NCBI GenBank assembly: GCA_964016885.1 | Contig: CAXHJY010000335.1 | Location: 1-64,000, forward strand | Length of the DNA: 64,000 nucleotides | Reading direction: 5' to 3' | Source of the DNA: Eledone cirrhosa | Lineage: Eukaryota | Translations under genes and position numbers: made by a program | In this document: in pieces, positions 1 through 64,000 of the stretch | Layout: each line of letters begins with the position of its first letter | Numbering within the stretch: the first letter of the stretch is position 1 | Notes under the pieces: model-generated | Databases searched by the model: none | The model's input: only the letters and a program-made list of their open reading frames with translations | What the model was told of the DNA's origin: nothing

Positions 1-83
1 ACTTCCCAAATAGTCTTCTGTTTCCAAATTTCAAATAACATCAATGTTAGGTAGAATCTCTTCAGGGAAAATTCATCAACAGA
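1..83 (-). CDS. HELQ: HELQ coding exon 16 (runs off window)
   Basis: ctttcag| acceptor at 84-86; translates SVDEFSLKRFYLTLMLFEIWKQKTIWEV, phase 0 after the previous exon. Confidence 0.85.
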
Positions 84-488
84 CTGAAAGACAAAGAGGA
101 AAGGAAAAATAGATGCAATGTACATATATAAGTATGGTATGGTCCCGTAACTCCTGATAGAGCCATAGGGGTGCTGTATTGACATATGGCGTTTCTTGGG
201 CATTTTATGCCTGGTGGAGCCCATCCCTCTCCAGGCCTGAGTACAGCAGATTTCTTCCAGAGAGAGGAAGAATCGACCCCAGTACTAGACCTCGGTGGGA
301 TTTGAACACAGAGAGCAGAGAGCCAGAACAAATACTATAAAGCATTCTATCCAACATTCTAATTTGCCGCCTTAATGTAGCATGATATCAAAAGAGGTCG
401 CTATATAATATATAATGGTCATGTGGCTCTATAATCGTCCAATAAGAGAATTGAAGCTAAACATCCAAGACCTCAGAACGGTTAGGTA

Positions 489-607
<119 letters not shown>

Positions 608-1845
608 GTAGGTAAAATCTCGACTGTGGTCTAGACTATACCCTTGAAAAAGCTTGTTGAACATACAAGGCCGCAGTTGGGATTTTACCTATCTTTATAC
701 CTACTCTGCATCTCCTTAAGCATTGAGTACTCACATGAAAAATAAAAGAGAGAGAGAGATTGATAAAATAAGTGCTAGACTTAAAAAAATAAGCAGTAGT
801 AGTATAGTATGATACCGTAACTCCTGATGGAGTTGTAGGGGCACTATAGTGAGATACAGTATTTCTTGGCTACAATTTAATGACTGAAACCAGTAAAAGA
901 ATATGTTTTTCATATACAGACTACAATATTAAAACATGCTATATAATATGTTTTATAAAACACATTATTTCAAAATATAGTTGCTGCAGTGCAGAAAGCT
1001 ATAATAGTTCATAACTATAAATGATAGTTGAATAAATCAGATAAAATACCTGTGGAAAAAGGGAAAACTGACAGAAACACCTTCAGGGGTACGTTATCTG
1101 ATTTATCCATTCAGCTGTTACTTATACTTATCTGCATTGTGGCAACTATATTTTCAAGTTTCCCAATGCTTTTTAATCTTTAATGCGCTGCCGGTGACAA
1201 ATTGCGACAATAGAGTATATAATTTAATCTGGCCGAGTTTACACTCGCAAATAAGAAGAACCAGGGCTGCCCCAAGGAGCATTGGATTTGATGTACTTCA
1301 TATTTGTTTCGGTTGCTGAATACAATCAAAGGTTTCTGCTTCTCCTGAAGGTCAATAGGTCTCTTCTAACTCGAGTGGGAACGCCTTTCCATTGTCAATT
1401 TGCATTGATCAACTGCAAAGCCGCATTGTTCTCAGAACCACTACACCAGTCTTTCGATGTGTGCAGATGGAACTACTGCCACCCATTGATCTGGCAGGAT
1501 CGCAACTCATTTCTACACCTGAGTAAACTGGAACAACGTAAAATAAAGTGTCTTGCTCAAGGACATAACACATCACCCGGTCCGAGAATCGAACTCACAA
1601 CCTTTCGATTGCAAGCCATGTGCCTTCAAATAGAGTACAATAGAGTAATCTCACCTTAATACATAATGACGAGTCAAGGGAAGCAATTCATAAAAAAATC
1701 CAGCATGTTGAAGACTATGTCAACCTAATATAATGTTTCACGAAGTATATACTATATAAACTATAATATTAAAAGTGTTTATATACATTTTATGAAATAT
1801 ATATGTGTAACTATGATATCAAAACATGACATCAACAGTTCTTAC

Positions 1846-1944
1846 CTGTTTAACCACTTGACCTGAAGCTTTCCGAGCCACATAGTTTTCAGTGACCCCC
1901 ATAACATTGGCAACATAAAGCTCATCTGGCTTTAAAGTATTCAG
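1846..1944 (-). CDS. HELQ: HELQ coding exon 15
   Basis: ttttcag|LNTLKPDELYVANVMGVTENYVARKASGQVVKQ|gtaag; 99 nt, phase 0-0. Confidence 0.85.
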
Positions 1945-3390
1945 CTGAAAATATACATACAATATCATCAACATCATATTCCATATTTTGAGATGGTTTC
2001 TATGGCATGATGCCTTTCCTAACCCCAATTACTTTGCAGGTTGTACTCATCATCATCATCATCTTTTAACGTCTATCTTCCATGCTAGCATGGATTGGTA
2101 TGTTTTATTATGGCATCAGTATTACAACTCTACAGAGTATACCGGGTGTATTTTATCATGGAGACAGCACTATCACGTTGCAGAGTGTATCAGGTGCTTT
2201 TAATCACATCAACACAGTGTAGTGATCATATGATATTGTGGCATTAGCACTAGTGAGATTGTTATGTAACCAATACACCTTGTAATGTAGATTGTGTTAG
2301 GAAGGGGATCCAACTGAAGAAACTATGCCAAAAATAGGGTTGGGAGGACTCTTTAGTCATGTCAAGGGCATGGCAACCTCTCCAATGCTGGTGCCATGAT
2401 AAAATACACTCTGTAATGTGGCTGGTGATACAAAGAGTACCAATCATTAGAGACCATGCCAAAACCGAAACATATGTGAGACATGGTCCCCCAACCAATC
2501 TTGGAGGACAGTAGTTCCAATTAAGTACTGATGCAGTCTGTAATGACCTGTCCAACCCATGCTAGTATGGAAAATCTTTATTCTCATCTATTTACATTCG
2601 TTTTTCCATGCTTTCATAGGTTGGGTAGGTCTTAATCAGCACAAGCTCCCTCCACATTTCTTCATCCAACAATTCATCATCTATACATATCACATGTGGC
2701 GGCACACGGCCTGGTGGTAAGGGTGTTGGACTTATGATTATAATGTTATAGGTTCAATTCCTGGACTAGGTTGTGTGTTGTGTTCTTGAAAAAAACACTT
2801 CATTTCACGTTGCTCCAGTATACTCAGCTGAAAATGAGTATCAGCAATAGCTTGAAGTTTAACCCTGCAATGGCGTCCTGTCCAGTGGGGAGTCATATAC
2901 TCTCGGTCGTTTAATGCCAGAAAAACCAGGATAAGCACCAGCCTGATGAGCCTCGGGGCTTGAGACAGACTTTAGACACATCACATGTCCATATCAGAAA
3001 TTATGACTAGATTTTTTCAACATGCTGACGTGTATGTGTATATGTGTGTACATGTGTACATGTGCACATGCATACATTTAAATGTATGAGTATATAAATA
3101 TAAATGTGCAAACACAGGCGCACTTACAAAAATACACTCAGACATACATTCACACAAACACACACACTCATACATTTACACAAACACACACATACACACA
3201 TCGTAGAAAATGGAACACCAGCTAGTTTTGCTATAGTTTTTTCACCGTCCTCTTTTTTTCCTTTTACACGCACATACATTCACACAAACACACATACATT
3301 GTGTGACAGATGGAAGTCACTGAAATTTATATATAGATGATGATGAAATGTGTGATGGTAAAGTAATTAGCAACAACTAAGAGGTCATAC

Positions 3391-3548
3391 CTGTTTGAAA
3401 TATGTCATCCAGGAAGGTGTGATGTTAGAGACAATGTCATATGGTGTGGTGAGGGCAAGCAGGTGTAGATAATTAGATACAACCAACGTCTCAGTGGCTT
3501 TTTTTAAGTCTTTGTACAATCTGTTGCAGATATCAATGTCAATAGAGC
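3391..3548 (-). CDS. HELQ: HELQ coding exon 14
   Basis: tttcag|(G)SIDIDICNRLYKDLKKATETLVVSNYLHLLALTTPYD..YFKQ|gtatga; 158 nt, phase 1-0. Confidence 0.88.
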
Positions 3549-3898
3549 CTGAAATAGATATCAGGGTTATACAATGTACATGCGTTCGAGGAGGGCAGCA
3601 CTAGATAGATACACTACTACTGCTACTAGTGTCATATACAATATAGGTGCATGAGGGCAGCATAGCGTAGAAATACTAAACAGTATGCATGTGTATGAAG
3701 AAGGCAGCATGAGGTAGAAATACTGCTTCTACTACTACTACTACTGCAGCTGTTGCTACTACTATTACAGCTGCTGCTACTATTACAATTACTACTGGTC
3801 ATATTGTAGTGAGAAAAGTAGATTAAACTAAATGTTTGGTATTTCATTGGCTAGTATTTTTAACGAGTTATTTCCCTTGACACTGCATTATCTATTAA

Positions 3899-4085
3899 GG
3901 AGATTGGCAGTATCGGTAGAGTGTCTGACGCCATGCTTTGCAGCAAAGAGTTACGGTCCTTTATGGTCTGAGTTCAAATCTCGCCGAGGTTAACTTTTCC
4001 TTTCACTCTTACGAGGTCGATAAAATAAAGTACCAGTAATACACTGATGGTATTGCTGGCCTTGTGCCAAAAGTAGAAACAATTA
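3899..4085 (+). mobile_element. tRNA-derived SINE (core resembling Deu/Nin domain); many related copies in window
   Basis: B-box GAGTTCAAATC then CCTTTCA..GGTCGATAAAATAAAGTACCAG; related copies near 35060-35490, 36670-36775(-), 61705-61863(-), 62498-63710. Confidence 0.7.
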
Positions 4086-4949
4086 TCTATTAAGGGGAGA
4101 TTACTCTTATGACACTCTGTGTCGTCGACAGCATGTTGAAGATTAAAATCAAGAACCCAGTTTCAAATCTTTATTAACCCTTTTGATACAGCACAGCAAA
4201 AACTATCCCTGGTCTTAAGAAAACAAACTCCACACATTTTAAAGGGTCCCTATTTCAATTAAAAATTTCACAAATGAATTTGCTAAGTTATGTTACACAT
4301 ACCATCTTAATAATGAAATAATTAATAATTTTAGTAAATCCCTCTACATTCTTAACTAATTAAGTCTTAATACTGTGTACTGATTTAGCAGAAAATATCT
4401 AAACAGAGTGTGTTGATTCAAATGTTTATATTATATTTAATAGTAAACAAGTTGTGAAATTTGCAGTATTAGTATAAAGGCTTTAATTTTCAATGTGGTT
4501 CTGCTGTTTTGTGTCTTGGTAATATGGTTTCATGTGGGTTGTTAATTCAAATGTTTATAGTATCTTTACTAGTGGATAGATTGTAGTGAAATTTTCAATG
4601 TGATGCAGTTACAGTACTGTTCTGTACTTTTCATGAGTATTTGGCTATTTTGTTTTCATGCAGTACAGAATGTTAAAAGTTAAGGCAAATACAAAATACA
4701 GTGTATTTCATTAGAATTTTGGTTACGAAAATGTTAAACTTTTTCCATAACTCATAAGTTGCAAGTTAAGTGAACACTCTGCTTCCTCAGACTACAATTT
4801 TTTTGGAGGTGGGTGGTTTAAGAAATAGAAAAGTGTTGAAATAAATGTGACACAGCAGTTGGTTTTAACACACTGTGTTTTAAGTTCAAATTCTACCAAA
4901 ATCAACATTGCCTTTTGCAACAATTTTCTAAAATGAATTGAGTCCTAAC

Positions 4950-5205
4950 CTTTATATGTAGCTCTTCCCAAATCAGTGATATCCAAAGTATAATTAATAC
5001 CAATGTCATCGGTTCCAGCTGCTTTCTCTTCTGTGTTTTCTGCAGGAGAAACAATCTTTCGTTTCTGTGCAAGAAGACCTAAGTCCAGCAATGACTGAAG
5101 GCTGGTTCTTGTTTGATCAGTAACATCACACATCAACACTTTATCCTGGACACTCAGTAGACTGTGAGATATTGTTGTAAACAGACTGGAAACATCTGTA
5201 GTAAT
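4950..5205 (-). CDS. HELQ: HELQ coding exon 13 (winged-helix region)
   Basis: tttacag|ITTDVSSLF..LDITDLGRATYK(G)|gttagg; 256 nt, phase 0-1. Confidence 0.88.
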
Positions 5206-5341
5206 CTGTAAAGATACATTGTTGTGAACCGATATGAAAGATCAGTAGCTGGATGCAAAGGTGGACTGTTGTGAACAGATTATTCATGCATACATTATCA
5301 CTATCAACATTTAATGTCTGTCAGTCCTAATGATAAGGGTA

Positions 5342-5390
<49 letters not shown>

Positions 5391-6449
5391 TATATATATA
5401 TGTAACAATTATAAGTATGAAGAGCAAATAGACAACAGTCCACGCTGTAATGTGGCCGTGTAGGTAAAACGGTAAAAACCTCCCAGTACACACTGTAAAC
5501 GTGGTTGGTGTTGGGAAGGGCATCCAGCCGTAGAAAACCCGCCAGACAGTCCTATACGAGCAGGACAACCAATCTTGCCTCAAGTGGGAAAACTCCCGTC
5601 CAAACCCATGCAAGCGTGGAAGATGGACGTTAAACGATGATGATATATATATATATATACATACATACATACATATACAACTGGTGGTGGCTGGAGGAAT
5701 ATATATAGGAGAGAGAGAGAGAGAGAGAGAGAGAAGGGGTTACTACCATAGCAGAACAATAACATATTCACACTGTAGATGGTAAACTGTGATGGTGGTG
5801 ATGATGATAAACATTTTAACTCTTTCATTACAATATCTCTAATGAAAGATACTGACTATGATTTTCAAATGATTTTAAAAATAATCAAGAATTTAGAAAG
5901 ATTTAGTAATATAGAGGTGAGGATGTTGGATTCGTGACCACAATGTTGTGGACTCAATTCCTTGCACATTGCATTCTTGAACAAACTATATTTTATTTTA
6001 CATTGCTCTATCTGTCTGGACTAGCAACCAGCAGATAGTAATGCACAATGAAAACATTGTTTCTTTGGTCTAATCTGATGATCAAGCCTTAGAGAATGTA
6101 AGTGGCCTAGTGGTTAAAGTGTTGGATTTATAATCATAAGGATATGGGTTTGATTTCTGGAGTGAGCAGCATGCTGTGTTTTTGAGCAAAATACTTTATT
6201 TCATGTTGCTCTTTTTGTTAAGAGTTGCAACTGGCAGATTGCAATGGTAATAGAAACAGTTTCCTTGGTCTGACATGATGATCAGTACCTTTCCTTTTTA
6301 GTAATATTAATAACTATCTTGTTATTAAGTTAGTATTTGGAACATAACAAAGGTTCTTAGATAAAATTATGATGGAAGGTTTTTAGATAAATATGAGCAC
6401 TAAACATAAACAAAAGCAAGTGAGACTTAATAGTAAGTCATTATTGGCA

Positions 6450-6850
6450 GAGCGAGAGGTGGAATGAGGGGACGGCAAAAGGCCAGACGACATGACAATC
6501 TTCCTGTTCTGCAGGGGTAGGTCCCTCATGTGGGATGCTACATGCTGTGACACCTTCTTTAGTGCCAACCTGGTGTGTTCGGCTGCCATCCCAGGCTTCG
6601 CAGACCTCCAGGACGAAGAGGGCAAACTGTCTAAATATTGGCCACTCTCAGATAGGTTTGTGGAAGAGCCTGTAGCAGTGGAGACTTCAAGGATCCTTAG
6701 CCCTAGGATCACATCCCTGCTTACAGCTATCAGAGCAGAGTTGGCTGCCTGCAGGTGTGAGCCCTGGGAGGTGGAGTGGCTGTTCCAGCACATACCGTCA
6801 TTGTTCTTCGGAGTTATGTATTCTCCATCCTGTCAGCTGGGACCATGAGG
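6450..6850 (+). mobile_element. Degenerate CRE-clade non-LTR fragment (restriction-like endonuclease C-terminus)
   Basis: DGKRPDDMT..RGRSLMWDATCCDT..KLSKY..PVAVET..WLFQ resembles the RPD..D..K..KY..P.A.ET RLE pattern of CRE elements. Confidence 0.6.
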
Positions 6851-7016
6851 TGGAGGGTAAGATCCTTGGAGGTGGAGGATTCTTGTTCGGACCTCATACA
6901 TATACATACGAAAATGCCAATTTAATGTTTACCTAGTTGATGTAGTCATTAGTTGTAAGTCATTAGTTGAAAGTCATTAGTTGAAAGTTGATGAGACATG
7001 AAAGGGGTCTGATTAC

Positions 7017-7121
7017 CTGGAGACCAACAAGAGAGAGGATTAGCAAGCTAATCCCTTTTCCCTCATTATACATCAGACTGCTGTGGCAACTTTCTATCGG
7101 TTTACTGAGCAGTTCTTTAAC
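7017..7121 (-). CDS. HELQ: HELQ coding exon 12
   Basis: tttcag|VKELLSKPIESCHSSLMYNEGKGISLLILSLVGLQ|gtaatc; 105 nt. Confidence 0.9.
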
Positions 7122-7212
7122 CTGAAACAAATACACAAAATAAAAAGAATTTAAAACAAAGAGTAGAAATGAAAGCAACACGAGTTGGGAATAGCTTGAT
7201 TATATTTCATGA

Positions 7213-8655
7213 TAGATAGTGAAGAGTTTAGCGTAAAAGTTGGTGTTCATCAGGGCTCCGTCCTTAGCCCCCTCCTATTTATTATCGCCCTCCAAGCTAC
7301 AACGGAGGAGTTCAAGACTGGCTGCCCATGGGAACTTCTATACGCAGATGATCTAACGCTCATAGCCGAATCAATGGCTAAACTAGAGAAGAAATTCCAA
7401 ACATGGAAGCATGGCCTAGAATCAAAAGGCCTTAAAGTTAACTTGTCTAAGACTAAAGTCCTAATATGTAGGAAGGAGAATAGGGCACTGGTCCCATCTG
7501 GGAAATGGCCATACTCAGTGTGTAAGAAAGGAGTAGGCAGAAACTCCATTTTATGTCTCAAATGCAAACTATAGGTGCATAAAAGATGTAGTGGGATCAC
7601 AGGTAAGCTAACTAAGAATATAGATTTTATATGTGGCCGGTGCTCTGGTGCAATAAGTAGCAGCAAATGCCCACAGAATACTAGCTCATTCCATTGCACA
7701 GATGGTTCTATAGAAATAGTGGACACCTTCCGTTACTTGGGTGACAAGATCAGCAGTGGTGGAGGGTGCTCTGAAAGTACAGTAGCTAGACTCAGAACAG
7801 GATGGAAAAAGTTCAGAGAGCTTATACCACTATTGGCCGCTAAGGGTTTCTCTCTAAAAATGAAAGGCAGGCTGTATGATGCCTGCATACGAACAACAAT
7901 GTTACATGGCAGTGAGACCTGGGCCTTGTGTGCAGAGGATCTACGCAGACTGGAGAGGAACGAAGCTTGCATGCTCCGTTGGATGTGTAATAGTAATATA
8001 CACAAACGGCAAAGTATAAATGAACTAAGTGAGAAATTAGGAATAAGAGGGATCAGATGCTGTTTACTTGAGAGAAGACTACATTGGTATGGTCACGTGA
8101 TGCGCATGAAAGACGACAGTTGTATAAAAGAGTGCAGGGCGATCAAAATAGATGGTAGCTATGGAGTAGGCAGACCCAGAAAAACCTGGGACGACTTGAT
8201 AAATTCCGACCTCACACCTCTTCAAGACAATGTCACTGGACCGAGATCTTTGGCACTACGTAGTAATACAGAAGACCCGCCTTGCCTAAGTACAAAGCGA
8301 AACCTACAGTCAGTAGGCACCTCTTAACCAAAATACACCCCCGTTCCACTACCCCCCCCCCCTTTCGATGTAAAGCCATGTTGGTACCACAACATCCAGT
8401 CCTAAATAAATGAGGTTGTGTAGGTGTCACCACAAAAAAACACAGTCCACGCTGTAATGTGGCCGTGTAGGTAACACGGTAAAACCCTCCCAGTCCACAC
8501 TGTAAACCTGGTTGGTGTTAGGAAGGGCATCCAGCCGTAGAAAACCCGCCAGACAGTCCTATACGAGCAAGACAACCAATCTTGCCTCAAGTGGGACAAT
8601 TCCCGTTGAGACACATACTAGCATGGAAGATGGACGTTAAACGATGATGATGATG
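7213..8655 (+). mobile_element. 5'-truncated RTE-clade LINE, same family as 29967-33517
   Basis: GVHQGSVLSP, YADD, YLG motifs; internal stop at 7572-7574 and frameshift near the end; (GAT)n tail. Confidence 0.9.
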
Positions 8656-8889
8656 AAATGAATTAATTGTCTCAGAATGACAATTAATTAATTATTTGAT
8701 TTTAAAGGGGCTGTGAATAGAGGGCAAAGACATGTGAACCTCATCCGAAAGACAGCAACAAAGACCCTGGAATAAACATAATTATATATATATATATACA
8801 CTCACACACATATATATATATATATACATACACCATCTTCATTTAAAGTCAGCAGGGAAAATGGACAATGAATGATGATGATGATGATA

Positions 8890-11502
8890 TACAAGGTCTG
8901 TCATAAAAGTGTCTGACTTGATTTTTTTCCCATGGGAAGTAATGATGTTAGTGAGACAAAAGAGTGAAGAGTAGAGCTGCATATATTCATGTACATATGT
9001 TGTTTTTGGTGAGCTTGCTGGGTGTGTCTGTCACTGCCAAGTAGCCAGCATGTGAATTACTGTATTACTTGTCACATTTTCGCCTTTGATGACAATGTGT
9101 GGCGCAAAGATCTTGCATCAAATTTTGCCAAAAGCATAGAGATAACCAAGTGAAAACAATTTGCAAAATTCAACAGGTCATTGTTGACAATATCACGGGT
9201 ATTACCTAAATAAATGACTGATAAAACAGGTTCAAAGATGACCACATATTGATGGAGAGTGACCAGTGCTCTGGGAGGCAGTCAACAAGCCACAATGCAG
9301 TTATCTACTTATATATATAACCAGCAATTTCTCTGTCTGTCTGTCCGACAGTGGAAACACGTGCGTAGAGAGAGAGTGAGAGTGAAAGAAAGAGACAGAC
9401 TACGAGAGGGGGATAGCGGGAGGGAGAGAGAGAGAGTGAATAGACGCTAAAACACGTGCTACAGAAACATTACCTTCCCCTCTCCACTAACTTTGGTCAC
9501 TGAGGCCGAGGGAATCGCGCTGAGCGCGTCATAATGACGTAATGCAGACAGCAGACATACAGACAGATATTATAAGGTATTAAAGACTAAGAATTATATA
9601 GAGAGAACGCTAAATCGCCTAATGCGGTCCCTAGGGCATTGAAAATTTGAAATAACTTTTGCTCAAAACACTCACAGGACCATAAGTATTACATGTCTAA
9701 AGTTTGAAAACAATCGGTTGGATGGTTCTCAAGTTTTAGTGAGCTGACAGACAGACAGACATTCTCTGTTTTAGATATATAGACTAGCAGAAAACCGCCC
9801 CCCCGGGTGGTTTTCTGCTAGTCTATATATATAAAACTGAGGATGTCTGTCTGTGTGTGTGTCTGTGAGTTTGAATCCCTAAAACTCGAGAAGTACCCAA
9901 CCGATTTTTTTCAAACTTTACATTTGTATTACTTATGTTTCAGGGAGTGTTATGCACATAAAAAAATTTGATCCCCTTAGGTGAAAAACTGCGTTTTTTC
10001 AGCCTTTTAGGGCTTTTTTTAGGCGTTACGTCTGACCGATTTCCTTGAGCAAAGAAAATCCAACTTTTTTATGGCCTAGATCCCGCATTAGGTGAAAAAC
10101 TTCATTCATTCAGCTTTTTAGGGCTTTTTTAAGGCGTTACGTCTAAATCGCATTCAGAGTTATTTCCCTTGGAATATATTGTATTATTAGAAGTCTCATC
10201 TATATATATATAAAACTGAGGATGTCTGTGTGTGTGTGTGTCTGTGAGTTTCAATCCCTAAAACTCGAGAAATACCCAACCGATTTTTTTCAAACTTTAC
10301 ATGTGTATTACTCATGTTTCAACTTTTTGATCCCTTTAGGGCTTTTTTGAGGCGTTACGTCTAGCTGATTTTCCCGAAATTTCAAGGCATATTATGCACA
10401 TAAAAAAAATTCATTTTCTTGATCCCCTAGGGCCCACATTAGGTGAAAACCTACATTTTTCCTGCTTCATCGAGGAAAATCTTAAAGATATCCAGCCATC
10501 AGAGTATTCGGTTTATTTTCTTTACATACTGTCCAGGCATGCAGTTTTTCCACGATTAGGTCTGTTGGCAGCCTGCGTTCCAAAATACCTTATCCCGTGC
10601 AACGCCGGGTACCACTGCTAGTTATTGATAAAGTGCAGACTTTGATAATGGAGGATTGTCATTTTATGGTACAAGAAATAGGGAACAAGTTTGAGATCAT
10701 AAAAAATTCTGCACATGTAATTTTAAAGGAAGATTTGGGCATTTGCAGAAGGGCAGTGAGATTTGTGCCCAAGCAATTTTCTCAGGAACAACAACTTTAT
10801 CTTATGGTTGTGCAGAACCTGCGAGATTCTACCAACATGAATACTTGCGTGGAGATGAAATGTGGTTGTATGGATATGATGACCCAGAAACCAAAGCTAA
10901 ATCCTCACAGTGGAGGCATCTAATGTTACCAAGGCCCCCAAAAAGCATGTCAGGTGTAGACAAAAGTCAAGATGCTGCTGATTGTTTTACTTAACTACTG
11001 AGGTGTTGTACATCATGAATATGCACAAGAAGGATAAATAATTACAAAGGAATATTATTAGAAAATCCTCCAACATTTTTGTGATGTTCAGCACAAAAGG
11101 CTGGAGCTATAGGCCTTGCAAAATTGGCAGTTGCATAATAACAACATCCCAGCTCATTTGTCACAGCTGATCCAAGGTTTCTTGGCATTTTGTTAATCTG
11201 CAAGGCTCTCTACACACCAAGCATGGTTTCTTCTGACTTCTGATTATTCCTAAAAATGAAGATGCCATTGAATGTTTCTCACTGTGAGAGCCTAGAGGAC
11301 ATTATGTGGACTGTGATAGCTAAGCTGAGAGCCATTTCAGAAGAAACATTCCAGGAGATGATTCAAACAGTGGAAGGATCGCTGGGCTAAGTGTGTGGAG
11401 GAAGAAGGTGTCTACTTTGAAGAGGATTAGAAATTAACCCAACAAATATATAATTGGTTTTTCCCCAGCCTAAGGCAGAATGCTTTTACAACAGACCTCA
11501 TA
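8890..11502 (+). mobile_element. Degenerate mariner transposon interrupted by Helitron-like insertion
   Basis: Imperfect TIRs TACAAGGTCTGTCATAAAAG / CTTTTACAACAGACCTCATA; transposase remnants RFVPK and GDEMWLYGYDDPETKAKSSQW. Confidence 0.75.
9304..10621 (+). mobile_element. Non-autonomous Helitron-like composite
   Basis: Inserted as A|TC...CTAG|T; subterminal hairpin CCCGTGCAACGCCGGG about 12 nt from the end; repeated TCTATATATATATAAAACTGAGGATGTCTG 5' ends at ~9822 and ~10199. Confidence 0.7.
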
Positions 11503-11711
11503 AATGTGTGTATGTGTGTGTGCATGCATGTGTGTGTATGTCTATGTCTTTGTTTATCCTCTAACTTAGCAGTTTGATAAAATAAGTACCAAACTCGAAA
11601 AAGTACTGTGTTTTGATATAATCAAATAAATCCCCCTTTCTAGGCAGTGCCCCAGTATGGCTGCCATCTGATACCTGAAACCAGTAAAAATATAAAAGAA
11701 TACCAGAACAC

Positions 11712-11853
11712 CTTTTCTTTGTCCTTTGGTGCGACAATCAGAATACTTTCTCCTGAGACATCAATACCAGCTCTACCAGCTCTTCCAATCATTTGTAAAT
11801 ATTGACATCTGCTGATGAACTTTTTACCAACATAGGGGCAGCGTAATATAACT
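11712..11853 (-). CDS. HELQ: HELQ coding exon 11 (helicase motif VI)
   Basis: tccag|(R)[28 protein letters not shown]|gtgttc; 142 nt, phase 2-0. Confidence 0.93.
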
Positions 11854-13160
11854 CTGGACAAATATGATATAAAATATGATTCATTTGAAAATACACAAAC
11901 TATTTGATACATAGGATGAGAGACAGACTGTCAGTTAGATAGATGGACAGGTTGATAGGTAGACAGGCTGATAGGTAGACAGGCTGATAGATAGACAGGC
12001 TGTTAGGTAGACAGGCTGATAAGTAGACAGGCTGTTAGGTAGACAGGCTGATAGGTAGACAGGCTGTTAGATAGACAGGCTGTTAGATAGACAGGCTGAT
12101 AGATAGACAGGCTGATAGGTAGACAGGCTGTTAGGTAGACAGGCTGATAGATAGACAGGCTGTTAGGTAGACAGGCTGATAGATAGACAGGCTGTTAGGT
12201 AGACAGGCTGTTAGATAGACAGGCTGATAGATAGACAGGCTGTTAGGTAGACAGGCTGATAGATAGACAGGCTGTTAGGTAGACAGGCTGTTAGGTAGAC
12301 AGGCTGATAGATAGACAGGCTGTTAGGTAGACAGGCTGATAGGTAGACAGGCTGTTAGGTAGACAGGCTGATAGATAGACAGGCTGTTAGGTAGACAGGC
12401 TGATAGGTAGACAGGTTGATAGGTAGACAGGCTGTTAGGTAGACAGGCTGATAGGTAGACAGGTTGATAGGTAGACAGGCTGTTAGGTAGACAGGCTGAT
12501 AGGTAGACAGGCTGATAGGTAGACAGGCTGTTAGGTAGACAGGCTGTTAGGTTGACAGGCTGATAGGTAGACAGGCTGATAGGTAGACAGGCTGATAGGT
12601 AGACAGGTTGATAGGTAGACAGGCTGTTAGGTAGACAGGCTGTTAGGTAGACAGGCTGTTAGGTAGACAGGCTGATAGGTAGACAGGTTGATAGGTAGAC
12701 AGGCTGATAGGTAGACAGGTTGATAGGTAGACAGGCTGTTAGGTAGACAGGCTGTTAGGTAGACAGGCTGTTAGGTAGACAGGCTGATAGGTAGACAGGC
12801 TGTTAGGTAGACAGGCTGATAGGTAGACAGGCTGTTAGGTAGACAGGCTGATAGATAGACAGGCTGTTAGGTAGACAGGTTGTTAGGTAGACAGGCTGAT
12901 AGATAGACAGGCTGTTAGGTAGACAGGTTGTTAGGTAGACAGGCTGATAGGTAGACAGGCTGTTAGGTAGACAGGCTGTTAGGTAGACAGGCTGATAGAT
13001 AGACAGGCTGTTAGGTAGACAGGTTGTTAGGTAGACAGGCTGTTAGGTAGACAGGCTGTTAGGTAGACAGGCTGTTAGGTAGACAGGCTGTTAGGTAGAC
13101 AGGTTGTTAGGTAGACAGGCTGATAGATAGACAGCCTGATAGATAGACAGGCTGATAGAT

Positions 13161-13716
13161 AGATTTCTTTATTAGCCACAAGGGCGCAACAAGAAAGGGG
13201 ACAATACAAAGACATGCCGGGGATTTTACATACAGTCATGTAAAAAATATAAAAACAAACAATTTCAACAATCGAAATCCCCAATAGGGGGGAGGCGCCA
13301 CAAATGGGTTGTTTAATACCCCGTCGATAGAACAACCCTCAACTCCAGGAGCGTGTTGTGCAAGTGCTCCTTTCTTCCTTTTGCTCTCTTCCTCAACCTA
13401 CAGGCTTATAAACAGAGAAGGCCCAATCACTCGGGCCATTTTCGCTTCATTCACCCACCTTTCAGTAAATTTACTGGGGTGCAGTGCCTCTCTCTCCACC
13501 CTGATTCTCCTTCTAAAGTGATACTTAAAGAAGGGAATCAATTGTTGTCCGGAGAGAAAGGCATCTGTCCTCAGTCCTCTCAACCTCGTCCACCATATAA
13601 CTTCTTTCACCATAGCCACCGTACAGAGGAAAACCGCCTCTCTTTCGTTTTTGAAAGAGTCTGGCGGTTTGATCCTTACTATGGACTCGGCAGTCAACTG
13701 TATTTGTCCCATACGC
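13161..13716 (-). mobile_element. Tx1/L1-clade LINE copy 1 (short 3' fragment, divergent subfamily)
   Basis: ORF 13398-13712 homologous to the ORF2 C-terminus of the other copies; 3' end AATAAAGAAAT abutting the minisatellite. Confidence 0.88.
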
Positions 13717-14404
13717 GACAGGCTGTTAGGTAGACAGGCTGATAGATAGACAGGCTGTTAGGTAGACAGGCTGATAGATAGACAGGCTGTTAGGTAGACA
13801 GGCTGTTAGGTAGACAGGCTGTTAGGTAGACAGGCTGTTAGGTAGACAGGCTGTTAGGTAGACAGGCTGTTAGGTAGACAGGCTGTTAGGTAGACAGGCT
13901 GATAGGTAGACAGGCTGTTAGATAGACAGGCTGTTAGGTAGACAGGCTGTTAGGTAGACAGGCTGTTAGGTAGACAGGCTGTTAGGTAGACAGGCTGTTA
14001 GGTAGACAGGCTGTTAGGTAGACAGGCTGTTAGATAGACAGGCTGTTAGGTAGACAGGCTGTTAGGTAGACAGGCTGTTAGGTAGACAGGCTGTTAGGTA
14101 GACAGGCTGTTAGGTAGACAGGCTGTTAGGTAGACAGGCTGTTAGGTAGACAGGCTGATAGATAGACAGGCTGATAGGTAGACAGGCTGATAGATAGACA
14201 GGCTGTTAGGTAGACAGGCTGTTAGGTAGACAGGCTGATAGGTAAACAGGCTGTTAGGTAGACAGGCTGTTAGGTAGACAGGCTGATAGATAGACAGGCT
14301 GTTAGGTAGACAGGCTGATAGGTAGACAGGCTGTTAGGTAGACAGGCTGTTAGGTAGACAGGCTGATAGATAGACAGGCTGTTAGGTAGACAGGCTGATA
14401 GATA

Positions 14405-17377
14405 AGTTTCTTTTATTTGCCACTAGGGCATCAAAAGTGGGACAAGTACAAAGGGGGGAGTTTACACAAAAAGGCGTCCTCAATAAGGAGGAGGCAATAA
14501 CAAAATATAAAAATAAAATAAGATATAACAAAATATAAAATTTTTAACAAAATCCTCAATAGAGAGGAGGCGCCTTGGGGGGTCGCACACACCCCCGAAA
14601 AAAAGTGTGCAACCCTTTTCCTCAGGAGCACAGAGAAGGGGTGCTCCCTCGTTCCTTCCTCTTTTCCACCTACAGGCTTATGTAAAGAGAAGGCCCATTC
14701 ACACGGGCCATTCTCGCCACTTTCACCCATCTTTCATAAAAACGACTGGGGTGCAGCACCTCTCTCTCCATCCTGATCCTTCTTCCGAAATGATATCGGA
14801 AGAAACGGACCAGTTGTTGGCCAGAGAGAAAGGTGCCTGACCTCAGTCCTTTCAGACGCGTCCACCATACAACCTCTTTCGCCATGGCTATTACGCACAG
14901 AAACACCGCCTCTGCTTCATCTTTGAAGGGGGGAGGCGGCTTGATCATTACAATAGACTCGGTGGTCAACCGGATCGGTCCCACCCTTGACAGCAGTTGT
15001 TCGACATAGCCCCACAGATCGGCTACGCCCGAGCAGTGTACCAATGCGTGTGCAACGGTTTCCTCGTCGCACACGCATCTGGGACAGATCTTTTTGGCGG
15101 GGTCCCTACCCGGGCGCCCGTGTCTGTAGAGCCTTTCTCGAACGGGTAAAGCCCCTCGGTAGCACTGCCAGGCCAGGGACTTCTGGAAGTTGTCCATAGG
15201 TCCCGGGCTGAATGTCCTACCGAACAGGCTGGCCAGTTCGTCCTCCTCCATGTCTAGGGCTTCTCCGAGGGCGTCGTCGCACCTGCTGCGTACCAGCCCT
15301 CTATAGAATGTTGCGGTGGAGTCTCCACTGATAACCGGATCCGCCTGCCAGAGGGCGGTGAGCGCCTGGGCACACTCAGTGTGCCAGGCGCCCAGTTTTC
15401 TCGGTCTTTGCTTGACCCAGGATTGCAGCTCGGTGAGTGAGATGAGTCTGGGAAAGGTTCGTCTCACAAACGAGGCCCACACCGGTTGTCCGGTGAGGAA
15501 TACGTAGAGGTGCCGTAGCCTTAATGCGTGTTTACGCATCATTAGCCACGGCATCCCCAGCCCTCCTTTCGAAGGGTGTTGACAGCAGATGGATCTCCTC
15601 ACCATAGGAGCCCGCCTCTTCCAAAGGAATTGGAAGAGCGTGCGCTCCATCTTGGTGAGGGTTTCCCTTGGGCAGGGCACTACGGTCAGGCGGTAGTAGA
15701 TGACGGACGCTATATAAGTGTTCGCCACCTCCGCCCGACCTTTCAGGGATAGTTTGCAACTGGCCCACTTCTGGGTCAGTGCAAACACCCTGTTCGTAAC
15801 CTCCGCCCAGTTTTTCTCCACCTGGAGGTCCGGTCCGAACCAGACCCCGAGCAACTTCACCGGGCCCTCCGTCCAGCGTCCGACGACGCCATCAGAGGGC
15901 ATCGGTCTGCCCCTCCACGTGCCGAGTTGCAAACCGATCGACTTGTCCCGGTTCAGCTTAGCCCCTGTGAACTTTTCGTACTCCTCCAGTAAGGTGCCGA
16001 CCGCCTCGATTTCGGAGGCCGTCAACACCATTACTGTCACATCATCGGCGTAGGCTGACACCGTTTTCCGCAATCCCGGTTCCAAAGGGATGCCCTGCAA
16101 CAACTCCAACTTCCGCAGTAGTGGCTCGAGAGTCAACACATACAGAAGGGAGGAGAGAGGGCACCCTTGTCGGATGGACCGCGCGATTTTGAACGGCTCC
16201 GAGAGGTAGCCATTCACCTTGACCCTAGAGCAGATGCGGCTGCTGTGCATAGCAGTGATCCAGCCCCTGAAAACGGGTCCGAAGCCTGCCGCCGCTAGCA
16301 CCGCATCCAGGTAACCATGGTCGACCCTATCGAACGCCTTAGATTGATCCAAGTTGATCAGAGCCCCACCAAAGCCGGGTTCGTTCCCAACCCTCTCTAT
16401 GATGTATCGCATGAGGTGGAGGTTGTCATGGATGGACCTGGACGGGATAGCGCATGTCTGCGCATCTCCCACCAGGTTGCCCACGACAAGCGCCAACCTC
16501 TTTGCTAGCACCTTGGCCAAAATCTGTAACTCTGTATTTAGCAGAGTTATGGGCCTGAAGTTACTTATTTCGTCCCCCTTGTTCTCGTCCTTCCTCACTA
16601 GCGTGACTACGCCCTTGGTCACAGTACAGGGAATTCTCCCGTTCTGTTGCCAGTTGCAGTAGACCGCCTCGAGGAGATCGGGGAACAAGTCCGGCATAGC
16701 TAGATATAATTCGTAAGGAAGACCATCGAGACCCGGGGATTTGCGTTTGCTGCATTGGCCCAGCACGTCCTCTATCTCAGCGGCCGAAATCGGCTCCTCG
16801 CAAGACTTCGCCTCCCTGTCCGAGAGGCGCGGCAGGCCGTCGAGGTATGGACCGAAGTCCACGTTTCCAACCGGCTCCCCGCCCCTCCCGAACAGTCGGG
16901 CAAAGTGCCTTTGAAAGGCCTCACACATCTGCTTAGGCTCAAGAATCGCCCGTCCATCCAGGTCTCGCAAAGACCGGATGGTGGATTTAGTTCCACTGTT
17001 GGCCTCTGTCACGCGGGCCCAGCTAACAGCTTTGGCCCCCTCGTTCCCTAGAGCACGTATTTTACTTCGGACAACGCAGCCTTCGTGCTTCGCGTCGAAA
17101 AACTGGCTCAAAGCCGTTCTCGACGCTAGCACTCTGGCCACGTCGCCGCTTCTAATTGCCTCTTCTACTCTATCTATTAGCTCCCTTTCCTTCCTATTCC
17201 TATCCGCAGCTAGAACCTTACTAAATTCAATCGAGACTACTCTAATCTCTCTCTTTAGAGATACCCACCACCTGCTGTTGACGATCGCTCCAGTCAACCG
17301 TTCCTTAACTAACGTACTAATCCGATTCCTGTAGGCTCTACTTGCCGGCAAGGACAAGTTGAGCTTCCAGTAACCGG
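14405..17377 (-). mobile_element. Tx1/L1-clade LINE copy 2 (5'-truncated, open RT ORF 14670-17357)
   Basis: RT motifs KSPGLDG, DQSKAFDRV, RQGCPLS, YADD; CCHC knuckle; GATAGATA on both sides. Confidence 0.93.
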
Positions 17378-17608
17378 ATAGATAGACAGGCTGTTAGGTA
17401 GACAGGCTGTTAGGTAGACAGGCTGTTAGGTAGACAGGCTGATAGGTAGACAGGCTGATAGATAGACAGGCTGATAGATAGACAGGCTGTTAGGTAGACA
17501 GGCTGATAGGTAGACAGGCTGTTAGGTAGACAGGCTGATAGGTAGACAGGCTGATAGGTAGACAGGCTGTTAGGTAGACAGGCTGTTAGGTAGACAGGCT
17601 GATAGATA

Positions 17609-20600
17609 TATTTCTTTTATTTGCCACTAGGGCATCAAAAGTGGGACAAGTACAAAGGGGGGAGTTTACATAACAAGGGGTCCTCAATAAGGAGGAGGCA
17701 ATAACAAAATATAAAAATAAAATAAGATATAACAAAAAATAAAATTTTTAACAAAATCCTCAATAGAGAGGAGGCGCCTTGGGGGGTCGCACACACCCCC
17801 GAAAAAAGTGTGCAACCCTACTCCTCAGGAGCACAGAGAAGGGGTGCTCCCTTGGTCTTTCATCTTCCTCACCTATAGTCTGATGTAGAGTGAAGGCCCA
17901 TTCACACGGGCCATTCTCGCCACTTTCACCCATCTTTCATAAAAACGGCTGGGGTGCAGCACCTCTCTCTCCATCCTGATCCTTCTTCCGAAATGATATC
18001 GGAAGAAACGGACCAGTTGTTGGCCAGAGAGAAAGGTGCCCGACCTCAGTCCTTTCAGACGCGTCCACCATACAACCTCTTTCGCCATGGCTATTACGCA
18101 CAGAAACACCGCCTCTGCTTCATCTTTGAAGGGGGGAGGCGGCTTGATCATTACAATAGACTCGGTGGTCAACCGGATCGGTCCCACCCTTGACAGCAGT
18201 TGTTCGACATAGCCCCACAGATCGGCTACGCCCGAGCAGTGTACCAATGCGTGTGCAACGGTTTCCTCGTCGCACACGCATCTGGGACAGATCTTTTTGG
18301 CGGGGTCCCTACCCGGGCGCCCGTGTCTGTAGAGCCTTTCTCGAACGGGTAAAGCCCCTCGGTAGCACTGCCAGGCCAGGGACTTCTGGAAGTTGTCCAT
18401 AGGTCCCGGGCTGAATGTCCTACCGAACAGGCTGGCCAGTTCGTCCTCCTCCATGTCTAGGGCTTCTCCGAGGGCGTCGTCGCACCTGCTGCGTACCAGC
18501 CCTCTATAGAATGTTGCGGTGGAGTCTCCACTGATAACCGGATCCGCCTGCCAGAGGGCGGTGAGCGCCTGGGCACACTCAGTGTGCCAGGCGCCCAGTT
18601 TTCTCGGTCTTTGCTTGACCCAGGATTGCAGCTCGGTGAGTGAGACGAGTCTGGGAAAGGTTCGTCTCACAAACGAGGCCCACACCGGTTGTCCGGTGAA
18701 GAATACGTAGAGGTGCCGTAGCCTTAATGCGTGTTTACGCATCATTAGCCACGGCATCCCCAGCCCTCCTTTCGAAGGGTGTTGACAGCAGATGGATCTC
18801 CTCACCATAGGAGCCCGCCTCTTCCAAAGGAATTGGAAGAGCGCGCGCTCCATCTTGGTGAGGGTTTCCCTTGGGCAGGGCACTACGGTCAGGCGGTAGT
18901 AGATGACGGACGCTATGTAGGTGTTCGCCACCTCCGCCCGACCTTTCAGGGATAGTTTGCAACTGGCCCACTTCTGGGTCAGTGCAAACACCCTGTTCGT
19001 AACCTCCGCCCAGTTTTTCTCCACCTGGAGGTCCGGTCCGAACCAGACCCCGAGCAACTTCACCGGGCCCTCCGTCCAGCGTCCGACGACGCCATCGGAG
19101 GGCATCGGTCTGCCCCTCCACGTGCCGAGTTGCAAACCGATCGACTTGTCCCGGTTCAGCTTAGCCCCTGTGAACTTTTCGTACTCCTCCAGTAAGGTGC
19201 CGACCGCCTCGATTTCGGAGGCCGTCGACACCATTATTGTCACGTCATCGGCGTAGGCCGACACCGCTTTCCGCAATCCCGGTTCCAAAGGGATGCCCTG
19301 CAACAACTCCAACTTCCGCAGTAGTGGCTCGAGAGTCAACACATACAGAAGGGAGGAGAGAGGGCACCCTTGTCGGATGGACCGCGCGATTTTGGACGGC
19401 TCCGAGAGGTAGCCGTTCACCTTGACCCTAGAGCAGATGCGGCTGCTGTGCATAGCAGTGATCCAGCCCCTGAAAACGGGTCCGAAGCCTGCCGCCGCTA
19501 GCACCGCATCCAGGTAACCATGGTCGACCCTATCGAACGCCTTAGATTGATCCAAGTTGATCAGAGCCCCACCAAAGCCGGGTTCGTTCCCAACCCTCTC
19601 TATGATGTATCGCATGAGGTGGAGGTTGTCATGGATGGACCTGGACGGGATAGCGCATGTCTGCGCATCTCCCACCAGGTTGCCCACGACAAGCGCCAAC
19701 CTCTTTGCTAGCACCTTGGCCAAAATCTGTAACTCTGTATTTAGCAGTGTTATGGGCCTGAAGTTACTTATTTCGTCCCCCTTGTTCTCGTCCTTCCTCA
19801 CTAGCGTGACTACGCCCTTGGTCACAGTACAGGGAATTCTCCCGTTCTGTTGCCAGTTGCAGTAGACCGCCTCGAGGAGATCGGGGAACAAGTCCGGCAT
19901 AGCTAGATATAATTCGTAAGGAAGACCATCGAGACCCGGGGATTTGCGTTTGCCGCATTGGCTCAGCACGTCCTCTATCTCAGCGGCCGAAATCGGCTCC
20001 TCGCAGGACTTCGCCTCCCTGTCCGAGAGGCGCGGCAGGCCGTCGAGGTATGGACCGAAGTCCACGTTCTTAACCGGCTCCCCGCCCCTCCCGAACAGTC
20101 GGGCAAAGTGCCTTTGAAAGGCCTCACACATCTGCTTAGGCTCAAGAATCGCCCGTCCATCCAGGTCTCGCAAAGACCGGATGGTGGATTTAGTTCCACT
20201 GTTGGCCTCTGTCACGCGGGCCCAGCTAACAGCTTTGGTCCCCTCGTTCCCTAGAGCACGTATTTTACTTCGGACAACGCAGCCTTCGTGCTTCGCGTCG
20301 AAAAACTGGCTCAAAGCCGTTCTCGACGCTAGCACTCTGGCCACGTCGCCGCTTCTAATTGCCTCTTCTACTCTATCTATTAGCTCCCTTTCCTTCCTAT
20401 TCCTATCCGCAGCTAGAACCTTACTAAATTCTATCGAGACTACTCTAATCTCTCTCTTTAGAGATACCCACCACCTGCTGTTGACGATCGCTCCAGTCAA
20501 CCGTTCCTTAACTAACGTACTAATCCGATTCCTGTAGGCTCTACTTGCCGGCAAGGACAAGTTGAGCTTCCAGTAACCGGGGCCCTGTCTATGAGTTCTG

Positions 20601-21505
20601 TCAAGGTTGACCATGCAGGTCACTAATTTGTGGTCTGAATAGCCAACAATGCGCATTTTTGGACAACTTAAAAAGTCCTTATCCTTAATTCTAACTAAGA
20701 ACCTATCTAGGTACGACCTAGATGATCCGCTACGATTTGCCCAAGTCCAGGTTGGCGCAGTCGGAAAATCTAGTCGATATCTATCGGCCAGGTCAAATCG
20801 ACCGATTAACCCTTTGAGGCTATTACACCCCTCTCTATCGGGGCAGGCCCCTACGTAGTCCCAGCGTGCATCTAGGATACCATTCCAGTCCCCCACTAAT
20901 AGCAAGGAGCGGGACGTCCCTAGAAAAGTCTCCAGACGATGGAAGAAGTCCGGCCGCATTGACCCGAAAGGGCCGTAGGCGGCTACCAACCTAAACGCTC
21001 CGCCTTTACCACTGCCAAGGTCCAGAACCACTAGTCGACCCTCCGGGTCCAAATGTACCATCTGTGTTGCGAGACCCAGATGTTTTTGCAGCAGAACGAC
21101 AACTCCACCCCCACCTCCGGGCTGACAGAGAGATGCGTGCATCTCAAAGTCATCAAAGGTGGGGGCCAGCTGTCGCACGTTGCTGATCTGGGCCTCGCAA
21201 ATAACCATCACATCTATACGTTGTGACCTGAGGTCATTTAGAAGCATTGCTTGCTTCCAAGTTGAGCCCAGGCCACGCGCATTTAAACAGCCTACTCTTA
21301 GCATAGCCATGTTGGTGGTGAAGAGAAAAGGCACTTACCTCTCTGCGTCCCGGGTATCGGGCTGCACAATTTCCATTAGGGTGGGGGATGGGTTGTTGGG
21401 TGGGGTGGTGGTTTGTGGAAGTGTGGGGGCATCAGTGTGTTGTGTGGTTGGGGAGCTTGGAGTTGTGTGGGTGTTTGGGGAGGGGGTGGGATAGTTTTTT
21501 AGGAG
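17609..21505 (-). mobile_element. Tx1/L1-clade LINE copy 3 (complete ORF2 plus ORF1 tail)
   Basis: Uninterrupted ORF2; Pro/Thr-rich ORF1 end ..QPDTRDAER*; AGGCTGATAGATA on both sides. Confidence 0.95.
17873..21310 (-). CDS. Tx1-like ORF2: APE endonuclease, reverse transcriptase, CCHC knuckle
   Basis: RVGCLNARGL, GDWN, SYLDRF, SDH (APE); YADD (RT); CPRC..ETVAHALVHC. First ATG at 21310; frame is open from 21334. Confidence 0.93.
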   Translation of the reverse strand: MAMLRVGCLNARGLGSTWKQAMLLNDLRSQRIDVMVICEAQISNVRQLAPTFDDFEMHASLCQPGGGGGVVVLLQKHLGLATQMVHLDPEGRLVVLDLGSGKGGAFRLVAAYGPFGSMRPDFFHRLETFLGTSRSLLLVGDWNGILDARWDYVGACPDREGCNSLKGLIGRFDLADRYRLDFPTAPTWTWANRSGSSRSYLDRFLVRIKDKDFLSCPKMRIVGYSDHKLVTCMVNLDRTHRQGPGYWKLNLSLPASRAYRNRISTLVKERLTGAIVNSRWWVSLKREIRVVSIEFSKVLAADRNRKERELIDRVEEAIRSGDVARVLASRTALSQFFDAKHEGCVVRSKIRALGNEGTKAVSWARVTEANSGTKSTIRSLRDLDGRAILEPKQMCEAFQRHFARLFGRGGEPVKNVDFGPYLDGLPRLSDREAKSCEEPISAAEIEDVLSQCGKRKSPGLDGLPYELYLAMPDLFPDLLEAVYCNWQQNGRIPCTVTKGVVTLVRKDENKGDEISNFRPITLLNTELQILAKVLAKRLALVVGNLVGDAQTCAIPSRSIHDNLHLMRYIIERVGNEPGFGGALINLDQSKAFDRVDHGYLDAVLAAAGFGPVFRGWITAMHSSRICSRVKVNGYLSEPSKIARSIRQGCPLSSLLYVLTLEPLLRKLELLQGIPLEPGLRKAVSAYADDVTIMVSTASEIEAVGTLLEEYEKFTGAKLNRDKSIGLQLGTWRGRPMPSDGVVGRWTEGPVKLLGVWFGPDLQVEKNWAEVTNRVFALTQKWASCKLSLKGRAEVANTYIASVIYYRLTVVPCPRETLTKMERALFQFLWKRRAPMVRRSICCQHPSKGGLGMPWLMMRKHALRLRHLYVFFTGQPVWASFVRRTFPRLVSLTELQSWVKQRPRKLGAWHTECAQALTALWQADPVISGDSTATFYRGLVRSRCDDALGEALDMEEDELASLFGRTFSPGPMDNFQKSLAWQCYRGALPVRERLYRHGRPGRDPAKKICPRCVCDEETVAHALVHCSGVADLWGYVEQLLSRVGPIRLTTESIVMIKPPPPFKDEAEAVFLCVIAMAKEVVWWTRLKGLRSGTFLSGQQLVRFFRYHFGRRIRMEREVLHPSRFYERWVKVARMARVNGPSLYIRL

Positions 21506-22318
21506 AGGCTGATAGATAGACAGGCTGATAGATAGACAGGCTGTTAGGTAGACAGGCTGTTAGGTAGACAGGCTGATAGGTAGACAGGCTGATAGGTAGA
21601 CAGGCTGATAGGTAGACAGGCTGATAGGTAGACAGGCTGATAGATAGACAGGCTGTTAGGTAGACAGGTTGTTAGGTAGACAGGCTGATAGGTAGACAGG
21701 CTGTTAGGTAGACAGGCTGTTAGGTAGACAGGCTGTTAGGTAGACAGGCTGATAGATAGACAGGCTGTTAGGTAGACAGGTTGTTAGGTAGACAGGCTGA
21801 TAGGTAGACAGGCTGTTAGATAGACAGGCTGATAGGTAGACAGGCTGTTAGGTAGACAGGCTGTTAGGTAGACAGGCTGTTAGGTAGACAGGTTGTTAGG
21901 TAGACAGGCTGATAGATAGACAGGCTGTTAGGTAGACAGGCTGTTAGGTAGACAGGCTGTTAGGTAGACAGGCTGTTAGGTAGACAGGCTGTTAGGTAGA
22001 CAGGCTGTTAGGTAGACAGGCTGATAGGTAGACAGGCTGATAGATAGACAGCCTGTTAGGTAGACAGGCTGATAGATAGACAGGCTGTTAGGTAGACAGG
22101 CTGTTAGGTAGACAGGCTGTTAGGTAGACAGGCTGTTAGGTAGACAGGCTGATAGGTAGACAGGCTGTTAGGTCGACAGGCTGTTAGGTAGACAGGCTGT
22201 TAGGTAGACAGGCTGTTAGGTAGACAGGCTGTTAGGTAGACAGGCTGTTAGGTAGACAGGCTGTTAGGTAGACAGGCTGTTAGGTAGACAGGCTGATAGG
22301 TAGACAGGCTGATAGATA

Positions 22319-25300
22319 ATTTTCTTTTTATTTGCCACTAGGGCATCAAAAGTGGGACAAGTACAAAGGGGGGAGTTTACATAACAAGGGGTCCTCAATA
22401 TGGAGGAGGCAATAACAAAATATAAAAATAAAATAAAATATAACAAGATAAAATTTATAACAAAATCCTCAATAGAGAGGAAGCGCCTTGGGGGGTCGCA
22501 CACACTCCCGAAAAAAAGTGTGCAACCCTTCTCCTCAGGAGCACAGAGAAGGGGTGCTCCCTTGGTCTTTCATCTTCCTCACCTATAGTCTGATGTAGAG
22601 TGAAGGCCCATTCACACTGGCCATTCTCGCCACTTTCACCCATCTTTCATAAAAACGGCTGGGGTGCAGCACCTCTCTCTCCATCCTGATCTTTCTTCCA
22701 AAATGATATCGGAAGAAACGGACCAGTTGTTGGCCAGAGAGGAAGGTGTCTGACCTCAGTCCTTTCAGAAGCGTCCACCATACAACCTCTTTCGCCATGG
22801 CTATTACGCACAGAAACACCGCCTTTCCTTCGTTTTTGAAGAGGGGAGGCGGCTTGATCGTTACAATAGACTCGGTGGTCAACTGGATCGGTCCCACCCT
22901 TGACAGCAGTTGTTCGACATAGCCCCACAGATCGGCAATGCCCGAGCAGTGTACCAATGCGTGTGCAATGGTTTCCTCGTCGCACACGCATCTGGGACAG
23001 ATCTTTTTCGAGGGGTCCCTACCTGGGCGCCCGTGTCTGTAGAGCTTTTCTCGAACGGGCAGAGCCCTTCTGTAGCACTGCCAGGCCAGGGACCTCTGGA
23101 AGTTATCCATGGGTCCCGGGCTGAATGTCCTACCGAACAGGTTGGCCAGTTCATCTTCCTCCATGCCTAGGGCTTCTCCGAGGGCGTCGTCGCACCTGCT
23201 AACTACCAGCCCTCTATAGAATGACGAGGTGGATTCTCCACTAACAGCCGGGTCCGCCTGCCAGAGAGCAGTGAGCGCCTGGGCACACTCAGTGTGCCAG
23301 GCGCCCAGTTTTCTCGGTCTTTGCGTGACCCAGGATTGCAGCTCGGTGAGTGAGACGAGTCTGGGAAAGGCTCGCCTCACAAACGGGGCCCACACCGGTT
23401 GACCGGAGAGGAATACCTGGAGGTACCGTAGCCTTAATGCGTGTTTACGTATCATTAGCCACGGCATCCCCAGCCCTCCTTTCGAAGGGTGTTGACAGCA
23501 GATGGATCTCCTCACCATAGGAGCCCGCTTCTTCCAAAGGAATTGGAAGAGTGCGCGCTCCATTTTGGCGAGCGTTTCCCTTGGGCAAAGCACAACGGTC
23601 AGGCGGTAGTAGATGACGGGCGCTATATAAGTGTTTTCCACCTCCGCCCGACCTTTCAGGGACAGTTTGCACTCGGCCCACTTCTGGGTCAGTGCAAACA
23701 CCCTGTTCGTTACCTCACCTCAGTTCTTCTCCACCTGGAGGTCTGGTCCGAACCAGACTCCGAGCAACTTCACCGGGCCCTCCGTCCAGCGCCCGACGAC
23801 GCCATCGGAGGGCATCGATCTGCCCCTCCACGTGCCGAGTTGCAGACCGATCGACTTGTCCTGGTTCAGCTTAGCCCCTGTAAACCTTTTGTACTCCTCC
23901 AGTAAGGTGCCGATGCTCCCGATTTCCGAGGCCGTCGACACCATTAGTGTTACGTCATTGGCGTAGGCCGACACCGCTTTCCGCAATCTCGGTTCCAACA
24001 GGATGCCCTGCAACAACTCCAACTTCCGCAGCAGTGGCTCTAGAGTCATTACATACAGAAGGGAGGAGAGAGGGCACCCCTGTTGGATGGACCGCGCGAT
24101 TTCGAACGGCTCCGAGAGGTAGCCGTTGTCCTTGACCCTAGAGCAGATGCGGCTGCTGTGCATGGCATTGATCCAGCCCCTGAAAACGGGTCCGAAGCCT
24201 GCCGCCGTTAGCACCGCATCCAGGTAACCATGGTCGACCCTATCGAACGCCTTAGATTGATCCAAGTTGATCAGGGCCCCACCAAAGCCGGGTTTGTTCC
24301 CAACCCTCTCTATGATGTATCGCATGAGGTGGAGGTTGTCGTGGATGGACCTGGACGGGATAGCACATGTGTGCGCATCTCCCACCAGGTTGCCCATGAC
24401 AAGCACCAACCTCTTTGCTAGCACCTTGGCCAAAATCTGTAACTCTGTATTTAGCAGAGTTATGGGCCTGAAATTATTTATATCGTCCCTCTTGTTCTCG
24501 TCCTTCCTCACTAGCGTGACTACGCCCTTGGTCACAGCACAGGGAATTCTCCCGTTCTGTTGCCATTTGCAGTAGACCGCCTTGAGGAGATCGGGGAACA
24601 AGTCCGGCATAGCTAGATATAGTTCGTATGGAAGACCATCGAGACCCGGGGATTTGCGTTTGCCGCATTGGCTCAGCACATCCTCTATCTCCGCGGCTGA
24701 AATTGGCTCCTCGCAGGACTTCGCCTCCCTGTCCGAGAGACGCGGCAGGCCGTCGAGGTATGGACCGAAGTCCACATCCCCAACCGGCTCCCCGCCCTTT
24801 CCGAACAATCGGGCAAAGTGCTTTTGAAAGGCCTCACACATCTGCTTAGGTTCAAGGATCGCCCGTCCATCCTGGTCTCGCAAAGATGGTGGATTTAGTT
24901 CCACTCTTGGCTCTGTCACGCGGGCCCAGCTAAGAGCTTTGGTCCCCTCGTTTCCCAGAGCACGTATTTTGCTTCGGATGATGCAGCCTTCGTGTTTCGT
25001 GTCGAAGAACTGGCCCAGGGCCGTTCTCGACGCTAGCACTCTGGCCACGTCGCCGCTTCTAATTGCCTCTTCTACACTATCTACCAACTCCCTTTCCTTC
25101 TCATTTCTAGTTGAGGCTAACTCCTTACTAAATTCTATAGAGACTACTCTAATCTCTCTTTTGAGAGATCCCCACCACCTGCTGTTGACGATGGCGCCCG
25201 TCAACCGCTCCTTAACTAAAGTGCTAATCCGGTCCCTGTAAGCCTTACTTGCCGGTAAGGACAAGTTGAGCTTCCAGTAACCGGGTCCCCGTCTATGTGT

Positions 25301-26201
25301 TCTGTCAAGGTTGACCATGCAGGTCACTAACTTGTGGTCTGAATAGCCAACCATGCGCATTTTTGGACAACTTAAAAAGTCCTTATCCTTAATTCTAACT
25401 AAGAACCTATCTAGGTACGACCTAGATGATCCGCTACGATTTGCCCAAGTCCAGGTTGGCACAGTCGGAAAATCTAGTCGATATCTATCGGCCAGGTCAA
25501 ATCGATCGATTAACCCTTTGAGGCTATTACACCCCTCTCTATCGGGACAGGCCCCTACGTAGTCCCAGCGTGCATCTAGGATACCATTCCAGTCCCCCAC
25601 TAATAGCAAGGAGCGGGACGTCCCTAGAAAAGTCTCCAGACGATGGAAGAAGTCCGGCCGCTTTGACCCGAAAGGGCCGTAGACGGCTACCAACCTAAAC
25701 GCTCCGCCTTCACCACTGCCAAGGTCCAGAACCACTAGTTGACCCTCCGGGTCCAAATGTACCATCTGTGTTGCGAGACCCAGATGTTTTTGCAGCAGAA
25801 CGACAACCTCACCCCCACCTCCGGGCTGACAGAGAGATGCGTGCATCTCAAAGTCATCAAAGGTGGGGGCCAGCTGTCGCATGTTGTTGATCCGGGCCTT
25901 GCAAATAACCATCACATCTATACATTGTGACCTGAGGTCATTTAGAAGCATTGCTTGCTTCCAAGTTGAGCCCAGGCCACGTGCATTTAAACAGCCTACT
26001 CTTAGCATTGCCATGTTGGTGGTGAAGAGAAAAGGCACTTACCTCTCTGCGTCCTGGGTATCGGGCTGCACAATTTCCATGAGGGTGGGAGATGGGTTGT
26101 TGGGTGGGGATGACTTGGGTGGGGGTGCCTGTGGTGGGGAGGCCTTTGTAGAGGACGCGGTTGATTGGTTTCACGCAGGAATTCCCCACGTCCTCTACAA
26201 A
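22319..26201 (-). mobile_element. Tx1/L1-clade LINE copy 4 (decayed)
   Basis: Same ORF2 but with a stop at ~23720, YADD changed to YAND, and a compensated frameshift near 24890. Confidence 0.92.
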
Positions 26202-26582
26202 TATATACAGAATATATTTGCTATGTGTATACCAGTTATTAGAATAAGTACACTTTCTCTGCATGTCATGAGAATTGACTAAAAGGGTTGGCACCAGGAA
26301 GGGCATTGGGCTGTAAAACATTGTCTCAATTCCATGTTAGCATGGAAAGGAAGACGTAAAAATGATTATGATGATGATATAAATCCATAATTTACAAAGA
26401 AATTAAAAAAAATTCTCTAACTACTATCATTTCAAATAATACAGAAGTGAGGTGTGATCTATAGCCCATCTGGGAGGTCTGTAGCTCTAATTAAGAACAG
26501 ACTTAGTCTATGACAACCTGTCCAACCCATGCCAGCATGGAAAAATGCATATTAAATGATAATGATGATGTTGAAAACAAAC

Positions 26583-26822
26583 CTTTTAGCAGGAAGATTG
26601 ACACCGGCAGCTAGGGTTGAAGTACAAGCTAATAAGCACAGAGTACCATCTGAGTATGCATCTTCTATCAGCCTCCGTTCATCACTAGTAAGCCCACTGT
26701 GGTGATAGGCAAGGCCAAAAGGAACCGTTTGTGCTAAAACAGAGCACAAATGTCCATTGTTATCAGCTTTCAGATCTTTCAGAAGTTGTTTTTTATGAGA
26801 TCTGTGAATATCCAGTAAATTC
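26583..26822 (-). CDS. HELQ: HELQ coding exon 10 (motifs IVa and V)
   Basis: [33 protein letters not shown]; 240 nt, phase 2-2. Confidence 0.95.
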
Positions 26823-27764
26823 CTGCAAAATATAAATATGGTCAACCCTTCTGATTAGAAAACTGCCTGAAAACACCTCTGATTTTATGAGACAAAATTA
26901 TCCATTTTAATGAGTTCATATTTATATTAAAACCTTCCATAATAATTCTATGTAAGAACTTTTTGTCAAGTAATGCTCCAAACATCAGCTTAATAATAAG
27001 AAAGTTAGTTATGTTACTAAATGTCTTAAAATTCTTGATTATTTCCAAAATATCTTGAAAAACATAGGCAGTGTTTTTCATAAGAAATATGGTAATGAAA
27101 GGATTATGGTTAAGAAAGAAAAGGTGCATTAGATGAATTTAACTCTTAACATTCTGCAATAATTTAGAAGATAATACTAAAAAAAATATGGACAGATAGT
27201 TTTGAACATTTGTAGCAAGAGAGTAAAAGAGTAAAAGAATTGCTGAATCAGCAATTCTGTGCTTAAACTTTAATCTGTTCTTATAATAAATATATATATA
27301 TATATATCAAGGGAAAAGGGAATATGATATATATATATATATATATATTCCACCTTCTCTTTTCATTTCTTCTTGGCTAATCAATATGTTGGGCCTCATC
27401 TATATCTCTTCTTTTCAGTTACAGTACATTGGTTTCTAACATATTTTATCTTATTTGTAAATAGTCAAAAGATCAATTGTCTTTCTTGTGTCCATTTGTT
27501 ACTGTCCCATGTGTGTACACTGGAGCCAGTTGTAATGATCTTAAAGCACTGAAATAACATATCTCCATTGATCAACTGATGAAAGGGGACTGCCTTTGTT
27601 TCGTTCATTTTTCTGTTGTCTTTGCCCATATTTTTATTTATAAATATAATCCTCATCACCGTTTAAAGTCCATTTTTCCATGCTAGCATGGGTTAGATGA
27701 GCTGTCCCATTGTGAGTCAAGCCAGGTCAGATGACCGTGTCTTTCTCATGCAGAACTGATTATA

Positions 27765-29921
27765 TCATCATCCTCACCGTTTTACGTCCGTTCTTCCACG
27801 CTAGCATGGGTTAGACGGGTTGTTCTGTTGTGGGCAGTGTCCAGTCTTGCTCATATGGGAACTGATTCTGGCTTGATTTCTACAGCTGGATGCCCTTCCT
27901 AACACCAACCTCATTTACAGTGAGTGCTGGGTGCTTTTTTCCGTGGCGCCTCGGGTCTTCTGTATTACTGCGTGACGCCAGAGGTCACAGTCGTGTGTCA
28001 TCGCCTTTGAGTAAGGTTGGCTTTTATCACCTCATCCCAGGTCTTCTTAGGTCTCTCCACTCCACGGTTTCTATCGACTTCTAGTGCTCTGCATCTTTTT
28101 ATGCAGTTGTCATCCTTCATACACATCACATGTCCATACCAACGCAACCTCCTCTCCTGCACACAGCATTTGATTCCTCTTATGCTCAGTCTCTCTCTCA
28201 ATTCGTTTATGCGTTTCTGTTCGAGTATATTACTATTACACATCCATCAGAGCATGCAGGCTTCGTTTCTTTCTAATCTACGCAAGTCTTCTACAGACAG
28301 CGCCCAGGTCTCACTACCATGTAACATTGCTGTTTGTATACACGCATCATACAGTCTGCTCTTCATTTTGAGAGGAAAAGCCTTTTGCAGCTAGCAGTGG
28401 CTCCCTGAACTTCTTCCATCCCGTTCTTACCCTAGTTATTGTACTTTCCGAACACCCACCTCTGCTGCTAATTCTGTCACCTAGGTAGCAGAAGCTGTCT
28501 ACTGTTCCTACAGAGCCCTCCCAGAGTTTGGTCATGCTTGTTTCCTGTGGCTGTTTGCTGCTTGCTGTCCCAGTGCAGCTGCTACAGGTGAAGCCTACAT
28601 TCTTAGTTAAGCTTCCCGAGATCCCACTACATCTCTTGTGTACCCATTGTTTGCATTTGGGGCAGAGGATGGAGTTCCTACCTACACCTTTCCTACATTC
28701 TGAGCAAGGCCATTTCCCTGAGGGGATCTGGGTTCTGTTTTCTCCTCTACTTACAAGGACCTTAGTCTTTGTAAGGTAGACTTTGAGACCCCTTTTTTCT
28801 AGTCCCTGCTTCCATGTTTAGAATTTCTTCTCTAGTTCTACCATAGATTCAGCTATAAGTGCGAGGTCATCTGCATACAGGAGTTCCCACGGGCATCCGG
28901 TCTTAAACTCATCCGTTATTGCCTGCAAAACTATGATGAACAGGAGAGGGCTAAGAACAGAGCCCTGGTGGACACCGACCTGCATGCTAAATTCATCGCT
29001 ATAGTCATTGCTAATCCTAACTTTGCTGACTGCTCCCCTATACATGGCTTGTACAACTTTCACAAGCCATTCATTTACCCCTAGTTTCCTAAGAGCCCAC
29101 CAGATTATGGCACGGGGAACTCTGTCAAAGGCTTTCTCCATATCGACGAATGTCAGGTAGAGTGGCTTACTTTTAGCTAGGTACTTTTCCTGTAACTGCC
29201 TCACAAGGAAGGAAGAAGGCATCAGTGTTGCCTTTTCCTGGCACAAACCCAAATTGCATCTCATCTAGTTTCACCCAGTCCCTAATCAACTGTGCTATAA
29301 CTCTTTCTGTTACTTTCATGACCTGGTCCATCAGCTTTATACCTCTATAGTTTCTTCTATCTAGTTGTAGCAGTTGACAATGAAGCTGCTGCACCAATCC
29401 TTTGGTATGACACCTTCTAGTATTACCTGGTTAACAATACGTGTGGTTATGGTGTGACCTACCGACCCAGATGCCTTCAGCATCTCGGCAGCTATACCCG
29501 ATGGACCGGTTGCCTTCCCCGTCTTCATATCTTTGATTGCCTTACTTACTACTCTGCTGCTGACTTGTATTGCTGGCCCCTCTATAGGGTCTACTTGGGG
29601 TAGAGTCTCTTTCTCCCAGGCATTCTCCTCATTTAGTAATCTTTCATAATAGCTCTTCCACACATCTTTCTTCTCAGCACTTGTGAGTGCAAGCTCACCT
29701 TTATCATTCCGGATACACTTCTCTCCAATGACATCACAATTCTCTCTGACACACTGCCTCACAATCTTGAACATCTCCTGTTTCTGGTCCTCACGTTGCA
29801 AGACATGCTTCAATTTTCTATCCGCCGCTTCCCTTCTAGCTAAGTATACTTGTCACCTAGCTTCCCTCCTGGTCTCTATGTAACGTACCCTGCTTCCCCC
29901 GTTCTTCCATTCTTTCCATGC

Positions 29922-29925
<4 letters not shown>
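27765..29925 (-). mobile_element. Older frameshifted RTE LINE, 5'-truncated
   Basis: Fragmented ORFs (DMEKAFDRV, HQGSVLSP, YADD) paralogous to the 29995-33015 protein; (GAT)n tail. Confidence 0.9.
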
Positions 29926-29966
<41 letters not shown>

Positions 29967-29967
<1 letters not shown>

Positions 29968-32900
29968 GCAATCCAAAACTTCAGAGTTGGTACCATGAAT
30001 GTAGGCACCTTAAAGGGTCGCTCTAACGAGGTTGTAGAAATGCTTGAACGTAAGGAGGTCGATGTTTGTTGTATTCAAGAGACCAGGTGGAGGGGAGGGT
30101 CGGCTAGATTCATCGTGGGTAAAGAGCGATGCTATAAGCTTTTCTGGGTGGGAAATGACAATGGGTTGGGTGGGGTAGGAATCATGGTAGCAGAAAAGTG
30201 GGGAGATAAGATAATAGACGTAAATAGAGTGAACGACAGAATAATTAAAATAAGACTTGTCCTCAATAAAACTACGGTGACAGTAATATCTGCGTACGCA
30301 CCCCAATCCGGACAGCCCCGCGCTATAAAAGACAGATTCTACGAGACACTGATGCTCGCTACCTCCCAAATAACCGACAGTGACTATATAGTTATTGCAG
30401 GCGACCTAAATGGTCACGTTGGACAACATTGTGACGGCTATGACGGAATCCATGGAGGCTATGGGTTCGGTACTAGAAATGAGGAAGGCTCCAGAATCCT
30501 GGAATTCTGCGACGCAAATAACTTAACTATCTGTAACACTAACTTCAAAAAACGAGACAATCACTTGATCACCTATAGATCGGGGGAACACACAAGCCAG
30601 GTAGATTATATCCTTACCAGAAGACGTGACAGAGTGTCTGTTGTTAACACTAAATCCCACCCCCATGAAGAATTCACCTCCCAACATAGACTGATAATTA
30701 GCGACCTCATAGTCAGGACGAGACGTACTAGACAGCGAAAGAGGACTATCCTCAGGAGAAAAATATGGAAGCTAAAGGACCCCATAGCCAGAAATAAATT
30801 TCAAAGCAAATTACTTGACGCTTTCGACAGTAAGGAAGAGCAATTAGAGTCGTATAATATAGAGGAACAGTGGGAATTCCTGAGAGCAAACCTGCTGACG
30901 GCGGCAGACGAAGTCTGTGGCTGGAGCAGGCCTGTAGGTAGGAGGAGAGTAACATGGTGGTGGAACAGTAAGGTGGAGGAGTCAATTAAGGCCAAAAAGC
31001 AGGCTTGGAAAGTATGGCGGGATGGGGGAAGTAGAGAAGACTATCAAGTGGCCAGGAGGGAAGCTAGGAGACAAGTGTACTTCGCAAGAAGGGAAGCAGA
31101 GGAAAGAAAGTTCAAGCATGTTCTACAACGTGAGGACCAAAAACGTGAGGTGTTCAGGATTGCCAGGCAATGTGTCAAGGAAAACCGTGATATTGTCGGG
31201 GAGAAGTGTGTACTTAACGATGATGGCATACTTGCCATCACCGACGCTGATAAGAAGGTAGCTTGGAAGTGTCACTACGAAAGGCTTCTAAATGAGGAGA
31301 ACAAATGGGAGAAAGACAGTCTCCCCCAGATCGATCCAATAGAGGGACCAGCAGTGTTAGTTGAAGGTAGTATAATAAGTAAGGCAATCAAAGATATGAA
31401 GACGGGTAAGGCGGCTGGGCCTTCGGAAATAGTTGCTGAGATGCTGAAGGCATCTGGTTCGGTGGGACACACCATGGTCACCCGGATAGTTAACCAAGTC
31501 GTACAGAATGGGGTTGTTCCGAAGGAATGGCGTAGCAGCATCATCGTTAACTGCTATAAGGGAAAAGGAGACGCCCTAGATAGGAGTAACTATAGAGGCA
31601 TTAAATTAATCGACCAGGTCATGAAGGTCACGGAAAAAGTAATAGCGCAACTAATCAGAGAGAGAATTGATCTAGATGAAATGCAGTTCGGGTTTGTGTC
31701 AGGCAAAAGTACCACAGACGCTCTTTTCATTGTACGACAACTACAGGAGAAGTACCTAGCTAAAAGTAAACCCCTATACTTAGCTTTTGTCGACTTGGAG
31801 AAAGCCTTCGACAGAGTCCCCCGTTCCATTATCTGGTGGTCTCTTAGAAAACTAGGTGTTGACGAATGGCTTGTGAGAGCTATACAAGCCATGTATAAAG
31901 AAACAGTCAGTAAGGTTAGAATTAACAACGAATATAGTGAAGAGTTTAGCGTAAAAGTTGGTGTCCATCAGGGCTCTGTACTTAGCCCCCTACTATTTAT
32001 TATTGCCCTTCAGGCTATAACAGAGGAGTTCAAGACCGGCTGCCCATGGGAACTCCTATACGCAGATGATCTAACGCTCATAGCTGAATCAATGACCGAA
32101 CTAGAGAAGAAATTCCAAACGTGGAAGCACGGCCTAGAATCAAAAGGCCTTAAAATTAACCTGGCTAAGACTAAAGTTCTAGTTTGTAGGAAAGAAAATA
32201 AGGCGGCGGTCCCATCGGGGAAATGGCCATGCTCAGTGTGTAGGAAAGGCGTAGGTAGAAACTCCATTTTATGTCCCAAATGCAAAGTATGGGTGCATAA
32301 AAGATGTAGTGGGATCACAGGTAAGCTAACTAAGAACATAGATTTTACATGTGGCCGGTGCTCTGGTGCAATAAGTAGCAGCAAGTGCCCACAAAATACT
32401 AGCTCCTTCAACTGCGCAGAGGGTTCTATAGAAATAGTGGACAGCTTCCGTTATCTGGGTGACAAAATCAGCAGTGGGGGAGGGTGCTCTGAAAGTACAG
32501 TAGCTAGAGTCAGAACTGGATGGAAAAAGTTCAGAGAGCTTATACCACTATTAGCCGCTAGAGGGTTCTCCCTAAAAATGAAAGGCAGGTTATACGATGC
32601 CTGCATACGAACAGCAATGCTGCATGGCAGTGAGACCTGGGCATTGTGTGCAGAGGATATACGCAGACTAGAGAGGAACGAAGCTTGCATGCTCCGCTGG
32701 ATGTGCAATAGTAATATACGTGAACGGCAAAGCATAAACGAACTAAGGAAAAAATTAGAAATAAGAGGGATCAGATGTTGTTTACTCGAGAGAAGGCTAC
32801 GTTGGTACGGTCACGTGATGCGCATGAAAGACGACAGCTGTATAACAAAGTGCAGGGCAATAAAGATAGACGGTAGCCACGGAGTAGGCAGACCCAGAAA

Positions 32901-33514
32901 AACATGGGACGAGCTGATAAATTCCGACCTCACACGCTTACACCTCTCCAAGACAATGTCACTGGACCGAGACCTTTGGCGGTACTCAGTAATAGAGAAG
33001 ACCCGCCTTACCTAAATACAAAGTAAAAACCTACTACAGTCAGTAGGCACCTCTATCAAAACACACCCCCGTCCCACCACCTCCACCCCACCCACACCGC
33101 CCCTTTCAATGTAAAGTTATGTTGGTCCCACAACATCCAGGCCGAAACAAATGAGATCGTGTAGGTGTCACGACAAAAAACACAGAGTCCACGCTGTAAA
33201 TGTGGCCGTGTAGGCAACACGGTAAAAACCTCCCAGCCCCACACTGTAAATGTGGTTGGTGTTAGGAAGGGCATCCAGCTGTAGAAAACCCGCCAGACAG
33301 TCCACGCTGTAATGTGGCCGTGTAGGCAACACGGTAAAAACCTCCCAGCCCCACACTGTAAATGTGGTTGGTGTTAGGAAGGGCATCCAACTGTAGAAAA
33401 CCCGCCAGACAGTCCTATGCGAGCAAGACAACCACTCTTGCCTCAAGTGGGAAAACCCCCGTCCAAACCCATGCAAGCGTGGAACACGGACGCTAAACCT
33501 GATGATGATGATGA

Positions 33515-33517
<3 letters not shown>
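29967..33517 (+). mobile_element. RTE-clade LINE inserted in (TA)n
   Basis: Intact APE-RT ORF, 3' UTR and (GAT)n tail; (TA)n on both sides; no 5' UTR. Confidence 0.95.
29995..33015 (+). CDS. RTE ORF (1006 aa): APE endonuclease, RT, PHD-like Cys/His insert
   Basis: NVGTL..IQETRW, GDLNGH, QVDYI, SQH; DLEKAFD, HQGS, YADD; CSVC..CPKC..HKRC..CGRC. Confidence 0.93.
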   Translation: MNVGTLKGRSNEVVEMLERKEVDVCCIQETRWRGGSARFIVGKERCYKLFWVGNDNGLGGVGIMVAEKWGDKIIDVNRVNDRIIKIRLVLNKTTVTVISAYAPQSGQPRAIKDRFYETLMLATSQITDSDYIVIAGDLNGHVGQHCDGYDGIHGGYGFGTRNEEGSRILEFCDANNLTICNTNFKKRDNHLITYRSGEHTSQVDYILTRRRDRVSVVNTKSHPHEEFTSQHRLIISDLIVRTRRTRQRKRTILRRKIWKLKDPIARNKFQSKLLDAFDSKEEQLESYNIEEQWEFLRANLLTAADEVCGWSRPVGRRRVTWWWNSKVEESIKAKKQAWKVWRDGGSREDYQVARREARRQVYFARREAEERKFKHVLQREDQKREVFRIARQCVKENRDIVGEKCVLNDDGILAITDADKKVAWKCHYERLLNEENKWEKDSLPQIDPIEGPAVLVEGSIISKAIKDMKTGKAAGPSEIVAEMLKASGSVGHTMVTRIVNQVVQNGVVPKEWRSSIIVNCYKGKGDALDRSNYRGIKLIDQVMKVTEKVIAQLIRERIDLDEMQFGFVSGKSTTDALFIVRQLQEKYLAKSKPLYLAFVDLEKAFDRVPRSIIWWSLRKLGVDEWLVRAIQAMYKETVSKVRINNEYSEEFSVKVGVHQGSVLSPLLFIIALQAITEEFKTGCPWELLYADDLTLIAESMTELEKKFQTWKHGLESKGLKINLAKTKVLVCRKENKAAVPSGKWPCSVCRKGVGRNSILCPKCKVWVHKRCSGITGKLTKNIDFTCGRCSGAISSSKCPQNTSSFNCAEGSIEIVDSFRYLGDKISSGGGCSESTVARVRTGWKKFRELIPLLAARGFSLKMKGRLYDACIRTAMLHGSETWALCAEDIRRLERNEACMLRWMCNSNIRERQSINELRKKLEIRGIRCCLLERRLRWYGHVMRMKDDSCITKCRAIKIDGSHGVGRPRKTWDELINSDLTRLHLSKTMSLDRDLWRYSVIEKTRLT

Positions 33518-33556
<39 letters not shown>

Positions 33557-33634
33557 ACTGAAACCAGTAAAAGAATAAAAGAACAATGCATGATTGCTTT
33601 AAAAGCTAGTTATAGAGAGGCAGGGATTCCATAC

Positions 33635-33789
33635 CGTTTATATTTGGCCAACATTTTGGTGAGCATACTGGCCACATTTTCACAATTATTCTTTGTAGAA
33701 CAAAACAATAGACAGGAATTGTCAGGAATCACCTCCAAGACTAGACCTAGCAGATGATCTGGGTCTGTTTTACACATTTGTTTCTTGTA
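33635..33789 (-). CDS. HELQ: HELQ coding exon 9 (motif IV)
   Basis: YKKQMCKTDPDHLLGLVLEVIPDNSCLLFCSTKNNCENVA..; 155 nt, phase 0-2. Confidence 0.92.
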
Positions 33790-34341
33790 CTGAAATAATA
33801 TAAAATAATAAAATACAAGAATTTAGAAAAATAAAAAATATATATATAACAATGTTATTTATTTAAACTAGTCTTTGGAACATAAATTAACAAAGATGCT
33901 CACATACAATTATGATGGAAGATAAATATAAATATTTTAACCCAATTGTTATGTTTTTAAAAGAGTTGGCACCAGAAAGGGTTTCTGGCTGTAAAACAAT
34001 ACCCCCAAAATCCATGAAAAGAAGAATTAAGCTTGTTTTAGTAGGGATAATATCTTTAAATGGTGGTGGTTGTATTTCTAATGAAAAAAACACTGCCTAT
34101 AAATTTCCTATAGTTTTTGAAAATAATCAAGAATTTGGAGTGATTTCATAATATAACTAACTATCGCATTATTTAGTTGGCGTTTGGAACATAATTTAAC
34201 AAAAGGTCTTACATAAATAATGAAATAATGAATAATCTTAGTAAATTTCTCAAATTCTTCATTAATTAAGTGCAATAGAGTGTATTTCATTAGAAATAGT
34301 TATGTAAACGTTAAAACTGCTAAAAAAAATTAATATCAAAC

Positions 34342-34443
34342 CTGAAATGTGGTCACTCTCTCATGGGCTAGGATATCTTCTGAAAACTTTGGACACACGC
34401 AGTAGATATTTTCTTCAAGTTTGACATACTCAGTAAGTGTAAC
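34342..34443 (-). CDS. HELQ: HELQ coding exon 8
   Basis: cctag|VTLTEYVKLEENIY..TFQ|gtttga; completes FRP|V.L.EY; 102 nt. Confidence 0.88.
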
Positions 34444-35495
34444 CTAGGTTTTTGAATATACAGAAAAAATAATAAAATAAAATAATGAAATTTACAGCTC
34501 ACATGTATATAGGTTTAGCTGGCCTCTCATAGGAGCTTGCATTTCATAAGAGGTTTCTCAAGTATTTTATCATAGCACCAGCACTACCACTTTACAGGGT
34601 CAACTGGTTTATTTTTTATCATGGCAGCATCACTGGTGAAGCACTCTGCTCATTGCAGACCCTAGTCCTATCATAGACACATATATGTTGTTACAGCTCA
34701 CATCTATGTAGGTTTTGCTGGCCTCCTATGAGCTTGCATCTCAAAGGAGGTTTCTTGCGTGTTTTAATAAGGGCCCAGTCCTAACATAGACACACATAAG
34801 TATGTTGTTATAGCTGACATCTATGTAGGTTTAGCTGGCCTCCAATGGGCTTGCATATCAGAAGCAGTTTGTCGGGTGTTTTAAAGATAGGGGCACCAGT
34901 CTTAACATAAAAAGCAACATGTAATGAAATATACTGCACAATGTTCCAAGTTGATGATGATAGTGAAATATTCTTATTACTACTATGTACCAGTAACACA
35001 CTGGGATTGATTTAATCAGCTTACCCCTCCCCCTAAAATTAGGTACCATTATTACTATGGGGGTGGTGGATTGTCAGATTCACTAGAGAGTTTGAAAAAA
35101 TACATTACTGTATCTAGTTAGGTTTCTTTACATTCTGAGTTCAATCCTGCCAAAGTCAGCTTTAATTTTTACTACTCCAGGTTGATAAAATAAAGTAGTA
35201 GTCAAGTACTGCAGTCGACATAGTTAATTTTCTCCTCACCCCAATTTATTGGCCTTGTGTGTGAATTAGAAATCATTATGATTATCGGTAGAGCGTCAGA
35301 CACCATGCTTTGCAGCATAGAGTTACGGCCCTTTACCATCTGAGTTCAAATCCTGCCGAGGTTAGCTTTGTCTTTCATCCTTACTTGGGTTGATAAAATA
35401 AAGCACCAGTAATGCACTGGGGTCGATTTAATCAACTTTCCTCCTCCCCCAAAATTGCCGGCCTTGTGCCTATAGTAGAAATTATTATTACTCAC

Positions 35496-35593
35496 AGGTC
35501 TGAAATCATTGGTATAAAGTTCTGCATTGAGGAATGTCTTGAGGTCATCAATGTTGCTAAGTGTGGCACTCATAGCGATTATCTGGCAGTTGT
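35496..35593 (-). CDS. HELQ: HELQ coding exon 7 (motif III SAT)
   Basis: (H)[21 protein letters not shown]|gtgag; 98 nt, phase 1-0. Confidence 0.93.
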
Positions 35594-35607
35594 CTGCAAT
35601 GAGAAGA

Positions 35608-36025
35608 TTAACCCTTTAACATTTACATTACTCCATATTTACTATTATATTTTCATGGTAAAGGCTTTAGCTCAAATAACATCAAATCTATGAGATTTTC
35701 ATATTATTTATTTTGAGAACAATACGTTAACATCAGTATGAGCAGCCAGTTACAGCTGGTTTGAATAGAAAGAGGTGAGAGAATTATGGCCGGACACGGC
35801 TACTTTAAATGCTAAAGGGTTAACCCTTTAGCATCATATTTTCACAGTAAAGGCTTTACCTCACATAATTATCTCACATAATATCGAATCTATGAGATTT
35901 TGATATTATTTATTTTGAGAACAATACCATAACATCAGTATAAGTGGCTGGTTACAGCTGGTTTGAACAGAAAGAGGTGAGAGAATTCTGGCCAGATATG
36001 GTTGGTTTAAATGCTAAAGGGTTAA
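35608..36025. mobile_element. Two tandem piggyBac-like MITEs sharing a TTAA
   Basis: TTAA-CCCTTTA(A/G)CAT...ATGCTAAAGGG-TTAA occurs twice; units of about 200 bp. Confidence 0.65.
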
Positions 36026-37235
36026 AGACTAAACAATAAGAACAACAACTGAATAATAAACATGGTGATTATCTGGCAGTTGTCTGCAATGAGCAGAGTG
36101 CCTCTCCAGTGATGCTGCATGATAAAAAAAACAACCAGTCCACCCTGTAAAGGGGTAGTGCTGGTGCCATTATAAAAAGCCCCCAGTCATCATTGTAAGG
36201 TGGCAGTGCAGATGCAACAACAAAAAGCACCCAGTCCCATCCTATAATGTGGTAGTGCTGGTGTCACAAGATAAAGTGGCCTGTCCACCGTGTAAGGTGG
36301 TAGTGCCAGAGTCATGATAAAATGTTCCCAGTACATTTTGTAAAGTGGTTGGCATTAGAAAGAACATCCAGTCATAGAAACAAAGCGAAAATGGGGTATA
36401 TGCGTAATGAGACAACCGATCCAACCTATACAAGAATGGAAACTAAACATTAAATGGTCATGATATGATGATAAACAACAACAAACAACAGCTGACAACA
36501 ACATAGTGATTACCTGGCAGTTGGGTGCAATGAGGCAAGTAAACAATAAACATCAACAACATCTGATAAAAAACAAACAAGAATAACTAAAAACAACAAA
36601 ATTCTTTTCCCATTATTTTTAGTAGTAGTAGTAGTAGCAGTAACAGTAGTATATTCTAATTTATATAATTGTTTCTACTTTTGGCACAAGGCCAGCAATT
36701 ACCACAGTACATTACTGGTACTTTATTTTATCGACCCTGTAAAAATGAAGGACAAAGTTAACCTCAGTGGGATTAGCTTTATTATTCTAGTTTATATAAT
36801 GTAAATCAATATTAACAAAATTAATAGTTTAGTGGGATTCAATCGACAAGATCCCACACTTCATTCACTTACTGAGTGGGGTAGAGTTTGTCAATGTTTC
36901 CATTTGTCTTTCCATGGCTGATACTATGATATTATCTACCAGTCACAGCACTTGGCAGAAGGAGCAGCATGAAATAAAGTATCTTATTCTTGAACATAAC
37001 ACATCGCCTGGTCTGGGAAATGAACTCACAACTTCACGATTGCAAATCTAATTCTCTTAAAAAATTGTTATAATTTAAGATAGTAGTAATTAGCAACAAC
37101 ACTAACACAGTGTGATTCAGAATTGACAATAGTGAGACATGAACAGTTTCTACCCACTAATTTTATCCCATATGAGCCAGCCACTCTACAACAGTGTCAG
37201 AAAACACAAGCATGATTTAAGAATGTGTCACTTAC

Positions 37236-37311
37236 GTCCATAACATAGAGTTTTAATTAAGGTTGTCTCTAAGGTGGCCCCTCTGCGACCTCCTTCCCCC
37301 AACATGTGCAA
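37236..37311 (-). CDS. HELQ: HELQ coding exon 6 (completes DELH box)
   Basis: tccag|LHMLGEGGRRGATLETTLIKTLCYG|gtaagt; 76 nt. Confidence 0.93.
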
Positions 37312-37363
37312 CTGGAATAGAAAGTCAACATTTCATTACATTAAATACATTTTGAAGTATATA

Positions 37364-37535
37364 TACCATATTTCCTGGCGTTGAAGATGCTACTTTTTTC
37401 CTAAAATAAGTCTAAAAAATCTACCATGCATCCTGGAGGTTGAAGGTTGGTTATTATTTTTTTTCAAATTTTTGCATGTCAAAATTAGGGTGCGTCCTCG
37501 AGGACAAAGCATCTTCGGTGTTGGGAAATATGGTA
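37364..37535. mobile_element. Small Tc1/pogo-type MITE
   Basis: TIRs TACCATATTTCC..GAAGATGC / GCATCTTC..GGAAATATGGTA in a TA context. Confidence 0.55.
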
Positions 37536-38477
37536 TATATATATATATTAAGAAAAATGATGAAGTTTTGTTTACATGTAATTAGTGCTTTTATTGTGTA
37601 AATGTGGTTGGTATTAGGAAGTGCATCCAGCTGTAAAATCCCTGGCCAAATTTACAGTCCTCGTCAGAGTTAGGTATGGCATGGCCAATTCTGGCCGACA
37701 TGTCTCTCAATGGGAACAACTCTTCTAACCCATGCAAGCACAGAAAAATGGATGCTCAACGGTGACGATGATGATAATGACTGATCTGTTACTTGCATTT
37801 TGCAGAGGATTGGCTGAAGGTCACCCATAGAAGTTACGGGCCAGACTCCATTATCAATCTTACTTCATTAATGACCATCAAACCGAGAGTACCCATTCTA
37901 TTGAGCTCAATGAATTTGATACCACCACCAGTAATTAACTGAATCACATACACTATATATGATTTAATGTCCATTTTTCCACGCTAGCATGGGTATATAA
38001 TTTATATTAAATTCCATACACTTAACATGTGTAACCTTAGGTTTTGGGGTCCAGTTATGGTCACCACTGTATAATAGAGGAGCCATTCTAAAACTGGCTG
38101 CAGCAGCACTGTGCTGTTATTTTCTTTATTGACCCTGAAAGAATGAAAGGCAAAGAGAATTTTTATCAGGATTTGAACTTAGAATGCAGAAACCTGGAAC
38201 AAATAACCAACACTCAAACAAACTCTGCCAAATCAACTGCATGCATGGATGTCTGTGTTTACATTCCATAACAGTGGTTTGACAAAAAAGATTAACAGAA
38301 AATGTACCAGACTTGGAAAAAAAAATGTTCTGGGGTTAATATAACTGACTGAAAAACCCAGCATGGCCACAGCCAAATGACTGAAACCAGTAAAAGAATA
38401 AAAAAATTAGCTAAATAAGTGAAAAAACAAACACAAAAAAAGAGCAAAGCCAAGTATGTAAGAAACAAGAATCTTAC

Positions 38478-38678
38478 TTCATCAATGACCATCAAACCGA
38501 GGGTACCTATTCTATTGAGCTCAATGAATTGGTTGATCAGACTGTGACCTTTCTCAATGGTTGCTATATAGAGGGTGCTCTTCTGGTGACGTTGAATAGG
38601 AGGGTAGCGACCTTTGCTCCCGGCATACTCTTCTACCTGGAAGTTCAACTCAACAGCCATTTCAGCAAGGGCTTTTAC
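38478..38678 (-). CDS. HELQ: HELQ coding exon 5
   Basis: VKALAEM..EEYAGSKGRYPP..IATIEKGHSL..LMVIDE|gtaag; 201 nt. Confidence 0.95.
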
Positions 38679-38962
38679 CTGAATTGGAAAGAAAGTTTCA
38701 TGACTGATGATCAAAGATTTTTTTAATGCTATTATCATTATTATACATGTGTGTGTGGTGCATCCAGTTTAGAATAGGTAAACCGTACATATCGTAAGAA
38801 GTGATTAAATGGGTTGGTGACAGGAAGGGCATCCAATTGTAGAAACCATGTCAAATATGGTACATATGAGCAAGATGTTTCTCCAATCCAGTGACAACCT
38901 GTCCAACCCATGTCCAAAGCATACATAAAATGATGATGATGATACACATCTATCTATAAATA

Positions 38963-39481
38963 TACAGGGTGGGTGGATGGAAACTCCTTATTTAAAATTG
39001 TTAATAACTTTATTAATAATTGGTTGATTTTCATAAAACGTTATATTTTGAACAGTATAATGGTAGAAGTACAGTACAGTTTTTACATAGGCCCCAGTGT
39101 TGTTCACCAGTGTTTGTAAATATCTGGATATATTCTCAACTGACTTCAGGCAGTATGTTGGTCAGCACATAACAAATGGGTTCCTTCCATTGAGTCAGAA
39201 TTTTTGGGTTTGAGCAATAAACTTCTTCCTTCGCCCATCCCCACAGGACAAAATCGCATTGCGTTAAGTCAGGGTTTCTTGCTGGCCATTCATGTATAGC
39301 TTGACAACCCAGCCAACATCCTGGAAATTAGACATTAAGCCGCTCACAGATAGTGCATGCAAAATGAGGAAGGGCCCTGTCTTGCATGAATATGAGGTCT
39401 CTGATGTTGTCCCAAGTGGACACAGTAGACCAACAGTTATAAGTAATTTTCAATAGGGAGTTTCTTCCCACCCACCCTATG
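38963..39481 (-). mobile_element. Internally deleted Tc1/mariner element
   Basis: TIRs CAGGGTGGGTGG..GAAACTCC; minus-strand remnants FMQDRALPHF and WPARNPDLTQCDF. Confidence 0.65.
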
Positions 39482-39539
39482 TATGTATACACACACATAC
39501 ACACACACACACACATATATATATAAGTTCAGGGAGCTA

Positions 39540-40135
39540 CTGCTACTCAACAACAAACGGATTTTCTCTTTAAGTGAAAGGCTGGTTGTACAATGCTTGC
39601 ATGTAAAGTGCAATGCTACATGGAAGTGAGATATGGGTGGTGACTGCAGAGGCTGGAGAGAAATGAATCAAGGATACTCCATTGGATGAGTGATGCTAAT
39701 GTGCATGAAAGACAAAGCACAAAGAAGCTGATAGACAAACTGGGCATAAAAGGAATCAAATGCAGTGTTCAGGAGAGAAGACTGCACTGGAATGGACATA
39801 AGATGCATATGGATGATGATTGTTCGATGAAGAAGTGCATATAAGAGGAATCAAATGTAGTGTGCAAGAGAGAAGATTGCACTGGTGTAGACATGTGATG
39901 TGTGTGGATAATGATCATTGGCTGAAGAAATGCTGAAAGATCCCAGTGGGAGGAAGCTGCAGAAGAAGAAGACCAAGGAAGACTTGGCTAGAAGTTGTGA
40001 GAATTGGATCTCAAAATGCTGAACCCCAGAGAGAAAGTGACAAAGGAATGCAACAAATGGAGGGAAGTGGTGCTGGTGAAAACCTGTCCAATTCATGCAA
40101 AGAAGGAAAGTCGAATACAAGACAGAGATGATGAT
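39540..40135 (+). mobile_element. Old RTE 3' fragment
   Basis: Decayed match to the RTE C-terminus (MLHGSE.W, RRL.W.GH) and its 3' tail. Confidence 0.7.
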
Positions 40136-40573
40136 ACATATGCATAAGGGATAAAGATTCCATAACTCCTTGTGGAGTCATAGCGGCATTCTCAAACAGG
40201 GTATGTAAGGCACTTTTAAACCTGGCGAAGCCCAACTCTCTCCAGGTCTGAACACAGCCGATTTTTTTCTATAGAGGAAGAATCAACCCCAGTACTGGAC
40301 AGGCACTTTTTTTTTATCGACCTCGAAAGCATGAAAGCCATTGACCATGGCGGGATTTGAACTCAGAGCACGCAATGAGGTGGGACGAATACCATAAAGC
40401 ATTTTATCTGATATCTTAACTAGTCTGCCATTTTGCTGCCTAGTAAGCATAAAATATACAAGGTATGATGTTGATGATAATCACATGAGAACTAAAATGG
40501 TCAGGTGAAAATGTTTGAGAAGTTAGAAAGTATAACAAAGTGAATAACAATGATGTTTTGGGTCAAAACTTGC

Positions 40574-40752
40574 CTTTTCTTGTACAATTGAAACAAATGG
40601 TAGAATTAAAATGGCATTTTTCTTCTGGCAAAGTAGCTGACGGAGAATGATGATTTCAGCAACAAGAGTCTTGCCACCACTTGTAGGTAGAGAGTAAATC
40701 AAATTCTTATTGGATGTTAGTGCAGCCAATGATAAACACTCTTCTTGCCAAT
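40574..40752 (-). CDS. HELQ: HELQ coding exon 4 (Q motif, Walker A)
   Basis: (D)[33 protein letters not shown]|gcaagt; SLPTSGGKT matches HELQ rather than POLQ (SAPTSAGKT). Confidence 0.95.
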
Positions 40753-41263
40753 CTAGAATGAGAACATGAAGAAACTGTTACCATATTTCTAATGAAAGAT
40801 ATTGCCTATGATTTTTAAACTCTTTTGAAAATTATCAAGAATTAGGAAGGGTTTAGTAACAAAACTAACTTTTTCATTATTAAGCTGGTGTTTGGAACAT
40901 AAATTAACAAAGGTTCTTACAAAGAATTTTTTTAATCATAAAACCAGAGGTGGTTCCAAGTGTTTTGATATTAAAAATGTTAATGAAAGTTTATGCATTA
41001 TACATTTGATAGGAACATACATATCAACTAATTGCTCAATAGTGAAACAGACACATACATGCAATCATATACATGTGCACACACATACATTATAAAGAGT
41101 CTGGACCCGACTGCTGAGCTCTTGCCATTTCAACAGCTAGTTCCAGCTCAGCCGTCAGTTCCCGACTCTTCATTATATAGCTATACTCTACTATGCAAAG
41201 TATTGAGTACTCTGTTGAGTAATGGTCTAACTAGTTTCAAACGGGTTCTAAACCTGATTTTTA

Positions 41264-42027
41264 CGAGGGCAATCCCAAAAGTAAGTTCTCTAAAGTGATG
41301 GGGAGGCAGAGAAACTGTTTGTACGGCTGTTGGCAACACTGTTGTGATTAGTGCTTCCTTCACTCCCAAACAAGCATGCGCGCGCTTTGCTGGGATGCTC
41401 AATCTTGGCTTGGCAGCCGTTGAGAATGGAGCTCCCGTTGGACGCTACCGCCAAGTGCGAAGTTCGCGCAGTTATTCGGTTTTTGAACGCAAAAAGCGTT
41501 GAACCGATTGAAATTCATCGCCAATTGACGGAAGTGTATGGACAGTCGTGCATGGATGTCAAAAACATTCGCAAGTGGTGTAGAGAGTTTACAGCCGGTA
41601 ATACTGAAATTCACGATGAACAAAGGAGTGAGAGACCGTCAATTTCTGACGAGACAGTTGCAAAGGTTGAGGAAAACTTGCGTAAAGATCAACGGATCAC
41701 TCTGGATGCTCTCTACATTTTGGTTCCTGAAGTTTCCCGAAGCACCATCCACAGGATTTTAACGGAAAAATTGCGACTGTCTCGTCAGAAATTGATGGTC
41801 TCCCACTCCTTTGTTCATTGTGAATTTCAGTACGACTGGTTGTAAACTCTCTATACCAATTACGAACGTTTTTGACATCCATGCACAACTGTCCATACAC
41901 TTCCGTCATTTGGCAATGAATTTCATAGTGAAGGAAGCACCAATCACAACAGTGTTGCCAACAGCTGTACGAACAGTTTCTCTGCGTCCCCATTGCTTTG
42001 GAGACCTTACTTTTGGGATTGCCCTCA
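41264..42027. mobile_element. Fold-back mariner derivative made of two inverted 5' ends
   Basis: TIR CGAGGGCAATCCCAAAAGTAAG with TA flanks; N-terminal HTH transposase segment, followed by an inverted copy of the same 5' part. Confidence 0.85.
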
Positions 42028-42094
42028 TATATATATACATACATGTATGTGTCTTTCTCTCCCTCTCTAAATATGATGATGATGATAATGATGA

Positions 42095-42158
<64 letters not shown>

Positions 42159-42252
42159 TAACGAAGGAAATGTGGTAAGGAACCAGGTGGACCATAACGC
42201 ACCAAAGTACTCAATACTTGAGGTAGTAAAGTGGGTAATAGGAACCAGTAAG

Positions 42253-42346
42253 ACCCCGACAGCTGAGCTCCAGCCGTTTCGACGGCTAATTCTGGACTAA
42301 ATGAAAATTTATCCTGGTATTTAAATAGCCGATCTTCTCAAGGGGT
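42253..42346 (-). ncRNA. Type I hammerhead ribozyme (U3/A8 core variant), sense to HELQ pre-mRNA
   Basis: Exact reverse complement of the 44540-44633 motif; predicted cut between 42258 and 42257. Confidence 0.8.
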
Positions 42347-44539
42347 AATTCCATATATGGTCAAAGTGATTGTCAAAAATCAGTAGTAATTCTGTGGTTG
42401 CAAATTAGTAGGGGAGATGGTGGCTAAACCTGCCAGTAGGAGAAAGAGGGGAGGGGGTGGAGTAGACCCAATCAAGCGTTGGTAGTGCCAGCTACAGCTG
42501 GGCATGAGGTCAAAGAAGATACAGGGGAGGGGGAGGGGGAGGAAGTCGGAACGGTAGGTAGAACAATGGGGGGTAGAAATAAAGGAAAGAAAAAATACTG
42601 AGAGTGAAGAAAAGCAAATAAGTGTAAAGAAAAAAGTAAAGTAAATTAAATTCTACGACCTAGGTGTCAGGCTATTGTTAGGCGAGAATAAAATAAAGAA
42701 AGAAAGAAAGAAGTAAAGAAAAAAATAAATAAAGAAATAACGAAATAAGTAAAAGAACTAGGTGGGACGGAATAGGCAAGGACCCTTTTAAGAGGTATAA
42801 GTACGTAAATGATACGGTGACGGGTCAACAAAAGGGGCCAAAATACTAAAGAGACTACCACGAAATAAACAATAAAGGTTCCCATCCCGGGCCAGCAACG
42901 ACCCAGTGCAGCAAAGTGAACTTGTACAAGATAATAATTCTGAGTCCCGAGAAAAATATATACTAATGCTAACTCTAAAAGATCTAAAACAAGCTACAAG
43001 AAAGTTCGTACGAAAAAAAGGTAGAATACGGAGAAATAAATTCAGAATCCACCCCGCCCAGAAGAAAAGCGAAGCAAGAAATACTGAAACGAAAGATAAG
43101 GCATAAGTGCCACTAAGAAATATAGAGGGCACAGAGAATAGTGGGAGCGGTTGGAAAAAGGGGGCAAGTATCCGGGGTCTAAGCCAACTGCTATAAAGGG
43201 CGGAGTCCGCCAAATCTATCATAGACTAGGGGAGGGGGTGGTGGGGGTACTAAGGCTACATGGGGCCAAAGGGCAGCCTCGGGTGGGCGAGAAAAGACGC
43301 CGACAAAGGAGAAGAGCTGGGGTAGAAGGACTAAGGAGAGAGGGGGGGGGGAAGGAAATAAAGGAAGCGATAAAAGAATACAAAGAAGATCTTACGTCTT
43401 CCTTGGCAAGCAGGGGTTACCCATTGCAAAATCGGCAAGTGGGGTGTTATAGCCCTAGTCTACCCCCCCGGGTCATTATGGGGTTTGAGGGCGAGGTAAG
43501 TCCTACGCAATCTATGTTTACATGCAGTAACCAGTTCATCTTTCTTGTTTAGGAGTTGGTCCGTCGGAAACAGCATTTGTAAAGTTTCCTCCGAGCATAA
43601 ATTGCACGGACGGCGTCCTCCCATGTAAGAATTGGCTCTGAACAGTAATCTCCAAGTGAGATCATAGGTGATGTTGTTGTCCTTGAGGTCCCATATGTGG
43701 CCCGAAAGTGTAGTGGCGTGACGCCGGGCCGGGTTTCGGAAGGTATGTCTATGTTGGTATAGCCGGGTCTTGAAGTCACATGCGGTAAGTCTTGAAGGCG
43801 TGACGCCGGGCCGGGTTTCGGAAGGTATGTCTATGTTGGTATAGCCGGGTCTTGAAGTCACATGCGGTAAGTTCGTACAAACTTTCTTGTAGCTTGTTTT
43901 AGATCTTTTAGAGTTAGCATTAGTATATATTTTTCTCGGGACTCAGAATTATTATCTTGTACAAGTTCACTTTGCTGCACTGGGTCGTTGCTGGCCCGGG
44001 ATGGGAACCTTTATTGTTTATTTCGTGGTAGTCTCTTTAGTATTTTGGCCCCTTTTGTTGACCCGTCACCGTATCATTTACGTACTTATACCTCTTAAAA
44101 GGGTCCTTGCCTATTCCGTCCCACCTAGTTCTTTTACTTATTTCGTTATTTCTTTATTTATTTTTTTCTTTACTTCTTTCTTTCTTTCTTTATTTTATTC
44201 TAGCCTAACAATAGCCTGAGACCTAGGTCGTAGAATTTAATTTACTTTACTTTTTTCTTTACACTTATTTGCTTTTCTTCACTCTCAGTATTTTTTCTTT
44301 CCTTTATTTCTACCCCCCATTGTTCTACCTACCGTTCCGACTTCCTCCCCCTCCCCCTCCCCTGTATCTTCTTTGACCTCATGCCCAGCTGTAGCTGGCA
44401 CTACCAACGCTTGATTGGGTCTACTCCACCCCCTCCCCTCTTTCTCCTACTGGCAGGTTTAGCCACCATCTCCCCTACTAATTTGCAACCACAGAATTAC
44501 TACTGATTTTTGACAATCACTTTGACCATATATGGAATT

Positions 44540-44633
44540 ACCCCTTGAGAAGATCGGCTATTTAAATACCAGGATAAATTTTCATTTAGTCCAGAATTAG
44601 CCGTCGAAACGGCTGGAGCTCAGCTGTCGGGGT
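44540..44633 (+). ncRNA. Type I hammerhead ribozyme (U3/A8 core variant)
   Basis: Stem I ACCCC/GGGGT; core TTGAGAA; stem II GA(T)CGGCTA..TAGCCGTC; GAAA; stem III ACGGCTG/CAGCTGT; GTC cleavage triplet at 44626-44628. Confidence 0.8.
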
Positions 44634-44866
44634 CTTACTGGTTCATATATACATATATATATATATATTCATGTAAAGAAAAACAAATGTACGAAAGAGA
44701 GAGAGAGCACAACTCTGAAAATTTCTGTTGCAGAAAGAAAAATGTTTGGAGGGAAAGAATCTCCATGCATCATTAGTAGGGAGACTGGGTTAATATTTGT
44801 GGAGTTTTTATTCACACACCATAATATTGCGAGGATTGGGGTTAATAGTATTGGGTCTTAACTTAC

Positions 44867-45182
44867 CATAGAGTTTTTTTATGCCTCTCTGTTTCTCGAA
44901 GAGTTCTTTGACTTTGGAAGGGAGGCCATAAAATGGTCCTATATCAAAGTTATTATAGCCTGCATCTTTCTCTTTCTGCACAATTTCAAGGTCAGCTTTT
45001 GCTTCTGCCAGCTTATCCTGCTGTATTTTCTCAATATGTTTACCAATGTTCTGTGAAATGTGTCCTTGAGCATTTTGAAACAGGCACTTATGTATGCGTT
45101 TCTTTAAGAAAGATGTGTTTGTAGTCTTTGCCTTTGAAGGTTTCAAATCTGTTTTGTCTTCTTTACAGAAAACAGTTTCTTC
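44867..45182 (-). CDS. HELQ: HELQ coding exon 3
   Basis: tttag|EETVFC..IGPFYGLPSKVKELFEKQRGIKKLY|gtaagt; 316 nt, phase 0-1. Confidence 0.92.
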
Positions 45183-45750
45183 CTAAACAATTTGAAAATG
45201 AAACAATATAAATTTTAATAAAAACAAAAAGAAAAGCAACTTGATCATCAGATTGGATCATAGAAACTATGTTTCTATTGCTGATACTATCTGCGTGGAA
45301 AGCTCACCCACTTGCACATTAATTCATAAGTAGACTGTTCTATTGATAAAAAACTAGAACACGCATTGTGAAAACCGATGGAGATCCATTCCACTCCATC
45401 TTGCTTATAATACGTACATCTAAGGGTTTGAATACAACATAATGGATATATAAGAGAGGAGTCGATCGACTTTCGTCAAATCGGACCAAGGAAACAATGT
45501 TTCTGTTGGTCTTCCTAATTGCTAATACTATCTATCGGTCGCAACTTCAGGTAGAAGGAGCAACGTGAAATAAAGTGTCTGGCTCAAGGACATAACGCAT
45601 CGCCCGGTCTGGGAATCGAACTGACAACCTCATGACCGCGGATCCAGTTATCTAACCAATTAGCCACATGCCTTCACTGGATATATGAAAGTCACAATAA
45701 TTTTACATCATATCATGTAATACACACATTTCATAGAAAAATTCCCTTAC

Positions 45751-46422
45751 CTGTAAAGAACTTTTTACCTGTTTCTCTTGATTTTGGGGATCATTCTGAG
45801 ATTTCTTCTTCTCAATTTCAAAATCATTGTTTTCAAAGATGGAATCCAAAATTGGCGAAATTGTGGATGAAAAAATATCACATGTAGAAATATTACTACG
45901 GTGAGGTGAATGGCAGTGGACATCTATTTTCTCTTTATTACACTGAGAAACATTGTGGGTAGGTGAATGGCAATTGGCATTGACTCTCTCTTTAGAATCC
46001 TTTCTTTGGGAAGGACTGTTGTATTCTGAGACTTTCTCACTGTTGGACTTAGCTGAATGTTTCTCTGATTTGGCAGGTGGAGAAAGACTGAAAAGTTCAG
46101 TGGAATAAGATTTGGCAGTGTCAGAAAAATGCAGACCAGAAAAGAGATCAATACTTTGAGGCTGAACAATAATTTCATCTGGTGGGGTCTCATAGAATTT
46201 AGTGTCAGTTTTCTGTTTTTGAAATTCTTTAGTTTTGTTACTGGAGCAAATTTTCTCCTGATGAACAGTATGAGGGGAATGTGTGAGCTGAGCAGTTTGT
46301 GGACAACTCTGTTGCTTATCATACTGTGTAGTAATTTCAGTAATATTAAGATCTGCGAGATCAGCATCACTATTCTCAAATAAATCTTCATCATCACTAC
46401 AAAAAGAATCTAATAAAATATC
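45751..46422 (-). CDS. HELQ: HELQ coding exon 2 (low-complexity N-terminal region)
   Basis: tttcag|[20 protein letters not shown]|gtaag; 672 nt open frame, phase 0-0. Confidence 0.8.
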
Positions 46423-46455
46423 CTGAAAAATAAAAAAAAATAAAAATATATATAA

Positions 46456-47245
<790 letters not shown>

Positions 47246-47907
47246 CATCATCATCATCATCATCATTTTATGTCCGCTTTCCTCTGCTTGCAAGGGTGGG
47301 ATGGGAACTGATTCTGGCTTGATTTCTACAGCTGGATGCCCTTCCTAACACCAACCTCATTTACAGGGAGTGCTGGGTGCTTTTTTTTTGCCGTGGCACC
47401 TCCATGACCACTTTGCAGTGGAATGATATGGACCCCAGTCCTATCATCTCATTTCTACAGCTGAGTAAACTGGAGCAATGCGAAATAAAGTGTCTTGCTC
47501 AAGGAAATAACACATCACCTGGTCTGAGAATTGAACTCACAACCTTTCGATTGCAAGGCCAATGAAAGGTTGTGAGTTCAATTCTTAGACCGGGTGATGT
47601 GTTGTTTCCTTGAGCAATATATATATACATACATATATACATCATCATCATAATTTTACGTCCGCTTTTCCCTGCTTGCAAGGGTATATATACATACACA
47701 TAAACATATATATATATACACATATATATATATATCTTTATATATATATATAACATCTTTTTGAAGTGAACTGAGAAAGTTTTTCATAGAGCTAAGTGTA
47801 TGATGTATATATATATACATATATGATGATATATATATATATATGCCTATATATTTGCTTGCATAGGTATCCATCTGTATATATATGTTGGTAGATATAC
47901 TAATTCT

Positions 47908-47969
<62 letters not shown>

Positions 47970-48370
47970 CATAGCACTTAGCTCTATGAAGTTCACTTCA
48001 AAAAGATGTTAAATTTGTACTTTACAAAATAGTTAGATGCTTTTCTTACCCACTTTATTATTGAGCATGCCATATATATATATATACCTACCTGCTTATG
48101 ACACCCTTAAAATGATAACAAAAACAAAGCAACACATTACCACTGTCATTGAGGAGAAAACAGGCTCACTCCTCACAGACAAGTCTGCTGTTATCAGATT
48201 GTCTGAGTATTGCAAACACTTTTATAACCACAAACACAGACATGACAGCAGCATCCTGGCTAATTCCACCAACTGTAATAGAGAACTGGAGGTACCCCAA
48301 TTTTCTAGGAGGTAGTTAAAGAAGCATGCTTAGAGATACAAAAATGAAAATACTTTTTTTAAAGAAATAC

Positions 48371-48709
48371 CTTAGATAAAGGAGTTGAGGACTCATTTTT
48401 CACCAATTCTGTTGTCAAGTAATCAGGTGTTTTCATTGGAGATGTCAGCTGTTTGGGATTTGGGGGATTAGGCTTGTTGGCAGAATCTCCCTCTGTAAAT
48501 GTGCAATGGAACCAAGTGGGTTTTTTTCCTGAGGGAATCTTTGAAGGTGAAACTTTGCTGGAACCTTCTGGGGGGTTGTTTCCAGTGGGATCAACATCAA
48601 TCTTCCTTCTGCTAGCAGATGGATAGTCAAAACTAAAGTGAGACAATGTCCTTTTGTGTACCTTAGTTTTGCGACAGGGACCTTTCTCAACATTATCACC
48701 ATCATTCAT
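48371..48709 (-). CDS. HELQ: HELQ first coding exon (exon begins 48775)
   Basis: tttcag| acceptor at 48776-48778; ATG 48709 preceded by in-frame TAG; 339 nt ending AAG|gtattt; weak sequence conservation, assigned by phase and position. Confidence 0.7.
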
Positions 48710-49943
48710 AGCAGTCCCCTACGTTGAGTGCATGAAGTAACAACAGTAGCAGCAGTAGGAGCAGGCTGGAGCCAACTGAAATAAGTTACAAACACATATG
48801 AGCTAAAACATACAACAAAATATATTCTATAAGACATTAGAATGAAGGAAAATAGAAAGGCTTTGTAAGGGGCATTTATAGTATGTAGAGCTGCTATAGA
48901 TATTTTATGAGGCAATCACACACACACTAACAAATACACAAACACATACAAACATACACATTCATACAACTTCTGCTAAAATACCTGTCCAAAACCCAGT
49001 CATAAATATTTTCTCCAATTAGGAATTGCAGAAAAAAATCAATATAATCATAAAAATGTTTCTCTGTAAAATTCAATTACTAAATATACATTATTCTAAA
49101 ATATACAAGGAAACATGGTGTGGGCAATAAATTGCAGTTATGTCCCAATGTACTTTAAGTGGTTTTAATACCTCCCAGTCCTTGAGTATCTGTAACCCTA
49201 CACCCTAACCCTCGGGAACCTTTAATATCTCCCCTAGTCCTTGGGTGCATTTAACATACCCTGGTCCTTAGATGCCGCTAACACCCATCTGTCTTTCAGG
49301 TGTCTTTAACACCTCTCCCAGCCCTCGGGTACCTTTAAAATCATCGCCAGGTCCATGGGTACCTTTAACACTTCCACTGGCCCTTTGTTACTTTTACCAA
49401 AGTCCACGCCGTCGCCAGGTGATTGTGTTATAGGACACCAAGGACCAGGTGGTGGTGTTACAGGTAACCAAGGAACAGGTGATTGTGTTCAAGATACCCA
49501 GGGACCAGATAATGGTGTTCAAGTCACCCAAGAACTAAGTGAAGGAAGTGTTTCAACTTAGTAACAGATCAAGTCTGAAATTAGGCGGTGAATTAACAGA
49601 GTCGTTAGAACTTCAGATAAATGCTTTGTGGCATTCCTTATAGATCACTGCAATCTGAATTCAAATCCCGCCGAGGTCAACTTTACCTTTCATCCTTTCT
49701 TCTTTCGCTATATCTCTTTATAACTCTTCTCTTGTAAAAATCGGCTGTTCTGACCCGGGGAGGGGATAGGCTCCGCCATGTTTAAAAAACGCCCAAGAAA
49801 CGTCGTAAGTCACTACGGCCACTCTACGGCTCCATCAAGACTTGCGGGTCCATACATACAAGTCCGAAATATTGAACAAAGGCACACAAAAACTTCAAGG
49901 AATAAAAATATGAAAAGTTGAGAAGATATTTTGAAAAACTGAC

Positions 49944-50030
49944 CTTTTAAAAGTTAAAATTTATAGTTTGAAATATTTGCTGATCTTGACAACAAAAGAT
50001 TTGAATAGGAAATATTTCTTTGTTGTTAAT
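49944..50030 (-). other. Possible non-coding 5' exon of HELQ
   Basis: AAG|GTCAGT donor at 49943; the acceptor at 48776 requires an upstream exon; 5' boundary unknown. Confidence 0.3.
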
Positions 50031-50395
50031 TAAACAAATTGCACACAGTCCCTTATATCAACGGCAGCATGCTCATTGCATTATTACTGAATACAGTTTT
50101 ATATGATTTTGACACTAAGTCAGGCTAATATGATATTTATGATATGATATGATATTTACATGTGTGCTGTATTTACAAACTCCACAAAGCGGTGTAACAA
50201 TGAAATATTATTCCTAATGTGTAAAACCGGTGTTAAGTAATATGATGTGATATTTTCATTTATTTCCACCTGTGACTATCTCTCTCATGATGAAGTGCTC
50301 TAAATCTATATAGAAGATACACCAAGACAGATTTACACGATAGATTACATATGCGTGTGAAAGAAATTTCACGTTGTGGAAAGGGGATGGTAAAA

Positions 50396-50426
<31 letters not shown>

Positions 50427-50532
50427 TGAGTGAGAGAGAAAAAGAAAGAGAGAACGGTGGTGGCGGTGAACAACAACGAACGCTGATTTTTTTGTCATCG
50501 TTTTTCTTACGTCTTTATGGAAAGGGTGGTAA

Positions 50533-50580
<48 letters not shown>

Positions 50581-50585
<5 letters not shown>

Positions 50586-51295
50586 CATTGCCATGGAGAA
50601 TGGTCACCGACACCCGCTGCAACAACCACCCTACCTCATGGGGCTCTTTCCTCAGACGGGCTGTTACATTTCTGATTTTGCGGAGGAAATCGGCAGTGCA
50701 GGGAAGGTGGCCGGTGCGAAAAGGAAGCGGTCGGGGCAAGCCCTGGCATTTGTTTATCTTCGTTTCCTCTGCATTGCGGATAGTGGTGCCTGGGTTTGCT
50801 ACCGAAGTGACTAAGTTGGGGACAGACAACAAGTTGCAAAGCATCGCGTCCCAGATTAGGGATTTACCTCACTCGAATAGGAAGGCACGTACCACACGTA
50901 ATCTACACGGCAAAGATGCTTAGTGGTATATTTAATGATCACAGAAATGACTGAAATACGGTTAACCCGAAAGATCTCTGGAGTAACGTTAATCGATTGG
51001 GTGCGAAGCTCAGAGATCAGTAGCGCCATTACCTCTTTAAATTGAGAGATCACAGCTCCGAATGTCTAAGGAAAGAATCGTTGGACAGATTTTACTTTGA
51101 AAACCAACCGACAGGAGACCCAGGGGTACCTCGAACAAGATAGTTTTATAACATTCATGAACTCGGCTGGTCTCGCTTGGGGATGATGCCGGATCAATTA
51201 GAAACGGTTGCGTCTGACAAGACCCTTTGGAAGGCGCGCTTGAGGACTTTATCTCTACGACCCTCCCAGGAATAAGTGTGTAAAGAAGAGTAGGA
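50581..51295 (+). mobile_element. Internally deleted RTE (Expander/Rex3-like) remnant
   Basis: Ends WSRLGMMPDQLETVASDKTLWKARLRTLSLRPSQE*, resembling an RTE C-terminus; GC-rich 5' part. Confidence 0.5.
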
Positions 51296-51843
51296 AATTA
51301 TTATATATTTATCTTAATTATAGAATTTTGTATAAAACTGTGACTCTTTAAGGGTCACTAGTATATTCCCCTGATGTTTGCACCCTACTTAGTCAACTTT
51401 TAAGGTTGAGCAATGTGTTTCTCTGGGGTCTGCGCCTGCCTAATTGACCTAATGGTAACGACGAACTGATATACCATAAATACATCACAATAAAAATAAA
51501 AAATATTCAAGATTTAAAAATCAAGGGAAACTACTCTTGTAAAAATAATACATGAGTAGTTTTCCTTAGTTTCTAAACGAGGAAAATATTTTCTTAGACT
51601 TATTTGTCTCCCTTGCATCCGAAAGGTTTTAGACTTTTATTCTTATGGGATCGATAAAATAAAGTACAAGTAACACGCAAAAGTCGATTGAATCAACATT
51701 TTCCACCAGAAAATTGTTGGCCTTGTGTCTAAATCAGAAGCCATTATTGTTATTATTAGTTCTTCACGTATTTCGATTCTATCGGAAGGTGTTTATAGCA
51801 TAAGAAGTCCTAGAATAAACCAAAGCGGATCAACAACATTACT

Positions 51844-51845
<2 letters not shown>

Positions 51846-51882
<37 letters not shown>

Positions 51883-52096
51883 GCAGCACGACCACAACCA
51901 CTACCATCACCACCACCACCACCACCACCACCACCACGAACACCAACAACAGTAACAACAACGACAACACCACCACCACGAACAACAACAACAGTAACAA
52001 CGACAACACGCCACCAACACCACTATCACCACCACCAACAACAGCAGTGACACCATCACCACCACCACTAACAACAACAACATCAGCATCAGCAGT
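51846..52096. repeat. Compound (CAG)n/(CAC)n/(CAA)n trinucleotide repeat
   Basis: Seen directly. Confidence 0.9.
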
Positions 52097-52586
52097 AACG
52101 AAAGTTTAGAAAACTGAGCAGCCAGGTTTAAGCTATCGTGCGCATGCGTGGCTCCCTTTTTCAAAGAAAAGAGATTGACAGAGTTTAAAGAAAGAGGAAA
52201 TAGAATGGCTCGAGGATGGGGTGGGGGTATGTGAGAGGAGGCGGATGTTAGCAATCAGACGATTGATTGCTTGGCATTGATACCTGGGAAACCAGCTGCC
52301 ACACTAACATACAGCTGCACTATCACACACATAGTAACACACACAGTAACACACACAGTGACGCACACAATGACATACACAATGAGACACACAGTGACAC
52401 AGAGAGTGACAAAAGCATTCATAAATACACAGATACTTAATGGCACATACAGACACAGCCACACTGCCTCAGAGTCATACTATCATACATACACACACAA
52501 TTAAATACATGCATACATACATACATACATACATACATACATACATACATACATACATACATACATACATACATACATACATACAT

Positions 52587-53190
52587 GGTGGCTGCCAACT
52601 CGTTTTCGAGTACGGCCACTACTTTATATCCATGTAGGAGAACCCCTACCGATGCGCTGAACGAGTGTGACTTTTTAGTCCAGCCAGCGACTTGAAAACT
52701 CTGGTACAAACACTACACTTGTGACAATTATTGACACAGTGTACATGGTACCATGTGACGACAAGTGCAGAGAGATCTCCAGATACAAAGCAATGCCTGT
52801 GCCGTGAAGCTTTTATAATGAGCAAAGGAACTGCACAAAGCTAGTCCCACTCTCTTAACCAAGATGATATTTACCAAAAAGAAGAACAAGTCAACATCAT
52901 TGGATACCATCAGGGTTGCAGGTGTTATATCAGAGTTTTCCTTCTCCTAGAATTCTGCCTTGACAAAGGCTAAGGGGTCATCTCTCCCGGTGATTTTGGA
53001 TGGCCATTGACTCTTAAGAGCTCCTCTGCCCTTTGACAGGTTTTGTTTTTAGTCCTGCAGGATGTCCAAAGTCACCTTCCTCACCAAGAAACCTTGGTGG
53101 GGTTGCCAGTTTAGTCGCCAACGACCCAACCATGAGACAGGTTGTACTGGGATACATGTTACCAGTAGCACCAACTGGTGACCTGACATA
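52587..53190 (-). mobile_element. Short non-autonomous RTE-related element ending in (TATG)n; partial copy at 60623-60963
   Basis: 3' end TGGCCGTACTCGAAAACGAGTTGGCAGCCACCATGTATG aligns with the RTE-type tail at 56995-57030. Confidence 0.6.
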
Positions 53191-53247
53191 TCATACATAC
53201 ATACATACATACATACATACATACATACATACATACATACATACATA

Positions 53248-53556
53248 GGACATCTACGGACCATTGATGAGGAGTTTACAAATCCAATATCCAAGATACA
53301 CCTTTAGCTTCATACCCATCATTATTGGAGCTACGGGTTATATACCAACCCGCTTGGACCAAAGTATGACTGAACTTGGATTTGCGGACAAAAAGCGCAG
53401 CTCCCTAATTCATAGTCTACAAATGACTGCGATAGCTGGCACCTTCAAAATTTGCAAAACATTCTTGCGATTCAAGGGATGACAATTTCTTTTCTTTTAC
53501 AACCTTGCCACCAGGAAGGTGGCCGGTCAAAAAAATATACTCGAAATTAAGAGAAA
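53248..53556 (+). mobile_element. 3' fragment of an R4/Dong-like RLE element in (CATA)n
   Basis: FIPIIIGATGYIP..GTFKICKTFL* is paralogous to the C-terminus at 56540-56728. Confidence 0.75.
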
Positions 53557-53590
53557 CATACATACATACATACATACATACATACATACA

Positions 53591-53620
<30 letters not shown>

Positions 53621-53621
<1 letters not shown>

Positions 53622-56600
53622 CTAACTCGACTATTGTGGAAAATACTATCGATAATGATAATCAAAAGTATAAACAATTGAAAATTTCCCTCAATGAAAT
53701 CTTCCAGAGAGAAATTAATTCATGTATAAATATCTCTCTTGCTGAACATGTTAAAATGACAATGTTGAATAAAAAACCAAATAATGAAATATTACGTGTT
53801 ATTGACGAAATAGGGGATGAATATTTACGACGGATAAAAACCCCAACATTTTGGCAAATCAACGCCTGTTTATATGCCTTAGCAATGACAGTGAAGCATT
53901 ATCTTGGTGACAGCAGAGATATTAACAAGAACAAAACACCACCAAAAATACCATCATATATAACTAAAATAGAAAAAAAGATTGCTGACCTACGAAAAAA
54001 ATATAGGATATGTGACAATGCTCCTTACATGCAAACAAACGCAAAAAAACCTCACTCCTCGCCAACAAATAGTGAAAAATAAAATAGAGACGATGTTTGG
54101 TAACAGTAGAACCAGAACTCCCCAATATAAGCTGATCACCCTCAAACAAGAATTGAGAGCTCTTAGCGAAAAACGCCGATACCTGAAGAAGGTAGATGAG
54201 AGAAAAGTGCTTAATAAAAGATTCAGACGAAACCAAACATCAGTCTATAGAGATATGAAGGGCAAAATAATAAATGTCACTGAGGCCCCATCCCAGAAAG
54301 ACATAGATTCTTTTGGAGCAAAATATGGGGTGAAAAGATGAATTTCAACCAAGATGACGTGTGGCTAAGAGAAATCCGAAAGAACTATTGCTCCTACACT
54401 ACAACAAAAACATACGAAATAAGTGAGGGTACCCTTGAGACTCTAATAGGAAAACTCCAAGATAAGAAAACACCAGGAAGAGACATGATTGTCGGCTACT
54501 GGTACAAAAAAACTGACCTCTACCAACAAGTTCTTAAGGGAGATACACTTATACCAGAATGGTTGACATTAGGACAAACATTACTGGTCCCCAAGAACTA
54601 AGACACCCACTTGGAAAAAAACTACCGACCCATTGCATGCCAGAACCTGATGTATAAGATGTATTCAGCCTGCCTGAACCTATTCCTCCAAGATCACTGT
54701 GAAAATAATAACATCATCACAGCTGAACAAGCAGCTGGAAAGAAAGGGGTTTGGGGATGTGCTGAACAACTCCTAATCAACAAAACTGCGATGTCGGAGG
54801 TGCGACAACTTAGGAGGAATATGACTACAGTCTGGCTGGACTACAGGAAAGCTTTTGATTCTGTTCCCCACTCTTGGATGATAGAGGCCCTCCAACTTGC
54901 TAAAGTCCCAGACATTATTGTCAGAGCCATAGAGAGGCTATCTTCTTCTTGGGCTACTATCCTAAGGTTAAAGACAGAGAGGGAGGACTCTATTTTTACT
55001 GATAAAATAAAATATTGCAGGGTATATTTCAGGGGGACAGTCTCTCTGTGATATTATTCATTTTGTTATTAAACCCCTTGTCCTTTCTGTTCAAGAAATG
55101 TGAGGGATACATCATTGGCTCACAGGAGGACAGAAATACGAACCTAACCCATAATTTCTTTGTGGACGATCTGAAACTCTATGCCAAGAACATGGATGGG
55201 ATGAAGAAAAATCTTGACCTGGTTACAACGTTCTCAAAGGATATAGGAATGGAGTTTGGCCAAGATAAATGCTCATACATGACTGTAAAGCGGGGAAAAA
55301 CAACAACCCAATCTAGCAACATTGTCATCAATGGCCTAACTGTTTCACCGATATCTGATGAGGACTGCTACAGATACCTGGGGATAGATGAGAACATATC
55401 CTATAATCGTATCTGTAATAAAGAACGCGTAACCAACGAATACTACACCCGATTAAGAAAGATCTGGTCATTGGAACTCTCTGCGCAAAACAAAACAGTG
55501 GCTCACAATGTGTTTGCTGTGCCTGTCCTAACACCAACATTTGGAATACTCAATTGGACGATAGACGAAATCCGAGCAGTTGATGTTGGAACTCGAAAAA
55601 TACTGAACAACACCGGAAACTTCCACATCAACAATGACATAGACCGCCTTTACTTAAAACGTAAGCAGGGAGGCAGAGGCCTAACATCAGTCCAAGCAAC
55701 ATTTGAATGTCGCATTATATCTCTCCGACAACATCTACGAACATCAAAGCGTAGGAGCTCGTTTCTCGAGCAAGTCTATCTGCATGAAACGGATAAGATC
55801 ATGAGAGTTGGGAAGGAACTCCTCGAGAGATATTCCCTGTGTGATAATCAAAAACTCACACCCAGGGATGTCGCACAGCAGTATCGCAGTGAATCCATGG
55901 ATGAAAAACTGCATGCCTATCAGCAAAAAAATCATGCATGGATATGTTGCCAGGAAGCTCCAGAGTGAGAGTAATATAGATAAACAAAGTAATCTATCTT
56001 GGACCAACAACCGCTATATTGGCTCCCACTTTGAAGGATACGCTTTTGCAATCCAGGAACAGGAGATTAGCACGAAATACCTGATTCACAAAAGAGATAG
56101 GGATGTAGGCAAAACACCTAGATGTGATAACAAATGCAGACTCTGCAGAACTAACATCGAGGATATCACCCATGTTGTCAGCAGCTGTCCAAAGATGTCA
56201 TCGTGGTACTATCTACCTATGAGGCATGATGTAGTGGCCAAAACACTGTACAATGCAGTTCGAAAAAAATATAGCCCCGATAATAAACACATTAAAAGCT
56301 ACAGCAATGTGGAAGACATCCATGTACATAATATGAAAGAGTACTGGTGGAATGTTCCAGTAAAAACCACAATAAAATGCAGGCATAACAGACCAGATAT
56401 TATGATATGGGACAGGGAGAAGAAAGCATGCACAGTAGTGGAAATTAGCTGCCCAGCAGATGCCAATATAATATCAAAGATTAGTGAAAAGGAGAACATT
56501 TATGCAGAACTGATGAGAAATTTGCATATACTCCACCCTGATTACACCTTCAGATTTATGCCTGTGATTATTTGGGCACTGGGATATGTTAGTAACTGCC

Positions 56601-56956
56601 TCAATACAAATCTTGAGAAGCTAGTCTTCACAGGAATAGAAAGAACACAACTAGTTAGGAAATTACAAGTACAATCCATTAATGGAACAGTAAAAATATG
56701 TAAGACATTCCAAAACTTTTGCATCTAATAACTGCATATACACATATTCAGATGCAAAGCATATACACATGCACACATACAACTCAAAACGTACACATCC
56801 ACACATACAATAACATCCATATCTACACATTCATGCATACATACATATCTACCTAGCTGGTGATGTGTAAATTCCAATGAGAGAGTCTTGTGTCTATGTT
56901 AGAAATCGACTCTCTCTCTATTGGTAAAACTTTGTGAAATTATAAAACCAGAAGAA
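53621..56956 (+). mobile_element. R4/Dong-clade non-LTR retrotransposon (RT, CCHC, RLE), frameshifted
   Basis: NYRPIAC, LDYRKAFDSV, GIFQGDSLS, FVDDLK, YRYLG, CRLC..HVVSSC, RHD, RPDI..VEISCP..KENIY; (CATA)n on both sides. Confidence 0.88.
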
Positions 56957-56994
56957 CATACATACATACATACGTACATGCATACATACATACA

Positions 56995-59900
56995 TGATAG
57001 CTGCCCCCTTGTTATCTAGTATGGCCATTGCACGAGAAAAAACCCCATAATAATAACAACAATAATAATAATAACAACAATAATAACAACAACAACAACA
57101 ATAATAATATACATATATATATATACTCACATGCACATACATAAACATATCTACACACACATGATAGCAATTAACAGCGCTGCGATCGAATGTGGTCTTT
57201 TAGCCCAGCCAATGATCTAAAATGTCTTGCACAGAGTTGGCAGCCAAAATATTCACTGGGAATAGCCGGCTGTGGTTGGAGTTCATGTACTTTTGCATGT
57301 CGCTTGAGCCCTCCTGCTGGTTTACATTCTCTACCACATGCTTGGCAAGCATGATGAGTAGCATCTCCAACAGCAGCCTGGTAGTCAACCACTGGTCTTA
57401 CTTTATGACTGCGAAGATGACTTTCGAGTCCAGCTTTGCTTAGGCAGAGTCTCGCACAGACGCTGCATGTCAGCACCATAGGAGGACCCTCGCCGTCTGG
57501 AAGTACAACAGCAATGCCCTTCCTCACATCCCGCTTTACTTTCTCGTATGCGATTCGAGATGCCTCAAAGGCAACTTTCCCCTCATACACAGTCTTTCTC
57601 CATTTATTACGATCAGCAGCAACATTTTCCCATGTATCAGCAGAGATGTTAGCGTCTTTCAAAGAGGTTTTCAAGGAATCCTTATACCTCTTTTTTGGTT
57701 TATGTGGCGGTCGTTCTCCTTTAACTAACTCTCCATAAAGAGTTGTTTGGGTATTCTAGAATCCTTCATCCTGGCAAGGTGACCACTCCAACGGAGTCGT
57801 TGCTTAAGCACAAGAGCTTCTATACTGTCACACAGAGAGTTTTCCAAAATCTCGACATCACTGATGTGGTCCCTCCAGCGAACGCCATGGATCCGTCTGA
57901 GACACATCTGATAGAAACGCTCCAATTGCTTAAGGTGGTGTCGATATGTGACCCAAATCTCACAGGCATAAAGAAGAGAAGAGAGCACACATGCTTTGTA
58001 CACCTTTACTTTTGTCGTCTTGCATATGTCTCGCCGACCCCAGAGTCGCCTTTCTAGCTTTCCGAAAGCATCACTTGCTTTCCTAATCCTGAGTGGGATT
58101 TCATTATCAAGGTTGCTGTATCGATTGACAGTGCTTCCCAGGTAGACAAACTGATCAACCACTCCAAGTCGTTTACCATACACATAGATATTTGGTTCAC
58201 TGTACTGCTTACCAGGGGCAGGTTGGTACATGACGACAGTTTTCTTGAGGCTGACAGTCAATCATAGGGCAGTGCAAGCATCAGAAAATGCATTCAAAAT
58301 GTGCTGCATATCACTCTCTGTGTGCGCTACAAGATCGCAATCATCTGCATACAAGAGGTCTCTTATGATTGATGTAAATACTTTTGTTTTTGCAGCAAAG
58401 CGCCTGATGTTAAATATGCTGCCTTAGGTTTGATATCGGATGTAAACACCATGATCGCAATTCCTGAATGCAATATAGTAAACCATTGCAAAGTATATGG
58501 CAAACAGGGTCGGTGCTGGAATATCCCCCTGTTTCACTCCATTTTTTATAGAGATAGGCTCTGACATGTTACCTCCGACATTAACCCAAGCCTTCATGTC
58601 GTCATGGAAAGACCTAACTAAAGCAAGGAACTTATCAGGGCAACCAAGTTTCTGGAGAACCTTCCATAATGCATTTCTGTAACAGTATAGAAAGCTTTTG
58701 TCAGATCGACAAAAACCTGATACAGATCCAAACCTTGTTCCATGCACTTCTCCTGGAGCTGTCTAGCTGAGAAGATCATATCAGTAGTGTCGCGTCCAGC
58801 ACGAAAACCAGATTGACTTTCAGGAAGAACACAATCTGCAATGTGTGTCAGCAGACGGTCCAGAAGCACCCTACATAAAACTTTCCCCACGACAGAAAGC
58901 AATGATATACCTCTGTAGTTCCCACAATCATTCCTGTTACCCTTTCCCTTGTACAAGACCACCATTACTGCATCTCTCCAGTCCTCAGGTACGGATTCAT
59001 TAGCCCATATCCTGCCAAACAAAGAGTGAAGATGCTGCAGAAGTCTCTCACCACCATATTGTAGGAGCTCTGCATATATGCCATCCATACATGGAGACCT
59101 TCCACTGTTCAGCTTCGAGATAACCACTGCAACCTCCACAAGCGTCGAAGGTTCTGCGAGAGATACTTTCACAGAACTTTCTGGAATGAGATTGTGGAAG
59201 TCTTCATTGACGACAGACGGCTGATTCAAAAGCTCATGAAAGTGCTCTCGCCACCTTCGTAGAATTCCTTGTGATGCACGAAGAAGTTCTTTGCCATCCT
59301 TGCTGCGAAGCGGTATCACAAGAGAAGAAGACGGTCCATAAACCTCACGCAAGAGACTGTACAACAGCTTTGTGTTATTGGAATCTGACGCAGTTTGTAT
59401 CTCATCAGCCTTCTCACTCCACCACTGATCCTTCATCTGAGAAAGACTCCGCCTAACACGTGATTTCACATCCTTGAGTTCCTTATGCAACATATTCTTC
59501 TTCTGTGGTTTTGCCATCAAGTAGCGTGACAGAGCACGCCTCTTATCAGCCAACAAGTCTTCTATATGTTCATCATTCTCATTGAACTAGTCTTGATGTT
59601 TTCTCTGCACCAATCCCAGAACACGCCTGCCTACATCATAAACCAACTTTTTAAGGGTCGGCCAATCCTCACCAAGATCTGCAACATGCATCTCTTCTCG
59701 CAATCTCCTCTTTACATTTTTATCCCTAAGACGAGCAGCATTCAATCTTCTGGGCAGGGCAACACCAGGAGCCCGGATTTTACGTTTAGTGATTAGTTTC
59801 ACTTTTGCGTGTACCAGGCGGTGGTCCGTCCAGCACTCAGCTCCACGAAGAGCACGAACACACTGCACATCCCGTCTGTTACGCATCCTGACTACGACGT

Positions 59901-60450
59901 AGTCCAAAAGATGCCATTCCTTAGATGCAGGATGCATCCATGTAGTCTTAAATTTGTTCTTTTGTTGGAACATGGTGTTGGTAACACACAGATCCAGCTC
60001 CTCACACATCTGCAGCAGGAGGATACCATTGTTGTTACACTTTCCCACCCCATACCAACCGATTCATTCCATGTGTTAAAATCCCTACCCACTTTAACAT
60101 TAAAATCACCAAGCACGATGACTTTGTCTGCCTGAGGGATATTTCTTAAAACACCTATCAAGGCATGGCAAAAGGACACTTTTTCTTCATTACAGAATTC
60201 ATAGTTGGAGCATACACACTCACCAGGGTCGCATATCTTCCTTTCTCCAGCGGAATTCTCGTGGACATAAGACGCTCACTAATCCCCACTGGGAATTCTT
60301 CTAATTTATTCACAAGAACAGTCTTAACAGCAAATGCTGCCTCAGCCTCTCTTCTGGTTCCTTCATCTCTTCCTTTCCAGAAGAATGTATATTCTCCACA
60401 AAATTCTGTAAGATGGCCATCTCCAGCTAACCTCGTCCCAGATAAAGCTA
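56995..60450 (-). mobile_element. RTE/BovB-like LINE, frameshifted, with three C-terminal C2H2 zinc fingers
   Basis: APE remnants (GDFN, LLDYV, TDH); RT (NYRGISLLS, DLTKAF, GVKQG, YADD); fingers in the 57171-57674 ORF. Confidence 0.88.
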
Positions 60451-60505
60451 TGATTTATGTATGTATTTATGTATGTATTTACAATTAAATACATACATGC
60501 CTACA

Positions 60506-60539
<34 letters not shown>

Positions 60540-60622
60540 CATACATACATGCATACATGCATACATACATGCATACATACATGCATACGTACAAATATAT
60601 ATACATTCATACATGCATACAT

Positions 60623-60963
60623 GGTGGCTGCCAACTCGTTTTCGAGTACGGCCACTACTTTATATCCATGTAGGAGAACTCCTACCGATACGCTGAACAA
60701 GTGTGACTTTTTAGTCCAGCCAACGACTTGAAAACTCTGGTACAAACACTACACTTGTGACAATTATTGACACATAGTGCTGGGCCCATGGCACCATGTG
60801 ACGACAAGTGCAGAGAGATCTCCATATATAAAGCAATGCCTGTGCCGTGAAGCTTTTATAGTGAGCAAAGGCACTGCACAAAGCCAGTCCCACTCTCTTA
60901 ACCAAGATAATATTTACCAAAAAGAAGAACAAGTCAACATCATTGGATACCATCAGGGTTGCA
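60623..60963 (-). mobile_element. Truncated copy of the 52587-53190 element
   Basis: Aligns to 52587-52920 with scattered substitutions and a small indel. Confidence 0.8.
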
Positions 60964-61022
60964 TACATATATACATACATACATACATACATACATACAT
61001 ACTTACATACATACATACATAC

Positions 61023-61053
<31 letters not shown>

Positions 61054-62669
61054 CATACATACTTACATACATACATACATACAGGCATACATACATACAT
61101 ACATACATACTTACATACATACATACTTACATACACTGACACATAGAGATACTATCACATTGCCACACTACTCTCACACATACACATAGTCATACTGCCA
61201 TAAATACACACACACTTACTCATAGTGATGCAGTCACATTACCATACAGACATACGCACACAGACACATAGTGAGACAGCTACACTACCACATAATCACA
61301 CTATCATACACACATACACACAGAGACATACACATAATTACTCTTTCACACAGTCACACTACCATGCACACACACATTTATATTGCCACCCCAGAACCTC
61401 ACTACGAAACACACACAATTATATTACTACACACCCACACTAGCATACATACACATACACACATGCACACACATACACATAATTACACACTCACACACTC
61501 AGTAATACTGTCACATATCCACTCTACCGTACACACAGTTATTGTTCCACACATCCGTATAGTGACAGGTCCACACTACCACAATTAAACGTTTAACACT
61601 GAGGTTCTCAATTTCTTTGGCGCCCGCCCCCTCCCCCTCGAAATACCCTCAGCGCACTCCGCCCCTATTTACAGACAGACCTGCATACACTGAAATTATA
61701 AATAATTGTTTCTACTTTTGGTACTTATGACAGTACATTACTGGTACTTTATTTTATCGACCCCGTAAGGACGAAAGGCAAAGTTAACTTCGGCGGGATT
61801 TGAACTCAGAATGGAAAGGGCCGAAACTCTATGCGTCAAAGAATGGCGTCCGACCCTCTACCATAAATAATATATAAATAACATCGTTAATTTATATATA
61901 ATAAATAATAATATATACTATGTATAAATAAATATATATTTTTTATTTTACTATATTTATATATATGTATCATTTGATATTTAATACACTATTATATAAT
62001 CTCTATCACCCCCTTAGGCTGCAATGCCTCCCTGGACATTCTCAACACCCTCGGGGGGTAGCACCCACTTTGAGAACCTGCTTCAACACAATAAAACATC
62101 CACTATAGGCAAAATCACCCCCTAAATAATTAATATCTTATCCACGAAACCTGATATTTATCACCAAAAATAAATTCAAACCAAATTCCAATCTAATCCA
62201 GACCTCACTCCTGTTAGAGAACCCCTCCCCCCTTGTTGACCCCCACCGCTTTCTGTTTGGTTTTGGTCATGTCAGGGCTGTAGCCATACTCACCACGCTT
62301 GGCCAATTGCGGGTTGGTGAGGCTATTTAACTTAATAAAGATAACGAATTAAAATTGAAATTAAAATCAACCCACAACCCTGGTATTAAGAGGACGAATT
62401 TCATCAGGCCATAATCGCTCTCAATATTGGGTTTATGTCCAGTTAAGGTTAGGGTTAGCGCTAAGATTAGGGTTAGCGTTTATATTATATTATATTTTGG
62501 CAGTATCGGTAGAGGGTCGGACGCCAAGCTTTCCAACATAGTTACGTCCCTTTACGATCTGAGTTCAAATCCCGCCGAGGCTAACTTTGCCTTTCATCCT
62601 TACGGGGTCGATAAAATAAAGTACCAGTAATGTACTGGGTAATTGCTGGCCTTGTGCCTAAACTAGAAA

Positions 62670-64000
62670 CAATTATATTATATTATATTATATTTTATTA
62701 TATTATATTATACTATATTATATCCCCGCCGAGGTTGACTTTGCCTTTCATCCTTACGGGGTCGTTAAAATAAAGTACCAGTAATGTACTGGGTAATTGC
62801 TGAATCAATTATATTATACTTTATTATATTAAATTATACTATATTATATTATATTATACTATATTATATCCCCGCCGAGGTTGACTTTGCCTTTCATCCT
62901 TACGGGGTCGTTAAAATAAAGTACCAGTAATGTACTGGGTAATTGCTGAATCAATTATATTATACTTTATTATATTAAATTATACTATATTATATTATAT
63001 TATACTATATTATATTATACTGTATTATAATATATATTATATTATATTATATTATATTATACTATATTATATTATATTATACTATATTATATTATACTGT
63101 ATTATAATATATATTATACTATATTATATTATATTATACTATATTATATTATACTGTATTATAATATATATTATATTATATTATATTATATTATACTATA
63201 TTATATTATATTATAATCCCGCCGAGGTTAACTTTGCCTTTCATCCTTACGGGCTTGATAAAATAAAGTACCAGTAATGCACTGCGTAATTGCTGGCCTT
63301 GTGCCGATAGTAGAAACAATTATATTATATTATATTATACTATATTATATTATACTATATTATATTATATTATATTATATTATATTATATTATATTATAT
63401 TATATTATATTATATTATATTATATTATATTATATTATATTATATTATATTATATTATATTATATTATATTATATTATATTATATTATATTATATTATAT
63501 TATATTATATTATATTATATTATACTAGCGGTGGATTGGCGGTATAGGTATAGGGTCAGACATGCTTTCCAGCGTAGTTACGTCTCTTTACGATCTGAGT
63601 TCAAATCCCGCTGAAGTTAACTTTGCCTTTCATCCTTACGGGGTCGATAAAATAAAGTACCAGTAATGTACTGGATAATTGGTGGACTTGTGCCTAAAGT
63701 AGAAACAATTATATTATATTATATTACTTGTGCCTAAAGTAGACTTGTGCCTAAAGTAGAAACAATTATACTATACTATACTATACTATACTATACTACA
63801 CTACACTACACTACACTACACTACACTACACTACACTACACTACACTACACTACACTACACTACACTACACTACACTACACTACACTACACTACACTACA
63901 CTACACTACACTACACTACACTACACTACACTACACTACACTACACTACACTACACTACACTACACTACACTACACTATACTATATTATAATATATTATA
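62670..64000. repeat. (ATATT)n and (ACACT)n pentanucleotide arrays with tandem SINE fragments
   Basis: Seen directly; SINE core repeated at ~62723, 62870, 63217 and 63600. Confidence 0.9.

Follow-up and report, generated by a model that had tools for sequence, protein, structure and literature searches.

Microsatellite-specific APE-type LINEs are an already known kind of element. In the Tx1 clade, the teleost families Kibi and Koshi target (TC)n and (TTC)n, and crocodilian families sit on (TTCC)n/(TTTC)n, as given in the accessible portions of two studies (PMC4494074, PMC3812793); the accessible part of the latter also describes Waldo, on ACAY, and Mino, on AC, as R1-clade families. The available text of PMC4494074 treats a family as microsatellite-specific when >20% of its flanks lie in one repeat type, and states that targeting by Tx1 and R1 families is set mainly by the endonuclease. 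For octopods, partly accessible papers with automated annotations report recently active 'L1-Tx1' repeats (PMC13282606, PMC8967140), among them 13 recently active families with 421 insertions in O. vulgaris (PMC13282606). The accessible portions of these papers describe no target specificity, and the word 'target' is absent from the main text of PMC13282606. The Eledone cirrhosa family described here adds a new member to the microsatellite-specific kind; the octopus 'L1-Tx1' repeats are of the same class and probably include relatives of it.

Four LINE copies in a HELQ intron

The window analysed here, a 64,000-nucleotide stretch of contig CAXHJY010000335.1, contains 17 collinear exon-level matches to HELQ. 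The best match of an exon is the Octopus bimaculoides helicase POLQ-like protein (88%), and the HELQ exon region matched once in the assembly. An intron of 14,729 bp with GT-AG ends (11854..26582, minus strand) separates the upstream exon (26583..26823, minus strand), which carries a 12-residue motif and a helicase POLQ-like match, from the downstream exon (11712..11853, minus strand) with the helicase motif QMIGRAGR. Separately, a 5.5-kb short-read contig from run X4, a run not recorded as RNA, matches 26583-26823 exactly and fits a spliced HELQ transcript.

Inside the intron, a minisatellite of 16-bp units is interrupted by four co-oriented, 5'-truncated APE-RT LINE copies in sense to the gene (c1-c4; 558, 2970, 3895 and 3882 bp). 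The array forms four plus-strand blocks: A1 (11925..13161, ~76 units) opens with a degenerate GACA/GATA lead-in (11925-11945) and ends on a GATAGATA unit, A2 (13717..14404) holds 43 units, A3 (17377..17608) 14 and A4 (21506..22318) 50. Unit patterns differ among the blocks; CAGGCTGTTAGGTAGA makes up 95 of the 179 interior units, and 27 bear GATAGATA. Each unit can be read as four GATA tetramers in degenerate form, with a perfect match to the family's target only in the GATAGATAGA variant. The minisatellite is single-locus: a 25-bp array pattern has 87 exact matches in the 3.0-Gb assembly, every one of them inside the window. The initial annotation had the landing pad filling most of the intron; this holds for the elements (~11.3 kb) and not for the array (~2.9 kb).

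All four copies lie on the minus strand and end in AATAAA(A/AA)GAAA plus two subfamily-specific bases (TC, CT, TA and AT in c1 to c4), without poly(A), much as first described. c1 (13162..13721), a 3' fragment of a sister subfamily, is 76% identical to the other three copies and 99.5% to distant genomic copies. c2 (14405..17376) is truncated just past the endonuclease domain, its frame open to the ORF2 stop, and is bracketed by GATAGATA as a 7-8-bp duplication (14397-14404 and 17377-17384). Truncated within the end of ORF1 and 99.7% identical to distant copies, c3 (17609..21505) is bracketed by AGGCTGATAGATA, a 13-bp duplication (17596-17608 and 21506-21518); its uninterrupted ORF2 of 1145 aa (17873..21310, minus strand) has an APE endonuclease, an RT (YADD) and a C-terminal zf-RVT. 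c4 (22319..26202) is older, with a best identity of 96.6% to the other copies compared, a divergent ORF1 end, an ORF2 stop near 23720 and YAND replacing YADD. Its 5' junction (26202) lacks a duplication, and the array does not continue beyond it.

The independence of the four insertions, claimed at the outset, is supported by their different 3' dinucleotides and truncation points and by c2 being closer to a distant copy (99.5%) than to c3 (98.5%). The earlier placement of the 3' ends and of the duplications around c2 and c3 was also reproduced, with the first end moved from 13160 to 13161: all four 3' ends directly follow CAGGCTGATAGATA, which ends at 13161, 14404, 17608 and 22318. They thereby adjoin the minority GATAGATA unit, with a chance of ~8e-4 for four of four, or 0.03 counting only c2 and c3, the two copies in the window whose duplications prove this target. 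The initial annotation had c1 joining through microhomology without a duplication. The 5-bp microhomology (13717-13721) is there; the same junction also fits the register of a 16-bp duplication with 2 mismatches, which makes 'no duplication' only one of two readings. Since c1 has a GTTAGGTA-type unit in register on its 5' side and c4 lacks a duplication, the 3' GATAGATA of these two copies could be RNA-written.

The family and its genome-wide target

At full length the family measures ~5.72 kb (360 exact matches to its 5' ends) and encodes an ORF1 of ~595 aa with one CCHC knuckle and an ORF2 of 1145 aa with an APE-RT-zinc finger layout; it ends without poly(A), in AAAGAAA plus two inherited bases. 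The genome holds at least 14,500 target-joined 3' ends. The family is young, judging by its exact 5' ends and by 5 of 18 full-length copies in which both ORFs are open, and it is apparently still active in this octopod. ORF2 has Pfam matches to Exo_endo_phos, RVT_1 and, below the curated cut-off, zf-RVT. Its best PDB match is human L1 ORF2p (residues 8-862, E 1.7e-47), with R2 at 5e-19; a PDB search with just the endonuclease domain was uninformative. With a fixed 3' end, variable 5' truncation and target-site duplications as signs of target-primed insertion, these matches place the family in the L1 group of non-LTR retrotransposons. A quick 43-row RT tree, made up without named Tx1 or vertebrate L1 sequences, places it beside Argonauta and unnamed proteins (SH-aLRT 99) and away from plant L1s.

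Tx1-type (Type I) ORF1 proteins are described, in the accessible part of PMC5203782, as an RRM plus a CCHC knuckle, as opposed to Transposase_22. In the ORF1 found here a single CX2CX4HX4C motif spans residues 323-339 (zf-CCHC E 0.051, under the cut-off), a domain search found no Transposase_22 in it, and its Atlas neighbours at 0.92 carry zf-CCHC, with weak RRM support. ORF1 is thus consistent with the Tx1 type.

The initial annotation proposed a GATA-repeat-targeting family, and the tabulated genomic 3' flanks, which are far from random, bear this out. In one subfamily group, NN-TATCT follows 2953 of 3475 exact 3' ends (27-mers; 85%), the other 522 not matching; in a sister group 11,594 ends run into NN-TATCTAT, a raw count whose denominator was not counted. 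In a positional sample of 63 copies the next seven bases are TATCTAT in 48 and TATATAT in 8, and 23 (37%) run into at least three perfect TATC units. Both the 85% and the 37% exceed the >20% of flanks used to define microsatellite specificity (PMC4494074, in the text available).

Target-site duplications span 8-21 bp (median 15) and begin at TATCT directly after the two terminal bases, almost always as TATCT(AT) or TATAT(AT). In a search fixed to start at the target offset, duplications of at least 8 bp were found for 29 of 63 and 28 of 42 copies; the 34 sampled copies without one include many in which internal deletions misplaced the 5' junction. Thirty duplications are not pure repeat, and TC directly precedes 18 of them. 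At sites including L258 and L266 both flanks retain TATATAT, which shows that the motif belongs to the target and was not added as a tail. These data support a family that targets (TATC)n/(GATA)n and tolerates (TA)n and isolated TATCTAT.

An independent replicate of the HELQ pattern comes from a 32-bp minisatellite on C1 (L331/L351). Its units comprise 26 TGTCTATA, 6 TATCTATA and 2 TCTCTATA, and both duplication copies fall on the minority TATCTATA unit. The minority unit at HELQ is a 10-bp mimic of the target and the minisatellite itself is not the target. The 16-bp unit as target or tail of the family was ruled out by the genome-wide 3' flanks and by its confinement to the window. Co-oriented clustering is also common: more than one 3' end occurs at 19 of 60 sampled loci, all co-oriented, and 11 of 99 neighbouring copy pairs lie <10 kb apart where 1.0 would be expected, the two copies of a pair always sharing a strand. 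At 5 of the 60 loci there are at least three copies in ~7 kb, mostly without a minisatellite of the HELQ type, and among nine further loci that were scanned there are 12- to 52-bp arrays adjoining an insertion. Because such clusters and insertions in other minisatellites are common, the HELQ locus is a typical example of the family's insertion habit; the special status first given to its minisatellite gives way to that of an incidental mimic.

Proposed insertion mechanism and alternative explanations

The copies very probably lie at GATAGATA units because these contain TC|TATCTATC, the family's genome-wide insertion sequence, which its own endonuclease likely nicks. The nick would fall at 5'-GATAGATA^GA-3' on the window's plus strand, and the nicked 3' end would prime reverse transcription, probably aided by pairing with TATCTAT read-through at the RNA 3' end. 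The second strand would be cut ~15 bp off and joined through 2-5 bp of microhomology. As each insertion would leave the target on both sides, later copies could stack in the same orientation.

It is rather unlikely, in our view, that nicking by the endonuclease is loose within TA-rich simple repeats and that the site is chosen mainly by pairing of the nicked strand with a TATCTATC read-through RNA tail able to overwrite mismatched targets. The dinucleotide ahead of the duplication is a heritable subfamily trait (CA 39, TA 12, CT 11, TC 1; n=63), which points to a priming register set by the RNA, and the 8 TATATAT sites also suit this reading. At L269, the one site resembling an RNA-corrected duplication, and at c1, the 3' duplication copy seems nearer TATCTATC than the 5' copy does. 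Yet of 108 junctions only 6 have an imperfect duplication, and low-complexity repeats account for 5 of these; TATAT at L258 and L266 was left uncorrected, and the TC preceding the cut lies outside any pairing region. The endonuclease-set targeting reported for Tx1 and R1 families also argues against it. More unlikely still is that the minisatellite serves as an expanding landing pad that renews targets and is used more than ordinary GATA repeats. Four insertions in 2.9 kb with ~30 perfect TCTATCTATC sites would suit such a pad, as would the differing ages of c4 and of c1-c3 (99.3-99.7% to distant copies) and a mismatched unit at c1 that could reflect turnover after insertion. Against this stand the clusters and arrays at other loci, and no allele or empty site shows array expansion. 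The count of 21,242 target sites covers one flanking class only, and we draw from it no figure for an enrichment over ordinary sites.

It is very improbable that a block of element plus array was duplicated locally in tandem, or that mis-assembly produced the four copies. The copies are co-oriented, c2 and c3 closely alike, the contig small and unplaced, and among the matches listed no short-read contig of four runs searched with 26110-27250 bridged 26202, repeats having swamped the result. Truncation points, duplication lengths and terminal dinucleotides nevertheless all differ, each copy resembles distant genomic copies more than it does the adjacent ones, the blocks have different unit patterns and the HELQ exon region is unique. 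That each insertion brought the array along as a 3' tail belonging to the element is scarcely credible: a block does follow every copy and none lies past the 5' end of c4, but the unit occurs at none of 331 other loci, the pattern matches are confined to the window, and the c2 and c3 duplications consist of array sequence. The array is thus not part of the element's transcript, a possibility the initial annotation had raised against itself, provided that the assembly includes the source copies.

A bolder reading, rather less likely than not, is that the family multiplies its targets. Full-length RNAs might start in the upstream GATA repeat and take additional TATC units with them to the next insertion. 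The lineage would then both settle in GATA microsatellites and increase their number across octopod genomes, guided at the two ends by pairing of RNA with DNA. At L351, about five TATC units separate a clean 16-bp duplication from the start of the element, and the minisatellite there is otherwise free of them; TATC directly precedes 19 of 30 full-length 5' ends.

Relation to described families and implications

Kibi, Koshi and the crocodilian Tx1 families, in the portions of their descriptions available, resemble the Eledone family as L1-group APE LINEs with microsatellite-specific insertion; they differ in target, octopod host and number of target-joined ends, a comparison that leaves RT relationship aside. 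Identity with Kibi or Koshi was rejected on the TATCTAT or TATATAT junctions. Waldo and Mino, from what is accessible, share an APE LINE on a short tandem repeat (a tetranucleotide in Waldo); the R1 clade was rejected because the target differs from ACAY/AC and ORF2 is nearest L1 ORF2p among solved structures. Of 80 metagenome loci, 24-43% identical, the 24 checked downstream of ORF2 had no TATC run; this comparison of target conservation was made without Argonauta and the 40%-identical relatives.

Mammalian L1 insertion shows a weak TTAAAA preference. Its elements share the EN-RT-zinc finger ORF2, 5' truncation, ~15-bp duplications and 5' microhomology, whereas the Eledone family has no poly(A), a CCHC-knuckle ORF1 instead of Transposase_22 and a strict TATCT junction. 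No GATA- or TATC-targeting LINE was found in the literature searched; Repbase, Kojima and Fujiwara 2004, and Fig. 3 and the supplements of PMC4494074 lay outside that search and may hold one. (GATA)n apparently is an unreported target for a microsatellite-specific APE LINE, and joins the repeats used by such elements through a family at very high copy number in an octopod.

The many near-identical copies with clean duplications locate the cut with single-base precision, and minisatellites that mix matching and non-matching units act as natural specificity assays; endonuclease recognition and RNA pairing are therefore directly testable against each other. The results also caution that GATA microsatellite markers in octopods may contain or adjoin mobile copies. 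At this locus, the single-copy repair gene HELQ carries 11 kb of sense-oriented LINE and four AATAAA signals inside one intron.

Insertions in the HELQ intron

The host gene, HELQ, has 17 minus-strand matches at the exon level in the window and matches the Octopus bimaculoides helicase POLQ-like protein at 88%, so the host is an octopod. Its minus-strand GT-AG intron at 11854-26582 spans 14,729 bp, with about 11.3 kb of elements and about 2.9 kb of array. Within it, four blocks of the 16-bp minisatellite have four minus-strand LINE fragments between or beside them: copies 1 (13162-13721), 2 (14405-17376), 3 (17609-21505) and 4 (22319-26202). Copy 3 retains an uninterrupted ORF2 of 1145 aa in which APE and RT are accompanied by a weak match to zf-RVT; ORF2 of copy 4 contains a stop and has YAND in place of YADD. 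HELQ, apparently present as a single gene, is located on a small contig (G000:C362) that is not one of the chromosome-scale contigs, and the four-copy structure is that given by the assembly.

The 179 interior array units comprise 95 CAGGCTGTTAGGTAGA, 33 CAGGCTGATAGGTAGA, 27 with GATAGATA and a remainder of rarer variants. As the initial annotation had claimed, every 3' end joins the array at the minority unit (4/4): CAGGCTGATAGATA immediately precedes all four, ending at 13161, 14404, 17608 and 22318. At a 17% share for this unit, four out of four would arise by chance with a probability of about 8e-4, and two out of two, counting the copies with a proven target, with 0.03.

The earlier view that these are independent insertions holds: truncation points differ, the two subfamily-specific bases after AAAGAAA (NN) read TC, CT, TA and AT in copies 1 to 4 in element orientation, and each best partner among the copies compared is a distant genomic copy. 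Identities to these partners are 99.5% for copy 1 (76% to the other window copies), 99.5% for copy 2 (vs 98.5% to copy 3), 99.7% for copy 3 and 96.6% for copy 4. The duplications reported around copies 2 and 3 are also present (7-8 bp and 13 bp). For copy 1, joining through microhomology (CTGTC) stands; its description as lacking a duplication is only one reading, since the junction also fits, exactly in register, a 16-bp duplication with a GTTAGGTA-type unit as its 5' copy. Possible origins of this junction are an insertion that made no duplication, correction templated by the RNA, or turnover of units at a later time. Copy 4, which begins at 26202, lacks a duplication, and no further array follows it.

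Target site across the genome

A 25-bp array pattern has 87 matches in the 3.0-Gb assembly, every one inside the window, and the 16-bp unit occurs in 0 of 331 other loci compared; we therefore reject the array as the element's own 3' part. The minisatellite is likewise rejected as the family's target, since elsewhere both subfamilies abut TATCTAT-type sequence, which bears out the proposed GATA-repeat-targeting family. A 27-bp 3' end has 3475 exact copies, with NN-TATCT next in 2953; in the sister group, which includes copy 1, the number of 3' ends joined to NN-TATCTAT (not a group total) is 11,594.

A positional sample drew 60 regions from the 64 sites listed first on contig C1, omitting two already within locus L044. 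In its 63 copies, the seven bases past NN are TATCTAT (48), TATATAT (8) or other (7), and at least three TATC units lie downstream of the 3' end in 23. With the search fixed to the offset right after NN, exact duplications of at least 8 bp were found in 29/63 positional copies and in 28/42 of a best-hit set that left out two edge cases and the window copies; many of the misses are older copies with a 5' junction that was not reached. Thirty duplications consist of more than plain TATC or TA repeat; with microhomology counted in, they measure 8-21 bp (median 15), and by hand count TC directly precedes 18 of them. NN tracks subfamily rather than site (CA 39, TA 12, CT 11, TC 1; n=63). This and the TC and TATCTAT at sites put the element's end at AAAGAAA-NN and make the site TC/TATCTAT, with the insertion at the slash. 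TCTATCTATC is present without mismatch in the minority array unit and with two mismatches in the dominant one. On C1, a 32-bp minisatellite (locus L331; 26 TGTCTATA, 6 TATCTATA and 2 TCTCTATA units) repeats the test made by the 16-bp array, the target lying on the matching unit: both duplication copies fall on TATCTATA.

At L071, L083, L014, L028, L254 and L338, insertions occupy the same TATC-like spot within other dispersed repeats, with downstream sequence common to unrelated loci among them; some other repeat families therefore carry the target site.

The HELQ intron is a clear case among others and not the special system first supposed. The first 100 listed ends form 99 neighbouring pairs, of which 11 are no more than 10 kb apart, and all of these 11 share one orientation (random expectation 1.0, with 6 the highest of 5000 draws). 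Two or more family 3' ends occur in 19/60 sampled regions, in each case on one strand, and three or more in 5/60. In nine loci chosen by eye, a tandem-repeat scan found an array next to the insertion, with periods from 12 to 52 bp; L279 and L280 are two insertions into one 28-bp array.

Proposed integration and self-seeding

Read with the junction geometry, target motif, duplication length, independence and clustering observed here, established target-primed reverse transcription would place an APE nick after GATAGATA on the window plus strand. The nicked 3' end would prime on the RNA just beyond NN, where read-through TATCTAT probably pairs with the primer, no poly(A) being present; cleavage of the second strand would fall about 15 bp away, and microhomology would join the truncated 5' end. 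Each insertion would leave targets on both sides, and this would explain the co-oriented stacks without any array expansion. Duplications are imperfect at 6/108 junctions, most within simple repeats, and target overwriting is thus rare or unproven. At L269 two bases distinguish the apparent duplication copies, of which the 3' copy is nearer to TATCTATC; RNA-templated correction of the target is possible there.

TATC lies directly upstream of 19/30 5' ends. Locus L351 (G000:C1:295833490-295839910) has extra TATC units between duplication and element start, and L281 and L334, likewise full-length, carry additional TATC units, or else a few bases of other sequence, there, possibly 5' carry-over from a donor site. 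The TATC flanks and the extra units of L351 offer a lead toward self-seeding; pre-existing repeats and slippage account for most of these flanks equally well.

The family, its relatives and neighbouring features

Natural full-length copies measure about 5.72 kb from a fixed start; their ORF1 encodes 592-598 aa and their ORF2 1145 aa. The 5' 29-mer occurs 360 times; in 20 regions fetched from 5' ends, 18 reach the 3' end, 10 have the whole ORF2 open and 5 have both ORFs open. The last 175 residues return at least 150 matches, all listed ones at 100% identity, and the family is young and probably active. Copy 4 (26110-26202), L044, L042 and L291 are 94-97% similar to the young family in ORF2 and only about 68% in ORF1, and several copies are mosaic along ORF2, a pattern that suggests recombination or ORF1 swapping between subfamilies.

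The nearest solved structure to ORF2 is human L1 ORF2p. Named relatives are only from Argonauta (62%), others being near 40%, and a rapid RT tree of 43 rows, from which P0037 was removed because its overlap was short, contains no labelled Tx1 reference. The DQxKAFDRVDH motif, which we take to be Tx1-like, carries no evidential weight. ORF1 has one CCHC knuckle and lacks Transposase_22, consistent with Tx1 as far as described in the available text of PMC5203782. The parts consulted of earlier reports list ACAY, AC, TC, TTC and TAA as microsatellite targets (PMC3812793), add TTCC/TTTC and a 20% criterion (PMC4494074), and add TG, assigning APE elements with target specificity to the Tx1 and R1 clades (PMC4640811). 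Excerpts on L1-Tx1 in octopods mention no target (PMC13282606, PMC8967140), and those on Tx1 in gastropods no GATA (PMC11203168). No GATA-targeting LINE was found in the literature searched, Repbase and most subscription papers lying outside its coverage. The family is real, well supported and ordinary in kind, joining the microsatellite-specific APE LINEs; its (GATA)n target is apparently unreported so far.

Elsewhere in the window, the decayed remains of a minus-strand APE-RT LINE of a different kind (57174-60454), putatively RTE-like by its motifs, have C-terminal C2H2-like zinc fingers and are split over several frames, and a decayed RT-bearing LINE fragment occupies another HELQ intron (28001-29852). 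A short frame at 43463-43942, containing an 82-bp perfect duplication (43715-43872), ends in a CNLC...HR motif that we assume resembles the GIY-YIG end of Penelope-like elements. Near the window end, (ATTAT)n and (ACTAC)n pentamer arrays span 62676-63983, and TTAGGG-like units appear in minus-strand text near 62400-62480.

What the first reader, a model, noticed from the sequence alone, without database searches (positions are those of the whole stretch)
42242..44644. Penelope-like palindrome placing a hammerhead ribozyme on each strand of a HELQ intron
The two 773-bp arms differ at only about three positions that I could see. Each holds a fully paired type I hammerhead with the compensated U3-A8 core, a long loop II and a GUC site. 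The left copy is in the HELQ pre-mRNA and is transcribed after its antisense arm, so ribozyme folding competes with a long duplex that could silence it and attract ADAR. Hammerheads and inverted pLTRs in Penelope elements are known; the effect on the host transcript is inference.
Basis: partly seen in the sequence, partly recalled or inferred. Interest (0 to 1): 0.7.

Follow-up and report, generated by a model that had tools for sequence, protein, structure and literature searches.

The report
Penelope palindrome, promoter inside its ribozyme
This is one young, mirror-image insertion of a very abundant Penelope-type jumping gene in an intron of the HELQ gene; its predicted self-cutting RNA is likely smothered by the matching opposite arm, and thousands of tiny sister copies break off inside that RNA, often beside an extra G, which likely marks where the element's own transcript starts.

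Summary
Observation confirmed: two 773-bp arms with 3 differences, a type I U3-A8 hammerhead in each, in a HELQ intron. It is a 5'-truncated, head-to-head insertion of a young Hydra-type Penelope-like element (3,531-bp unit; over 21,000 copy ends here). One arm carries an 82-nt tail, the other does not, as in 92 of 97 small and 26 of 28 long two-armed copies. The better story is family-wide: at least 15,251 copies are ~200-bp palindromes whose arms stop inside hammerhead loop II, at an initiator-like A 41 nt before the cut site and 29 nt after a TATA-like box, with an untemplated G (1,080 against 181 A). This likely marks a capped transcription start that splits the first ribozyme; only 1 of 60 sampled arms ends at the cut site. 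The scan noted this cap footprint before, on other genomes and probably on this family; my paper searches did not find it in print.

The parts
44867..45184 (-). HELQ exon upstream of the intron
   Evidence: contig of run X4, record positions 1331-1648; open frame continues into next exon
40573..40752 (-). HELQ exon downstream (helicase motif I)
   Evidence: X4 contig 1649-1828; 85-90% to cephalopod helicase POLQ-like
40753..44866 (-). HELQ intron (GT-AG, 4,114 nt) holding the insertion, 222 nt from the donor
42242..43014 (-). left arm: 3' untranslated part of the element with hammerhead, sense to HELQ
42160..42241 (-). 82-nt tail present on this end only (ends 98 nt after the cut site)
   Evidence: 21,662 such ends in the genome
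42241..42352 (-). left type I hammerhead, predicted cut between 42258 and 42257
   Evidence: fold; activity untested
43015..43871 (-). spacer: rest of the longer copy, with the C-terminal GIY-YIG endonuclease fragment (43463-43795)
   Evidence: 97% protein identity to copies in 784-codon open frames; maps to unit 2013-3531
43715..43872 (.). 76-bp segment present twice (43715-43790, 43797-43872) at the head-to-head junction
43872..44644 (+). right arm: shorter inverted copy, ends 16 nt after the cut site, no tail
44534..44644 (+). right type I hammerhead, predicted cut between 44628 and 44629
44559..44566 (+). TATA-like box inside the hammerhead's stem II/loop II (mirror at 42320-42327, minus)
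   Evidence: sequence; similar AT-rich word in four subfamilies; function inferred
44588..44588 (+). inferred transcription start (A at -41 from the cut; mirror at 42298, minus); on this arm it would fire antisense to HELQ
   Evidence: arm ends and untemplated G in sister copies
42146..42159 (+). candidate 14-bp target duplication in (TA)n, repeated at 44645-44658 with the same interrupting C
   Evidence: length uncertain in a microsatellite

Best explanation
This is a young head-to-head insertion of a Hydra-type Penelope-like retrotransposon, likely made in one event when both nicked target strands primed reverse transcription at two fixed sites on the element's RNA, and its hammerheads are passengers that are predicted to be masked by the opposite arm in any read-through transcript. 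Shown: anatomy, family, one-tail rule, shared private variants of the arms, pile-up of sister-copy ends inside loop II with an untemplated G. Inferred: (1) the endonuclease cuts (TA)n; the two 3' ends prime 98 and about 17 nt after the ribozyme cut site; the two cDNAs are joined at their far ends by end-joining; (2) the element's RNA starts, capped, at the A 41 nt before the cut site, so its first hammerhead lacks its 5' half and cannot cut, and priming near this front end runs off after 139 and about 58 nt to give the ~200-bp stubs; (3) long copies such as this one come from priming behind a downstream hammerhead on uncut read-through or circular RNA; (4) in HELQ pre-mRNA the antisense arm is made first and zips up the ribozyme as it emerges, so the intron is spliced largely intact, though the duplex is a plausible ADAR substrate.
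For: Family: 3,531-bp unit, 717-aa RT plus endonuclease frame, arrays; RWR, DKT, CxCx5C, CxxC and CxH motifs and (TA)n targets match the Hydra definition. One tail only: 92 of 97 small palindromes, 26 of 28 long ones. Arms share variants absent or rare elsewhere (0 of 88, 1 of 79, 2 of 88, 3 of 87 other aligned copies); arm-to-arm mismatches in most long copies are far fewer than to the reference unit. Ends: 29 of 60 tailed arms taken in genome order end at -34 to -46, 23 further downstream, 8 upstream, 1 at the cut site. 15,251 centres with 0-30 nt between the -31 anchors against 2,118 whole hammerheads by pattern. G before A(-41): 1,080; A: 181; at -40, G 320 and C 401; none of the 100 whole ribozymes listed has G there. 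18 of 77 arms reaching -41 carry more T than the template has; 4 of 35 continue the template past the T run. Two internal priming sites explaining the tail, and cleavage being dispensable, were shown in vitro for an Anolis PLE (Frangieh 2024). Masking.
Against: No RNA 5' end, cleavage or editing was measured. The loop II hairpin is also kept by compensating changes across subfamilies and its 3' strand spans the same -37 to -45 stretch, so structure may contribute; ends at -35 and -37 are as common as -41 (duplicates not removed). The G controls are imperfect: C at -42 was not counted, and C at -40 includes blunt joins. The X4 sample may not carry the insertion. The centre junction was not bridged by contigs of X1-X3 or reads of X14. 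The arms differ at two linked family polymorphisms, whereas both arms agree in 10 of 10 other scorable copies, so a patch came from elsewhere or from polishing. Equilibrium folding ignores proteins and kinetics. Small-palindrome samples come mainly from one contig, and part was anchored on the tail.
Confidence: 0.7

Rival explanations
1. Same insertion, but sister copies stop in loop II because reverse transcriptase stalls, or cDNA folds back and is clipped, at the loop II hairpin; no promoter lies there.
For: Hairpin conserved by compensation in subfamilies A, C, D; ends cover its 3' strand and stop at its apex.
Against: G excess specific to -41 and untemplated T runs point to a physical template end; stronger stems I, III and II are read through; initiator-like and TATA-like words at the usual spacing.
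Confidence: 0.15
2. One reading: the left ribozyme folds often enough to cut HELQ pre-mRNA, or the duplex is edited or alters splicing, so the insertion tunes HELQ output.
For: Stable monomer fold with 6-7-bp stem III; U3-A8 is an active variant (Perreault 2011, passages); fast intronic ribozymes lower splicing (Fong 2009 as cited in PMC10919898); the arm lies 222 nt from the splice donor; an unchecked scan note reports edited Penelope hairpins in this genome.
Against: 111 of 112 bases paired to the antisense arm; PLE hammerheads are often weak or protein-dependent; spliced contig exists; the copy is very young and one of many, so selection for a role is unlikely.
Confidence: 0.1
3. Head-to-head forms arise by self-priming on an antisense template (Arkhipova 2013) or by later inversion or gene conversion, not by two-ended priming.
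For: Proposed for Adineta elements (passages); some centres are perfect palindromes.
Against: Outer ends sit at two fixed sites with one tail per insertion; many centres are asymmetric with filler, microhomology or blunt joins (62, 25, 23 of 110 rows, duplicates included); extra G can stand on both arms.
Confidence: 0.1
4. The palindrome is an assembly artefact such as a fold-back read.
For: Unplaced contig; junction not bridged in short-read contigs.
Against: Unique flanks with collinear HELQ exons, family-typical unequal ends, target duplication candidate, thousands of like structures; no second copy of the flank in the assembly.
Confidence: 0.04

Closest known systems
Hydra clade of endonuclease-bearing Penelope-like elements (Craig et al. 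2021, PMC8557442; section 11 whole and passages read)
   Same: C-terminal GIY-YIG, DKT, CxCx5C linker, CxxC and CxH motifs, (TA)n targets, canonical hammerhead; inverted 5'-truncated partner and tail at one end are described for PLEs generally
   Different: 3.5-kb unit (most reported <3 kb), 82-nt tail (30-40 bp reported), tens of thousands of copies, mostly 200-bp stubs; start site inside the ribozyme not mentioned in what I read
Poseidon element of Anolis, PAc (Frangieh et al. 2024, PMC11167929; parts 1-2 of 4 read)
   Same: AT-rich targets, both strands cut and extended, two internal priming sites bounding the tail, cleavage not needed
   Different: other clade; the paper does not tie one site to each strand or explain inverted pairs; no cap footprint in the parts read
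Penelope of Drosophila virilis and Adineta vaga (PMC2377424, PMC3846280; passages)
   Same: promoter in the pLTR; TATA plus initiator-like words in Adineta; head-to-head arrangement most frequent
   Different: D. virilis promoter is TATA-less and internal; Adineta paper proposes antisense self-priming
PLE hammerheads (Cervera and de la Pena 2014, PMC4209133; passages) and U3-A8 variants (Perreault 2011, PMC3088659; passages)
   Same: type I, G10.1-C11.1, palindromic loop III, location at the unit boundary; circles proposed as templates of tandems
   Different: full stem III able to fold as monomer, long structured loop II, U3-A8 core
Intronic ribozymes: amniote HH9/RECK, CPEB3 (PMC6155905, PMC10919898; passages)
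   Same: ribozyme sense in an intron
   Different: those are conserved and domesticated; this one is very young and paired with its own antisense

Membership tests
EN+ Penelope-like element | single frame with RT and C-terminal GIY-YIG endonuclease | tested here: met
   717-aa frame with RT motifs and YIG motif in the unit; 2,049 relatives at E<=1e-20, top hit with PF01541; Pfam scan of the protein itself gave nothing; window holds only the last ~110 codons
EN+ Penelope-like element | tandem/partial tandem and inverted 5'-truncated copies, tail at one end | tested here: met
EN+ Penelope-like element | hammerhead in the pLTR | tested here: met
   (fold only)
Hydra clade | RWK and DKT motifs | tested here: met
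   RWR (conservative change) and DKT read from the protein
Hydra clade | CxCx5C linker; no CCHH; CxxC and CxH beside the conserved E and N | tested here: met
   read
Hydra clade | insertion into (TA)n | tested here: met
Hydra clade | placement in an RT phylogeny | not tested
Type I hammerhead | three stems, conserved core, NUH site, 3-8 pair | tested here: met
   U3-A8 in subfamilies A, C, D with N7 varying G/U/A; C3 with A8 mismatch in 3 loci of subfamily B; Rfam models do not score it
Type I hammerhead | self-cleavage; stem I-loop II tertiary contact | not testable with these tools
   needs in vitro assay
Non-LTR retrozyme | small non-coding tandem monomer with whole hammerhead | tested here: not met
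   unit is 3.5 kb and coding; stubs hold half a ribozyme
Domesticated intronic ribozyme | orthologous conservation | tested here: inconclusive
   arms 99.6% alike and 98.5% to nearest copies argue for youth; no relative's genome held

The most novel reading that the evidence does not exclude
A Penelope-like element places its promoter inside its own hammerhead: transcription starts in loop II, so only the downstream ribozyme of a tandem can cut; cut RNA keeps only the front pair of priming sites and yields over 15,000 capped-end stubs, while uncut or circularised RNA yields long and multi-unit copies; each insertion is written from both DNA ends, one per priming site, which makes most long copies self-muzzling in host transcripts.
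Probability: 0.45. Interest if true: 0.68.

Novelty: new variant of a known kind. Interest (0 to 1): 0.45.

Why it matters
The locus itself is an ordinary young insertion. The family gives large-number footprints for two open PLE questions named in the papers read: how inverted pLTRs and the one-sided tail arise, and what the hammerhead is for. It names exact, testable positions (start at -41, priming at +17 and +98, no pile-up at the cut site). It also implies about a thousand long perfect RNA duplexes and 15,000 short ones newly added to a cephalopod genome, a group known (recalled) for heavy A-to-I editing.

Tried and rejected
Rfam: no hammerhead hit. Pfam: nothing for the endonuclease fragment or whole protein. 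No RNA holder listed; no raw RNA reads, so start sites, 5'-OH ends and editing could not be read. Change spectrum in X4 contigs (A>G 33, T>C 22, C>T 28, G>A 30) is dominated by other copies and says nothing on editing. Runs X5 and X6 (other organisms) left most of the element body without cover: not used as evidence. Centre junction not bridged in X1-X3, X14: a hole, not evidence of absence. No second haplotype or empty site in the assembly. POLQ as host gene: best solved-structure hit but rejected. Cleaved RNA as main template: 1 of 60 arms ends at the cut site. Retrozyme: rejected, coding unit. The long-copy part failed through a pattern error and was redone. Paper searches found no report of a cap-derived G or a start site inside a PLE hammerhead; the library lacks most subscription papers, and supplements of Craig 2021 and Frangieh 2024 were not seen. 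The extra-G cap signature of L1 is recalled, not found. Scan look-up by sequence gave nothing.

Full report
Observation. The inverted repeat is real: arms 42242-43014 and 43872-44644, 773 bp, three differences, 857 bp apart. Each ends in a type I hammerhead that is the best fold of the isolated sequence, with the U3-A8 pair, GAAA and a GUC site; Rfam does not recognise it. U3-A8 is a natural, active variant (Perreault 2011, passages). The host gene is HELQ on the minus strand (solved structures offered only POLQ), and a contig of run X4 joins the two flanking exons exactly, so the intron is 40753-44866 and the left ribozyme is sense, made after its antisense arm.

What it is. The spacer holds the end of an endonuclease gene; the best 150 scored matches in the genome are 97-100% identical, many in 784-codon open frames. 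A fetched array gave a 3,531-bp unit, four units differing at 0-1 bases, with a 717-aa frame from the first ATG, 190 nt after the ribozyme cut site. Its motifs match the Hydra clade of Penelope-like elements (Craig 2021, section 11); no tree was built. The window copy is two 5'-truncated pieces joined head to head in (TA)n: a longer one ending 98 nt after the cut site and a shorter one ending 16 nt after it, with a 76-bp duplication at the joint and a candidate 14-bp target duplication. Both arms share variants rare or absent among 88 other aligned copies, so they were likely copied from one source.

It is the family's normal form. Exact patterns count 21,662 tailed ends and 16,329 short ends, some counted twice, but about 2,100 whole ribozymes of this subfamily. 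One long plus one short end was found in 92 of 97 distinct small palindromes (2 long/long, 1 short/short, 2 intermediate; part of the sample was anchored on the tail) and in 26 of 28 long two-armed copies chosen for being two-armed (1 intermediate, 1 unresolved). Inverted partners and a one-sided 30-40-bp tail are described for PLEs (Craig 2021; Arkhipova 2013), and Frangieh 2024 (parts 1-2 of 4) showed in vitro that both strands are cut and extended, that two internal priming sites bound the tail, and that ribozyme cleavage is not needed. I infer that each nicked strand takes one site.

Where copies stop. Of the first 60 tailed ends on contig 1, 29 arms stop 34-46 nt before the cut site, 10 between there and the cut, 13 inside the tail, 8 further upstream; one lies at the cut site. 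Genome-wide, 15,251 centres have at most 30 nt between the two -31 anchors; the 1,909 with 31-60 nt are mostly the same arms plus filler. The boundary falls on an A at -41 in a T(T/C)AGT word, 29 nt after a TATA-like box in this subfamily, both inside loop II and recognisable in four subfamilies. A G stands before this A 1,080 times and an A 181 times, though none of 100 whole ribozymes listed has G there; one base downstream there is no G excess (320 G, 401 C). Of 77 arms reaching -41, 18 carry longer T runs than the template allows. An extra G from copying a cap is known for L1 (recalled; not found). These marks indicate a physical, likely capped, RNA end. Against it: the loop II hairpin is also conserved by compensation and covers the same bases, ends at -35 and -37 are as frequent, and the controls are confounded by blunt joins.

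How it likely works. RNA starting at -41 lacks the 5' half of its first hammerhead; only the next one in a tandem can cut, and cutting removes the downstream priming sites. Priming near the front end gives ~200-bp palindromic stubs; long copies such as this one need uncut read-through or circular RNA (circles were proposed by Cervera and de la Pena 2014, passages; seamless near-identical arrays fit but do not prove it).

Effect on HELQ. In the fold of the 2,511-nt HELQ-sense stretch, 111 of 112 ribozyme bases pair with the mirror arm; the local duplex is -219.8 against -30.0 kcal/mol. By symmetry the same holds for antisense read-through. Slow intronic ribozymes do not disturb splicing (Fong 2009 as cited in PMC10919898). 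A spliced contig exists, but its sample may lack the insertion. Editing is plausible and unshown. If the promoter is real, an outward transcript from 44588, antisense to the exon 279 nt away, is at least as likely a route to a host effect as the ribozyme (inference).

Novelty. The locus is an ordinary member of a known class. The start site inside the ribozyme and the cap footprint were not found in my paper searches. I reached them; later look-ups showed that the scan had noted the cap footprint in several other genomes and a similar break-point story in this one. Those notes are unchecked and are not support. Li et al. 2026 (part 1 of 5), Schostak 2008 and de la Pena 2017 were seen as stated under Closest known systems or as passages. 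Supplements were not read and may bear on tail length and Hydra hammerheads.

Noticed in passing
L035:9174-10000 and L036:1-2742 (G000:C1, near 91.49 Mb): At the centre of a two-armed insertion a 55-bp piece of the coding region is repeated head to tail (58 exact copies counted). It may be repeated re-copying by a telomerase-related enzyme, or later minisatellite growth; the window's 76-bp duplication is a two-copy version.
   Followed up: partly
L031-L033 and L034-L036: Seamless arrays of 4 whole units: 0-1 differences in one; in the other, units 1/3 and 2/4 are more alike than neighbours, as from a dimeric template.
   Followed up: partly
L057, L096, L099: Subfamily with C3 facing A8, a core mismatch predicted to weaken cleavage, yet mobilised.
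   Followed up: no
window 44202 and 44220: Two of the three arm differences are linked alleles of another sub-lineage (16 of 61 copies), while arms agree in 10 of 10 other scorable copies: conversion patch, template switch or polishing error.
   Followed up: partly
window 41088-41260: Older, decayed ~170-bp palindromic stub of the same clan in the same intron.
   Followed up: partly
window 41262-42029: Mariner-type remnant with inverted ends and a Mos1-type HTH match.
   Followed up: no
window 11900-26100: Several tandem LINE copies (endonuclease-RT frames up to 1,153 aa) separated by short-period repeats.
   Followed up: no
many loci, e.g. L033, L059, L069, L093, L104: Numerous unrelated small type I hammerheads with short palindromic stem III turn up in random flanks.
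   Followed up: no
unit 1-190 (L031:6267-6456): The reading frame is open from inside stem III of the ribozyme, 67 codons before the first ATG.
   Followed up: no
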